Source of the DNA: Heteronotia binoei
Taxonomy: Eukaryota
Reading direction: 5' to 3'
Length of the DNA stretch: 64,000 bases
Assembly (NCBI RefSeq): GCF_032191835.1
Contig: NC_083234.1
Span: forward strand, 2,170,001 to 2,234,000
Shown here: positions 1 to 64,000 of the stretch, piece by piece
How the letters are laid out: each line of letters starts with the position of its first letter
Position numbering within the stretch: position 1 is the first letter of the stretch
Notes under the pieces: generated by a model
Seen by the model: only the letters and a program-made list of their open reading frames with translations
What the model was told of the DNA's origin: nothing
Databases searched by the model: none
Made by a program: the position numbers and the translations under genes

Positions 1-403
1 TTGGATCAGGCCAGTGGTCCATCCAGTCCAACACTCTGTGTCACATAAGAACATCAGAGAAGCCCTGTTGGATCAGGCCAATGGCCCATCCAGTCCAACA
101 CTCTGGGTCACATAATAACATAAGAGGAGCCATGTTGGATCAGGCCAATGGCCCATCCAGTCCAACACTCTGTGTCACATAAGAACATAAGAGAAACCAC
201 GTTGGATCAGGCCAATGGCCCATGCAGTGTAACACTCTGTGTCACACAGTGGCCAAAAAAGTCATATATATATACACACACACATACATACACGCTGTGG
301 CTAATAGGCACTGATGGACCTCTGCTCCTTTTTTTATCTAACCCCCTCTTGAAGCTGTCTATGCTTGTAGCCGCCGCCACCTCCTGTGGCAGTGAATTCC
401 ATT
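1..403 (-). mobile_element. CR1 LINE 3' end with tandemly repeated 67-bp terminal unit
   Basis: 185-403 is the reverse complement of the CR1 ORF2 end/3' UTR ([24 protein letters not shown]) seen at about 16030-16240. TTGGATCAGGCC recurs at 1, 68, 135 and 202. Confidence 0.9.
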
Positions 404-423
404 TATTTGTCTTTACCACTTAC

Positions 424-817
424 TTGTTTAAAACAATTTCCATGGGAACGCCAGGCTTGACAATGGCTATCTTCATGGACTCACTGCCCAAGTCCACGGA
501 CATCACAGCCAGCGAATCTGCCACACACACGGAAAGGAGAGGGTCAAATCCAGGGGTGCCTCTCCCGCATCCCGTCCTCCTGTGCCTGGACAGGCTGCTT
601 CTTCCCAGGCGGGCTGTGCCGTCCAGGGGCCAGTGCCTCCCCCGGGGCCCAGCCCACCACCCGCAGCTCTGCCCGGGGCGGAAGGAAGGGCCTCTCCCGG
701 CCTGGGCGGGAGCTGCTCCCGGGGGCGGCCCCGCCGGGGCTCCCACCTACCCGAGCGGCGGGCCATGCGGGCCAGCAGGAGCAGCAGCAGCAGGGCGGCC
801 GAGGGCCAGCGGGCCAT
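424..817 (-). CDS. HYOU1: Hypoxia up-regulated 1 (GRP170/ORP150), first two coding exons; gene continues beyond the left edge
   Basis: Coding exons 817-751 ([23 protein letters not shown], signal peptide, G|GTAGGT donor) and 517-424 (94 nt, [35 protein letters not shown] acceptor, GTAAGT donor). Phases join, and the second exon matches the HYOU1 N-terminus. Confidence 0.95.
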
Positions 818-1018
818 CCCGGCAGAGGCGGCGTCCTGCGGGCGAAGGGGGAGCGGAGCGGAGCTGAGCGCCGGCCGGGAGACTCCCTCCTTTTCTCCAG
901 GGCGGGAGGCGGGGGTCTCTCCGGGAGCCTCGGAGCGCGGGAAGGCGGGCAGGGGCGGCCGGCCGGCGTCTCTCTCGCTCTCTCGCTTCTTCCGCGGCGG
1001 AGCCTCCTCCAGCGAGCA

Positions 1019-1240
1019 CGCGGCGGCGCCTGATTGGCCGGCCGGCCGCACTCGCTCGCCATTGGGCCACGTCGAGGCTCCGGCCGGCCCCGAGCGGGGG
1101 AAGGGGGCGGGGCGCCGCTGGGCGCGCTGCCAGCTCCTGAGCATGCGCAGTCGCCTGCTCCGGGCCGCCACACTACAACTACCGTCACCCCGCGCGCCTA
1201 CGTCACATGACTACTCCCCGGGGCCCGGCAAGATGGCTGC
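1019..1240. promoter_or_regulatory. HYOU1/VPS11 bidirectional CpG-island promoter with ER-stress and CLEAR/M-box elements
   Basis: Exact ERSE-II ATTGG-G-CCACG at 1061-1071. ERSE-like CCAAT-N9-CCGCG on the minus strand at 1037-1019. NRF1-like GCATGCGC at 1141-1148. GTCACATGAC (M-box/CLEAR variant) at 1202-1211. YY1-type CAAGATGGC over the VPS11 ATG. The two ATGs are 416 bp apart, head to head. Confidence 0.8.
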
Positions 1241-4200
1241 CTACCTGCAGTGGCGGCGCTTCGCCTTCTTCGACCGGGAGACGGTGAAGGAGCGCGCGGG
1301 GCTCGATGGCGGCGGCAGCAACAGCCTCCTGCTCCTGCCGCCGGGCATCGCGGTCTGCGACTCGGGCCGGGGCAGCCTCGTCTTTGGGGATATCCTTGGG
1401 GCGGCGCCGGTGCCGCTTGGGCGGAGGGGCTCCAGGAAGGCCGCGCCCAGGGCTGGGGAAGGAGGCTCGCGGGCAGCAGCCTCCCTGGGGGCCGCCGGTG
1501 CAGGGCTGATGGGGCAGGGGAGGGGAAGCAGGCTGCTTGGGGGAGGAGGGGTGGGAGGCCTGCTTCTTGACTGCTGCTCTTCAATCCGGAGAGGGCCTTA
1601 ACTGAAGCCTACATATGGAAGGCCAGATATGGTTCCTGCCGCGGTCCCTGGAACTCAGCAGCTTTCAGGCTTATAAGCTGAGAGTGACTCACCTCTATCA
1701 GTTGAAGCAGCACAGCATCTTGGTTTCCGTTGGGGAAGACGAAGAAGGTATTAATCCTTTGGTAAGTTGAGGAGGGTAGAGGGTCTGCAGGTTCTTCCTG
1801 CCAGACTAGCTATTGCAGGGGAAGGCAGGAGTGTGGCTGCAAACAACAGCAGCAGCATGCTGGTGTGGCTGGATCTGGATGCAGGAGACCCAAGTTCCAG
1901 CCCACTTCTGTCATTGAACTGGTGGGATATCCTTGAGTCAGTTGTACGTGCTCAGTTTAACGTACCTCAGAGACTGTTCTAGGGGTAAAAGGCAGATGCC
2001 ATCCTGAACTTTTTGGAGGAAGGATTAGGTAAATGGGGCCTCTGGATAGGTAAACTTTGTTCTGAGGTTCTGTCAGGTGGAGCAAAGAGTCATCTTTTGA
2101 GGACACTAGCAGTTAACTTTCAGTACAACAGAATTACTTGGGGAACATGCTGTCCTTAAACCAGTTTCCTTGTGATGCTATGCAGGTCAAAGTTTGGAAT
2201 CTAGAGAAACGTGATGGTGGGAATCCTCTGTGTACTAGGATATTCCCTGCAATACCAGGCAACAAGCCCACGGTTGTGTCCTGTCTCACAGTCCATGAGA
2301 ATCTGAACTTCATGGCTATTGGTAAGTAGAAGCAAGGCTGGTGCTTCTACTGCAGGATGTGCTAGTAAAGTGGAAAGGTATGGGGGAAAGCTTCTGGGTT
2401 TGAGCAATACTTTCACTTTCCATGTTCCTGTAATTGAACTTTTAGACTGTTTTCTGTGGATAGAGAGCACTAGATGTTCTAGGGTTGCCATGAGAATACA
2501 GTATTCTCTTTCCCTCTGCTTCCTTAGGCTTCACAGATGGGAGCGTTGTGCTTACAAAAGGAGACATAACACGAGATCGGCACAGTAAGACTCAGACCCT
2601 TCATGAAGGCAGTTATCCAGTTACCGGCCTTGCCTTCCGTCAGTCTGGCAAAACAACACATCTGTTTGTTGCTACCACTGAGAGTATCCAGGTACGATGT
2701 TGGGTTGATTGGGGAAGAGATCAAGATGGCACAGTCTGGGTCACCTATTATTCCACCTAATGAGTTTCATTGTTGCCTTTATCTGGTTGACTTTATAGTG
2801 CTACACACTTTCTGTGAAGGATTATCCGCGACAGGAATTGGATATTCGTGGCTGTGGGCTGCGCTGCTCTACTCTGAGCGACCCCTCCCAGGACCTCCAG
2901 TTTATTGTAGCAGGGGATGAGTGTGTGTATCTGTATCAGCCTGATGAGCGTGGGCCATGTTTTGCTTTCGAGGGGCAGAAGCTTATTGCCCATTGGTATC
3001 GGGGCTACCTTGTCATTGTGTCCAAGGACCGGAAGACCTCTCCAAAGTAAGGCTCCTTAGGACAGACTTGTTGTAGATTTGTTGTACTGCCTGTCTGGAG
3101 TGGGGTAGAGAGAGGCCAACTATCTTTATATGTTTTTTCATGTTCTCATTGGACGCAGAGCCTGAGGATATGAACCCAATATTTTGTTCCTTCTGGCAAG
3201 AAAGCAGTAAGAACTGGTGGAGTTTTCTTGGCTTTCTGCCACTTGTGAGAAAGGCCCTGTCCACAGGCAGTGCGACTTCTCCTGGGAGTGTTGCATGGGA
3301 TCTACCCCAGGAATCCCAAGATGAAGGCCTGCCCCAGCATGACTTTCTCATGTGGTGTCCTGTTGACCGTCATTGGTCAAGCAGGTGTCCCAAAATCATC
3401 TTCAAGGAGGTATTGTTGAGAGTAAAAATGTGGAGACAAAATGGCAAAATTTGAACACTTTCTCCTGCGTATTTTTCTGGGCACTTAACAAAGAAAGGCT
3501 TTCAAACTCTTACGAATTTTCCCCCTTTTGGAATGATTGACAGGGCAGTATAAGGGCAGGGTGTTATACAAGAATGTTCATACTAAACATTTTGAGTAAT
3601 GTACTATTAGAAAATTGATACTTTATCTCTGAAAATGGGTTCTTACTGCTGGTCATTAAGACTCCTGATAAATCAGAGTTTAGTTGCTTCAGTAATAATA
3701 AACAAGCTTGCCCCTTATAAGAGCAACTGGTCATCACAACATGCAGTGCAGTGAGATCTGGGAATCAAGACATTGAAGGCAAGAAGGCACAAACAGGCAC
3801 TGCAGAGATGGTAGATGTGAGGGGAGGGGATTGTGCAGGGAATGAGGAATGGGAAACTGCTAGGTTAAGTGCAAAGTCTTGCATGTGGAGTGTCTAGATT
3901 TCCCATCTGTGGGCAGAAGCCTGCTGCATTTGCCTGGAAATGCTGAGGTTAGTAGACCAAGAATTGCTCAGGCAATGGATATGGAAAGTTCTTTCAGAGG
4001 AAATACTCACTTCTGTGCTGTGACGGCTTATGAACAGTGGGGCTTTGGGGGGGTCAGGGTTAGAAATGTAGGGAAACTCTCCTTGTTTATTTGTGCTCCA
4101 GGTCTGACTTTGCTGCGGGTGACCCACAAAATTCTGACAAGCAAATCCTGAATGTTTATGATCTCAGCAACAAGTTCATCGCTTACAGCTCAGTCTTTGA

Positions 4201-7200
4201 TGACGTGGTAGACGTCCTGGCTGAATGGGGATGCCTCTATGTGCTGACTAGAGATGGCAAGCTCCATGCGTTGCAGGAGAAGGATACACAGACCAAACTG
4301 GAGGCAAGGGGGCTCATGGCAAAAGTGTCTGGGGCTTGCTGCTTCTGGCAGGAGCTGTGGGCTGGAACCTCCATTCAGAGGCCTGGCACTCCAGTACCCC
4401 ACCGGGAGTTATCAAGGGGTATGGTGCAGGCCATCTGAATCAACAGCTTCTTTTCCCACTCAGCAGATGCTTTTCAAGAAAAACCTGTTTGAAATGGCCA
4501 TTAACTTGGCCAGGAGCCACCACCTAGACAGTGATGGGCTTTCTGAGATCTTCCGCCAGTATGGTGACCATTTGTACAACAAGGGAAACCATGATGGGGC
4601 CATCCAGCAGTATATCCGGTAGGCAAGGGGCAGAGGAGGCTGGCATGTTGGCGGGAAGACATTGGAGCACCACAGAAGTGGACTCTGTGTCTGAGGGCCC
4701 TGCTGCCTTTCTTGCAGGGGTCCTTTTGCATTCCCTTCCTGAGCAGGTATAATAAAGCTGAGGAAGCATTGCCTGAAAAGAGAAGGAATCATGCAAAGGC
4801 ATGGTTTGCAAGTTGAATCAAAACTGTCCTTTTTCTATGTGGGTGCTCAGGAGTTCTGACATGGTGGGGAACATGGACAGGCAGACCTGCAGCTCACCTC
4901 TGAAGGGAGAGAGGCCTTGGCACTGCGGGCAGAGCATCTGCTTTGCATGCAAAAGATCCAGGTGTTCAATTCCTGGTATCTCTGTTTTGTTTTGAATCAG
5001 TTTGTAAGTGATAGTAAGACTTCTTCCCAAAGCCCTTGAGAATTGCTGCTAGTTAGTGTGTGGAGGAAGTACTCTACGGAGCATGCCCGCTGCAGGGATC
5101 TGTCAGATCTGATAAATGCGGATTTTGATACACAGCCTCCCTCTGTCATGCCGTGACTGCAGTATTCAGGCCCTGCACAGTTGGAGGCGGGGTGCTGGGT
5201 GCTGCCTTCTGAGTTGCGCCTTGCAGGGTTGGAAGGCTTCTGCAGGAGCCTAAGGAGACCCCTTTCTCCCCAGGACCATCGGGAAGCTGGAGCCCTCCTA
5301 CGTCATCCGCAAGTTCTTGGATGCTCAGAGGATACACAACTTGACGGCCTACTTGCAGACACTGCACTTGCAGTCCCTGGCCAACGCGGACCACACGACG
5401 CTGCTGCTGAACTGCTACACCAAGCTGAAAGACATCACCAAGCTGGAGGAGTTCATCAAGGTTGGGTGGGGCTCCCTGGGTGCCAGACTCTGGTGTCAAC
5501 TTCAAGCGCCTCCCCGGAGCCTCTTGGCAGGGGGGCTCCTCGGGCAGGACAACCCTTTCTTTGGCGCAGGCAGGCGCGCAGCCTTGTTCCTTCCCTGAGG
5601 CCTTTCCTTTGTCTTCCAGGAGATGGTGTTTATAGCTCCGAATCTAGAATGGGAGTGGGGTGGCTGGTGAAGGGCAGGGAAGCCAAGGCACTCTTCCTGA
5701 GGTGGTCCTGGGGGCATTTTGCTCCAGACACCAGGAGGTGGGTGGTGGTGGTGGTAGTTCGTAGTCCCACCGTGGAAGTGAGTTGAGTTCCTTCTGAGGG
5801 CTGCATGAGGGTTGCCTTGCTCTGTCTTCCCCTGTAGACAAGTGAAAGCGAGGTGCACTTTGACGTGGAGACGGCCATCAGGGTGCTGCGGCAGGCAGGC
5901 TGTTATTCCCACGCTGGGTACTTGGCTGAGAAGCACGCGCACCACGAGTGGTACCTGAAGATCCAGCTGGAGGACATCAAGGTGATGAGCTGCCCGCCTG
6001 CCTGCCTGCCTGTCCTTTTGACACTCCTGGGGGGGCAGGCGGCTGTGTTCTTCCTTTGGGCCCTGTGGTTATCCAAACTGGGGGTGGAGCCTGCTGCATC
6101 CCATCTGCAGGGCACCAGAGCGGGCACCTTGCCAGCCTTCAGCACTTCTTTAATTGGCCTTTTACAACCTTCGTGATATGATATGATAAATTTATTGTCA
6201 TTGTTCTCAAAAAAGGAAAATGAGAGCAACGAAATGAGGTGCTCTTCCACAAACATACCAACACATCAACACTAAAGAAAAAAACATATACATAAACCAC
6301 TTAAATACATCTAAAAAAATACATCTAAAACATTGTGGGGCTCAGGGCTGGAGATGGCTAAACCCCCATTGCTTTCGTCTCCTACTGGACTGGATCTGGG
6401 CCAGTGCTGGGCTGTGCAAGAGCAGCGGCAGGATTGCTGCTTCGTTCGATCCCCCTCCTCCCACCCCGGGGGAGGCAGCTGCTTGGGCACGTGGTCAGCT
6501 GCCGGAGGGTTCAATCCTCTTGCGAGGCAGAGCCTGACCACAAAGCCTCCTCCTTGCAGAACTACCAGGAGGCCTTGCACTACATTGGCAGGCTACCCTT
6601 TGAGCAGGCTGAGAGCAACATGAAGCGCTACGGCAAGATCCTCATGCATCATGTCCCCAAGGAGACCACTGAGCTCCTGAAGGTCCTGTGCACAGCCTAC
6701 CGGCCAGCGGGGAATTCTGAGGGGCTGGCAGTTCCCGAAGGGCGGAAGGTACACCCTGCAGCCAGCGCAAGAAGTCCCCTTGTGGGTCTGCGGGAGGGGG
6801 AGGGAGGAGCTGAGGGCAGCTGGCACTGAAGCTCTGAAACTGGTTTGTCTGTTCCGTGGGCAGCAAGGCAGGGCTTTGGGGTATGGGGGTGGGTGGCTTG
6901 GCATGGGAGGCTCCCTGGATCCTTCCTGCTGGCTCTTCCTGCCCTCCTTCTCGATGCTCCAGTCCCTCATTGTGGCTGTTGGAGCGGGTCCGGCGATCCT
7001 CAGTGTAGCCTTTTTGGCAGTTTCACTAGTAGGAAATAGGTCTGGATGTGACCCACTGTCTCTGGAGCGTCCCAGCTGCTGCTGCCTTCCCTTCTTGCTT
7101 TCCAGGCCAGCCCGGAGGAGTTCATCCCCATTTTTGCCAACAACTCCCGGGAACTGCGAGCCTTCCTCGAGCACATGTCTGAGGTGCAGCCGGACTCTCC

Positions 7201-10200
7201 ACAGGGGGTGTATGACACGCTGCTGGAGCTCCGCCTTCAGAGCTGGGACCACGAGCAGGACCCAAAGGTATGCCTGTGTCTGTGGAGGGGGGGGCTGGTG
7301 GGCTTCTGGCAGCATTCCTACACATCAGTGGGTGTGGAATTGGTAGCCCCCTGCAATACATGAAGCTGCCTTCTACAGAATCAGACCCTTGCGGTCCACT
7401 GAGGTCAGTCTTGTCTACTCAGACTGGCAGCTGCTCTCCAGGGTCTCAGGCAGAGGAAGAAAGGTCTTTCACATCCCCTACTTTCCAGATCCTTTTTTAG
7501 TTGGAGATGCTGCTGGAGACTGAACCTGGGACCTTTTGCAGGCTAAGCAGACGCTCTGCCACTGCGCCATGGCCCCTCCCCAAGCTCCTATCCCCCTTGT
7601 CCTGGCCACAGAGGTGCTCGCCCCCTCCCCCAACTTTGAACCTTTTTTTGTTTTGTAACAGTAGAAAAGAGCAAGAGTCCAGTAGTACCTTAAAGACTAA
7701 CAAAAGTTGCAGCAGGGGAGAAACTGTTGTGAGTCACTGCTCACCTCTTCTTCAGATACCTGTCTTTTCAAGCCACCTGCCCACCCAACCGAGGCAGTAA
7801 ACGATAACACCATTAAATGATGATAAACCTGTTCAGAATTGTGGGGTTTTTAAATTGATTACAGTATTTCTGCTTCACCTTTGTTTGTGGTTCAAGGCAG
7901 CTTGTAATAGATTTTAAAAGTTCAAGTGAAAGCCAGAAGATAACTAACCCCCGATCTTCCCCCTCCCCTCATAAGCACGTGCATGTTTGCGTGTGTGTCT
8001 GAAACAACCACGGGATGGGAGGAGGGCTTGGGGGACTCAGCGAGGGGATGCCAAGCAAAGCAAAGGAGTCCCAAGGATGACCATGAGAGAAGGTGGAAGA
8101 TGAATCTCCCTGAGGAGAAGCAAATTCTGTAACTTACGAGCCACGATTGAGAAGACCCATTCCTGGGTTGCCACTCATCCAGCTTCAGGAGGCGGAGGCA
8201 ACCAAAGCAGGGCCTCTCAAGGTGACCATAGCAGTTGGGTAGGTAAAGATGGGACTAGGCAGTGATGGCTCTATCCATACAGGGCTTTCAAGGTCAGGGG
8301 CAGCACCTTGAATTGGCAGCATAAGTGGAATAAAACTGGAGCAATAAGGTTCCTACAACCTGCTCCAGCCAGAATTCCAGCTACAGAGTTCCTGTTGTAG
8401 ATTCTGGATCCTCTTCCAGGCCAGCCCCACGTAGAATACATTGTAGCAGTCAAATCTGGATGTTTAGGCCAAGCCAGACCACTGATCCATTTTGCCGAGC
8501 ACTGTCTGGTCTGTTCGGTAGCATCTCCTCAGGTTTCAGGCATGGGGAACGGTTATCCCCAGCCCAGTACCCATGACCACGGATGGAGCCGAGCCTGGGA
8601 CTGTCTGTGTGTCAGGCCGGTGCTCCACAGTGGAGCTGAGTGTTCCTTCCCGCCCCCGTCTCCGGAGCCTGATGCTTTTGTGGCTTTGGGTTCTTGGCAG
8701 GTGAAAGAGAAGCTGCACAATGAAGCCATTTCCCTGCTGAAGAGTGGAAGGTTCCGAAGTGCCTTTGATAAGGCTCTGGTCCTCTGCCAGATGCACGGCT
8801 TCAAGGATGGCGTCTTGTACCTCTACGAACAGGGCAAGCTGTGAGTGCAGAGGGGGCGGTGGACCTTTCCCTGTGGGGGGGAGGGGCAGAGGCCTGCCTC
8901 TCACTGGTCCTCTCCCTGGCCCAGGTTCCAGCACATCATGCACTACCACATGCAGCATGAGCAGCACAGGAAGGTGGTGGAGGTCTGTGAGCTCTACGGA
9001 GACCAAGAGCCTTCCCTCTGGGAACAAGCCCTGGGCTACTTTGCCCACAAGGAGGAAGACTGCAAGGAACACATCACGGCTGTGCTCAAGCACATTGAAA
9101 CCAAGAGCCTCATGCCCCCCCTGCTCGGTGAGAGAAGGAAAGGGGCTGGGGGGGGCAGGGCCCCAATTCTGGGAGGGAGGGCAGGCAGGCAGTTGGTGGC
9201 TTCTGGGCCCTTCCACCTGGGCAGCACTAGCCCTTGCTCAGCAGCTGTGTCGAGGGGAGCTGACAAAACGGCAGTTGAAATGAGAGGTGAGGCTGGCCCT
9301 GCTCTCTCTCTCTCCCCCCCCTTTCCTGCGGGGAGCAGCTCCCCAGAGCCCAGCAGTCCCTGTGCCTGGAGGGGACTGTCTAGCCTGCCCTCGTCTGATG
9401 GCTCAGGGTGGGCAGCTTTGCTTGACCCACACAAATACCCGTGACAGGCTAGTTGCACACTGGCCCTGAGGATCAGGGCTAACACAGCCCTTCAGCTGCC
9501 GTTTGCCAGCACCGCCCCCTCCTTTGGTGCATTAATGCTCCAGCAGAACCCCCTCTTGAAGGGCTGGGTTCTAGTGCCCCACAGCAAATGGAGGCCCCGC
9601 TGGAGCACACTGAAAGCAAGGCCTGGCTACTTGTGGAGTGTGAAAGGAAGCAGCCCGGAGAGCAGCAGAAAGCCCAGGTCAGGCTCAAGATGGGCCTGGC
9701 TGCTGTTGGTGTGAGAGGCTGGGAGGTGCAGGCTGGAGCACAGAGAGGCATCTGCCAGCCTTCCCTGTTGTCTCTCCCAGTGGTGCAGACCCTGGCTCAC
9801 AACTCTACAGCCACCCTGTCCGTCATCAAGGACTACCTGGTCAGCAAGCTGCAGAAGCAGAGCCGCCAGATTGAACAGGATGAGCAGAAGATCCAGAAAT
9901 ACCGGGAGGAGACCAAGCGGATCCGCAAGGAGATCGAGGAGCTGAAGAACAGGTAGCTGCAACCCCAGCGGCAATCCTCTGGCAGCAAATTTCACATTTT
10001 AATCCTAGAATCATAAAGTTGGAAGGAATCTCTAGCCGAATTCCCTGCACAACGTAAGAAGTTCACCTTCTTCATTTCCTTCTCCATTTCAAGATCAGCC
10101 TCAGGGGTTTGATCATAAGGGTGGTCATATGGATCACCTCAACTTTCAAGAAGCCCTGAGGGCCCAGTATTTCCACCCGTATCACTTGCGTTGAAGAGTT

Positions 10201-11200
10201 AATTCCTCTTCAGTAGAGATTCCACATGTGCAGCTCTACCCCAAAGGCCAGTGTGTCTTCCTGCATCCAATGTGTTCTCTCAGCAGGCACACTGAAATTT
10301 AGAGAGTATAACGCCTACAACCACCAAATTACGTCTGAGGCGATTATGCTTGATCCGAAATGACAGCAGCTTCAGGGAGGAGGCAGCTGTTGTGGTGTAT
10401 GAACAAAAATGAACATGGGGTTGATGGAGGACAAATATTGCCAGGGCTATCAGAGAAAGGGAATTATTCACATTCTGTGCTTTTGAGGTGTGTGTGTGTT
10501 AAAAGACACATCCAGCTTGTTTGCCAATGAGCACGGTGCCCATAATTAAAACATGGGCTGGAGATTTCCGCAGTGAGGTTGTGGCTGTCTGAAATGTGTT
10601 GCTGGGGAGGTGTGCTGGCTGGTGTCTGACTACCCGGTGTGCTTCCTCCCTCCCTCCCTGCCTCAGCCCCAAGATCTTCCAGAAGACCAAGTGCAGCATC
10701 TGCACGAGCGCGCTGGAGCTGCCCTCGGTGCACTTCCTCTGCAGCCACTCCTTCCACCAGCACTGCTTCGAGAGCTACTCGGAGAGCGGCTCGGAGTGCC
10801 CGACCTGCCTGCCGGAAAACCGCAAGGTGATGGACATGATCCGGGCGCAGGAGCAGAAGCGGGACCTACATGACCAGTTCCAGCACCAGGTGTGTGTGTG
10901 TGTGGCGGGGCTGGGGTGTGGGGAGGAGGGAAGGGGGTAGGGGGCTGTGTGTGGGGGTCCCTGCCTCCCCCCCGCAGCCCCCGACTGAGGCTCTGTCCCC
11001 GTGTCCCCCTGCTGCAGCTGAAGTGCTCCAACGACGGCTTCTCGGTGGTGGCGGACCACTTCGGGCGCGGGGTCTTCAACAAGCTCACGCTGGTCACTGA
11101 CCTCCCTCCAGCGGGCCGAGCCGCCCTCCTCACTGCTGCGGGGCTGGAGGCGGGGCTGCAGCGGGACCTGCTCATCCAGCATGCCAAGCGGAGCACCTAG
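1233..11200 (+). CDS. VPS11: Vacuolar protein sorting 11 (HOPS/CORVET core subunit, RING-H2), 16 exons, 936 aa
   Basis: Exons 1233-1389, 1613-1761, 2186-2321, 2528-2691, 2799-3046, 4102-4303, 4467-4618, 5274-5460, 5838-5981, 6560-6748, 7106-7267, 8701-8840, 8925-9127, 9781-9952, 10667-10889, 11018-11200. They sum to 2811 nt with consistent phases. Peptides MAAYLQWRRFAFFD, DMEGQIWFLPRSL, MLFKKNLFEMAINLA and CSICTSALELPSVHFLCSHSFHQHC match VPS11. Confidence 0.98.
1390..1612 (+). other. U12-type AT-AC intron (VPS11 intron 1)
   Basis: 5' site ATATCCTT at 1390, branch site CCTTAAC at 1596-1602, 3' site AC at 1611-1612. Removing it gives the in-frame FGD-MEGQ junction. Confidence 0.95.
4304..4466 (+). 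other. GC-AG intron (VPS11 intron 6) with tandem CAGCAG acceptor
   Basis: GAG|GCAAGG donor is required for the conserved TKLE-MLFKK junction; there is no GT at this position. Acceptor is CAGCAG at 4461-4466. Confidence 0.85.
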
Positions 11201-11377
11201 CGCCGGGCTGTCAATCTCCCTCCCATTAAAGGGCCGCTCCTCTCTCTCTCTCTCCTTCTTGGGCGGGGCGGGGGGGCGGGGCCCTGGAGCGGAGGGGGCG
11301 GGGCCTGGGTCAGAAACGAGGCGGGAGCGGCGCCTGCGCAAAGCACCGGGGAGGAGGAAGGGGAGGCAGAGGTGCGA

Positions 11378-11423
11378 ATGCCCGCCCGCCACTCCCGCCA
11401 TGGACGCGCCGCCTGTCGTGAGT
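11378..11423 (+). pseudogene. Decayed duplicate of HMBS housekeeping exon 1, inside the VPS11 3' UTR
   Basis: ATG GAC GCG CCG CCT GTC|GTGAGT at 11400-11423 is paralogous to 23837-23860. The upstream ATG (11378) is out of frame here (22 nt spacing versus 21 in copy 2), CCAAT has become CCACT, and the donor context is GTC| rather than GCG|. Confidence 0.7.
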
Positions 11424-11823
11424 GTCCGCTTCCCCTCGCCAGGAGCGCAGCCGTGGGGCAGCCTGGGCCCTCCGAGGGGCTTGGGGGGAGGGGGCTTTCT
11501 TCCTACTCCTTGCGCAAGCTGCGGAGGGAGGCGGGGCGCACCTTGTCGGGGCGTTTGCAGAGAGCTTCGTGGTTCTGGGGGGCTGCTGCTGCTGCTTCTC
11601 CCTCCCACCCCCGGAGCCTTGGGCAGGCTTCCTCGCTTGTCCGCCCGCTTTCCCGGCGGGGCGCCTGCCCCTAGCATCGCTCTCTGCCCCCTAAGCCCGG
11701 GGGGGGGGGGGGGAGTCTGCTGAGGCACTGGGAAAGGAGCGAGGGACGCCTGCAGAACGGTGGGCCTGGCTCCCAGCAGTCAGCCTAGAGAGGGAGAAGA
11801 GTCCCGGAAATGTTGAAGCCAGA

Positions 11824-11837
11824 AATAAATAAATAAA
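11824..11837 (+). terminator. Probable VPS11 polyadenylation signal
   Basis: Three overlapping AATAAA in an (AAAT)n run, about 625 nt after the stop, followed by T-rich sequence. Confidence 0.7.
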
Positions 11838-13894
11838 TGGGAAATTTCTTGGCAGGGCTGGAATGCATGCAACACTCGCTTCCGTGCCAAACGTAAATGT
11901 TTTTTACTGATTGAACTACATGAAGCTTGTCATTTGGATCTTGCAGACTTTATTCCTGAATGAGACTTAAGTGTTTTTGAATATAATCTTGGATTGGCTT
12001 TACACTCTATTCTTTGGCTCTGCATCTCATAACACTTCATAGCCTACGTAAGCAGCGCCCTGCTTGCACCCCAGCCCAGTGGACTCTGGCAGGGTGTGGA
12101 GTCCCAGGGAACACTCCTGGATTTCCCTAACATGTCTTCTGGATAAAAGTGTGTAGTGGTTGAGGTATTAATGGGATTTAAAAGTATACATGTATGGTAA
12201 CGTATGCTGAAGCAGCATACCGAATCCCTTGGTTCATCAAAGCCAGTATTGTGCTGAAACTGGCAGCTGCAGAGTCTCAGGCAGACGTCTTGCCTGGTCC
12301 TTTTACATGGAAATGCTGCTGGGGATTGAACCTGGGACCTTCTGTGTGCCAGGCAGATGCTCTGCTGTTGAGCCCCATAGTGTCTCATCAAATAACCCTT
12401 GCTTGCTTAAGAAAAATAGTAAACATACCCAGTACTTAAAGTTGCAAACTTCTGTATACCCTGCCTTTCTCTTCAGCTGGGAACTACAGTGGCTTACATC
12501 ATGCCCCATTTTATTTTCACAACAGCCTTGTGAAGTAGGTCACGTTGAGGGAGGTGGTGAGCGCCCCCTCACTGGCAGTCTTCAAGCAGCATCTGGATGA
12601 ATACTTGTCAGGGGTTCTCTAGTCTGATTCTGCAATGAACAGGGGCTTGGACTAGACAGCCTGTTTGGCCCCTTCCCACTCTATGATTCTCTGAGCATGT
12701 GATTGGCCCAAGGTCCTGCAGTGCTCCTCAGTGGCAGAGGGGGGATTTGAACACAGGTCTTTCAGATCCTGGTCTGACTTGCTAACCATTCTGACACAAC
12801 ACTGAATTAATATTATTATTAAACATGTTATTGCATATTAATTGTTACACAATTTATTTACTTTTTCAAAAAAATGTGAAAGCATTATCTACGTCTGAAG
12901 TACAAAAGGTTCTTTCCCTTCAGTGCACCCCCCAAGTTTCATGCTGCAAGTTTTCAGTGCATGGGGCCCTGCTGCTAGAGCCTCCCTCCCCCCATTTCTT
13001 TCCCCCAGCTGAATCCTGGATGCACAATCAGTTACTCCAAGGAAGTGTGGCTGTTGAAAATGTTACAGGGCGCTGGCAGTACTGGACAGACTGTTAGTTC
13101 GATTTCCATTGAGTTTGGAAGCAGTGTGCCATTTGGCTAGCCCCCCCCCCCCCCATATGTGGGTGAAATGCCTCTTGTTTTCTTGCAAAAATGGCCCCAT
13201 TGTGAGCTGCATGCAGGCAGAAGGGTGCCTTCCTTCTCTTGACACGTTTTCCCCAGAACAATTTCTTTCTGTGCAGAACTTGGGCAGCTCCTTTCTGGCA
13301 GCGCCTGCAGCTGCGCTTCCTTCCGGGCTCAGCCCCTTTAGTCCTCTCTCCTCTTCCTTATCTCTGGCCCCACATTGGGTCTCATTTTGCAAAGAGAGGC
13401 ACTCTTGACCAGACGCGGGTTGAGTCGCTGGCAAAGACCGTGCGGAGCTGGAGATGGCAGATGCCCTGCTGTGGCTTAGTCAGGTAACAAGGGGACAGGG
13501 CTAGAGTGCCTGCCTTGCCTACAGGAGTGCTTGGGGAGCCTGCTGCCTGCCTTATTAGGTGGCTCAGGAGGAGCAGAGACTGCAGTCTCTCTCCCCCCGC
13601 ACACACACACATATACTCTGCTTTGTCATTCTTAGGGCTGTGGCTTTGCAGCAAGATGCCAGGCTACCCACTAACCATGCTCCCTGGTCCCTCTGCAAGC
13701 AGTAGCTCCCCAGGCCTTCCTTCCCTCCAACCACCTGCTTGTGGTCTCCAGTGCCGGGGATCCATCTGTGGGTGGCTGTGGGGCAGATGAGCGGGCTAGA
13801 CACCCTCCGCTCCTTTCATGTCTTTGATTCTGTGCTGGAGAGAAGGGCAGAATGTCATTCAGCTGCGTGGCACTGGGCATTATGGGGGAGCCTA

Positions 13895-14250
13895 AGAAGA
13901 ACCCAGCTGGATCAGACTAGCGAGGGCCCCTCTGGTCTCACACAGGGGCCAGCCAGTTCCTCTGGAGAGCCAACAACAGGGCAGAGAGGCCGAGGCCCTT
14001 CCCCTTATGCTGCCTCCTGGCTGTTCTGGGATTCAGAGATTAGTGCCCTTGAACATGGAGGTTCCCCCCAGTCACCACAGCTCGAGCCTCTGAGAGACGT
14101 ATCCTCCATGAATCTGTCAGATCCCCTTTTAAAGCTGTTTACTCCTGTGGCCGTCACGCCATCCTCTGGCGGAGAATTCCATGTTTTAATGACTCTGTCT
14201 GAAGTAGTAGTTTCTTTTGTTCGTCCTGAGCCTCCCGCTCATCAGCATAA
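13895..14250 (-). mobile_element. Older CR1-type LINE 3' fragment (second subfamily), duplicated at about 26968-27325
   Basis: Reverse complement of a CR1 ORF2 end ([27 protein letters not shown] in the copy-2 frame) plus the tail that also forms the 134-bp arrays. Confidence 0.7.
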
Positions 14251-14358
14251 TTTAATGTTTGGATTAATATCGCGCAAGTGGGCTCAGGGCAACTTACAAC
14301 AATAAAATCGAACAGAGTTAAAGGATATCATAAAACCAGCATTACAAAACGGAAGGGC

Positions 14359-14419
14359 ATCTTCGGCTCATCCTGTTCAATCTGGTGGCTCTGCTTCTGC
14401 AGCTTGCTGACCAGGTAGT
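14359..14419 (-). pseudogene. Inverted 61-bp fragment of VPS11 exon 14
   Basis: Reverse complement ACTACCTGGTCAGCAAGCTGCAGAAGCAGAGCCACCAGATTGAACAGGATGAGCCGAAGAT equals 9832-9892 with 2 mismatches. Confidence 0.93.
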
Positions 14420-16242
14420 ATTAGAAGTAGGAAACCAGCCAGGGAGGCAGTGGGGCCCTTGGATGACCATGGGGTAAAAGGATTACTGAAGGAGGATAGG
14501 GAAATGGCTAAGCTAAATGAATTTTTTGCCTCCGTCTTCACAGTGGAAGATGAGAACTTTTTGCCCGCCCCAGAACCACTAGTTTTGGAAGGGGTATTGA
14601 AAGACCTGAGTCAGATTGAGGTGACAAAAGAGGAGGTCCTACAACTGATAGACAAATTAAAAACTAGTAAGTCACCGGGTCCGGATGGCATACATCCGAG
14701 AGTTCTGAAAGAACTCAAAGTTGAACTTGTGGATCTTCTAACAAAAATCTGTAATCTTTCATTGAAATCTGCCTCCGTTCCTGAGGACTGGAAGGTAGCA
14801 AATGTCACCCCCATCTTTAAAAAAGGTTCCAGAGGAGACCCGGGAAATTACAGGCCAGTCAGTCTGACTTCAATACCGGGAAAGTTGGTAGAAACCATTA
14901 TCAAGGACAGAATGAGTAGGCACACTGATGAACACGGGTTATTGAGGAAGACTCAGCATGGGTTCTGCAAGGGAAGATCTTGCCTCACTAACCTGTTACA
15001 TTTCTTTGAGGGGGTGAACAAACATGTGGACAAAGGAGACCCAATAGATGTTGTTTACCTTGACTTCCAGAAAGCTTTTGATAAAGTTCCTCATCAAAGG
15101 CTCCTTAGAAAGCTTGAGAGTCATGGAGTAAAAGGACAGGTCCTCTTGTGGATCAAAAACTGGCTGAGTAATAGGAAGCAGAGAGTGAGTATAAATGGGC
15201 AGTCTTCGCAGTGGAGGACGGTAAGCAGTGGGGTGCCGCAGGGCTCGGTACTGGGTCCCATGCTCTTTAACTTGTTCATAAATGATTTAGAGTTGGGAGT
15301 GAGCAGTGAAGTGGCCAAGTTTGCGGATGACACTAAATTGTTCAGGGTGGTGAGAACCAGAGAGGATTGTGAGGAACTCCAAAGGGATCTGTTGAGGCTG
15401 GGTGAGTGGGCGTCAACGTGGCAGATGCGGTTCAATGTGGCCAAGTGCAAAGTAATGCACATTGGGGCCAAGAATCCCAGCTACAAATACAAGTTGATGG
15501 GGTGTGAACTGGCAGAGACTGACCAAGAGAGAGATCTTGGGGTCGTGGTAGATAACTCACTGAAAATGTCAAGACAGTGTGCGTTTGCAATAAAAAAGGC
15601 CAACGCCATGCTGGGAATTATTAGGAAGGGAATTGAAAACAAATCAGCCAGTATCATAATGCCCCTGTATAAATCGATGGTGCGGTCTCATTTGGAGTAC
15701 TGTGTGCAGTTCTGGTCGCCGCACCTCAAAAAGGATATTATAGCATTGGAGAAAGTCCAGAGAAGGGCAACTAGAATGATTAAAGGGCTGGAGCACTTTC
15801 CCTATGAAGAAAGGTTGAAACGCTTGGGACTCTTTAGCTTGGAGAAACGTCGACTGCGGGATGACATGATAGAGGTTTACAAGATAATGCATGGGATGGA
15901 GAAAGTAGAGAAAGAAGTACTTTTCTCCCTTTCTCACAATACAAGAACTCGTGGGCATTCGATGAAATTGCTGAGCAGACAGGTTAAAACGGATAAAAGG
16001 AAGTACTTCTTCACCCAAAGGGTGATTAACATGTGGAATTCACTGCCACAGGAGGTGGTGGCGGCCACAAGTATAGCCGCCTTCAAGAGGGGTTTAGATA
16101 AAAATATGGAGCACAGGTCCATCAGTGGCTATTAGCCACAGTGTATGTGTGTATATAAAATTTTTTGCCACTGTGTGACACAGAGTGTTGGACTTGATGG
16201 GCCGTTGGCCTGATCCAACATGGCTTCTCTTATGTTCTTATG
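14420..16242 (+). mobile_element. Young 5'-truncated CR1 LINE with open reverse-transcriptase ORF
   Basis: Uninterrupted 561-codon ORF 14450-16135 with RT motifs (PGPDGIHPRVLKE, YLDFQKAFDKV, GVPQGSVLGP, KFADDTKL). The endonuclease domain is missing. The 3' UTR ends in TTCTTATG repeats. Confidence 0.96.
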
Positions 16243-19200
16243 CTTCCTTAGATTTATACCTGCTCAGGAAGAGAATGCAAAAGGACCCCTGCAAGAAAGG
16301 CAGCAGGGCCCTCAGACACAGAGTCCACTTCTGTGGTGCTCCAATGTCTTCCCGCCAACATGCCAGCCTCCTCTGCCCCTTGCCTACCGGATATACTGCT
16401 GGATGGCCCCATCATGGTTTCCCTTGTTGTACAAATGGTCACCATACTGGCGGAAGATCTCAGAAAGCCCATCACTGTCTAGGTGGTGGCTCCTGGCCAA
16501 GTTAATGGCCATTTCAAACAGGTTTTTCTTGAAAAGCATCTGCTGAGTGGGAAAAGAAGCTGTTGATTCAGATGGCCTGCACCATACCCCTTGATAACTC
16601 CCGGTGGGGTACTGGAGTGCCAGGCCTCTGAATGGAGGTTCCAGCCCACAGCTCCTGCCAGAAGCAGCAAGCCCCAGACACTTTTGCCATGAGCCCCCTT
16701 GCCTCCAGTTTGGTCTGTGTATCCTTCTCCTGCAACGCATGGAGCTTGCCATCTCTAGTCAGCACATAGAGGCATCCCCATTCAGCCAGGACGTCTACCA
16801 CGTCATCAAAGACTGAGCTGTAAGCGATGAACTTGTTGCTGAGATCATAAACATTCAGGATTTGCTTGTCAGAATTTTGTGGGTCACCCGCAGCAAAGTC
16901 AGACCTGGAGCACAAATAAACAAGAAGGAGAGTTTCCCTACATTTCTAACCCTGACCCCCCCAAAGCCCCACAGTTCATAAGCCGTCGCAGCACAGAAGT
17001 GAGTATTTCCTCTGAAAGAACTTTCCATATCCATTGCCTGAGCAATTCTTGGTCTACTAACCTCAGCATTTCCAGGCATATGCAGCAGGCTTCTGCCCAC
17101 AGATGGGAAATCTAGACACTCCACATGCAAGACTTTGCACTTAACCTAGCAGTTTCCCATTCCTCATTCCCTGCACAATCCCCACCCCTCACATCTACCA
17201 TCTCTGCAGTGCCTGTTTGTGCCTTCTTGCCTTCAATGTCTTGATTCCCAGATCTCACTGCACTGCATGTTGTGATGACCAGTTGCTCTTACAAGTGGCA
17301 AGCTTGTTTATTATTACTGAAGCACCTAAACTCTGATTTATCAGGAGTCTTAATGACCAGCAGTAAGAACCCATTCTCAGAGATAAAGTATCAATTTTCT
17401 AATAGTACATTACTCAAAATGTTAAGTATGAACATTCTTGTATAACACCCTGCCCTTCAAAGATGTCACTCATTCCAAAAGGGGGAAAATTCAAAAGAGT
17501 TTGAAAGCCTTTTTTTGTTAAGTGCCCAGAAAAATACGCAGGAGAAAGTGTTCAAATTTTGCCATTTTGTCTCCACATCTTTACTCTCAAGAATACCTCC
17601 TTGCAGATGATTTTGGGACACCTGCTTGACCAATGACGGTCAACAGGACACCACATGAGAAAGTCATGCTGGGGCAGGCCTTCATCTTGGGATTCCTGGG
17701 GTAGATCCCATGCAACACTCCCAGGAGAAGTCGCACTGCCTGTGGACAGGGCCTTTCTCACAAGTGGCAGAAAGCCAAGAAAACTCCACCAGTTCTTACT
17801 GCTTTCTTGCCAGAAGGAACAAAATATTGGGTTCATATCCTCAGGCTCTGCGTCCAATGAGAACATGAAAAAACATAAAAAGATAGTTGGCCTCTCTCTA
17901 CCCCACTCCAGACAGGCAGTACAACAAATCTACAACAAGTCTGTCCTAAGGAGCCTTACTTTGGAGAGGTCTTCCGGTCCTTGGACACAATGACAAGGTA
18001 GCCCCGATACCAATGGGCAATAAGCTTCTGCCCCTCGAAAGCAAAACATGGCCCACGCTCATCAGGCTGATACAGATACACACACTCATCCCCTGCTACA
18101 ATAAACTGGAGGTCCTGGGAGGGGTCACTCAGGGTAGAGCAGCGCAGCCCACAGCCACGAATATCCAATTCCTGTCGCGGATAATCCTTCACAGAAAGTA
18201 TGTAGCACTATAAAGGCAACAATGAAACTCATTAGGTGGAATAATAGGTGACCCAGACTGTGCCATCTTGATCTCTTCCCCAATCAACCCAACATCGTAC
18301 CTGGATGCTCTCAGTGGTAGCAACAAACAGATGTGTTGTTTTGCCAGACTGACGGAAGGCAAGGCCGGTAACTGGATAACTGCCTTCATGAAGGGTCTGA
18401 GTCTTACTGTGCCGATCTCGTGTTATGTCTCCTTTTGTAAGCACAACGCTCCCATCTGTGAAGCCTAAGGAAGCAGAGGGAAAGAGAATACTGTATTCTC
18501 ATAGCAACCCTAGAACATCTAGTGCTCTCTATCCACAGAAAACAGTCTAAAAGTCCAATTACAGGAACATGGAAAGTGAAAGTATTGCTCAAACCCAGAA
18601 GCTTTCCCCCATACCTTTCCACTTTACTAGCACATCCTGCAGTAGAAGCACCAGCCTTGCTTCTACTTACCAATAGCCATGAAGTTCAGATTCTCATGGA
18701 CTGTGAGACAGGACACAACCGTGGGCTTGTTGCCTGGTATTGCAGGGAATATCCTAGTACACAGAGGATTCCCACCATCACGTTTCTCTAGATTCCAAAC
18801 TTTGACCTGCATAACATTACAAGGAAACTGGTTTAAGGACAGCATGTTCCCCAAGTAATTCTGTTGTACTGAAAGTTAACTGCTAGTGTCCTCAAAAGAT
18901 GACTCTTTGCTCCACCTGACAGAACCTCAGAACAAAGTTTACCTATCCAGAGGCCCCTTTTACCTAATCCTTCCTCCAAAAAGTTCAGGATGGCATCTGC
19001 CTTTTACCCCTAGAACAGTCTCTGAGGTAAGTTAAACTGAGCACCTACAACTGACTCAAGGATATCCCACCAGTTCAATGACAGAAGTGGGCTGGAACTT
19101 GGGTCTCCTGCATCCAGATCCAGCCACACCATCATGCTGCTGCTGTTGTTTGCAGCCACACTCCTTCCCCTGCAATAGCTAGTCTGTCAGGAAGAACCTG

Positions 19201-19403
19201 CAGACCCTCTACCCTCCCCAACTTACCAAAGGATTAATACCTTCTTCATCTTTCCCAAAGGAAACCAAGACGCTGTGCTGCTTCAACTGATAGAGGTGAG
19301 TCACTCTCAGCTTATAAGCCTGAAAGCTGCTGAGTTCCAGGGACCGCGGCAGGAACCATATCTGGCCTTCCATACGTAGGCTTCAGTTAAGGCCCTCTCC
19401 GGA
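16240..19403 (-). pseudogene. Inverted unprocessed partial VPS11 copy (end of intron 1 to intron 7; exons 2-7)
   Basis: Reverse complement of 1585-4769, introns included, roughly 96-98% identical by eye. No exon 1 or promoter. Exon 2 copy (19375-19227) changes D>G at its first base and SILVSVGED>SVLVSFGKD. A 14-bp deletion between CTTTAT repeats lies before the exon 5 copy. Confidence 0.96.
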
Positions 19404-22400
19404 GCCCCCGTCTGAGGCTCTGTCCCTCCGTGTGTGGGGGGGTCCCTGCCTCCACCCCCCCCCCGCAGCCCCCAACTGAGGCTCTGTGGCGCGGGAAGAG
19501 GCGGCCGGCTGGCGTCTCTCCGCTTGTGGGGGGGCTGGGGGGGTCCCTGTCTCCCCCCCGCTGCCCCCGACTGAGGCTCTGTCCCTCCGTGTGGGGGGGG
19601 CTGGGGTGTGGGGGGCTGTGTGGGGAGGTTCCTGCCTCCACCCTCCCCGCAGCCCCCGTCTGAGGCTCTGTCCCTCGTGTGGGGGGGGGCTGGGGTGTGG
19701 GGGGGTTATGTGGGGGGTCCCTGCCTCCACCCCCCCCGCAGCCCCCGTCTGAGGCTCTGTCCCTCGTGTGGGGGGGGCTGGGGTGTGGGGGGGTTATGTG
19801 GGGGGTCCCTGCCTCCAACCCCCCGCAGCCCCCGTCTGAGGCTCTGTCCCTCGTGTGGGGGGGGCTGGGGTGTGGGGGGGTTATGTGGGGGGGTCCCTGC
19901 CTCCCCCCCCCTGCCGCCCCCGACTGAGGCTCTGTCCCTCGTGTGGGGGGGGGGGCTGGGGTGTGGGGGGGCTGTGGGGGGGTCCCTTCCTCCACCCCCC
20001 CCCGCAGCCCCCGTCTGAGGCTCTGTTCCTCGTGTGTGGGGGGGGTTATGTGGGGGGTCCCTGCCTCCACCCCCCCCCCGCAGCCGTCTGAGGCTCTGTT
20101 CCTCGTGGGGGGGGCTGGGGTGTGGGGGGGTTACGTGGGGGGTCCCTGCCTCCCCCCCCCCGCCGCCCCCCGACTGAGGCTCTGTCCCTCGTGTGGGGGG
20201 GGGGCTGGGGTGTGGGGGGGTTATGTGGGGGGTCCCTGCCTCCCCCCCCGCCGCCCCCGACTGAGGCTCTGTCCCTCGTGTGGGGGGGGCTGGGGTGTGG
20301 GGGGGCTGTGGGGGGTCCCTTCCTCCACCCCCCCCCGCAGCCCCCGTCTGAGGCTCTGTTCCTCGTGTGTGGGGGGGGTTATGTGGGGGGTCCCTGCCTC
20401 CACCCCCCCCGCAGCCGTCTGAGGCTCTGTTCCTCGTGGGGGGGGGCTGGGGTGTGGGGGGGTTATGTGGGGGGTCCCTGCCTCCCCCCCCCGCCGCCCC
20501 CGACTGAGGCTCTGTCCCTCGTGTGGGGGGGGCTGGGGTGTGGGGGGGTTATGTGAGGGGTCCCTGCCTCCCCCCCCCCCCGCCGCCCCCGACTGAGGCT
20601 CTGTCCCTCGTGTAGGGGGGGCTGGGGTGTGGGGGGGCTGTGGGGGGTCCCTTCCTCCACCCCCCCGCAGCCCCCGTCTGAGGCTCTGTCCCTCGTGTGG
20701 GGGGGGCTGGGGTGTGGGGGGGGCTGTGGGGGGTCCCTTCCTCCACCCCCCCCCGCAGCCCCCGTCTGAGGCTCTGTTCCTCCTGTGTGGGGGGGTTATG
20801 TGGGGGGTCCCTGCCTCCACCCCCCTGCAGCCGTCTGAGGCTCTGTTCCTCGTGGGGGGGGGGCTGGGGTGTGGGGGGGTTATGTGGGGGGTCCCTGCCT
20901 CCCCCCCCCCGCCGCCCCCGACTGAGACTCTGTTCCTCGTGTGGGGGGGCTGTGAGGGGGGGTCCCTGCCTGCACCCCCGGCTGAGGCTCTGTCCCTCGT
21001 GTGTGGGGGGTTATGTGTGGGGTCCCTGCCTCCACTCCCCCCGCAGCCCCCGTCTGAGGCTCTGTCCCTCGTGTGGGGGGGGCTGGGGTGTGGGGGGGTT
21101 ATGTGGGGGGTCCCTGCCTCCCCCCCGCCGCCCCCGACTGAGGCTCTGTCCCTCCGTGTGGGGGGGGCTGGGGTGTGGGGGGGGCTGTGGGGGGTCCCTT
21201 CCTCCACCCCCCCGCAGCCCCCGTCTGAGGCTCTGTTCCTCGTGTGTGGGGGGGGTTATGTGGGGGGTCCCTGCCTCCACCCCCCCGCAGCCGTCTGAGG
21301 CTCTGTTCCTCGTGGGGGGGGCTGGGGTGTGGGGGGGTTATGTGGGGGGTCCCTGCCTCCCCCCCCCGCCGCCCCCGACTGAGACTCTGTTCCTCGTGTG
21401 GGGGGGCTGGGGTGGGGGGGCTGTGAGGGGGGGTCCCTGCCTGCACCCCCGGCTGAGGCTCTGTCCCTCGTGTGTGGGGGGTTATGTGTGGGGTCCCTGC
21501 CTCCACTCCCCCCGCAGCCCCCGTCTGAGGCTCTGTCCCTCGTGTGGGGGGGGCTGGGGTGTGGGGGGGTTATGTGGGGGGTCCCTGCCTCCCCCCCCGC
21601 CGCCCCCGACTGAGGCTCTGTCCCTCGTGTGGGGGGGGGCTGGGGTGTGGGGGGGTTATGTGGGGGGTCCCTGCCTCCACCCCCCCCCGCAGCCGTCTGA
21701 GGCTCTGTCCCTCGTGTGGGGGGGGCTGGGGTGTGGGGGGGTTATGTGGGGGGTCCCTGCCTCCACCCCCCCGCCGCCCCCGTCTGAGGCTCTGTCCCTC
21801 GTGTGGGGGGGGCTGGGGTGTGGGGGGGTTATGTGGGGGGTCCCTGCCTCCCCCCCCGCCGCCCCCGTCTGAGGCTCTGTCCCTCGTGTGGGGGGGGGCT
21901 GGGGTGTGGGGGGGTTATGTGGGGGGTCCCTGCCTCCCCCCCCGCCGCCCCCGTCTGAGGCTCTGTCCCTCGTGTGGGGGGGGCTGGGGTGTGGGGGGGT
22001 TATGTGGGGGGTCCCTGCCTCCCCCCCGCCGCCCCCGACTGAGGCTCTGTCCCTCCGTGTGGGGGGGGGCTGGGGTGTGGGGGGGCTGTGGGGGGTCCCT
22101 TCCTCCACCCCCCCGCAGCCCCCGTCTGAGGCTCTGTTCCTCGTGTGTGGGGGGGTTATGTGGGGGGTCCCTGCCTCCACCCCCCCGCAGCCGTCTGAGG
22201 CTCTGTTCCTCGTGGGGGGGGGCTGGGGTGTGGGGGGGTTATGTGGGGGGTCCCTGCCTCCCCCCCCCGCCGCCCCCGACTGAGACTCTGTTCCTCGTGT
22301 GGGGGGGCTGGGGTGGGGGGGCTGTGAGGGGGGGTCCCTGCCTGCACCCCCGGCTGAGGCTCTGTCCCTCGTGTGTGGGGGGTTATGTGTGGGGTCCCTG

Positions 22401-23460
22401 CCTCCACTCCCCCCGCAGCCCCCGTCTGAGGCTCTGTCCCTCGTGTGGGGGGGGCTGGGGTGTGGGGGGGTTATGTGGGGGGTCCCTGCCTCCCCCCCCG
22501 CCGCCCCCGACTGAGGCTCTGTCCCTCGTGTGGGGGGGGGCTGGGGTGTGGGGGGGTTATGTGGGGGGTCCCTGCCTCCACCCCCCCCCGCAGCCGTCTG
22601 AGGCTCTGTCCCTCGTGTGGGGGGGGCTGGGGTGTGGGGGGGTTATGTGGGGGGTCCCTGCCTCCACCCCCCCGCCGCCCCCGTCTGAGGCTCTGTCCCT
22701 CGTGTGGGGGGGGCTGGGGTGTGGGGGGGTTATGTGGGGGGTCCCTGCCTCCCCCCCCGCCGCCCCCGTCTGAGGCTCTGTCCCTCGTGTGGGGGGGGGC
22801 TGGGGTGTGGGGGGGTTATGTGGGGGGTCCCTGCCTCCCCCCCCGCCGCCCCCGTCTGAGGCTCTGTCCCTCGTGTGGGGGGGGCTGGGGTGTGGGGGGG
22901 TTATGTGGGGGGTCCCTGCCTCCCCCCCCGCCGCCCCCGACTGAGGCTCTGTCCCTCGTGTGGGGGGGGGCTGGGGTGTGGGGGGGTTATGTGGGGGGTC
23001 CCTGCCTCCACCCCCCCCCGCAGCCGTCTGAGGCTCTGTCCCTCGTGTGGGGGGGGCTGGGGTGTGGGGGGGTTATGTGGGGGGTCCCTGCCTCCCCCCC
23101 CGCCGCCCCCGTCTGAGGCTCTGTCCCTCGTGTGGGGGGGGGCTGGGGTGTGGGGGGGCTGTGTGGGGGGTCCCAGCCTCCCCCCCCGCAGCCCCCGTCT
23201 GAGGCTCTGTTCCTCGTGGGGGGGGGGGCTGGGGTGTGGGGGGGTTATGTGGGGGGTCCCAGCCTCCCCCCCCCGCCGCCCCCGACTGAGGCTCTGTCCC
23301 TCGTGTGTGTGGGGGGGGCTGGGGGGGCTGTGGGGGGGTCCCTGCCTCCCCCCCGTAGCCCCCGTCTGAGGCTCTGTCCCTCGTGTGGGGGGGCTGGGGT
23401 GGGGGGGCTGTGAGGGGGGGTCCCTGCCTGCACCCCCGTCTGAGGCTCTGTCCCCTCCCC
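19404..23460. repeat. G/C-run-rich minisatellite, unit about 85 bp (short variants about 65-70 bp), roughly 50 units, derived from VPS11 intron 15
   Basis: Consensus TGAGGCTCTGTCCCTCGTGT-G8-CT-G4-TGT-G7-TTATGT-G6-TCCCTGCCT-C8-GCCG-C5-GTC. About 1.5 units exist in the 128-bp intron 15 (10890-11017). A 901-bp higher-order repeat is visible in the ORF track (21398/22299, 21544/22445). Confidence 0.95.
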
Positions 23461-23477
23461 GTGTCCCCCTGCTGCAG

Positions 23478-23644
23478 CTGAAGTGCTCCAACGACGGCTT
23501 CTCGGTGGTGGCGGACCACTTCGGGCGCGGGGTCTTCATCAAGCTCACGCTGGTCACTGAGCGAGCCGCCCTCGTCGCTGCTGGGGGCTGGAGGCGGGGC
23601 TGCAGCGGGACCTGCTCATCCAGCTCGCCCAGCGGAGCACCCAG
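23478..23644 (+). pseudogene. Degenerate duplicate of VPS11 exon 16
   Basis: Intact CTGCAG acceptor, then LKCSNDGFSVVADHFGRGVFIKLTLVT, a 15-nt deletion, a 1-nt frameshift, and the stop TAG changed to CAG (23642-23644). Confidence 0.92.
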
Positions 23645-23836
23645 CGCCGGGCTGTCAATCTCCCCCTACTCATTAAAGGCCCGCCCCTCTCTCTCTCTCT
23701 CCTCCTTGGGCGGGGCGGGGCCTTGGAGCGGAGGGGGCGGGGCCTGGGCCGGAAACGAGGCGGGGCGGCGCCTGCGCGAAGCAGCGGGGAGGAGGAAGGG
23801 GAAGCAGAGGGGCGAATGCCGGCCGCCAATCCCGCC

Positions 23837-26800
23837 ATGGACGCGCCGCCTGCGGTGAGTGGCCGCTTCGCCTCGCCGGGAGGGAGGGAGGGAGGGAAGG
23901 CTGGGAGAGCGCCGCCGCCTTGTCTGCCCGGGGCTTCCGTTCTTCCTGCCTCCTTGTCCTGCTCGGGCAGGCAGGCGGGGCGTTTGCAGGGAGCTTCGCG
24001 GTTCTGGGGGTCTCTGCCGCCGCGTCCCCCTCCCTGGGAGCCCGGGCCCCCCTCGCCTCAGCCCGCTTTCCCTGCCCCAGCCTCGCTCTCTGCCCCCTAA
24101 GCCCGGGGGGGGGGCGCTGGGAAAGGAGCGAGGGACGCCTGCAGAACGGGGGGGGGGGGGCTGGCTCCCAGCAGTCAGCCTAGAGAGGGAGAAGAGTCCC
24201 GGAAATGTTGAAGCCAGAAATAAATAAAGAAATGGGAAATTTCTTTGCGGGGGGGGGGGGCTGAAATGCATGCAACACTCGCTTCCGTGCCAAACTTAAT
24301 TGTTTTTTACTGATTGAACTACATGAAGCTTGTCATTTGGATCTTGTTGCAGAATTTATTCCTGAATGAGACTTAAGTGTTTTTGAATATAATCTTGGAT
24401 TGGGTTTACACTCTGTTCTTTGGCTCTGCATCTCATAACACTCCATAGCCAATCTAAGCAGCGCCCTGCTTGCACCCCAGCCCAGTGGACTCTGGCAGGG
24501 CGTGGAGTCCCAGGGAACACTCCTGGATTTCCCTAACATGTCTTCTGGATAAAAGTGTGTAGTGGTTGAGGTATTAATGGGATTTAAAAGTATACATGTA
24601 CGGTAACGTATACTGAAGCAGCATACCGAATCCCTTGGTTCATCAAAGCCAGTATTGTGCTGAAACTGGCAGCTGCAGAGTCTCAGGCAGACGTCTTGCC
24701 TGGTCCTTTTACATGGAAATGCTGCTGGGGATTGAACCTGGGACCTTCTGTGTGCCAGGCAGATGCTCTGCTGTTGAGCCCCATAGTGTCTCATCAAATA
24801 TCCCTTGCTTGCTTAAGAAAAATAGTAAACATACCCAGTACTTAAAGTTGCAAACTTCTGTATACCCTGCCTTTCTCTTCAGCTGGGAACTAGAGTGGCT
24901 TACATCATGCCCCATTTTATTTTCACAACAGCCTTGTGAAGTAGGTCAGGTTGAGGGAGGTGGTGAGCGCCCCCTCACTGGCAGCCTTCAAGCAGCATCT
25001 GGATGAATACTTGTCAGGGGTTCTCTAGTCTGATTCTGTTGAGGCTGGGTGAGTGGGCGTCAACGTGGCAGATGTGGTTCAATGTGGCCAAGTGCAAAGT
25101 AATGCACATTGGGGCCAAGAATCCCAGCTACAAATACAAGTTGATGGGGTGTGAACTGGCAGAGACTGACCAAGAGAGAGATCTTGGGGTCGTGGTAGAT
25201 AACTCACTGAAAATGTCAAGACAGTGTGCGTTTGCAATAAAAAAGGCCAACGCCATGCTGGGAATTATTAGGAAGGGAATTGAAAACAAATCAGCCAGTA
25301 TCATAATGCCCCTGTATAAATCGATGGTGCGGTCTCATTTGGAGTACTGTGTGCAATTCTGGTCGCCACACCTCAAAAAGGATATTATAGCATTGGAGAA
25401 AGTCCAGAGAAGGGCAACTAGAATGATTAAAGGGCTGGAGCACTTTCCCTATGAAGAAAGGTTGAAACGCTTGGGACTCTTTAGCTTGGAGAAACGTCGA
25501 CTGCGGGGTGACATGATAGAGGTTTACAAGATAATGCACGGGATGGAGAAAGTAGAGAAAGAAGTACTTTTCTCCCTTTCTCACAATACAAGAACTCGTG
25601 GGCATTCGATGAAATTGCAGAGCAGACAGGTTAAAATGGATAAAAGGAAGTACTTCTTCACCCAAAGGGTGATTAACATGTGGAATTCACTGCCACAGGA
25701 GGTGGTGGCGGCCACAACTATAGCCACCTTCAAGAGGGGTTTAGATAAAAATATGGAGCAGAGGTCCATCATCGGCTATAAGCCACAGTGTATGTGTGTA
25801 TATAAAATTTTTGGCCACTGTGTGACACAGAGTGTTGGACTGGATGGGCCGTTGGCCTGATCCAACATGGCTTTTCTTATGTTCTTATGTTCTGCAATGA
25901 ACAGGGGCTTGGACTAGACAGCCTGCCTGGCCCCTTCCCACTCTATGATTCTCTGAGCATGTGATTGGCCCAAGGTCCTGCAGTGCTCCTCAGTGGCAGA
26001 GGGGGGATTTGAACACAGGTCTTTCAGATCCTGGTCTGACTTGCTAACCATTCTGACACAACACTGAATTAATATTATTATTAAACATGTTATTGCATAT
26101 TAATTGTTACACAATTTATTTACTTTTTCAAAAAAATGTGAAAGCATTATCTACGTCTGAAGTACAAAAGGTTCTTTCCCTTCAGTGCACCCCCCAAGTT
26201 TCATGCTACAAGTTTTCAATGCATGGGGCCCTCCCTCCATTTCTTTCCCCAGGTGGTTCAAATTCTGTACACACCTGAATCCTCGAAGCACAATCAGTTA
26301 CTCCAAGGAAATGTGGCTGTTGAAAATGTTACAGGACACTGGCAGTACTGGACAGACTGTTAGTTCGATTTCCATTGAGTTTGGAAGCAGTGTGCCATTT
26401 GGCTAGCCCCCGCTCCCCAATATGTGGGTGAAATGGCTCTTGTTTTCTTGCAAAAATGGCCCCATTGTGAGCTGCATGCAGGCAGAAGGGTGCCTTCCTT
26501 CTCTTGACACGTTTTCCCCAGAACAATTTCTTTCTGTGCAGAACTTGGGCAGCTCCTTTCTGGCAGCGCCTGCAGCTGCGCTTCCTTCCGGGCTCAGCCC
26601 CTTTAGTCCTCTCTCCTCTTCCTTATCTCTGGCCCCACATTGGGTCTCATTTTGCAAAGAGAGGCACTCTTGACCAGACGCGGGTTGAGTCGCTGGCAAA
26701 GACCGTGCGGAGCTGGAGATGGCAGATGCCCTGCTGTGGCTTAGTCAGGTAACAAGGGGACAGGGCTAGAGTGCCTGCCTTGCCTACAGGAGTGCTTGGG

Positions 26801-29800
26801 GAGCCTGCTGCCTGCCTTATTAGGTGGCTCAGGAGGAGCAGAGACTGCTGCGGGGCAGATGAGCGGGCTAGACACCCTCCGCTCCTTTCATGTCTTTGAT
26901 TCTGTGCCGGAGAGAAGGGCAGAATGTCATTCAGCTGCGTGGCACTGGGCATTATGGGGGAGCCTAAGAAGAACCCAGCTGGATCAGACTAGCGAGGGCC
27001 CCTCTGGTCTCACACAGGGGCCAGCCAGTTCCTCTGGAGAGCCGACAACAGGGCAGAGAGGCCGAGGCCCTTCCTCTGATGCTGCCCTCTGGCTGTTCTG
27101 GGATTCAGAGATCAGTGCCCTTGAACACGGAGGTTCCCCCAGTCACCACGGCTCGAGCCTCTGAGAGACGTATCCTCCATGAATCTGTCAGATCCCCTTT
27201 TAAAGCTGTTTACTCCTGTGGCCGTCACGCCATCCTCTGGCGGAGAATTCCATTTTTTAATGACTCTCTGTCTCAAGTAGTAGTTTCTTTTGTTCGTCCT
27301 GAGCCTCCCGCTCATCAGCATAATTTAATGTTTGGATTAATATCGCGCAAGTGGGCTCAGGGCAACTTACAACAGTAAAATTGAACAGAGTTAAAAGGAT
27401 ATCATAAAACCAGTATTACAAAACCAGGAGCAGCCCAATAAACCATCTTACAGACATGGGCGGCAAAAACCACCCAACAGCATGTGGCTGGTGACTGACA
27501 GCATCCCATAAACACCATAATGGTGAAATGCCCTCAGATTCTAGTATCGTGGGAGGGGGAAAAATGTCAGCGCTTGGGACCCTGGGGGTGGGGTGGAGCT
27601 TGGCTTTGGGTTCCCATTCTGCCATCAAGTTTGCTGGGGGGCTGTGAGCAGCCTGCCTCCCTCCTTCCCTCCCAGGCTTGTGGTGAGGAGTCGGGAGGAT
27701 GGGAGAGCCACACCTGCTGCTGGGAGCTGCCTGCGGAAGGGGCAGGATGAAACTTGGGAGCAGAGCCGGGGACCCAGAGGAAGCTCTTTGCTGCCAGCAG
27801 CAGGGAGTCCTGGATTCAGCACAGGAAGCGGCAGATGGAGACAGGCAGAAGGGAGGGGGGCGTTTTAGTGAATCAGCCCTCAGTGAACCTTTCCAGGTTT
27901 CCCCTCTGTGGGTCACACGGTCTGTTTCTTGCACACACACACAACGTGGGAAGGAAGGCCCTGCTCCCAGCAGACTTGCCCTTCGCTGTGCGTGGGGACT
28001 GAAGTTTCTTTTCTGCAAGTAACTGGAGGCCAACCTTTGCAGGGAGAAAATGGCTTGAAAAACCACACGATCCGCGTGGGAACAAGGAAGAGCCAGGTGA
28101 AGAATGGTTTCTCTCTCCATAAGTCTCCCCTGCGGAAGCTCAGAAGTGTGTTGAGAGAAGAGGGGGTGGGGCGGCAGGCTTGGGAAGGGAGATAATGCCC
28201 CCCCCCCCCCCCTTGCGGTGGAGAGCAACTAATCTCCATCTGCCAGCCGCTGACAGAGCAGCCCTTTCTTGAAGGGGCCTAGCCAAGGGCAGGACTCCGC
28301 TCTGGGACGAGAAGCTTTCGGCAGGGACACTTCCTGTCTCCCAGGGTTGGCTGGGGGGGCAGCATGGCCCAGGCAGAGGTCTCTGTGGGCCCCCTGGACT
28401 GGGGCGGCCTCCTTGGGAGCCTGGAGGTTTTTTGCATTCCCTGACGCTTGGTCGTTCCTTGTCTGGAATGGCAGCTGGCTCGGATCCAGACGGACAGCGT
28501 GGTGCAGATGCTGCAGGAGCGCCACCCCCACCTCTGCTTTGAGATTGGTGAGCATGGGGGGTCCTGGACGGGAGAAGCCAACCCACAGTGAGCTTGGGGG
28601 AGGGTTGGGGGGCAGAGAGCAGCACTCCTCCAGGCCCCAGCACAACCCGCAGCGCGCTGGGCCTTCTGTCTGCTGCCCTGCAAAGGGGCCGTGGCTGGAC
28701 AGGACAGCTGCCTCCCCCCCACCATACAGTCCCCTGCATCCATCCTGTTGGTGCTGGAGTGACAACCCCTCCCCACAATGTGTTTGAACAGTTGCCATGT
28801 CGACCACTGGAGACAGGATCCTGGACACAGCCCTCTCCAAGGTAAGCTCTGCCTCCCTGGGCTGGAGCTGGCTCTGCAGAAGAGCCGTCCTCGCCTCTGA
28901 CGGGCTGGCCTCTTTCCCCACTCAGATTGGAGAGAAAAGCCTCTTTACGAAGGAGCTGGAAAACGCGCTGGAGAGGAACGAGTAAGTGCCCTCATGGCCT
29001 GGCCTGGATTTTGGTGAAGTTGGCACTCACCAGAGTGGGGGTTCTTTGGTGCCAGGAGGTGGGCACTTGCAGAGCCAGGATGGGCTGTTCTGATCAAAGT
29101 TGTTGGCACAGAGGCCAGGCGGGGGGTGAGGGGGGAAGGGCCAGAGAGAGAAGCCCAATACTCACTCTCTGTGTGACCTTTTAGCAGTGGGCGTTTGTCA
29201 GGGTGTGCTCCAGCATACTGCATACTTAGTGGTTGCCGCAACAATCCTGAAAATTAGGCCATGCTGAGAATTACTTGCTCAAGGCTGCCTGGGGCTTCTT
29301 GCAATCCTGCCACCTCCTGCCCTGCTCTGATTGCAGGGTTGACTTGGTGGTCCACTCGCTGAAGGACCTGCCCACCACCCTGCCCCCGGGATTCACCATT
29401 GGCGCTGTCTGCAAGTGAGTTGGGAAGCCCTTGCTAGGCTCAACTGGGCTTGAGCCACTGGTCTCTCCCCATCCCCTGGGGGGCTGGGCTGGGCCCCTGC
29501 TGCTGTGAGCCAGGAGGACAGCGGTGGTGAGGCGGAGGGAAGGTCAAGGGAGCCCTGCTATCACTCAGCTGACCTGCTTCCCGGCTCTGCAGGAGGGAAA
29601 ACCCCCATGATGCCGTTGTCTTTCACCCCAAGCACTCTGGGAAGACTCTCGACAGCCTCCCGGACAAGAGGTGAGGTTGCTGTGCTCCTTTTCCTGTCCC
29701 AGCCCCTCTGGCCTTCCGACCAGCCAGGCAGAGGAGGCTGGTTTCTCTCCCAAGGTTCCCTTCTCGACATTCACATGCCGGTTTGCCACTGCAGCCAACC

Positions 29801-32800
29801 TTCCTGGGGCCTTGGAGCATCATCCCAACCCTTTGAAAGAGCCTGCCATGGCCTGTGTCTTCCAGCATTCTATCTCACACCGTGGCCAGCCAGTGGCCCT
29901 GCAGGTCCAAAGGAACAGGGCACAGGGCCTTCCCTTGCACTGCACTGCACAAGCAGGGGAGTTCAGAGATTGGTTGCCTCTGAACGTGGAGGCTATCTTT
30001 AGTTGTTATGGCGACAGTAGCTATTGATGGAATCAGCCATGACTCTAATTCCTTTTTACAGCTTTCTATGCTTGTGGCCATCACTACTTCTACTGAGAGT
30101 TTAATTAGTCACTGAATAGAGAAGCATTTCCTTTTGTCTGTCCTGAAGCTATTTGCCAGCAACTTCACTGTGTGTCCTGGAGGTCTGCTAACATGGGAGA
30201 GGTAGAAAAAGCTCTCCCTATTCACTTTCTCCACTGTGCACTGCATGCAGTCCTTCGCCTCCAAAGATGCTCTTCCTCCCAACAGAAGAACTTTCTTTTA
30301 AGTGGCTGAAATGGTTAAGAGCAGTGTTCTCTCTAAGCTGAGCCAGTGTGAGCTAGCTCACAGATTCTTAGCCACTGGCTCACACATTTTTGTCTTTGCT
30401 CAGGAAAAATGCCCCCAGAGCACACTAATTTATGCAGAAACTCACAGCTTTAATGCCAGTAGCTTACAAAGCAGAATTTTTGCTCACAGGACTCCACAGC
30501 TTAGAGGGAACATTGGTTAAGATTCCCTTTCAAGAAGTTTTTAGAGCATGCCTGCATTACATTTGCTGGGTAATTTTTCAAAAAAGCAACACTGGAAAGT
30601 GAAAACTGCTGGATTATCATTAAAATCCTCTATCCTCCATCTTGCCTGCCACTGGTGGGGGGAGAGGCTGCTCTCGTGGCCCCCTGGAGCTGAGCCAGCC
30701 CTCCTCAGCGGGTGGGGGGGACGGAGTGAGTCTCCAGAGTCAGTAAGCGTGCCCAGCAAGGACCAGCAGATCTGATTGCACACCTGAGGCAGGGAAACAG
30801 CCACCCAGTACAGGCAGCACTCTGGGTGCCCAGAGCCCTGGCTTCATTCTGACATGTGCTTCTGATTGCTCTCCCCCCACCAGTGTGGTCGGCACCAGCT
30901 CCCTCCGTCGAGCGGCTCAGCTGAAGAGGAAGTTTCCTCAGCTGGAGTTCAGGGATATTGTATCCTTTTCTGGTTCAGCAGTGCCTGGAATTGCCGCCTT
31001 CACAGCTGTGCCTCTTTTGAACCAGAGGCATTTATAGCCTTTCAGCAGCAGAGGCGGGAGGGTTGGCGTTCCTTCTCAGAGAGCTTGTAGCTATGCGCTC
31101 ATTTCCCACGATAGTCTTTGCCTTGGTACGGCACTGTGTAAAAACCAGTTCGTGTTAACCCAACGGGGAAGGGGTGGATGCCTTTCCCAGCTGGAGATGG
31201 GGGCAAACTACTCTTTGGTCTCTAAAAGGCAGTTTTCTGCCACTCTCATTTGGCAGAAGAAACAAGGGGTCTGCATCCCTGCTGGAGCCACAGGGCTATT
31301 CATGCTGGAAGGACACCCTGGAAGACTTACACAATGCATTTGCATAGCCCAGCCTGGAGCAAGAGGGGGTGTAACCTAACCACTGTGGATTAATCTCCCC
31401 CCACCAGGCAAAGTGCAGCTCCTTACCCTGCCAGGAATCCCCCCCCCCAAAAAAAAAGATAGCAAAGAGCAATGCGAGGCGACATGCTTCTGACTCTAGG
31501 AGGTGGCCAGGTGTGTGTGTTGTTTTCCCTGAGGCTGTCCTGCAGAGAGGGAACTTGAACACGCGCTTGAGGAAGCTAGACGAGAAGGAAGACTTCAGTG
31601 CCATTATCCTGGCGGCTGCTGGCTTGAGGCGGATGGGCTGGGACAGCCGTATTGGCCAGGTGAGCTGTGGGCTGCCGGTGCTTTTGCCCAGATGTCTGCC
31701 AGGAAAGTGGTGGGAAGGGGGAGGGGCAGGGGGGATGCTGAGCATGATGGAATGCCTGAGGTTGAAGGACAGCAGATACAAGCCTGCTGGGGCCACAGAC
31801 AATGATCTTGGCTGGCTGCTGGGGTAGTGGGAGAAGGAAACAGTATAAAAATAGAAAAGACAGCGGTCATTCAAGTCTGACCGGAGAACGCTTGGGTCCT
31901 GTGCAAGGCAGGAGAATGGGGAACACCCTAGTTGCGGAGATGGGAGTCTGCAAAACCAAGTTTGGGAGGGCTGCCCCTTTCACAGGCAAAGCCTCCTCCT
32001 TCAGGGGTAAATGGGGCACATCTGGCCTGTTCTAGGCTTTCCCACTGAAATGGCTGCATTCTGCATTCACCAGAACAGAAAAGCGTTGCAGGCAGCCAAG
32101 TCAGCCCCCAAAGCAGCAGCTGTTGGGAAGTGGCTTTATTAGGAGCAGCTGCAGTGTCCCGAAGGGAGACTCGTGAGGTGTAATTGCTGGTCTTGCTGCA
32201 TTCCAGGTTCTGAGCCCCACAGACTGCTTGTATGCTGTTGGGCAGGTACGTGAAGTTCTCTCTCCCACCTTGGCAGGCACGTGGGTTGCCCTGGCTTTCT
32301 GCTTGCTGGCGTATCAAGTGCAAGTGAGGACCCCAGAGCCAGAGGTGCTGAAGAGGCTGTGGGACTCGTTCCCAGGGCTGGAGAGGGGAGGGGGGGTGGG
32401 CGTTTGGCTTGAGGGACTGCAGGCTGCATTCAAAACCACCCACCCCATCTCCACAGGATCCTTCCCAATTACGAGGTCTGGGAGGGTTGTCTGCAGGCTC
32501 CCTTTTATTTTGGATGGGGCCATTCCAGACCAAGGGAGGTGCAAATAAAGTCCCCCAGTTGAAACTTCTATTCTGGAGGCTTGTCCTCTGAAGCCTCCCC
32601 TGCCTGCTTCCTTCAGGGTGCCTTGGCAGTGGAGGTGAGAGCCAAAGACCAGGAGATCCTGGAGCTGGTGGCTGCCTTGCATGACAGGGAGACTGGCCTG
32701 CGATGCGTTGCTGAGAGGGCCTTCATGAAGCGCCTGGTGAGCCCCGAGGAGAACAGCCTGCTCCCAGGGTGGGGGATGTAGAGGAGGGAAGCTGCTGCTG

Positions 32801-33571
32801 CTCCAGAAACTCACAGGTGTGTTTTCAATCCCAGGAGGGTGGCTGCAGCGTCCCAGTGGCAGTGAGCACCATGGTGAAGGATTCCGAGGTAATGCCAGGG
32901 GCTTCTCAGCTGGGGTGGGGGGAGTCCAGAGTGAACCCCTGCCTGTTGACATCTCCGTTTGCTCTCCCAGCTGTACCTGACTGGAGCAGTCTACAGCCTG
33001 GATGGAAAAGAGAGCCTCCAGGAGACCATGCAAACCAGTGTGGATTTCCCCCAGGAGGTACCAGCGCCTGCTTCTACTGGGGGTGGGGAGATGGGGGAAT
33101 TTCCCACTTGGAGTCAAAGAGGAGTGTGGGGTGAGAGTTTGGGCTGCAACGGAATAGTTGCACAGGAGTCTGGGCTGTGTATGTCAAGTGGAAACAGCAC
33201 ACAGGTTGGAAGAAAACTGGGGCATGGATGATAAACAATTTTATTAGTAACATATGGTAGCAAAACTGTATCTACAACTTATAGAAACTTAAAGCTGGGG
33301 CATGGAGAAGCACCTGATGCTCCTGCCGGAGCCCTCTGCCCGACTTGCTGCGTCTTTCTTTCCTCAGGAGGCAGAGGGGCCCAACGATGACACGCAGCAC
33401 GTTGGCATCCGTGCGCAGACTGTCCCTCACCAGGCTCAGCGGGCAGCCGAGAAGCTGGGCGTGGGGTTGGCAGAGCTGCTGCTCAGCCAAGGGGCTGGGC
33501 AAATCCTCACCGTGGCCAGGCAGCTCAACGAGGAGGCCCAGCTGCCCTGCCCGCCTCGTGTGGCATCCTGA
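23837..33571 (+). CDS. HMBS: Hydroxymethylbilane synthase (porphobilinogen deaminase), 14 coding exons, about 366 aa
   Basis: Inferred exon 1 is 23837-23854 (MDAPPA, GCG|GTGAGT; in-frame upstream ATG at 23816). Then 28043-28096, 28475-28547, 28792-28841, 28926-28981, 29337-29414, 29593-29670, 30884-30959, 31546-31659, 32207-32245, 32617-32736, 32835-32888, 32971-33057, 33368-33571. Internal exon sizes 54/73/50/56/78/78/76/114/39/120/54/87 match the mammalian gene. Motifs [26 protein letters not shown] and EGGCSVP (cofactor Cys) are present. ATTAAA at 33660-33665. Exon 1 assignment is less certain (about 0.75). Confidence 0.95.
25039..25894 (+). mobile_element. Young 5'-truncated CR1 LINE, present only in duplicate copy 2
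   Basis: About 97-98% identical by manual comparison to about 15390-16240. The empty site in copy 1 is GATTCTG|CAATGAAC near 12632. TTCTG flanks both sides (25034-25038 and 25890-25894). Confidence 0.95.
30322..30515. mobile_element. hAT-type MITE
   Basis: TIRs CAGTGTTCTCTCTAAGCTG / CAGCTTAGAGGGAACATTG. The 8-bp target duplication GTTAAGAG / GTTAAGAT matches at 7 of 8 positions. Confidence 0.85.
30960..31545 (+). other. U12-type GT-AG intron in HMBS
   Basis: 5' site GTATCCTTTT at 30960. Branch-like TTTTCCCTGAG about 12 nt upstream of the CAG acceptor (31543-31545). Confidence 0.85.
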
Positions 33572-33913
33572 GCCCCCCAGGACTGGAGGCGGGGGCGGGG
33601 AGGGGGGGAGCTCCCGCCCATTCTGCTGCAGGGAAGGCCTCTCCGTGAAGACGAAAGTGATTAAAGAGCTGGCGCAGAAAGCGGTGTCTGGAAGTTGCCT
33701 GGAGTCACGCATGCGTCGCCGTCGCCCCCTCCCCCAAAGCCAGCCAGGAGAGCGCGGGTGCAGCGTACCGGAATCCAGTTAATGAGCAGAGAGCGCGAAG
33801 CCGCCAGGCTCCGTTTGGCGCCAAAGTCCTGGCCGGCGGCGGGGGCGGCAGCAGCGGGCGGCGAGCTCTTTCCTTCGGCGGGAAGCGGCGGCGGCGTCCT
33901 CTCGGCCGGGGCG

Positions 33914-34324
33914 CTAGTACTCCTGCGAGGAGGCCTGGCCGGGCGTCTTCTTGGCGGCGGGGGCGGCCTTGCGGGGCAGGAGGGCGGCGGGGATGTGGGG
34001 CAGGACGCCGCCCTGCGCGATGGTGACGCGGCCCAGCAGGCGGCCCAGCTCCTCGTCGTTGCGCACGGCCAGCTGCACGTGGCGGGGCACGATGCGCGCC
34101 TTGCGGTGGTCGCGCGCCGCGTTGCCCGCCAGCTCCAGGATCTCGGCCGTCAGGTACTCCAGCACCGCCGCCAGGTACACCGGCGCGCCCGCCCCCACCC
34201 GCGCCGCGTAGCGCCCCCGCCGCAGCAGCCGGTGCAGCCGCCCCACCGGGAAGTGCAGCCCGGCCCGCGACGAGCGCGACTGCGCCTTCCTCGCCCGCCC
34301 CTCGCCTCCCCTGCCGCCCGGCAT
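33914..34324 (-). CDS. H2AX: Histone H2AX, divergent, 136 aa, intronless
   Basis: H2A fold core ([32 protein letters not shown]), C-terminal SQEY, and the syntenic position between HMBS and DPAGT1. ATG at 34324-34322. Confidence 0.95.
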
Positions 34325-34360
34325 CGCCCAGAAGCAGCCCGCGCCCCGCCGCGCCTCTCC

Positions 34361-34410
34361 TTTATAGCGCCCGGGCCTTCCGCTCATTGGCTGCCTCCTG
34401 CCACCAATGG
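34361..34410 (-). promoter_or_regulatory. H2AX core promoter
   Basis: TATAAA on the minus strand at 34366-34361, CCAAT at about 34390-34386, and an inverted CCAAT at about 34405-34409. Confidence 0.75.
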
Positions 34411-34758
34411 GGCGGCAGCGCGCCCGATTCAAAAGCTCAGGAAGCCGCCCCGCGCCTTGCACAGCGCCGCGCCCTCGCAGGGGATAGTCCGCTGCTCCGC
34501 CTCCGTTTAGCGCGGAGGGGGGCGGGAAGCGCTGCAGGCTGGAGCCGCTTTACAACCTTCATTCCCAGTATTGCCACACAAGTGGGGGCTCAGGCAGCAG
34601 CATCCAAGACGTGCACACCCACTAGGCACGTTGCAGACAGCCCTCAGGCTGACCAGAACAGAGAGGAGTCCGCCGGGCGGGCCAGCGGCCTCTCCCTGGC
34701 ATTTCTTCCTCGACCTATCAGTGGGACTCAGAGGGATTCTGCTTCCTTACGTATACAT

Positions 34759-35050
34759 CAGGGGTGGCCGAACTGCGGCTCAGGAGCTACCTGTGGCTCT
34801 TTCACACATTGTGTGGCTCTCGAAGTCACAACCACCACCTCATTGGCAGGCTTGGAGAAGGCATTTCTCTCTTTAAATCACTTCTGCAAGCCACCCCAGC
34901 CTGCAGCTTGGAGAATGCATTGAAACTTAAACGTTGCTTTCTTTCCACTTCTCCCTCCCTTCTATCATCTGTTTGCCTTCATGTCTTACAGCTCTCAAAC
35001 ATCTGACTATTCTATGTGGCTCTTGCATTAAGCAAGTTTGGCCACCCCTG
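34759..35050. mobile_element. hAT (Charlie-like) MITE
   Basis: TIRs CAGGGGTGGCCGAACT / AGTTTGGCCACCCCTG. The 8-bp flanks are only partly similar (GTATACAT / ATAGCCAT). Confidence 0.7.
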
Positions 35051-35439
35051 ATAGCCATTAAGAACCCCTCTGAGACCAGTCACCTAAAAGTATAAAGAGA
35101 ACACAGGCAATTTTCTTATGTCCAAGGCTGTAAGTTAGTCTCTCTTTCCTCAAGTTTCTCTTGCTGTTTCCCCAGGAAAAGCACCCCCAGTGTTATCCTA
35201 AACAGAATTCCAGACAAACTGATTCTAAGGAGCCTTTGGTTGAAACCAGATGCATCTCACAACCCATGCATTCCCTGCCAGCATGTACTTTTTACCTTTC
35301 ACTGTGGAAGAACCTGGATGCTGGTCAGGGTGCAGGAGCAGTCTCTGTGCCCTGCCTTCTATGGGCCCACATCACGAAACCTGGCTGCTGCTGTATGAGG
35401 TGGAAGCCCCACGGTTCAGCCAATGTCCTTCCCTTGCAT

Positions 35440-36080
35440 TGGATCCTACAGTTGGAAGGGACCTCCAGGGTAATCTAGTCCAACCCCCTGCACAATGCAG
35501 GAAACTCACAAATGCCTCTCCCCGCCACACCCCCAGTGACCGCTGCAGGCTCCGTGCCCAGAAGATGGCAAACAAAACCTCCAGGATCCCTGGCCAAAGT
35601 GGCCTGGAGAAAAACTGCTGACCCCAAAGTGGAGAACAGCATTTCCCTGGGCATGTAAGAAAGGGCCACAAGAACTAAGCAGTGATGCAGCCCTTCCTGC
35701 CCTCCTCAAGATATACCTAATTCACAGAATCAGCAGTGCTGTCAGATGGCCATGTAGCCTCCATTTAAAAACCTCCAAAGGAGGAGGTTCTGGTCCTACC
35801 TTCTGGGGCCACAGAAAACAACTCCACACCATCCTCCATATGACAGCCTTTCAATTACTTGAAGATGGTGATTATATCACCTCTCAGTCGTCTCCTCTCC
35901 AGGCTAAACATCCCCAGCCCCTTCAGCCTTTCTTCATAGGGCTTGGTCTCCAGACCCCTGTCTTTGTTCCCTCCTCTGGACCTCTTCCAGCTTGTCTATA
36001 TCCTTAAATTGTGGTGCCCAAAACTGCAGACAATACTAAGAGCAAAGTGATACCACCATCACTTTGTGGCCTAGACACTT
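35440..36080 (-). mobile_element. Old CR1 LINE 3' fragment
   Basis: Reverse complement of a degraded CR1 ORF2 end (about 35840-36080) and the AGTTGGAAGGGACCTCCAGGG..TCTAGTCCAACC tail. Short copies of this tail also occur at about 10007, 12630, 49133 and 52545. Confidence 0.65.
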
Positions 36081-36184
36081 TACTTGTTTAAATGGTAAAG
36101 GTAGTCCCCTGTGCAAGCACGTCGTTTCCGACTCTGGGGTGATGTTGCTTTCACAATGTTTTCACGGCAGACTTTTTACGGGGA

Positions 36185-36256
36185 GGGACGGTGGCTCAGT
36201 GGTAGAGCATCAGCTTGGTAAGCAGAAGGTCCCAGGTTCAATCCCTGGCATCTCCA
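36185..36256 (+). mobile_element. tRNA-derived SINE head (best-preserved copy of a dispersed family)
   Basis: A box TGGCTCAGTGGTAGAG and B box GGTTCAATCC, but a broken acceptor stem. Related copies at about 4910(+), 7500(-), 12305(-), 24715(-), 48440(+) and 63476(+). Confidence 0.75.
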
Positions 36257-37999
36257 AATAATGGCCAGAGGCTCAGAAACCACATATACACAGTGTATGT
36301 TAGTATTGTGCTTTGGAGTGGGAAAAGACCTCCACAATTAAGCTGGATGCGTCTCCCTCCATCCTTCTACAATGGAAGCCACCCCCAAGGTCTGTCACAG
36401 CAGCAGGTGGAGAAGGAGAAGGCGAGGGACCTGGCTTTGCCCATCATTGCTGCCCAAGCCAGTAAACCCTAGACTGCTCTCAGAGATGGGGCCTGGCTCA
36501 CTGGAAACATGTCTGGTCTGGTACAGCCTTTGGCTTCCTCTCTCCTCCCCCACCATTGTATTGGGCAGCACCCACCCACCCCCATCTTCACAGGGAGACA
36601 CCGCACCTCTTCTTGAGTACTTGCGCTCCCCTCCCCCCCGCCACGCTCTAGAGGTAATGAAAATCCACTGCTAGAATCCAGTGTGCAGGAAGAGGAAGGC
36701 TGCATTCTACAGATAACTGCAGCTTGCACTTGAACATCAATGAAGGAGCCCCAGAGAGTGTAGACTCAGAGGGGCAGCTGTGTTGGTCTGCTGCAGAACA
36801 GCCAGTTGCCAGTCCAAGAAGACATTTGGGGCAAAAGTTTTCAAAGAGTCAAAGCTCCCTTCATGAGGCAGTTAAGGATACAGAGAGACAGAAGAAGGTG
36901 GGATATTTATTTCTGACCACATTCAAGCCTCGTACAGGGGGGGAGGAGGAGGTAGAGTTCCATCTCTCTGCTAAAAAGGAAAGGGGCCATTTGGCTAAGC
37001 ACCTCTGAGGGACTCCTGTGCACCATCCGCCAGTCCAGCACCCACGAGGCTGCTTTGCCCGATTGTACCTCCCGCTCCTCCTCAGACCTGACCAGCAGCG
37101 GCCTGGAAGGCCAAAGGGGTCTTGTTCCGTTTTGATTTCCTATCTGTTCCGCCTTGATTGCCACCAGACACCATTCTTGCCACCAAAATGAGCCCCCCAC
37201 CCCAGAAGTCCCTGCTCCATCAGGCTCCTCTTGCCTCCTATCCCCACAAGCACCAGAGAGACTGCAACACAGCAGGACTGGGCACTGCCACTGGGGAGGA
37301 TGCAGACAGAAGGGGCCCAAGCAGCAGCAGCAGCGTGAGCAGGGGCTTCAGGCCTCCGGAGGTCAGCAGGAAGGACAACGCAGGCTGGCAGCCTCAGCAG
37401 CAACTTCCCTGCCTCCCCGCCCACGCCCCCAGGACAATCACAGCGACGTCCTTAGGAGCCAGCCCTCTAGGCAGCAAGGGGGAAACAAGGACAGAGTCCC
37501 CTCCCCACAGACACACACTAGAGCAAGCGCAGATTCGGGGCTTTGAGGCCGCAGCACTTTGGCTTTGAGGGTTCAGTTCACAGAGGAAGCCACGGATCCC
37601 TGCTGCGACAGCCTTCTCTCATCACTTCTGCATACAGAGGCAGGTGCCAGAGTCCGGGAAAAGCAGGGTGGGAGCATGAGGGAAGGGGGTGTTCTCTGAG
37701 CAGGAGATTTACAGCAGAAAGGGCAGGCATTCAAGCTGCTTGCCTGCACAGGCCCAGCAAGCAGGAGAGCAATACTCCAACTCCTGACCCCTCTCTATTC
37801 CCCTCTACATGTGTTATGGCCCCTTCCTTCCACACCTGCGGGTGTCATAAAAGTGCTGCATTCAAAACCCCGCCAGAAGCACCACTCGGCCTCGAAGACC
37901 ATCTTCCAAGGAATCCTTCTGTCTCTGGGAAGCAGGCTGGCTGCCAACTGAACCGCAGCACCACCCTGGAGGCAGGCCGAGGAAGACAGCAGCAGTAGC

Positions 38000-43197
<5,198 letters not shown>

Positions 43198-43199
43198 CT

Positions 43200-43956
43200 C
43201 GGAGGCCCCCAAGGCCCGGAAGCGCCGCCGGAAGTCCCCCCGGAAACTAGCCCGCTCTAGACCCCTCCTCTCGACGCCGCCGCCATTTTGGGTACTGGCT
43301 GTGGCGCCCAGCAGCAGGCCCCGGATGGACCCGGCAGGCCGGCCGGCAGTCGCGCACCCTTCGCGCCGGGGGAGGGGAGTCGCTTGCGGGGAGGCTTCGG
43401 GAAGAAACGACGCCCTCCTCCCGGCGCCCGGTTGCCCCCTCGGCCTCCTTAGCGCGGTGGCGGCGCCCACACCAAAGATGGCCACGCCTTCCTTGTCACG
43501 TGACAGCTGCCTCTAGCCACACGTCACCCTCCTCCGGATTGGCGGGGCCTCTTAAAGGGGCCGCTGCGGGAGGCATCTTGTTCGGCGCTGCAGAGCTCTG
43601 TGTCTCCCGGAAGCCGGCGCCGCTCCGCCCAGTCCCGGTCTCCCCGACGGGCGGCCACTGCCAGGCGCCACGCAAGCCCCCGGGCAGGGAGGCAGGCAGC
43701 AGTCCAAGGGCGGCGAGGCCGAGGTCGCTTAGCCGGGCGGAGGGGGAGGAAGGGGCGCCCAAGAGAGCGATGGCGGCGGCGACCGGCGGGGGGCAGCGCC
43801 TGGCCTAGGAGGGCGTGCGCCTTTAAGGCGGCCGGGAGGGGAGGGGAGGGAGCGGCGCCGGCCTCGGCCCTCCCTCCCTCCCTCCTCCGCGGCTGAGCGG
43901 CTGCCTTCGAGCCCCCGTGGCCATGTAGCTGGCGGGCAGTGGCCGGTGAGGCTGGC
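43200..43956. promoter_or_regulatory. DPAGT1/C2CD2L bidirectional CpG-island promoter
   Basis: The ATGs are 760 bp apart. ETS CCGGAAGT at about 43228, YY1 CCGCCATTTT at 43281-43290, perfect GTCACGTGAC palindrome at 43495-43504, ATTGG at about 43538. Confidence 0.8.
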
Positions 43957-46900
43957 ATGGAGGCCGGGGCGGGGGGGCTGGGCTGGGCGGCGCTGGTGCT
44001 GCTCTTCGGCGCCTCGCTGCTCGTCGTGGCCGCCTGGCTGGTGCAGCTGGCCCGGGGCCTCTGGAGCGCCCTGCTGCTGCGCCGCCCCGCCGCCCCCCAC
44101 CGCCCCGGCGCCCGCGCCCTCCTGGCCGCCCTCTTCGCCTTCCGCGCCTTCCGCCACAGCTGGCGCCGCGCCTGGCTGCGCGCCCTCAACCACCAAGCCC
44201 GCCGCCACGGGGTAAGGAGCCCAGCCCTCGGGGGACGCACGGGGCTTGCGCGCGGGAGGGATCCTCTCGAGGCAGGAGCGGCCTCCGTCCCGGCTGCTCC
44301 TCAGCTGAGCTCGGGGCGCCCGGGATTGGCGGCGGGGTTCCCGCAGCCTCGAAAGCTCGCGGCCAGCCCAGGGCCGCGCGTGCCCGGCGCTCTTGGTCGC
44401 CCCTGTGGCAGAGGCACTAAAGATGGCCCCACTGTTGCAAGGGACAGCCTGCCCCTCTCCGCTTTGAATTCTGCTCTGGGGGGAGTCAGCTGTTCCTCCC
44501 CTGCCCTTTGGGAGTTGGAAAGCATGGGCGGGGGGAGGCTCCTTTCTGCTTAGCCCCGGCTTTTGTACCCCCACCGCCCTGCATGCGTTTGTTTTGCCTA
44601 TTATGATTGGCCTATGCAGGGAATTCTCTTTCTTGCAGCGATTCTGTCATCAGTTCTGCTGATCCAAATCTTGGACAGGGGATGTTATTGGAACCCAAGA
44701 CCGAAGCTGAAATCCCAGCTTAGTCAAGGACTCCCTTGGAGAGTCCGGCAAGCGTAGGGCTTCTCAAAGAAGGAACATGGGCCTGTTTTTCCACCTGCAG
44801 GCATGGTGGCAGCTTGAGTCAGCTTCCTGCTAGATGTGCAGGCCACAAAATGGATGCAGTTGTTCCATTATGCTGTGTTTGCTGTTTTCGATAGGAGAGT
44901 CATAACGATACAGGAAATTTTATGTCTCCTGTCAATGTATGCATGGCAGTCTACAGTATAATACAAACACAAAAACCATCTCCTGTCCAGTGACGCTCAC
45001 TGGAGTGGACGGAGTTTTGGCAAGCGACTGGTTTTGCTTCTAGCACTATGAGATGACCAGCAGCCAAAGTCAAGTGGCAGGAAGGAAGTGATGGGAGGGA
45101 CATTTTGGAGCTGGGCTCTGGGCCACTAGAAGCTTCACAGAAGGCCCTAGGCTCCTTCGTAGTGTTAAGACACATGAAAATGAAAGCTCTCCAGTCTTTG
45201 CCAGCAGAGTTTGCTTGCTCTTCCCTGGTGTTCAGCCAGCAAGGTCAGCCCTGCTTGCCCCTGCCCCATGGCTGGAGCCGGAAGGGAGACTGCCCTGGAG
45301 GACTCATGGCTCAGCCTCATGCTCTGTGCTGCTGCACCAAACCAGAGAGGGCCAGTGCGGTGCAGGCCCGATCCAGGGTGGGGTTTGCTCTGCTGGTGAC
45401 TTTCTGAGCTCTTCTGCCCTTGGTCCACCTTCCTTTTGAGGGGTGGACATAGGCTGGTTGCTTCCTTCAGTAGGCTGCACTGGAGCTAGCAAGACGCAAT
45501 CATGAATCGCAGGGATTGGTTGGACCTCTCAATTAGGTCTTTATTTACATAGACAAGCCTGAAATAAAATTGGATTCAGTGCTTGAGGGGAGGGGGCAGG
45601 AAATCTGGGCTCCTCTTACATGTGAGCCCCCTTCTTTAGAGACGTTGGGTCCCCTTTGGTCAGAGTGTTTCTTGGGAGAGCGGGGCTCTGGGGAGAGAGT
45701 CACTGTGGAATCCAGGCTTCCACACCTCAGTGCCTTTTCTCCTGTACTGGGGGCGGGGGAGTGAGGAGGGGCTTAAGGCCAGGTCCTTCTCCTGGCTCTC
45801 CGTAGTGGAACTCTGCTTTCACTTCCTCTCCCCACAAGCAGGGCCAGCCCTTGGCAGAGTGTCCCCACCCAGGGGCTCCCTCCCTCCCTCCCTCCCCACA
45901 CACCTGTCTGTCTCACTGCCTGCCTGCACCTCCTTCCCTGCCCCGTCTCACGGCCACCTGACGGCCCTGGCAGTGCAGTGCATGCGACTGGATGCATGCA
46001 TGAGTGGCGGAGCGTTCACAAGGAAGCGAGCGGGCTGAGGCCCTGGCAGCTCCCCACCCCATTCCCCCCTTGGGGTCTGCTGAGGACTCTGGAATACATT
46101 TCTTTGGGCAACCACTGATCCCGGACTCTTTGGGGCTGGTTTAGTTCTTGCTCTTTTCAGTGTCATAGCTACTCCTGGGAGCCATCTGAAGGACTTGCAG
46201 AGATGTGAATTTCCTTCAAATCAAACACAAATGGGGGTTCCTGTGGCTGACTGGCCCCTATTTGTTCTTTGAGACTCTCCAAGGGAGAGTCTGCTGAGAG
46301 CAAGCAGAACCAGTCTCCCCTCCCGGCATCATCTCAGAGCTCTTGGGATCAGACTCCAAGGAAGCTCCAGGCAGCCCCCCAGCCTGGCTCAATCTGGCGT
46401 AGAGCTCTCCATCTTGGGAGCGGAGGCACTGGGCCCCCCTCTCCTCCCGGTCCTTTCCTCATTCCCCCCTGCTAGATGGGATCAGCTGACTGATCCAGTT
46501 CTTGGTTGGGAGAGCCATCTGGGAGTCTGTGGCCAGGTATCCCTTTCTGGGGGGGCTTCCCAGGGTGGGAGTAAGCATTGGATAAACAAAACCTTTTGGG
46601 GGCTTCTCTGCTGTTGCGGGAGTTGGCTTGTGGAGCAGTGCCGAGAGCGTTCAGCTGTTCTGGTTTGGCTTTGCTGTGCTGCTTCCGTCACTGCACTTCC
46701 CGGTGCAGAAATCTGACAGTGGCCAAGTCTGCCTTCTCTTCCGCCTCTAACTTTTGCTGGGTTCAACATGTTCATATGCATGAAGCCATCTCGGAAACAG
46801 ACATTATTTCTCATGCTGAATGTATTGTGTGTGGGCTGGGGGTGGGTCTGGAGTCTGGTGCCTGCCTTTGGCTTCTGAGGCTACTGTGTAGCTGATTTAG

Positions 46901-49900
46901 AGAGCTCCCATTTGTCCGTCTGCTGGTAAATCTGCGCCCCCCAAGTGATGCCCTGGCACAAGAGGACATCTCGGGGGGGGGGGGGAGGGTGGTCCCGCTG
47001 AACCTTTTTGCACAGGAAGAGGGGCAGAGTTCCTAGCAGAGCCAGCCAGCCTGCCAAGTGGGGGGCCACGAAGAAGAGCCCCCTGTGCAAGTGCTTCCCC
47101 CCTTCTTTGGGCTCCAGGTTCGGGCTAGAGAGGGAGGAAAGGAGGCAGCGTGTGGCTCCAGGGCTGCTGGGGCCCCTAAACTGAGAGATGCTTCCTGTCT
47201 GCAGGGAAGAAGGAAGAGCTTCTGGGCTCTTTGTGTGTATGAGGGGGGGGGGGCTCTGTGAGCTCCTGCTGACAGCCATCTGGTGCGTCGGGTCTGCCCT
47301 CTTGGGCCTCTCTCCTGCCCAGCCCCTCCCATGGGAAAAGACTGGCTGGTGGGGGCCAGGAGAGGAATTGCAGCTGCCTGTTATTCTCCTCCTTTCTGCC
47401 CCAGCAGGCCCCAACACCAGGGAAAGCGAGCCTTGGCCCACGCAGGGTGGGGGGCTGCTTCATCCCTGCTTCTGCCACACTGAGGCTGGCATTCCAGCCC
47501 CCTCCCCGGCTCCCACGGCAACTCTGCTTGTGTTTCACCTGAATGGCTTCGGGCTGCCCACGGAAGAAGGCAGGGCTCTTTTCTGAGTCACTCCGCAGCC
47601 AGCAGTGAATAATGGAGGGGGAGGTGCTTCCCTCTGCTCTTCCTGAGCCAGGCCGCTGCTTCCTTCAGCCCCCGGGTCCTCTGGTTGCCGGGGCAGGGCA
47701 AGCCTGGAGTGGAGTGTGCTCTGCCTCATCTCTGCTGGGCTTCTGCAGCTTTAACTGCTGTGTGCCAGGCAGAAATCCAACAGGAGGGGCTTTCTCTGAC
47801 ACCTCTCTGCAGGTGGGGGAAATGTCTCCATCATGCAGCAATGGCATCCTGACCTGAGCCTTGCCAGCAGTGCCACTTTGCCTCTTTAGGAGGGGCACCT
47901 GCTGGCAGCGGCTCCCTGGGCGAAAACCACACAAAGCCCCAGAGAGCGCGTTCCTTCCTGCTGCTTCTTTCAAGACTGACACGATTCCCAGGGTGTAGCC
48001 TTCCCCGAGTGGCTGCTGCCTTCCTCAGGCTGGGAAGCTCCTCAGTCCCTGGCAGGAGCCCCTGCGGGCCTCTCTTGCTCTTCTGCAGCTGCCCACTGGG
48101 GCTGCCTACCTGCAGCGAGGTTGGCACGGGCAGGCCTGGCTCTCAGAAAAGGTTCTTCCTTGTGGGAGGCCGAGCAGCTGCCAGATCTCTTTCCTGGCCC
48201 CTTTTCGCTCCCTGGGTGGGTCTGCCTGATCCTTGTCAGGGCCTTTTCCCCTCCCTCCTTGTGTTCCAGCTCGGGCTGCCAACTCTGGCTGGGAAATTCC
48301 TGGAGATTTGGAGGTGGAGCCTGGGGAGGGGAGGGAGCTCAGCAGGAATGTGAGTCCACCCCCCCCCCCCACGCAGCCATTTCCTCCAGGGCAACTCCAG
48401 CCTGAAGACCAGGTGCAGCTCCCAGGGAGGGAGGGAGGGGCCATGGTGGAGGAGCAGAGCCTCTGCCTGGCTTGCAGGTGCTCCCAGGTTCAGTCCCCAC
48501 AGTCTTCACCTGCAAAGACCAGGTGATGTGACTGACTTTTCTCTGCCCGGGGCCTGACCTTGAGGGACCAAGGTGGCTCTGAATCAGCAGAAGGCGGCAG
48601 TGGCGGCTTCAGGTGTCCTCAGCAGCTGGTCTGCAGGCCTGGCTTGTGTGGCTCTTGCAGGCTCCCTGTTTGGGGCCTGACCACACTTTGTCCTCCACCA
48701 GAGCTCCATCCAGATTACCTTTGAGGACAGCCCTCACCTGCTGCCCGAGGTCAACATCAGTCACGTGACCTGTGCTGACCAGTCAGACCACAGCATGGTA
48801 AGCGACCCTCGGTGCCTCCTCCGGTTCCCTGCTGGCCCTGGTGTCTCCCCCCCCCCACAGAGTTTACATGGGGGGGCAGATTCCATAGTGGCAGAGGATG
48901 GACCGGCAGGCCTTCCCCTGAGGGGGCACTGCCCTCTTGGCCCCTGGATCATTTGTAGGGCTGGAGCTCAGGTCTCGGTGGACCCATCTTTTTTTGAGGG
49001 GGGGGGAGTTTTCTTGTATGGGGCAGCAAGGCTTGGGGTAAAGTGAAAGCCCCCCTGCCAAAAGGCAGTCTAAAATTTGACGAAGGGGAAGGGGCAAGAT
49101 GGCAGTTGCCAAGGCACTTAAAGGGCATTCTTAGAATCATAGAGTTGGAAGGGACTCCCAGGGTCATCTAGTCCAACCCTCTGCACAATGCAGAAGGACA
49201 AATGCAGTGGCCCCTGCCCCCCCCCCCAGCTGCAGAACCCTGGAGGCTCAGGGGTAGCTTTGTGTGAGCTGAGCCTCACTGGGACAGACTGGCAGAGGGA
49301 GCCCAGTATGTTCTGCAGCCTCCTCTTGTAAGCCTTGCTCTCTGCTGCCTGCCTTTGGGGTGGTCACTCTCCCCCCTCCCCCTCTCCAGGTGTTACGTTG
49401 CCACCTTTCTGCCGATGCTGTGCAGTTCCCTGTTTTGGTCACGCAGCAGTCGCCTGCTGCTGTTTCCATGGACACCTATTATGTCACCCTGGCTGTGCTG
49501 CAGGCCCAGGTGAGTGAGGGGCTGCCTGCGGAGGAGCTGGTTGGGAGACTGGGGGGCTGGGCTGGGGCTGCCTCTGAGCTTGATGTGCAAGTTGACGGGG
49601 TGGTTTGAGCTCAGGGGAGGGCATCTGCACTTTGTAAGCAGGGGACTCAGGTTCCTCCCCCTGCACAAGTGGTGGCGCCTCATGCTAACAAGGGCTTTCC
49701 TCTGCTCCCCTGGCCCAGCTGGTGGTCCGCCTGGAGGAGATGGAGGATGAAGGTCTCCTGGTGTCCTGGGCCTTCCAGGACAGGCCGGACTTGGACCTGG
49801 TGGTGGCCCCGAAGTTTCAGCTCCATGAAGTGAGTGAACTGCCAAGGCACACCGGGCGGGGGGCAGCCCTTTCCCATGAGCCCACCTCCCTCTTTGCAGC

Positions 49901-52900
49901 TGTGCCCTCAGAGCCTCACCTTGAGCTGCAGGAAGTCCACAGCATCTGGGTGCTTGTGAGGGGCAGGGTGTCCTTCAAGAGCTCAAGAGGGAGCAAAGTC
50001 CCAGACTGGGGCATGTGCCATTATTGGGGTGGCAGCAGTCGTGGAAGAGAAGAAGAGATTGGATTTATATCCCGCTCTTCGCTAGCCAAAGGAGTCTCAG
50101 AGCAGCTTCCAATCTCCTTTCCCTTCCCCTCCTCACAACAGACAGACGCCCTGTGAGGTTGGTGGAGCTGAGAGAGCTCTCACAGAAACTGCTCTTGAGC
50201 GGAACAGCTCTGAGAGAACCAGCAGGTGCATGTGGAAGAGTGGGGAATCAAACCCAGTTCTCCCAGATCAGAGTCTGCATGCTTAACCGCTACACAGCAG
50301 CTGTCCAGTCACTGCTGTGGGGGTTCCAAGGCAAGAGAGGTCCAGAGGTGGTTTGCCGTTCCCTGCCTCTGAAGACTCCTTGGTGGTCTCCCTCCCACCC
50401 CGGGGCTGGTCCCACGTAGATGCTGAGATCTGGCCAGGTCAGGAAAGCTTGTCCCTCCAGGCTCTTTCCCTTCTGCTTGAGGAGAGCTCTGGGTGGCCAT
50501 GGCCTGGAAAACCCATCCTGCTGATGCACTCCTGCTCTGTAGATGCGCTGCCACTCCTTTCCCTGACTTGGTGTTGGACTAACACAGCCTGAGACACCTA
50601 CCTGGATGGGGAGGCCCTGCTACACCTGCTGTGGAGGCAGTTTTGCCCACCTGCCCGAGTCGCTTGGGAGAGAGGCAGGCTGAGTGAAAGGCTGAAAGCT
50701 TTGCCTTGCCCAGAACTTGGGAGGCAGCCGGTGCTCCCTGCCCCACACTCTCAGCTCTCCTCCCTTGGAAGTGGCTCCTGAAACTCCGCCTCCAGCAGCC
50801 CCTCTTGCCCCTGCCAGCTGCCTTGGCTGAACTTCCTCTGAAGTTCTTCCTCTGAACTTCCATCCAGGACAACGATGGGAAGGTTGACCTGTCCACTGTC
50901 AAGGATCTGATTGAGGATGCTGTGGTCAGCACTCAGCCGGCCATGCTGGTGAACCTGGAGGCCTGCATTGCTAGTGGCCAGGTGGGAGAGCTGGGAGGCT
51001 TTTCCTAGGAGGCGGGGGGGGGCCTTGTGTGGGAGGTGGCAAGGGGTCCTGGAGCGAGCTCTGCATGGCCAGGGCCCGCTGGCATGCCCCCCTTTCCCTG
51101 TTCAGCTGAGGGGTGGATATGGATGTCTGGGGCTGCCATCCTGCTCACCCCCCTCTCTTCTGCACTTTCACCAACAGAAGTCTTGTAACAAGCGCCTTCC
51201 GGGGTCCCCGTCCAGCGCAGCAGCAGCAGCAGCTCCCACACGCAGGCTCCTGCTCCAGCACCTGCGGGCCGTGCGCTTGGACTGCGAGGAGGCTCAAGGT
51301 GTGGGGAGGAAACGGGGAGGCTCCCATCCCATCTGGGGGGAGTGGGCTGCTGTCGCTGGCCCCAGCATGGGGGGCACCTTCCCTCTTGCAGTTCAGCAGG
51401 GTAGGGGGTGGGCAGGAAGGTCTGCCTGCTTCCCCTGGGGGGCAGAAAGTGAGCACGCTCGGCAGCCACCTGTGCTGAGTGGAGGCTGGCTCCACCTGTG
51501 GAGGGGGTGGGAGGTCTTTGAGAGGAGGTCCTGCCTTCCCAGCATGCAGCGTGCTCCAGGGAGCTGGCTGAGTCTGGAGGTTCAAATGCCGGCCCAGCAG
51601 TGGTGCAATGAGGGAGGGCCTGGGAGACACTCCCCCCCCTGCCCATTTTTGGTTCATGAGGGTGCTGCCGTCCCACTTAGCCAGCTGGCTGTAGGAGAGA
51701 CCAGACCAGGGAAGGAAGCGGGGTAATCAAAGGGCTGGTCCCTGTTGCTGCCCTGGGGGGAGGGAAGGTGCAGAGAGAGGGCAGGCAGGTGCTGGTGCTC
51801 AGCCTGGTGTTCTGTGCCCTTTCCAGGAAGCGGGCAGCTGTGCTGCGTGGCAGAGCTGGACAGTCCTCGGCAGCGGAAGCGGACCAAGGCGGTGCCGCCC
51901 AGCAGCTCCAGCCCCACAGGCCACGTGGAGTGGCCGGACAGACTCCTCCTGTAAGGAAGGAACTGCAGGTGTTGTCTCTGTGGGCGGGGGGGGGAGGGGG
52001 CAGAGGTTTATCAGAGAGGGCACTCTGGGTAATCCCTCATTTGCATGCACGGATGCCGGTCGATTTGGCCCTTGGCGGCAGAAGACAATGCAGTGTCCAG
52101 CTGCTTCATCAGTTTCTGCTTTTCCAGAAGTGTTCCTGCATAATGCAGGCTCTCATCTGCTCCCCCGGAAAAACGTTCTTCTCCTGCACAAGCCTTTTCC
52201 TGTGGGGCTCCCTCCCCCCACCCCCCCGCCCCGCTTTATAGAGCTCAGTGGCTGGGAGCCTGAAGGGAGGGCACGGGGCAGAAATAACACCCCCCCCCGC
52301 TTGTTTCTGTCTGCTTGGGCAGGGAGCTTGGACCAGGAAGCAAAGAGCTGACACTGAGTGTGCTCGGGAACAGCAGCGCTGGCCAGGGTGAGTGTCTGGG
52401 GGGAGGGGGCATCAGTTTTGCTCTAGGCCAGTTTGAGCAGGGATCCTGGAGGGGGGGGGTTGTTGTCTTTTTGCCATCTTCTGGGCCTGGAGGAGGGGTC
52501 ACTGGGGATGTATGTGTGGGGAAGAAGTATTTGTGAGTTTCCTGCATTGTGCCGGGGGTTGGACTAGATGGCCCTGGAGGGCCCTTCCCACTCTGTGATT
52601 CTAAGTGCCTTCCAGCATCTTTCTTTTGGGGCAAGGGAGGTGGGCTGCTTGTGTGGGGCCCAGGGAAGGAGAGCCCCTCTCCCAAGGGTCCAAAGTGGGG
52701 TGGCCAGAAGCTCAGATGGATGAGGGTCTCTTGACCTTGCTTGTAGCTGCAGAACGTTGAGGCCGACAGACGGGGGAGAGTGCCTGGCCTCTCATTTCAA
52801 ATCCTGTGCTTGGTGCCTCCACCTGCAGGCATTAGGTGATCCGAGGCAGGGCCTTTCTTAGTGATGGCACCTTGCCTGTGGATTGTCCTTTCCTTCTGAT

Positions 52901-55900
52901 GCTTACCTCGTGCCTTTGTACTCTCTTTGAGGCACCGGGCCAATGTATTACCTTTTTACTCAGGCCTTTCTAACTATGGGGGTGATTTTTAACACTGCTG
53001 TTACAGTTGTCAGTGTGGTTTTAGGGTTGAGTTTTCTCCATTTCATGGGCATCTCAGGATGGTTCTCTGGAGAGGCAGCATGGGGCTTTTCTAAAAGGAC
53101 TGAGACGTGGCCTTCGGTGGATGTGGGGGGAAATACTCTGGGGTGTTGCACAAGTCAGTGTGGCATGCCGTGGCACAAGCAGGTGCTTGGTCCTGGGGTG
53201 TTCTCAGTGCTGCTTTTTTTTCTCTTGCAGAAACCCTCTTGGGATTTGCCACAGTCCCACTGAACTCCACCTCCCAAGAGCCACGAGGGCAGCAGCAGTA
53301 CCAGCTGAATCCCAGGGCTGGCCAAAGGCTGCCCCCTGCCGCGGCCTTGATGGTGGAGGTGAGATGGGGGTGGAGGCTTGAGGCCTGGGCTGAGATGCCC
53401 CCCTGAGCTAACTGGGTGGAGTGGTCCAAATGCATTGCTTAGCTGCCTTCTCCTCTTTCCTTGCGTTTGGGGAGTATTTTTGAGATTCCCCCTTCAGTGA
53501 GAGATGGGCGGATGCTAAAAGACCAGCAGGAGGGAGGAAGAGCTGCAGCTCAGACCCCTCCCTCCCAGGCCGGCGCTATTGAGGTCACATCCTGCGGGAG
53601 TGACGTGGGGCTGGTTCTGCTGAGCACCCGCTGTCCTGTGTGCCAGCTTGTCTGATGGTGGTCTTGCCCCCGGTGCTTCTTAGCTGCTGTACCAGGAGTC
53701 ACCAGAGCTTCAGCCGGGGCTGCGCACCAGCATCACGCCCACCAAGAAGGTCGAGATGGACCGCACCATCATGCCGGATGGCACCATCGTCACCACAGTC
53801 ACCACCGTCCAGTCCAGGCCCAAAATGGACTGCAAGCTCGGTAAGGCCTGGGGCTGGGCCCTTCGCTAGGCAGCGTGATGAACCTCCTCTCCCGTCAGTG
53901 GAAGCAGAGGAGCTGCATGGCCAGCGGGGGGAGCAGGTCTTGGAAGCCCCTCCCCCACTGGCTCAGCCGTCACCTGCTGATTTCGAGCAAAAGTCACACT
54001 TCCAGCTAGTGTTCCAGAAGGTCAGTGGGAAGGCAGGAAAGCGATGCACACTGGGACAAAAAATCCCAGCTTCCACTATAGGCGACTGGGGCTGAGAGGG
54101 GGAAAGATCTTGGGGGCATAGTGGAGACCTCCATGGAGTCTCAGCCCAGAGTGCTGCAGCAGTGATAAAGGCAAGTGCCAAGTTAGGGATTATTAGGAAA
54201 GGGACTCCATATAAAACGGCCACTATTGTAATGCCGCTGCATTCGGTCTATGGTGAGGCCTCATTTGGAATCCTGTGTCCAGTTCTGGCCACCATATCCC
54301 CAAAAGGACACTGCAGGCCTGGCAAGAATATGAAAGAAGGCAGCCAAGATGATTTGGGGATTGGAGGAGGAGTGATTGCAGAGTCTGGGACTTCTCAGTT
54401 TAGAAAAAGAGGACTAAGGGGGGACATAATTGAGATTTATAAAATTCTGTATGGGGTGGAGAGAGTTGACAACCAGGAATTTTTCTCCCTTTCCCAAAAT
54501 ACTAGAACTTGTGGGCAATCAATGGAATTTATGGGCAGTAGGTTCAAGATAGACAAAAGGGAATACTACTTTATACAGAGTGGATAAAATGTGGAATTCA
54601 CTGCCAGAGAATGTAGCGATGGCCACAGAAATAAACCACTTTAAAAGGAGATTAGAAAGATCCATGGCGGAGAGGTGGCTACTAGCCTGGGTGACTGAGG
54701 GGAACCTCCACATTTAGAGGCATTAAATCTCTGAATCCCAGAACAGCCAGGAGGCAACTTCAAAGGAAGGCCTTGGCCTCTCTGCCCTGTTGTTGGCTCT
54801 CCAGAGGACTAGATGGACTCTCCCTGGCCTGATCCAGCTGGGCTCTTCTGATGTTCTTCTCAGGGGAAGGCCTTGGCCTCTCTGCTTTTTGTTGGCCCTC
54901 CAGAGGAACTGGTTGGCTGCTGTGTGAGACAGGAGGCTGGACTAGATGGACCCTTGCTGGGCTGACCCAGCAGGGCTCTGTTTATGTTCTTTAGGGGAAG
55001 GCCTCGGCCTCTCTGCCCTTTTGTTGACCCTCCGGAGCAACTGTGCGGGGCAGGATGCTGGGCTAGATGGACCCTCCCTGGTCTGACCCAGCAGGGCTCT
55101 GCTTATGTTCTTCTAGGGGAAGGCTTTGGCCTTTCTGCCCTGTGGTTGATTGTCCAGAGGAACTGTTTGGCTGCTCTGTGAGACAGGATGCTGGTCTCGA
55201 TGGACCCTCCCTGGTCTGTCCCAACAGGGCTCTTGATAACATTCTCATCTATGTCTGTGTTAGAGCCAACAGCCTTTGTTAAAATGCCGCTCCTGATTCC
55301 CACCAGGTGCTTGCAGGGCAGTGCTGGGTTCCGGGAGCTGGCCTGCCTGTTTGCCAGGGCTTGTGGGGGGGAGGGCCTTGAGTGGCAGGCATCTTTGAAG
55401 GGGGGGAAGAGCCTTGGAGTTTGCCAGTTTGTTTTTGGTTTGGGGCGGGGGTGTTTCTCAGCTGTTCTCTCCGAGTGGGACCAGGCAGGGCCGACAGCCC
55501 CGAGCTCTGTGGAACCAGTGATGAGGAGATGGGGCGGGAGAGGGCCAGTGAGGGGGAGCTTGTTCATTCCTTCTGCACTGCCCCTTCCTCCAGATTCGCC
55601 CTCAAGATCCCCCTCAAAGGTGGAAGTGACGGAGAAAGTGACCACCGTGCTTCCGGAGAACAGCTGCCCCAGCAGCGCCTCGCCCACCAGCAGCAGTAAG
55701 TTGCCCAAGAAGGGAAGGGTGAAGGAAGGGCAGATGTCCTGCTGCCCTTCACGTGCTTGCTCTCTGAGGTGAGGCCAGCCAGCCATGGGGGGGGGGGGGG
55801 AACAGCGCAAAGGCCAGCCACAGCCATGGCCTCTTTGGGCAGAGTGGGAGAGATTCCCCAGCCCCTTGGAGCTCTGCCACCAAATGCCTGGACTTGAGGG

Positions 55901-56958
55901 CCCCTCGGGTGTCCCTTCTGCCTTCCAGGAAGCAGCCACGTCTCGAATGGCTTGGACCCTGTTGCTGAGACAGCCATCAGGCAGCTAACGGAGGCCACCA
56001 ATCGGCCGGCCAAGAAGACGCCCACCAAGCGGAGCACCCTCATCATCTCCGGGGTCTCCAAGGTAGCTGGGGGCTCATGGGCTTTGGGGAGGGGAGGGGG
56101 GACGCATTTCCCATTGTCCTTCTACTGGCCTGTCCTTTTGTTGGGCCCCCCAGGTACCAATTGCACAAGACGAAATGGCTCTCTCCCTTGGCTATGCTGC
56201 ATCCCTGGAGGCCACGCTCCGTGAAGACTCCCTTATGGCTGGCATGCTGGACCACACTCAGAGCACTGGGGAGCCAGAGGCCTCCTACTCGGCCCACAGG
56301 GCCAGCCAGGAGCTGGACGAGACCACCCGCTCGGACATCTCGGAGAGACCCTCGGTGGAGGATGTGGAATCGGAGACTGGCTCCACGGGGGCTCTAGAGA
56401 CCAGAAGCCTGAAAGACCACAAAGGTGAGGGCAGGGGTCTCCCCAGTCCCTGCAGCAGCCCCCCCCCCCCCCCGGCAGGTTTTGTCCCTGGATTCCTGGG
56501 GCTGCAGCTCTCGGGGTGGGTGGTATGGGGTAGAGCAGCAGCGGCACCTTCCCTTCTGAGCAGGCAGGCCTGCTGTACTCTGGAGGGCCCAGGCTGATTG
56601 CGGAGGCTGTGCTGGGTGGGAGAGGAGCCTGAGCAGGGAATGGCCTGTTCCCAGCCGGTGCCCAATCCCTGGTCAGGGAGAACGGGTTGCCGTCCCGTCA
56701 TTCTCCTGGTCCTCTTTGCCCCTTCCCTCTCCGGCTGCAGTGAACTTCCTGCGGAGCGGCACCAAGCTCATCTTCCGAAGGAAGAACAAGCAGAGAGAAG
56801 TCGGCCTCAGCCAGTCCCACGACGACTTGCCAAATGCCAGCGCGAGTTCTGCCCCCAGGAAGAAATCCGGCAGCTTCTCCCGGCGTCTCATCAAGCGCTT
56901 CTCCTTCAAGTCCAAGCCGAAGGCCAACGGCAGCACTTTGGCCATGGACAAGCACTGA
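43957..56958 (+). CDS. C2CD2L: C2CD2-like / TMEM24 ER-plasma membrane phospholipid transfer protein, 14 exons, 671 aa
   Basis: Exons 43957-44211, 48702-48797, 49390-49509, 49719-49829, 50868-50981, 51178-51298, 51827-51950, 52323-52387, 53231-53358, 53684-53840, 55594-55695, 55929-56062, 56154-56424, 56741-56958 sum to 2016 nt. Motifs [46 protein letters not shown] and [21 protein letters not shown] are present. Candidate ATTAAA at 59811-59816. Confidence 0.96.
50050..50300 (-). mobile_element. Squamate (Sauria-like) SINE
   Basis: Shares blocks (GATTTATATCCCGC, CCCTGTGAGGT, GGGGAATCAAACCCAGTTCTCCCAGATC) with the element at 60300-60706. The family name is from recall, not a search. Confidence 0.6.
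54162..55245 (+). mobile_element. Degraded CR1 3' fragment followed by four diverged tandem tail units
   Basis: CR1 ORF2-like peptide ([28 protein letters not shown]) at 54162-54660. Units starting GGAAGGC at 54765, 54865, 54996 and 55118 are the reverse complement of the 134-bp DPAGT1 array unit. Confidence 0.8.
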
Positions 56959-57857
56959 GCAGTGGCCGCCGCCGCCGCTGCTGGAAAGCAGGACCCTCTT
57001 TGTCGATGCCTCTCCCACTCCGTCTCTGCACCACAGCCTCCGTCCCTCCTCCCTCCCCAGCAAAGGAGTGGCTGCCAGAGCCAGCCTGGATGGTTGGTGT
57101 GGCTGTTTGGAGCTCTTGCTGCGTGGCAACTGAGTGCCGTGGCCCCCCTGTGTGGAGCTGCTCTGGGGCGAGGGACGCACAGGCCCCCTGCAGCCGGACA
57201 TGGAATCTGGGGGGGAGGGGGATCTCCCTCCTCTTGGGTGAGACATGCGCTAGGCACCTCAGCTGGCTGCAGGCCGGGCTCTCGGGCGGGGGACATGTGA
57301 GGGGGGGGTGCTCCTGGGCCTTCTTGAGAGACGGCTCGGTCCCTGGAGGGGAGGCCAGCTGCACTCACCTGCTCGGGGGTCTCTGCCTTCCGAGAGCCAG
57401 CCTGTGTCTGTGGGGCATGAGAAGAAGGGAGGCCACCAGAGTGGAGAAGGCGCCAACTTTGGCCAGAAAGGGGGAGGAGGAAGTGGCTGTCTTCTCCATG
57501 TGCAGGTGACCCTTCCTTCACCTTCACCAACTGGGTTCGGCTTGACCAGGAGCCCAGAAAAGCCCGGGCCATGTCCAAAGGCCTGCCACTCATCCAGCAG
57601 GAGGAGAGAGCATTCTGGGATGGATGGGAGGCTGCTGCTGGTGCTCTTGTCCCAAAGGGAGGCCTGAAGCCCCGCTGGTCTCTCTCCACGGGAGGGGGGC
57701 AGGAAGAAGGCTGGTCCCTCTCTGCAGGTGAGGGGGGGGAGGCAGTGGCCCTTAGGGTGGGGAAACAAGCTCTGGGGTCACCCCAAAGTCAGTTCTCAGG
57801 TTTTGCAAGAATTGCAGAAGGCACTGGGTAGATAGAAAATGCCTTTCCTCTGGGGGC

Positions 57858-57858
<1 letters not shown>

Positions 57859-57891
<33 letters not shown>
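57859..57891. repeat. (GT)16 microsatellite in the probable C2CD2L 3' UTR
   Basis: Direct reading of the sequence. Confidence 0.95.
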
Positions 57892-57892
<1 letters not shown>

Positions 57893-60299
57893 CTGCAGGC
57901 AGTTCAAGGGGCCTGATGGGCCTAGAGAGGTCTGTCTGTTGGGGGTGGGGTAGCTAAGCAGACTGCACGGTGCACAGCAGGGACGAGGTTGCTGCCAGTC
58001 TTGAAGCCACAGCGTCTCCCCCCCCCCCTCCGAGTTCTCCATTTCTTCCCCCTTGGGAGCCTTCGCTGTCCTCTCCCCCCCTGATGCCCCAGGCTGGACT
58101 TGGGGAGGTGGTGGGAGCTCGTGCTGTGAGGGGCTCCTCCTCTTGTCTTCCCTTTCAGCCTGGGAACTGAGAAGGGAAAGACCGTGGACTGAATGAAATC
58201 TTGCAGCAGGAGGTGCTGGAGAGAGACAGCCAGGCTTGCCCTGAAGAGGAACTTGGGGGGCGGGGGGGGGGGAGAGGGGTTGATTTGTGCTAGGGCTTGC
58301 CGGTGGGCTGAATGTGCAACCGAAGCCTGCAGGCGGGGCTGCTGGTTTGGTCTTGGAAATGTGGGTCAGAGTATCAGGTTCCCCAGGGAAGAAAAGCAGT
58401 GATGAAATACCCCCTGGGGAGGTCTCCCTGACAGACAGGCAGGCGCCTTTCCCTTGGGTGTCTCCTTGGGCTGTGGGGTGATGGGAGCAGCAGCCCACAC
58501 AGAAGCCCGCAACACACCTGTGCACGCACCACCTTTCCCACTGGTATGAGCCCAGCTGGATTTGTGGTTTGCATGTTTCAGTTCATGTAACACTCCCTGG
58601 AAGGGGCTGGGCTGGGCGCCTCCATCCTGTGGTGGAGGGAGCCAGGCTGGGGGTGCGAAATCACATTTTTGACATTGACCCTTATGGCTCACTGCTTCAG
58701 GGGGCAGCAGCTGTTCTGTTTAGGAGCAGACTCTGCCAGTGTGCCTGAGCAGCAGGTTGGCATGGGGGGGCACGTTGCCCTGGGAGGGGGTGCCTGGGCC
58801 TGGCATCCGATGGCTGTGGAGACAGCTTCTGCCGGGTGTGCAGGCCTGACCGTGTCCCTTGGCTCAACTCGCATCTAGTCTGAAAACAGTCTGAAACAGC
58901 CGTGCTGCCTTTCCCAGCACAGGTTTAGCTCAGGAGCAGAAGTGCCCCCCCCCCCATGTGTCTGAAAGGAGGGCTGCTGAGCAGGGTGAGGAAGGGATCG
59001 GCTGTGCAGGCTCCTCCGTTGGTGACCATCAGGTCAAGTGAAGTTGGCATCTGTCCCCAGCACTGCAGCTCAGATGCCACAGAAGGCATGGCCTTGCACA
59101 GGCCTGGCAGCCGCACGGGGGAAGGGGGTTCAGCAAGCCTCTTGCGAGCTCAAGAGAGCCAAACAAGCCCCAAGGAAACCAGCGTCATGTATATTTGTGA
59201 GCTGCTGCAGTGAACATGTGCAGGGAAGGAGCTGACTCCCCCTCTGTCTTTTCTGCCTGCGGAGAAAGGGCCTCTTCTTCTCTACTGTTTGCTCAGAGCG
59301 ACTGGGGGGGGTTGTCAGGTTTCCATCCCCAGTGCCAGCATTGGACTGCAGGGGCCTTGTCTGGTGTTGCTGGGTGACCGGGACGGGAGGCAGTTGCCAA
59401 AGGAGTACCTGCTGGGCATCATTGCTGGAGCCTGTGCCCACCCCACCATCTCTCCACTGGGCATCAGTGACCCTTGTCATGCGGTAGGGCAGAGTGAGTG
59501 CTGGGGGGCGGGGGCGGTGGATAAAGCAGTAAGTGGGGGGCAGGCTTCTCCCGACCGGTGGGGTCAAAGGAGGCACATGGCAGCGAGCTCTGCCAAGGGG
59601 GAGCCCCTTTAGGGGGGACCCAGGCCTGACCCTCTTTCCCCCTATCCTTGTGGTGCCCCTCGGCCTATCCCGAGGCCTCCTCTGTGGGTGGAGTCTTGTG
59701 ACCCCGGCTCTCTTAGATGGAGCGAACTAGGTAGGCCCCGCGTAGCTCTTCCAAGGCCTGGAGCGGGCGCGTGTGTTGGGAGAGCTCCGCTGCTGCGTGG
59801 CCTTTAACTTATTAAACCTCGTGGGAACCACCTGCGCTCCGCTGCCTCCCGCCTCTCTTTCCTCGCCGGCGCCTGCGCAGCTCAGGCCGCGCCCTCCACG
59901 AGCTCGCACGGGGGGGGGGCGGGCCTCATGCTGGCTGCGTTGTGGGAGTTGTAGGACGGGGGGGGGGTCTGTCGCGCTCATCGACTTCCCTCCTACGGGG
60001 CGGGGGGCGCGGCTGGCCGGGACTCAGCAGCCCAAGCGCCACAGTGGGGGGCAGCGCGGCCGGCCGGGCCGCTTTGCTCCAAGGGCTTTGCGCTTCACTC
60101 GTAGCCCACCTGGCCCACGGGGGTTGATGCAGGCCCCAGCCTCGCCTCTGCCTGGCCGCCACACAGCCCCGGCGAGCGACTGGCCAGGAGGAAGCCCAGC
60201 AGCCGGCGGCTTTGGGCCCCTCGTGCTTGCCCCAGCTGTGCGTTTAGGGGCGGCGAGGCGGGCGGCGCTTGACTTGTAGCCCAGTGGGCTTGAGCGTCC

Positions 60300-60706
60300 A
60301 AAAGGATTGTAGATTTATAGCCCGCCTTTCTTCCTGAATCAGAGACTCGGAGCTGCTCACAATCTCCTTTGTCTTCTTCCCCCACAAGAGACACTCTGTG
60401 AGCAATGTTCCCTCTAGGCTGTGGAGTTTTGTGAGCAAACATTCAATGTTGTGAGCTCCTGCATAGATTAGTTTGCTCTGAGATTTTCCCTGAGCGAAGA
60501 CAAAAGGTGTGAGCCAGGGGCTACAAAGCTGAGCTCGCTCACACTAACTCAGTTTAGAGGGAACAGTGCCTGTGAGGTGGGTGGGGCTTTGAAGGACAAC
60601 TCCTGCGAGAGCTCTGGCTGACCCAAGGCCATTCCAGCAGCTGCAAGTGAGGAGTGGGGAGTCAAACCCGGTTCTCCCAGATCCGCACACTACACCAAAC
60701 TGGCCA
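60300..60706 (-). mobile_element. Sauria-like SINE interrupted by a hAT MITE (60403-60568)
   Basis: MITE TIRs CAATGTTCCCTCTA / TAGAGGGAACAGTG (same family as 30322-30515, opposite orientation) with 8-bp TSD TCTGTGAG / CCTGTGAG. Removing the MITE restores the SINE seen at 50050-50300. Confidence 0.8.
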
Positions 60707-60946
60707 TACCCGAGGCACAGACAGCTACCTGAGACGTGGCCCCGGAGCAAAGCGGCGAGAGGCAGTCCGGTAAAGGAAGATGCTGCCTGCAAGAAACGTT
60801 GCTCCAGACGCCGGCGGTCCTGCTCGCTTGGGAAAGCTCCCCCTCCACCCCCCAGCGCAGCGGGTCCCTCCGCCTGCAGTTCTAAGCCCTGCAGCAGCAA
60901 AGGGCAGGCGCCCCGGGCCGCCCCCTGGACAGCACTCGCGGGAATC

Positions 60947-61416
60947 CTGGCTGCCAGGTCGGACTCAAGAAATCTTTGGAGGCGGAGCCAGGAGCGAGGG
61001 TGCGAGTCAAGCGCGACTGAACGCCGAAGGGAGTTTTGGCCACCCCATTTCAAGGGGCCTTTAAAACGCCTTCCCTCCTTTGGGAAGCAATGAAGAGTAG
61101 GGGCACCTTTGGGGACCCATAGAATTGGACCCCCCCCCCCCAGTCCAATCTTTTTTGAAACTTGGGGAGTTTTCTTGAGGAGAGGCATCAGACGCTATGC
61201 TGATAATTTGGCGCCTCTGCGTCAAAAAACGGCCCCCAAGAGCCCCAGATACCCACGGACTGACTTTCCACCCTAAGGGAACCGGTCTCCATAGGGAACA
61301 ATGGAGTGCCCAGCAGACATCCCCCCCCCCCCCCGCTTTCTGATGACCCTGAAGGGGGGGGTGGAGAGCCTCCACGCCAGGGATCCCCTGTCCCCACCTG
61401 GGGGTCGGCAACCCTA
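60947..61416. mobile_element. Probable non-autonomous DNA transposon remnant with GGGTTGCC-type termini
   Basis: Degenerate left end CTGGCTGCCA and right end GGCAACCCTA. A related fragment lies at about 48270-48330. The internal sequence resembles a repeat recalled from gecko genomes (not verified). Confidence 0.45.
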
Positions 61417-62125
61417 ATCTCCCAAGCAGTGCGCGGCGGTGCGTGAGAGCGCCTCCCTTGCTGCTGCCACGGAGTTGGTTAGTCTCGGGGGTGCGGCTCT
61501 TTCCTGTTCCTTCTTTGCACATTCTGCGAAATGGCCGAAATGCGGGGGGGGGGGGGGGGGGGCTTCCCAGCAATTCATAACCTTTTCAGGTCAGCCCGTG
61601 CTCGAGAGGGTGTCCGTGAAAAGCCAAAGCAAGGACACCGCATCAAGCTCCCGCGAGTGCGTGGGAAGGAGGTCCCCTTCTGGGTCAACAGGCCTCCCCC
61701 CCCCCGGGCGTCGACGGGGCCACTCTCTCTCTCTGGCGCGCGCGCAGGGGCCTCCGAGGAAGGGGCTCTAGAGCACGTCGGGCCGGAGTTTCCCGCGCAG
61801 GTGTGGCGGCAGCTGCTGCCAGAGTCCCGCTCCAAGCGGCGCCAGGAGGAAAAGCGGCGCCTGCAGCGGGGGGGTGGGGGAGGGCCGCAGAGGGTCATCG
61901 GCCGAGCAGCGCCGGGCCCTCCTGGTGAGGCCCGCCCGGGGGCTGGGGGCGGCCCTCAGAGCCTTCCTGGGCACGGCCCGCCGGCCTCCCCTCCCTAAGC
62001 AGCTGTGCGGGTGAGCGGGGGGGGGGACTGGGCCGCCGATCCTGCTCCGCTGCTCAGGATGCCCGCCGCTCCGCCGCGCAGCAGGGAGGAGGCGAGGCCA
62101 GGCGGCAGCAGGAGGGGCGGCGCGG

Positions 62126-62139
62126 ACTACAACTCCCAG
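62126..62139 (+). promoter_or_regulatory. ZNF143/THAP11 SBS motif in the BACE1 CpG-island promoter
   Basis: ACTACAACTCCCAG matches ACTACAnnTCCCA and is preceded by a GC box (GGGGCGG). Confidence 0.7.
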
Positions 62140-62290
62140 GGATCCTTCCTCAGCCGCGCCGCGCCGGGCCTTTCCGCCTGCCTGCCTGGCCATCCGGAGC
62201 GCAGCGGCGCCCTCGGCTCGGGGCCCGCGGAGGAGCCCGCCTGATGCAGCGGCTGCCCGCCCCGTCGAGTCCCCCGGGAGCCTGGCCTGA

Positions 62291-62812
<522 letters not shown>

Positions 62813-64000
62813 TGAAGGAGAGGCGCATGAAGCGCCCGGCGAGGGGAGGGGAGGGAAGGAGCCTGTGGAAACGGCTGCCTCCACTCCACATCTCTTGGGC
62901 GGGATCTGAGGGGCTTCTTGGGGGTCTGTCTGTGCTTGGTGCTCCTGAGTCCCCCAGGCTGAACCTGCGGAGCTGCCTTCTCCCCACTGGGCCGCCCAGC
63001 CCAGCACTGATGCGGCATCTCTCTCTCTCAGCCCGAGGCAGAGAAGAAGGCTCTCCCTCTGGCCTGGTCCCCGAACGCTCCAGAAGCTACTGCTGTGTCT
63101 ACAAGGCAGCAGAGGCCGGCGTGCAGCCATTGTGTGCTGGGCTGGGGGGCCATCAGGCTCCCCTCCACTGACCTCAGCACTGTCTCTTTCCAGCTCCCTC
63201 CCTGTTGTGATGACAGAAAGCTTGGAGTGCTGCCGCCGAAGGGGATGTGGGCTGCTGGGGGTGGGGGCAGCAGAACCTTTGGGTCTTGAGTCTGGTGCCT
63301 GCAGTCACCACAGAGCGGCCCTAATTCTGTTCCTGGATTGGGCCTTATGTCTGCGTCTTCTCACCAGGCTTGTAACAAGCCCGAAGTACAAGCATGTCAT
63401 GCAGCCCACTCCTACTCATAAGGAGTTCTGTTTGTGTGGGACTGAAATGTTTTGTGCGCACGCTTTGCGATAGAGGCAGTAGCTCAGCGGCAGAGCATCT
63501 GCTCAGCGTGCAGAAAGTTGCAGGTTCCATCTCCAGCATCTCCATGTAAAAGGGCTGGAAAGACCTCTTGGAGTGCGGCTGCCAGTCTGAGTAGGCAACA
63601 CTGATCTTGGCAGACCTTGATTCTCAGGCAGCTTTCGGTGTGTTCTCATTCCAGCACGTGGGTGGGATGCGCAGGGCCAGTCCATGGGACCAGTGGGTGG
63701 GAAGCGGGAAGTGGATGGAAGTGGAATGTGGACTTGGCAAGAGCCATTCAGAATCCTGTGTCTTGGTCAATGTTTATGAAGGGGCAGATGTACCCCCCCC
63801 CACAGAAAAGCCCAGCAAGAATGAGCAAATGTACATCCACTCCAGCAAATGTACATCCACTCATGCCCCCCCCTGCAGCGACCCCCCCCCTCCATCAGTC
63901 CCAGCTGCAGCCGCTGTGATTTGCTGATTAGTTTGAAGCATTAAGTCTATTCCAGAGGATTAAGGGAAGCTCTTCTGAGGTCAGGATAAAGGGTGCCCCA

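Follow-up and report, generated by a model that had tools for sequence, protein, structure and literature searches.

A probable DUP-NML-INV/DUP rearrangement between VPS11 and HMBS in the gecko Heteronotia binoei

DUP-NML-INV/DUP is a class of rearrangement found in human genomic disorders, as in the PLP1/Xq22 cohort (PMC6902434). In such cases, two duplicated segments lie around a copy-neutral stretch, one joint is distal-distal and the other proximal-proximal, and the proximal segment stands inverted with a direct copy of the distal segment on either side. A small insertion or microhomology marks the joints, and substitutions and indels occur nearby. The locus described here shares this arrangement and has such marks at and near its joints. 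Replicative repair is described as leaving single-nucleotide variants and indels beside the junctions (PMC6902434). Deletion of target sequence by an inserting LINE is in turn known for L1 and is mentioned, for example, in PMC1920257. We put at about 60% the probability that the region between VPS11 and HMBS in Heteronotia binoei underwent a true complex rearrangement in the germline, of the DUP-NML-INV/DUP class, in a single event via two strand-switching joins.

Segments of the locus and their two novel joints

The window analysed here is a stretch of 64,000 nucleotides of contig NC_083234.1, and the site of rearrangement in it lies between VPS11 and HMBS. Self-BLAST of the window, combined with direct reading of both joints, gave the segment order X-Y-Z-inv(X)-Z'-HMBS and thereby bore out the block order and coordinates proposed in the first-pass annotation. 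Every self-BLAST alignment of the duplicated blocks had E = 0, which rules out chance. The segments are as follows.

1585..9892, + strand: X, the source segment, 8,308 bp of VPS11, its ends set by joints 2 and 1
9893..10974, + strand: Y, the single-copy ("normal") stretch, with no second copy found by self-BLAST of the window; Pfam RING and VPS11_C
10975..14350, + strand: Z, upstream copy of the distal duplicated block; self-BLAST, joint reading and Pfam VPS11_C
14351..14358, no strand: joint 1 filler GGAAGGGC, 8 bp; direct reading
14359..14418, - strand: distal 60 bp of inverted X (X 9892-9833), a VPS11 coding-exon fragment; self-BLAST, joint reading and a match to outgroup contig L033
16243..19403, - strand: proximal 3.2 kb of inverted X (X 4772-1585); self-BLAST and outgroup comparison
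23383..27424, + strand: Z', downstream copy of Z; self-BLAST and joint reading

X extends from 10 bp upstream of VPS11 exon 2 to the middle of exon 9774-9946, and its VPS11 exons are collinear with contig L033 and match Pfam PEP5_VPS11_N and TPR_PEP5_VPS11. Y holds the remainder of exon 9774-9946, the RING-finger exon (10646-10889) and the start of the 128-bp VPS11 last intron. The end of that intron lies in Z. It is followed by the VPS11 last exon (11018-11200), which is intact and includes the stop, and then by a candidate HMBS exon 1 (ATG at 11400, GT donor) and ~2.9 kb of former HMBS intron 1, in which a SINE occupies 13958-14220. Searches of the 2.63-Gb, 661-contig assembly found two copies each of X and Z, all within the window and none elsewhere in the genome.

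Only two joints are novel. Joint 1 is distal-distal and connects Z 14350 to X 9892, while joint 2 is proximal-proximal and connects X 1585 to Z ~10975, so that the proximal segment X stands inverted between two direct copies of the distal segment Z. With two duplicated segments, the copy-neutral spacer Y and this joint pattern, the topology is exactly that published for DUP-NML-INV/DUP (PMC6902434).

Joint 1 is blunt apart from an 8-bp insertion, which had been noted earlier and was confirmed at 14351-14358. The filler 8-mer occurs 11 times in the window, about the chance expectation; no template for it was traced, and no longer context matches anywhere. Joint 2, at 19403/19404, joins CTCTCCGGA to GCCCCCGTCTGAGG. 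Its position agreed with the first-pass annotation, but the "microhomeology" claimed there proved weak, consisting of 1 bp of microhomology plus an adjoining 4/5 match that is expected by chance in this register at ~2% of random joints. The Z breakpoint is preceded, at a distance of 30-70 bp, by a strong series of G tracts. By direct reading, Z' continues into HMBS seamlessly.

Later changes in the copies and probable correctness of the assembly

Both copied segments and joint 2 have changed further, and the following features were recognized in addition.

14419..16242, + strand: CR1-type LINE, 5'-truncated, with a complete 3' end and no target-site duplication; RVT_1 domain, 574-aa open frame
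19404..~23454, + strand: G-rich minisatellite, ~50 units of 86 bp (60-95 bp, mode 85-87); direct reading
25039..25889, + strand: second CR1, 851 bp, an independent insertion in Z'; target-site duplication TTCTG
13584..13774, + strand: 191-bp stretch of Z, missing from Z'; unique sequence with CTG microhomology at its ends

The distal part of inverted X (14359-14418, against X 9892-9833) aligns over 60 bp with 2 mismatches, and the proximal part (19403-16243, against X 1585-4772) over 3.2 kb with 1.39% substitutions. In later local comparisons 16696-16734 in inverted X and its twin X 4281-4319 were masked, and both were left out of later sequence searches. The proximal part comprises VPS11 exons 2-7 and has neither promoter nor exon 1. 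The earlier description of inverted X as partly deleted holds in that 5,060 bp (X 4773-9832) are missing, and is amended in that a CR1 of 1,824 bp occupies their place. At least 40 copies in the genome match this element at 99% identity, every one of them beginning at 14419, and the element has 6 private substitutions in 1,824 bp. It is flanked by X 9833 and X 4772, with 1-3 bp of microhomology at its ends. Its 5' truncation, complete 3' end, lack of a target-site duplication, end microhomology of 1-3 bp and the loss of target between its flanks are all shared with target deletion of the kind known for L1, and identify a LINE insertion-mediated deletion. This CR1 is an event later than the rearrangement; alternatively, the inverted copy may never have contained X 4773-9832.

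In direct orientation, Z 10916-12632, 12628-13583 and 13775-14350 match 23383-25038, 25890-26848 and 26847-27424, respectively. The copy of the VPS11 last exon in Z' has decayed through 15-bp and 1-bp deletions, with a frameshift, and through the change of its stop from TAG to CAG; a candidate HMBS exon 1 follows with an ATG at 23837. The 191-bp stretch at 13584-13774 is unique sequence, which indicates that it was deleted from Z' rather than gained by Z. The CR1 in Z' is bounded by TTCTG at 25034-25038 and 25890-25894, and its empty site in Z is 12628-12632. It is shorter than the CR1 in inverted X. Its closest relatives are 98% identical to it, and over 850 bp it shows 8-10 departures from the majority of these relatives. 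The two elements have the 3' end TATGTTCTTATG in common. We rejected the idea that they are one templated segment, because their 5' truncation points differ, only one has a target-site duplication, each has many relatives at 98-99% identity, and the site in Z is empty. Persistently faster evolution of Z' was likewise unsupported, as the 8-10 differences in its CR1 are within the family range of 4-10 and show no A:T-to-G:C bias.

Z' had been thought to adjoin inverted X directly, which is not so: the ~4-kb minisatellite separates joint 2 from the unique part of Z'. Its unit derives from Z 10897-10993 in the VPS11 last intron, the first, partial unit forms joint 2, and the array contains an internal 901-bp higher-order repeat and was found only at this locus in the genome.

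These changes bear on whether the structure is real. The true genome might read X-Y-Z-HMBS, with divergent haplotypes or chimeric reads placed in one contig; the structure is known here from the assembly, and a 4-kb G-rich minisatellite is hard for assemblers, which makes the array length uncertain. Against such an artefact, the window has no N or gap, and no alternative haplotig exists elsewhere in the genome. The inverted copy is joined at non-allelic points via an 8-bp filler, unlike a haplotype misjoin. The supposed second haplotype would also have to be missing 5 kb of VPS11 exons and to carry a frameshifted last exon, a CR1 insertion, a 191-bp deletion and 1.4-8% divergence. The copy-specific CR1 insertions, the 191-bp deletion, the frameshift and the lost stop take time to accumulate in one genome. 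The first-pass argument against an artefact from copy-specific insertions and reciprocal indels is sustained on internal evidence, to which the 1.4-8% divergence adds. Taken together, this evidence indicates that the assembly is very probably correct at this locus, and an artefact is highly improbable.

No public sequencing run contained half of the sampled words of 13700-19480 (best share 0.42, in RNA contigs), and for joint 1 (14290-14480) the best run held 3/16 words; such partial shares could be accounted for by the young CR1 family and by words common to the original X. An open frame crossing joint 2 (19310-19705, minus strand) had no protein homologue in a collection from which the window's own frame is missing too, which makes this result uninformative. 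Searches for orthologous loci gave contigs of distant relatives only (L032, L033-L036 and L037), with exons 74-92% identical in DNA, or 77-94% for the nearest contigs. They were used to map the exons and to polarise changes in them; these contigs stop at most 1.4 kb past the VPS11 last exon and are therefore silent on the presence or absence of the rearrangement in those species.

A probable single event and the mode of joining

Two or more rearrangements at different times, for instance an inverted VPS11 insert and a later duplication of Z, or the reverse order, would fit the unequal raw divergences of the segments (1.39%, 3.35% and 7.8%). No such inequality remains when the Z/Z' count leaves out the CpG island and one complex indel, which gives baseline values of 44/3158 (1.39%) for X and inverted X versus 30/1967 (1.53%) for Z and Z' (Fisher p = 0.72). 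The first ~1.1 kb of Z and Z' shows 6-8% divergence and coincides with the CpG island, so that this excess is not assignable to the event; an older duplication of Z was rejected because the excess divergence is limited to the island and the complex indel. An unexplained cluster of mismatches between X and inverted X lies at 3402-3551, far from any joint. A stepwise path would moreover need at least three joints, one of them invisible, because the passage from Z' to HMBS is seamless. Separate events are very unlikely. The first-pass proposal of a single event is supported by the presence of only two novel joints, the seamless continuation into HMBS and the equal baseline divergence, which shows the two repeat pairs to be equally old; all joints lie in cis on one contig, and the favoured reading is that one event made both repeat pairs.

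For this single event we propose the following course. Synthesis would have proceeded through VPS11 and 3.4 kb further, to 14350 in HMBS intron 1, before jumping at X 9892 onto the opposite strand and copying VPS11 in reverse as far as 1585. A second switch, to Z at ~10975 in the G-rich VPS11 last intron, would have allowed synthesis to run onward through Z into HMBS. The product, X-Y-Z-inv(X)-Z'-HMBS, retains on its left an intact VPS11, with the last exon in Z, and on its right an HMBS body that is intact and follows Z'. In subsequent changes, a CR1 insertion into inverted X removed 5,060 bp, a second CR1 entered Z', 191 bp were lost from Z', the intron-derived ~86-bp unit at joint 2 grew to ~50 copies, and the redundant VPS11 last exon in Z' decayed. 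One point counts against this course: the array unit includes Z 10897-10974, although joint 2 is at Z 10975, which requires an extra step.

The joints themselves, one blunt with an 8-bp insertion and the other with 1 bp of microhomology, are compatible with end joining and template switching alike. A single event could have occurred without replication if sister-chromatid breaks had freed the fragments X and Z and these had then been inserted into a break at 14350 by end joining, either classical or through polymerase theta, and the blunt joint 1 with an insertion lacking a traceable template, as well as the minimal homology at joint 2, would suit this. Three ligations would be needed, however, and the one between the distal end of Z' and HMBS would have to restore the native sequence exactly. 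Furthermore, the rearrangement is a pure gain of copy number with no loss at any breakpoint, and ligation would not be expected to yield the clusters of mutations on the post-switch copies. We regard end joining as unlikely and infer that the joins were probably made by replicative template switching (FoSTeS/MMBIR) rather than by ligation of broken ends, at odds of about 2 to 1.

The clusters in question were seen on both post-switch copies. In inverted X, five derived substitutions fall in the 173-bp exon 2 beside joint 2 (Poisson p = 0.008, in a region picked post hoc and with distant outgroups), and in the transposon-derived parts of Z and Z', 9/10 polarisable differences are derived in Z' (p = 0.02, a test picked post hoc); the CpG island and relaxed constraint confound both tests, in which the changes were polarised with no close outgroup. 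These clusters give hints that may be traces of error-prone post-switch synthesis. A stronger form of this idea, that the locus is the fossil of one MMBIR event in which error-prone synthesis is still visible after ~1.4% divergence, as a gradient of mutations and indels on both sides of joint 2 (spanning exon 2 of inverted X and, in Z', the initial ~1.1 kb) and as a 9-to-1 excess of derived changes in Z', appears doubtful. If it were true, the hypermutation of break-induced replication would be readable in fixed structural variants of wild vertebrates. As a by-product, the VPS11 3' end and the HMBS 5' end, which overlap, may have been split into two copies with complementary decay.

Significance and comparison with described rearrangements

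The locus structure is probably real and a clean example of an already known kind of rearrangement. As such, it would offer a small and completely resolved case, found in nature, of a class described mostly in human patients, and suggest that such rearrangements can persist in the vertebrate germline when both flanking essential genes stay intact. The event would have left, between two housekeeping genes, an antisense piece of VPS11 that lacks a promoter, a 4-kb minisatellite rich in G, and a second promoter and first exon of HMBS, which raises testable questions about HMBS promoter choice and about antisense transcription of VPS11. Gene annotations should label two pieces as pseudogenic fragments: the incomplete VPS11 copy in inverted orientation and the second copy of the VPS11 last exon.

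Different from target deletion as known for L1, the inserted element here is a CR1 and the lost target belonged to a dispensable pseudogene copy. The DUP-TRP/INV-DUP class of MECP2 and PLP1 (PMC4352052, PMC6902434) has in common with the course proposed here that the template is switched twice and that synthesis runs in the opposite direction between the switches, but it needs a pre-existing pair of inverted repeats and yields a triplicated, inverted middle segment, whereas at the gecko locus nothing is triplicated and no inverted repeat mediates. Compared to the human DUP-NML-INV/DUP cases, which involve tens of kb to megabases (PMC6902434), the gecko segments measure only 8.3, 1.1 and 3.4 kb. 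In the human cases one joint is mediated by oppositely oriented LINE or Alu pairs (PMC6902434), while neither gecko joint lies in a repeat pair. Unlike those cases (PMC6902434), the gecko rearrangement is old (~1.4% divergence), belongs to the germline of a reptile and has had later events superimposed on it; and the configuration, usually ambiguous in patients, is resolved by assembly in the gecko.

Layout of the rearranged VPS11-HMBS locus

The first-pass annotation had read the window as X-Y-Z-inverted X (partly deleted)-Z'-HMBS, and comparison of the window with itself, together with direct reading of the joints, bore out this layout; the observation as a whole was confirmed, with amendments. 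Here, X is a VPS11 segment, invX its inverted copy, Y a single-copy stretch, and Z and Z' the upstream and downstream copies of a distal block. The propeller, TPR, RING and VPS11_C parts of VPS11 were all matched in Pfam, and the VPS11 exons, four of which are listed, are collinear with L033, a contig of a distant relative.

Features of the locus in window coordinates
1221-1410, + strand, VPS11 exon 1
1585-9892, X
1595-1767, + strand, VPS11 exon 2
9893-10974, Y
10646-10889, + strand, VPS11 RING exon (Pfam RING)
10975-14350, Z
11018-11200, + strand, VPS11 last exon (Pfam VPS11_C)
14351-14358, filler of joint 1, 8 bp
14359-14418, invX distal piece, 60 bp, X 9892-9833 reversed
14419-16242, CR1 element within invX
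16243-19403, invX proximal piece, X 4772-1585 reversed, VPS11 exons 2-7
19404 to ~23454, minisatellite array
23383-27424, Z', running on into HMBS with unbroken homology
~28.0 to 33.1 kb, + strand (as VPS11), HMBS (Porphobil_deam), downstream of VPS11

Each duplicated block occurs in exactly two copies in the genome (2.63 Gb, 661 contigs), both inside the window at C12:2,170,001-2,234,000, which has no gap and not a single N, and no alternative haplotig for these blocks was found in the genome. Both joints lie at non-allelic points, one carrying filler, and the copies diverge by 1.4-8%. Moreover, several changes affect one copy and not the other; their accumulation in a single genome would take time, which argues for a real structure. 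This internal evidence argues strongly against an assembly artefact, as the annotation had claimed.

Two novel joints and the age of the copies

At joint 1, the distal end of Z (…ATTACAAAAC) passes through GGAAGGGC into the distal end of X, within a coding exon; a template for this filler was looked for and none was found. Joint 2 connects X, at its proximal end (…CTCTCCGGA, 10 bp before exon 2), with GCCCCCGTCTGAGG…, a sequence homologous to that at Z 10975 within the VPS11 last intron (128 bp). One base (A) is common to both sides, and four of the five bases preceding the joint agree. The microhomeology proposed earlier is weak evidence, because about 2% of random joints show such a match.

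Raw substitution divergence is unequal between segments (1.39% for X/invX, 3.35% for the distal half of Z and 7.8% for its proximal half), which would favour a stepwise origin through several events. However, the Z/Z' mismatches are clustered: 27 of them, at 12946-13021, form a complex indel, and the remaining excess lies within 10916-12100, a G+C-rich CpG island containing the 3' end of VPS11 with its last exon, the candidate HMBS first exon and an intron block that is no longer alignable. With island and indel set aside, there are 30 differences in 1,967 sites for Z/Z' and 44 in 3,158 for X/invX (p = 0.72), and the two pairs are equally old. Given these equal ages, only two novel joints and the seamless passage from Z' to HMBS, a stepwise origin is much less economical, and the single event already proposed, a duplication-normal-inverted duplication (DUP-NML-INV/DUP), is well supported. 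Separately, intron 5 of VPS11 has 12 substitutions clustered within 200 bp (3402-3551 versus its inverted copy), including six changed bases at 3546-3551; this cluster is distant from every joint and unexplained.

Changes within the copies

The CR1 element at 14419-16242 has a 574-aa open frame with reverse transcriptase and six private substitutions in 1,824 bp. Its family is very young, with at least 40 copies elsewhere in the genome that are 99% identical over 1 kb, every one matching from 14419 onward, and was active after the rearrangement. As the 5'-truncated element has a complete 3' end, lacks a target-site duplication and is flanked by X 9833 and X 4772, its insertion most likely took out 5,060 bp of invX, later than the duplication. 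The CR1 in Z' (25039-25889) is shorter, with a different truncation point, and is bounded by the target-site duplication TTCTG, the empty site being at 12628-12632 in Z; it is independent of that in invX. Over 850 sites it departs from the majority of its closest relatives 8-10 times, which is inside the family's range. It landed in the middle of a 150-bp interspersed repeat (12546-12695) with thousands of candidate genomic copies, 84-87% identical. A tandem repeat of 67-bp units, 3.7 copies long, occupies window 1-246 and matches the region near the 3' end of the CR1 copies; at 177-401 there is an inverted piece related to it.

Z' has lost 191 bp of unique sequence; the VPS11 last exon it contains has deletions of 15 bp and 1 bp and no longer has the stop codon. 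A candidate HMBS first exon is kept in both Z (11400-11425, ATG at 11400) and Z' (23837-23862, ATG at 23837) as ATGGACGCGCCGCCTG…, then GTGAGT; the sequence directly past this donor (~11441-11640 in Z) can no longer be aligned between them. Since the candidate exon lies upstream in Z, joint 1 (14350) falls within the former HMBS intron 1.

The minisatellite array, found nowhere else in the genome, comprises ~50 units (mode 85-87 bp) with an internal 901-bp repeat; its exact length is the least secure part of the structure. The unit requires Z 10897-10974 plus the part following joint 2. The array was seeded by the VPS11 last intron (10890-11017), which is 128 bp here versus ~690-750 bp in two distant outgroups (L033:8840-9589 and L037:293-986). 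The unit could have come from an additional short backward switch during the event, or more than one unit may already have been present in the ancestral intron. Another tandem array, of ~8 134-bp units, lies at 41401-42469, with an inverted relative 12 kb off (54806-55234; 82-85% identical).

Possible traces of mechanism and comparison with the published class

Replicative repair features include SNVs and indels flanking junctions (PMC6902434). When Z and Z' were polarised with transposon-derived stretches as internal outgroups (the SINE at 13958-14220 and the repeat at 12546-12695), nine of ten polarisable differences were derived in Z' (p = 0.02, a test picked after the data were seen). Within the SINE (13972-14079 versus 27044-27151), seven transitions fall within 110 bp, all derived in Z' and five of them A:T to G:C. 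Exon 2 lies 10-183 bp from joint 2, and there X and invX differ at five positions; in each case invX holds the derived state. Four of these changes alter the protein, and the density is ~4x the per-lineage mean (again a test picked after the data were seen). Part of the exon 2 excess is what relaxed constraint would give, and the gradient in Z' is confounded by the CpG island. The replicative mechanism suggested earlier is plausible, the mutation traces being a lead to it rather than proof.

The structure of the window is exactly the DUP-NML-INV/DUP published in PMC6902434. In patients the segment order mostly remains ambiguous, but here it is resolved by the assembly. The rearrangement is a further case of a known class, tidy and fully resolved rather than surprising.

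What the first reader, a model, noticed from the sequence alone, without database searches (positions are those of the whole stretch)
14359..16242. CR1 insertion replaces 5,062 bp of the inverted VPS11 copy
Seen: the left flank of the CR1 is inverted VPS11 9892-9832 (exon 14) and the right flank is inverted VPS11 4769 downward (intron 7). The flanks are collinear, so 4770-9831 (exons 8-13 and part of 14) is missing. There is no TSD, and the 3' junction shares ATG between the TTCTTATG tail and the target. Known: LINE insertion-mediated target deletions lack TSDs and show microhomology. Inference: the 61-bp exon-14 remnant records the original 8.3-kb extent of the inversion.
Basis: partly seen in the sequence, partly recalled or inferred. 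Interest (0 to 1): 0.7.

Follow-up and report, generated by a model that had tools for sequence, protein, structure and literature searches.

The report
CR1 element bridging a 5-kb gap
A truncated CR1 jumping gene sits where about 5 kb is missing from a dead, inverted copy of the VPS11 gene; it most likely removed that DNA as it inserted, which is a known side effect of such elements and harms nothing here.

Summary

- **Left flank:** 14359-14419 is the reverse complement of VPS11 9892-9832 (59/61 identical, inside exon 14).
- **The element:** 14420-16242 is a 5'-truncated CR1. It has an open 571-codon ORF2 piece and a complete 3' end.
- **Right flank:** from 16240 rightwards the sequence is the reverse complement of 4769-1585, and ATG is shared at the junction.
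- **Consequences:** there is no target-site duplication. The forward-copy interval 4770-9831 (5,062 bp, exons 8-13 and the start of exon 14) has no counterpart in the inverted copy.

A second CR1 of the same subfamily (25035-25889) serves as an in-window control. It has a 5-bp duplication, and its empty site survives in the paralogous block.

The interpretation, one CR1 insertion that removed the target DNA, is the best single reading (about 0.5) but is not proven. The sequence alone cannot exclude three rivals:

- a normal insertion followed by a later deletion;
- recombination between two CR1s;
- a 61-mer laid down as a short templated patch when the duplication formed, which would make the loss smaller than 5 kb.

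A word search of this scan's notes found no similar case.

This is an ordinary kind of event (a LINE insertion-associated deletion) in non-functional DNA. Interest is low to moderate.

The parts
14351..14358 (.). 8-nt filler (GGAAGGGC) between the end of direct-repeat block A (10916-14350) and the inverted VPS11 remnant
   Evidence: Three-way alignment of the window against A' and against rc VPS11. No template for the filler exists in the window beyond chance 8-9-mers.
14359..14419 (-). 61-nt remnant of VPS11 exon 14 in inverted orientation (reverse complement of 9892-9832), forming the left flank of the CR1
   Evidence: BLAST gives 59/61 identity, E 5.6e-23. The source lies inside the ORF piece 9588-9956 that encodes ...DYLVSKLQKQSRQIEQDEQKIQKY....
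14420..16242 (+). 5'-truncated CR1 LINE (1,823 nt): ORF2 from about residue 411 of 982 to its stop codon, then the 3' UTR and an octamer tail ending ...TTCTTATG
   Evidence: Pfam RVT_1, E 2e-36. It is 87% identical over 571 aa to residues 411-982 of a full-length EN+RT protein, P0001. The 3' end aligns to the end of CR1#2 and of L001.
14420..16135 (+). Uninterrupted ORF2 reading frame (571 codons plus stop) of the CR1 fragment
   Evidence: the ORF listing and the translation used.
16240..16242 (.). ATG shared by the CR1 tail and the target; the presumed primer/tail annealing site at the 3' junction
   Evidence: Junction alignment. The BLAST match to the forward copy starts at 16240.
16243..19403 (-). 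Inverted copy of VPS11 from intron 7 down to intron 1 (reverse complement of 4766-1585; exons 7 to 2), forming the right flank of the CR1
   Evidence: substitution divergence is 1.27%.
4770..9831 (+). Forward-copy interval with no counterpart in the inverted copy (5,062 bp: rest of intron 7, exons 8-13, start of exon 14)
   Evidence: Coordinates follow. The interval carries no internal or flanking repeat that could have mediated the loss.
25035..25889 (+). Control: a second, 855-nt CR1 of the same subfamily (1.9% different) in block A', with the 5-nt TSD TTCTG and 4-nt 5' microhomology
12628..12632 (+). Empty site of the control CR1 in block A (TTCTG)
   Evidence: One search compared.

Best explanation
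A block duplication placed an inverted copy of VPS11 (9892 down to 1585) between two direct copies of the 3.4-kb block 10916-14350. Afterwards an active CR1 integrated into intron 7 of that dead copy by target-primed reverse transcription.

The window's minus strand was nicked next to ...GGCA/ATGCTTCC. Its 3' end (…GCAT-3') paired with the AUG-3' end of the CR1 RNA and primed cDNA synthesis. These steps are inferred from the intact tail and the 3-nt overlap.

The cDNA stopped at about ORF2 codon 411. It was not joined a few bases away, which would have produced the 3-5-nt duplication typical of the CR1 clade. It was joined almost bluntly to a DNA end 5 kb upstream, inside the inverted exon 14. 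The intervening 5,062 bp was lost. This step is inferred.

The event has no functional effect, because the forward VPS11 keeps all 16 coding blocks.
For: - **Flanks:** they are collinear and in the same orientation, with a 5,062-bp gap.
- **The insert:** it is a 3'-complete, 5'-truncated CR1 with the subfamily's canonical tail.
- **Junctions:** ATG is shared at the 3' junction. There is no TSD, whereas the same subfamily made a 5-nt TSD at 25035-25889 with the empty site preserved at 12628-12632.
- **Timing:** the CR1 is absent from the forward copy at 4769/4770, so it is not older than the duplication.
- **Target choice:** the forward sequence just beyond the breakpoint resembles the CR1 tail (14/24, null 4.4e-4; ATG-anchored 11/21, null 0.005). 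The control's target does the same (15/24, null 1.5e-4). This suggests that this sequence was present when the site was chosen and was lost afterwards.
- **Not a second target:** the 5' junction site in exon 14 does not look like a CR1 target (best 11/24 over 21 registers, P 0.28). That argues against a second, independent CR1 integration there.
- **No other cause of deletion:** no repeat in the forward copy brackets 4770-9831.
- **Literature:** TSD-less LINE-mediated deletions with intact tails and 0-5-nt 5' microhomology are established for L1 (10.1101/179705; PMC2881922). Long target-site truncations occur with CR1/L2-clade elements in cell assays, and the CR1-clade TSD peak is 3-5 nt (PMC4245944).
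Against: - The pre-insertion state comes from a paralogue. No orthologous or allelic undeleted copy was seen.
- Strict microhomology at the 5' junction is at most 1 nt, and it was judged against a single relative that is only 87% identical in protein.
- Rough rate arguments give only a few-fold preference for one event over insertion followed by deletion. Ordinary deletions do occur in these copies: a 191-nt deletion separates A from A'.
- The tail-likeness argument is post hoc and rests on two insertions.
Confidence: 0.5

Rival explanations
1. Two steps. The CR1 first inserted normally into the inverted intron 7, with a short TSD and perhaps at greater length. Later an unrelated end-joining deletion removed its 5' part, the TSD and about 5 kb of the inverted copy.
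For: The end product would be identical to what is seen. The near-blunt junction fits ordinary end joining. Deletions do occur in these young paralogues: 191 nt with CTG microhomology separates A from A', and there are six small indels in the inverted arm. The CR1 may be nearly as old as the duplication, which leaves time for a second event: the CR1-CR1 difference is 1.9% against 1.3-2.6% between the paralogous copies.
Against: It needs a second event with one breakpoint inside this particular element. My rough rate estimate, based on published primate numbers recalled from memory and not computed here, favours a single event by only about 3-4 fold.
Confidence: 0.15
2. Two CR1s of the same subfamily inserted in the same orientation, one in the inverted exon 14 and one in the inverted intron 7. 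Unequal recombination between them removed the 5 kb and left one hybrid element. An assembler collapsing two such copies would give the same picture.
For: The subfamily was active here: there are two young insertions within about 9 kb of non-satellite duplicated DNA. A hybrid element would lack a matching TSD, as observed.
Against: - It needs two further insertions plus a recombination.
- Independent copies differ by about 1.9%, and the longest identical tract is 280 nt, which is poor substrate for recombination.
- The exon-14 site lacks the tail-like target seen at both verified CR1 targets.
- The window has no N and resolves a 4-kb 86-nt minisatellite. That points to a long-read assembly, in which collapse of 1.8-kb repeats 5 kb apart is unlikely.
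Confidence: 0.12
3. The inverted copy was never continuous. When the duplication formed, the replication machinery switched template three times and laid down a short exon-14 patch (61 nt or somewhat more) next to an inverted segment that started a little beyond 4769. The CR1 then inserted near that junction and removed only a small stretch across it. The loss is real but far smaller than 5,062 bp, and the 61-mer does not record an 8.3-kb inversion.
For: The neighbouring junction (14350/14359) already carries 8 untemplated bases, which marks an error-prone, multi-step join of the kind that often includes short templated insertions. Small LINE-associated deletions are more common than 5-kb ones. 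Same orientation and correct order of the 61-mer would arise by chance about one time in four.
Against: It requires the CR1-associated loss to span that particular junction. A two-switch model (14350 to 9892 inverted, then 1585 to about 10975) explains the whole architecture with fewer steps. The divergence of the 61-mer (2/61) fits the age of the other arm.
Confidence: 0.12
4. One complex event. CR1 reverse transcription at a break was part of the same rearrangement that built the inverted duplication, with the cDNA bridging two ends.
For: The CR1s differ from each other about as much as the duplicated arms do, so the insertion could be as old as the duplication. L1-mediated complex rearrangements are documented in tumours (10.1101/179705).
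Against: No feature requires it. The control CR1 shows ordinary post-duplication activity of the subfamily. The other two junctions of the duplication contain no CR1 sequence.
Confidence: 0.05

Closest known systems
L1 insertion-mediated (L1-mediated) deletions in primate genomes, cultured cells and tumours
   Same: A 3'-intact, 5'-truncated LINE with its tail; an endonuclease-type 3' junction; no TSD; target DNA missing between collinear flanks; kilobase-scale loss; 0-5-nt microhomology or a blunt 5' join (10.1101/179705; PMC2881922).
   Different: The element is a CR1, with an octamer tail in place of poly(A) and a normal TSD of 3-5 nt. The event is in the germline and, as far as one assembly shows, fixed. 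The reference for the lost DNA is a paralogue in the same genome, not an orthologous empty site.
Long target-site truncations of CR1/L2-clade LINEs (ZfL2-1, ZfL2-2) in retrotransposition assays
   Same: The same LINE clade. Most inserts have about 5-nt TSDs and a minority show truncations longer than 20 nt (2 of 30 in HeLa; frequent without Ku70) (PMC4245944).
   Different: Those are engineered zebrafish elements in cultured cells. Here the element is natural and sits in an amniote genome, and the inferred loss is 5 kb.
Endonuclease-independent (non-classical) L1 insertion at double-strand breaks
   Same: No TSD, and usually a target deletion (18 of 21 loci; PMC1920257).
   Different: That class is defined by 3' truncation, no tail and no endonuclease-type site. 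Here the 3' end and tail are complete and the tail overlaps the target by 3 nt, so the defining features are not met.
Recombination-associated deletions between dispersed repeats (Alu-Alu, L1-L1; solo-LTR formation)
   Same: They leave a single element without matching TSDs between collinear flanks.
   Different: They need two parental elements. No trace of a second CR1 is seen here, and the 5' site does not look like a CR1 target.

Membership tests
CR1-clade LINE | Reverse transcriptase and AP-type endonuclease in one ORF2 | tested here: met
   RVT_1, E 2e-36, in the fragment. The fragment aligns over its full length (87% identity) to residues 411-982 of P0001, whose precomputed domains are Exo_endo_phos + Exo_endo_phos_2 + RVT_1. 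The endonuclease part itself is missing here because of the 5' truncation. The best named relatives are bird and turtle CR1-type proteins.
CR1-clade LINE | 3' end with an 8-nt microsatellite (typical ATTCTRTG) preceded by a hairpin | tested here: inconclusive
   The octamer tail is met...CTTCTCTTATG TTCTTATG, shared with CR1#2 and L001, the latter carrying one more unit (motif from PMC8665684). The hairpin is not settled. An inverted repeat GUUGGA...UCCAAC is visible, but the fold energy is not unusual (z -1.2).
CR1-clade LINE | Short TSD (peak 3-5 nt) at ordinary insertions | tested here: met
   The control copy at 25035-25889 has the TSD TTCTG, with its empty site at 12628-12632. The clade value is taken from PMC4245944.
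LINE insertion-mediated deletion (TPRT type) | Insert with a complete 3' end and tail, and a priming-type 3' junction | tested here: met
   the canonical tail ends at 16242 and ATG overlaps the target.
LINE insertion-mediated deletion (TPRT type) | No target-site duplication | tested here: met
   the anchored repeat is 1 nt under four definitions of the insert; the control has 5 nt.
LINE insertion-mediated deletion (TPRT type) | Flanks collinear in the pre-insertion sequence, with the intervening DNA missing | tested here: inconclusive
   Met against the paralogous forward copy. The true pre-insertion allele of the inverted copy is not available.
LINE insertion-mediated deletion (TPRT type) | Insertion and deletion are one event (an empty, undeleted orthologous or allelic site and no intermediate) | not testable with these tools
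An exact-protein look-up of a junction ORF found nothing.
LINE insertion-mediated deletion (TPRT type) | Microhomology or a few extra bases at the 5' junction (seen in most but not all cases) | tested here: inconclusive
   At most 1 nt (T) is shared and there is no filler, judged against one related full-length copy, L001.
Endonuclease-independent LINE insertion | 3' truncation and absence of the tail | tested here: not met
   The 3' end and tail are complete.

The most novel reading that the evidence does not exclude
The CR1 cDNA was not a later passenger. It acted as a bridge in the same germline event that created the inverted VPS11 duplication. That would be a natural, inherited LINE-mediated complex rearrangement in a CR1-rich genome, of the kind so far documented mainly for L1 in tumours. 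A weaker version is that this is the first concrete natural example of a kilobase-scale CR1-mediated deletion, with target choice guided by about 24 nt of similarity to the element's own tail.
Probability: 0.06. Interest if true: 0.55.

Novelty: new member of a known kind. Interest (0 to 1): 0.3.

Why it matters
If it was a single event, this is a clean natural example of a CR1-clade LINE deleting kilobases on insertion, as L1 does. A full-text search found only one paper, a general review, that mentions both CR1 and 'insertion-mediated deletion'. The example bears on how CR1-rich genomes lose DNA.

The locus is also convenient. Because the target lies in a young duplication, the genome carries its own 'before' sequence, and a sister insertion 9 kb away provides a normal-insertion control.

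The event itself has no functional consequence, because it lies in a dead inverted gene fragment. The mechanism is well known for other LINEs.

Tried and rejected
- **Independent contigs:** an exact-protein look-up of the ORF spanning the 3' junction (16220-16543) found nothing. The protein search returned no identical CR1 ORF, so this genome seems not to be in that collection.
- **RNA template switch:** I considered that the reverse transcriptase switched onto VPS11 mRNA to make the 61-mer. I rejected this because the 61-mer is antisense to VPS11 while the CR1 is sense on the same strand. A chimaera made by template switching would carry both in sense.
- **Endonuclease-independent insertion:** rejected, because the 3' end and tail are intact.
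- **Repeat-mediated deletion:** rejected, because the forward copy has no repeats bracketing 4770-9831.
- **TSD around a larger unit:** I looked for a TSD around 61-mer+CR1 and around filler+61-mer+CR1 and found none.
- **Template for the filler:** none found for the 8-nt filler.
- **Hairpin by energy:** not significant.
- **Earlier scan notes:** a word search for similar CR1 deletions found none.
- no CR1 consensus was built; the 5' junction was compared with single copies only.

Full report
**What is there**

The window carries a complete forward VPS11 gene on the + strand. ORF pieces give 16 coding blocks between about 1250 and 11200. Pfam hits to PEP5_VPS11_N, TPR_PEP5_VPS11, RING and VPS11_C run collinearly along them.

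Downstream lies a young compound duplication. In order, it consists of:

- block A (10916-14350);
- 8 untemplated bases (14351-14358);
- a 61-nt inverted piece of exon 14 (14359-14419, the reverse complement of 9892-9832, 59/61 identical);
- a CR1 (14420-16242, + strand);
- an inverted copy of VPS11 from intron 7 to intron 1 (16240-19403, the reverse complement of 4769-1585);
- a 4-kb minisatellite with an 86-nt unit (19404 to about 23460);
- block A' (23383-27424).

The paralogous arms differ by 1.3% (inverted against forward) and by 1.6-2.6% (A against A') in substitutions. These are evolved copies, not a trivial fold-back artefact. The window has no N.

**The element**

14420-16135 is an uninterrupted 571-codon frame with an RVT_1 domain. 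It aligns from its first codon, at 87% identity, to residues 411-982 of P0001, a 982-aa endonuclease plus reverse transcriptase protein. The best named relatives are bird and turtle CR1-type proteins.

The 3' end (...CATGGCTTCTCTTATGTTCTTATG) is the canonical end of this subfamily. It is shared with a second copy in the window and with the full-length relative L001, which has one more octamer unit. The fragment is therefore 3'-complete and 5'-truncated. An octamer tail is the CR1 hallmark (PMC8665684, PMC4316615). The hairpin could not be confirmed by folding energy (z -1.2).

**The junctions**

At the 5' side, VPS11 homology ends at 14419 and CR1 homology begins at 14420. There is no filler and at most one shared base, judged against L001. 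At the 3' side, the last three tail bases (ATG, 16240-16242) also match the target.

No direct repeat flanks the insert under four definitions of its borders. That interval holds six coding blocks (8-13) and the start of block 14.

**An internal control**

A second CR1 of the same subfamily (25035-25889; 855 nt; 1.9% different) sits in A'. It is absent from A, where the empty site reads ...GA TTCTG CAATG. It has a 5-nt TSD and 4 nt of 5' microhomology, which is the pattern published for the CR1 clade (TSD peak 3-5 nt; PMC4245944). So the subfamily was active after the duplication and normally leaves a TSD. This makes the missing TSD at the first element meaningful.

**A new line of evidence**

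For both elements, the pre-insertion target resembles the last 24 nt of the CR1.

| Site | Matches to the CR1 tail | Null |
|---|---|---|
| rc(4790-4767), target of the first CR1 | 14/24 | 4.4e-4 (window-wide) |
| the same site, 21 nt upstream of the shared ATG | 11/21 | 0.005 (ATG-anchored) |
| 12609-12632, empty site of the control CR1 | 15/24 | 1.5e-4 (window-wide) |
| end of the 61-mer, the neighbour of 4769 if the copy was never continuous | 7/21 | chance level |
| exon-14 site at the 5' junction, best of 21 registers | 11/24 | P 0.28 |

For the first CR1, the tail-like stretch is now missing from the inverted copy. This suggests it was there when the site was chosen and was lost afterwards.

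The exon-14 site shows no tail-likeness, which argues mildly against a separate CR1 having integrated there. This argument is post hoc and rests on two insertions.

**Weighing the histories**

The hallmarks match LINE insertion-mediated deletion as described for L1: tail present, no TSD, kilobase loss, and 0-5-nt microhomology or a blunt 5' join. The proposed mechanism is that the cDNA joins to an upstream DNA end (10.1101/179705; PMC2881922). Long target-site truncations are also seen with CR1/L2-clade elements in cell assays (PMC4245944). Endonuclease-independent insertion is excluded by the intact 3' end (criteria in PMC1920257).

Three rivals give the same end product.

1. **Normal insertion, then an unrelated deletion.** Ordinary deletions do occur in these copies, for example 191 nt between A and A'.
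2. **Recombination between two CR1s.** This needs two more insertions. Independent copies share at most 280 identical bases in a row.
3. **A templated patch.** The 61-mer may have been made when the duplication formed, next to a junction that already has 8 untemplated bases. A smaller CR1-associated loss would then span that junction.

My order-of-magnitude rate reasoning uses primate figures recalled from memory, not computed here. It favours a single event over each rival by only a few fold.

A template switch of the reverse transcriptase onto VPS11 mRNA is rejected, because the 61-mer is antisense to VPS11 while the CR1 is sense.

**What could not be done**

The assembly at the two junctions, other alleles and sister species are therefore all untested. 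An exact look-up of a junction-spanning ORF found nothing.

Resolution of a 4-kb GC-rich minisatellite without gaps suggests a long-read assembly. That makes a collapse between two 1.8-kb repeats unlikely, but this is indirect evidence.

**Verdict**

The kind of event is well known for L1 and is expected for CR1. A full-text search found only one paper, a general review, mentioning both CR1 and 'insertion-mediated deletion', so a documented natural CR1 case would be a modest addition. The event has no functional consequence, since the forward VPS11 is intact.

Noticed in passing
window 4767-4790 and 12609-12632: Both young CR1 insertions chose targets that resemble the last 24 nt of the element itself (14/24 and 15/24; window-wide nulls 4.4e-4 and 1.5e-4). 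This hints at tail-guided target choice in this CR1 subfamily, but it rests on only two sites.
   Followed up: partly
window 16273-16921 (against 4733-4085): There are 650 nt with no difference between the inverted and forward copies, while the rest of the arm differs by about 1.3%. About 8 differences would be expected in a tract of that length. This may be a gene-conversion tract ending about 30 nt from the CR1.
   Followed up: partly
window 16243-16256: Two substitutions and a 3-nt indel fall within 15 nt of the CR1 3' junction, where about 0.2 would be expected. The cause is unexplained. It could be repair-associated or the unconverted edge of the tract above.
   Followed up: no
window 13584-13774 against 26847/26848: 191 nt are present in block A and absent from A', with CTG-type microhomology at the edges. 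This is an ordinary deletion (or insertion) that arose after the duplication.
   Followed up: partly
window 1-246 (continuing to about 401), minus strand: 3.7 tandem copies of a 67-nt unit that is the CR1 3' end (hairpin region plus octamer tail), attached to an older CR1 3' fragment. A LINE tail has been amplified into a small satellite.
   Followed up: no
window 19404-23460: A 4-kb array of about 47 copies of a G/C-rich 86-nt unit. The unit occurs once in the forward copy near 10916-11004. The array starts exactly where the inverted VPS11 copy ends (19403, matching 1585).
   Followed up: partly
window 14351-14358: Eight bases (GGAAGGGC) lie between block A and the inverted exon-14 remnant. 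They have no template in the window, so this is an untemplated or unidentified filler at the duplication junction.
   Followed up: yes
window 41401-42454 and 54806-55234: A tandem array with a 134-nt unit (7.9 copies). Related copies lie in inverted orientation near 54.8-55.2 kb, and single units lie at 13895-14005 and 26967-27079. It is probably SINE-derived.
   Followed up: no
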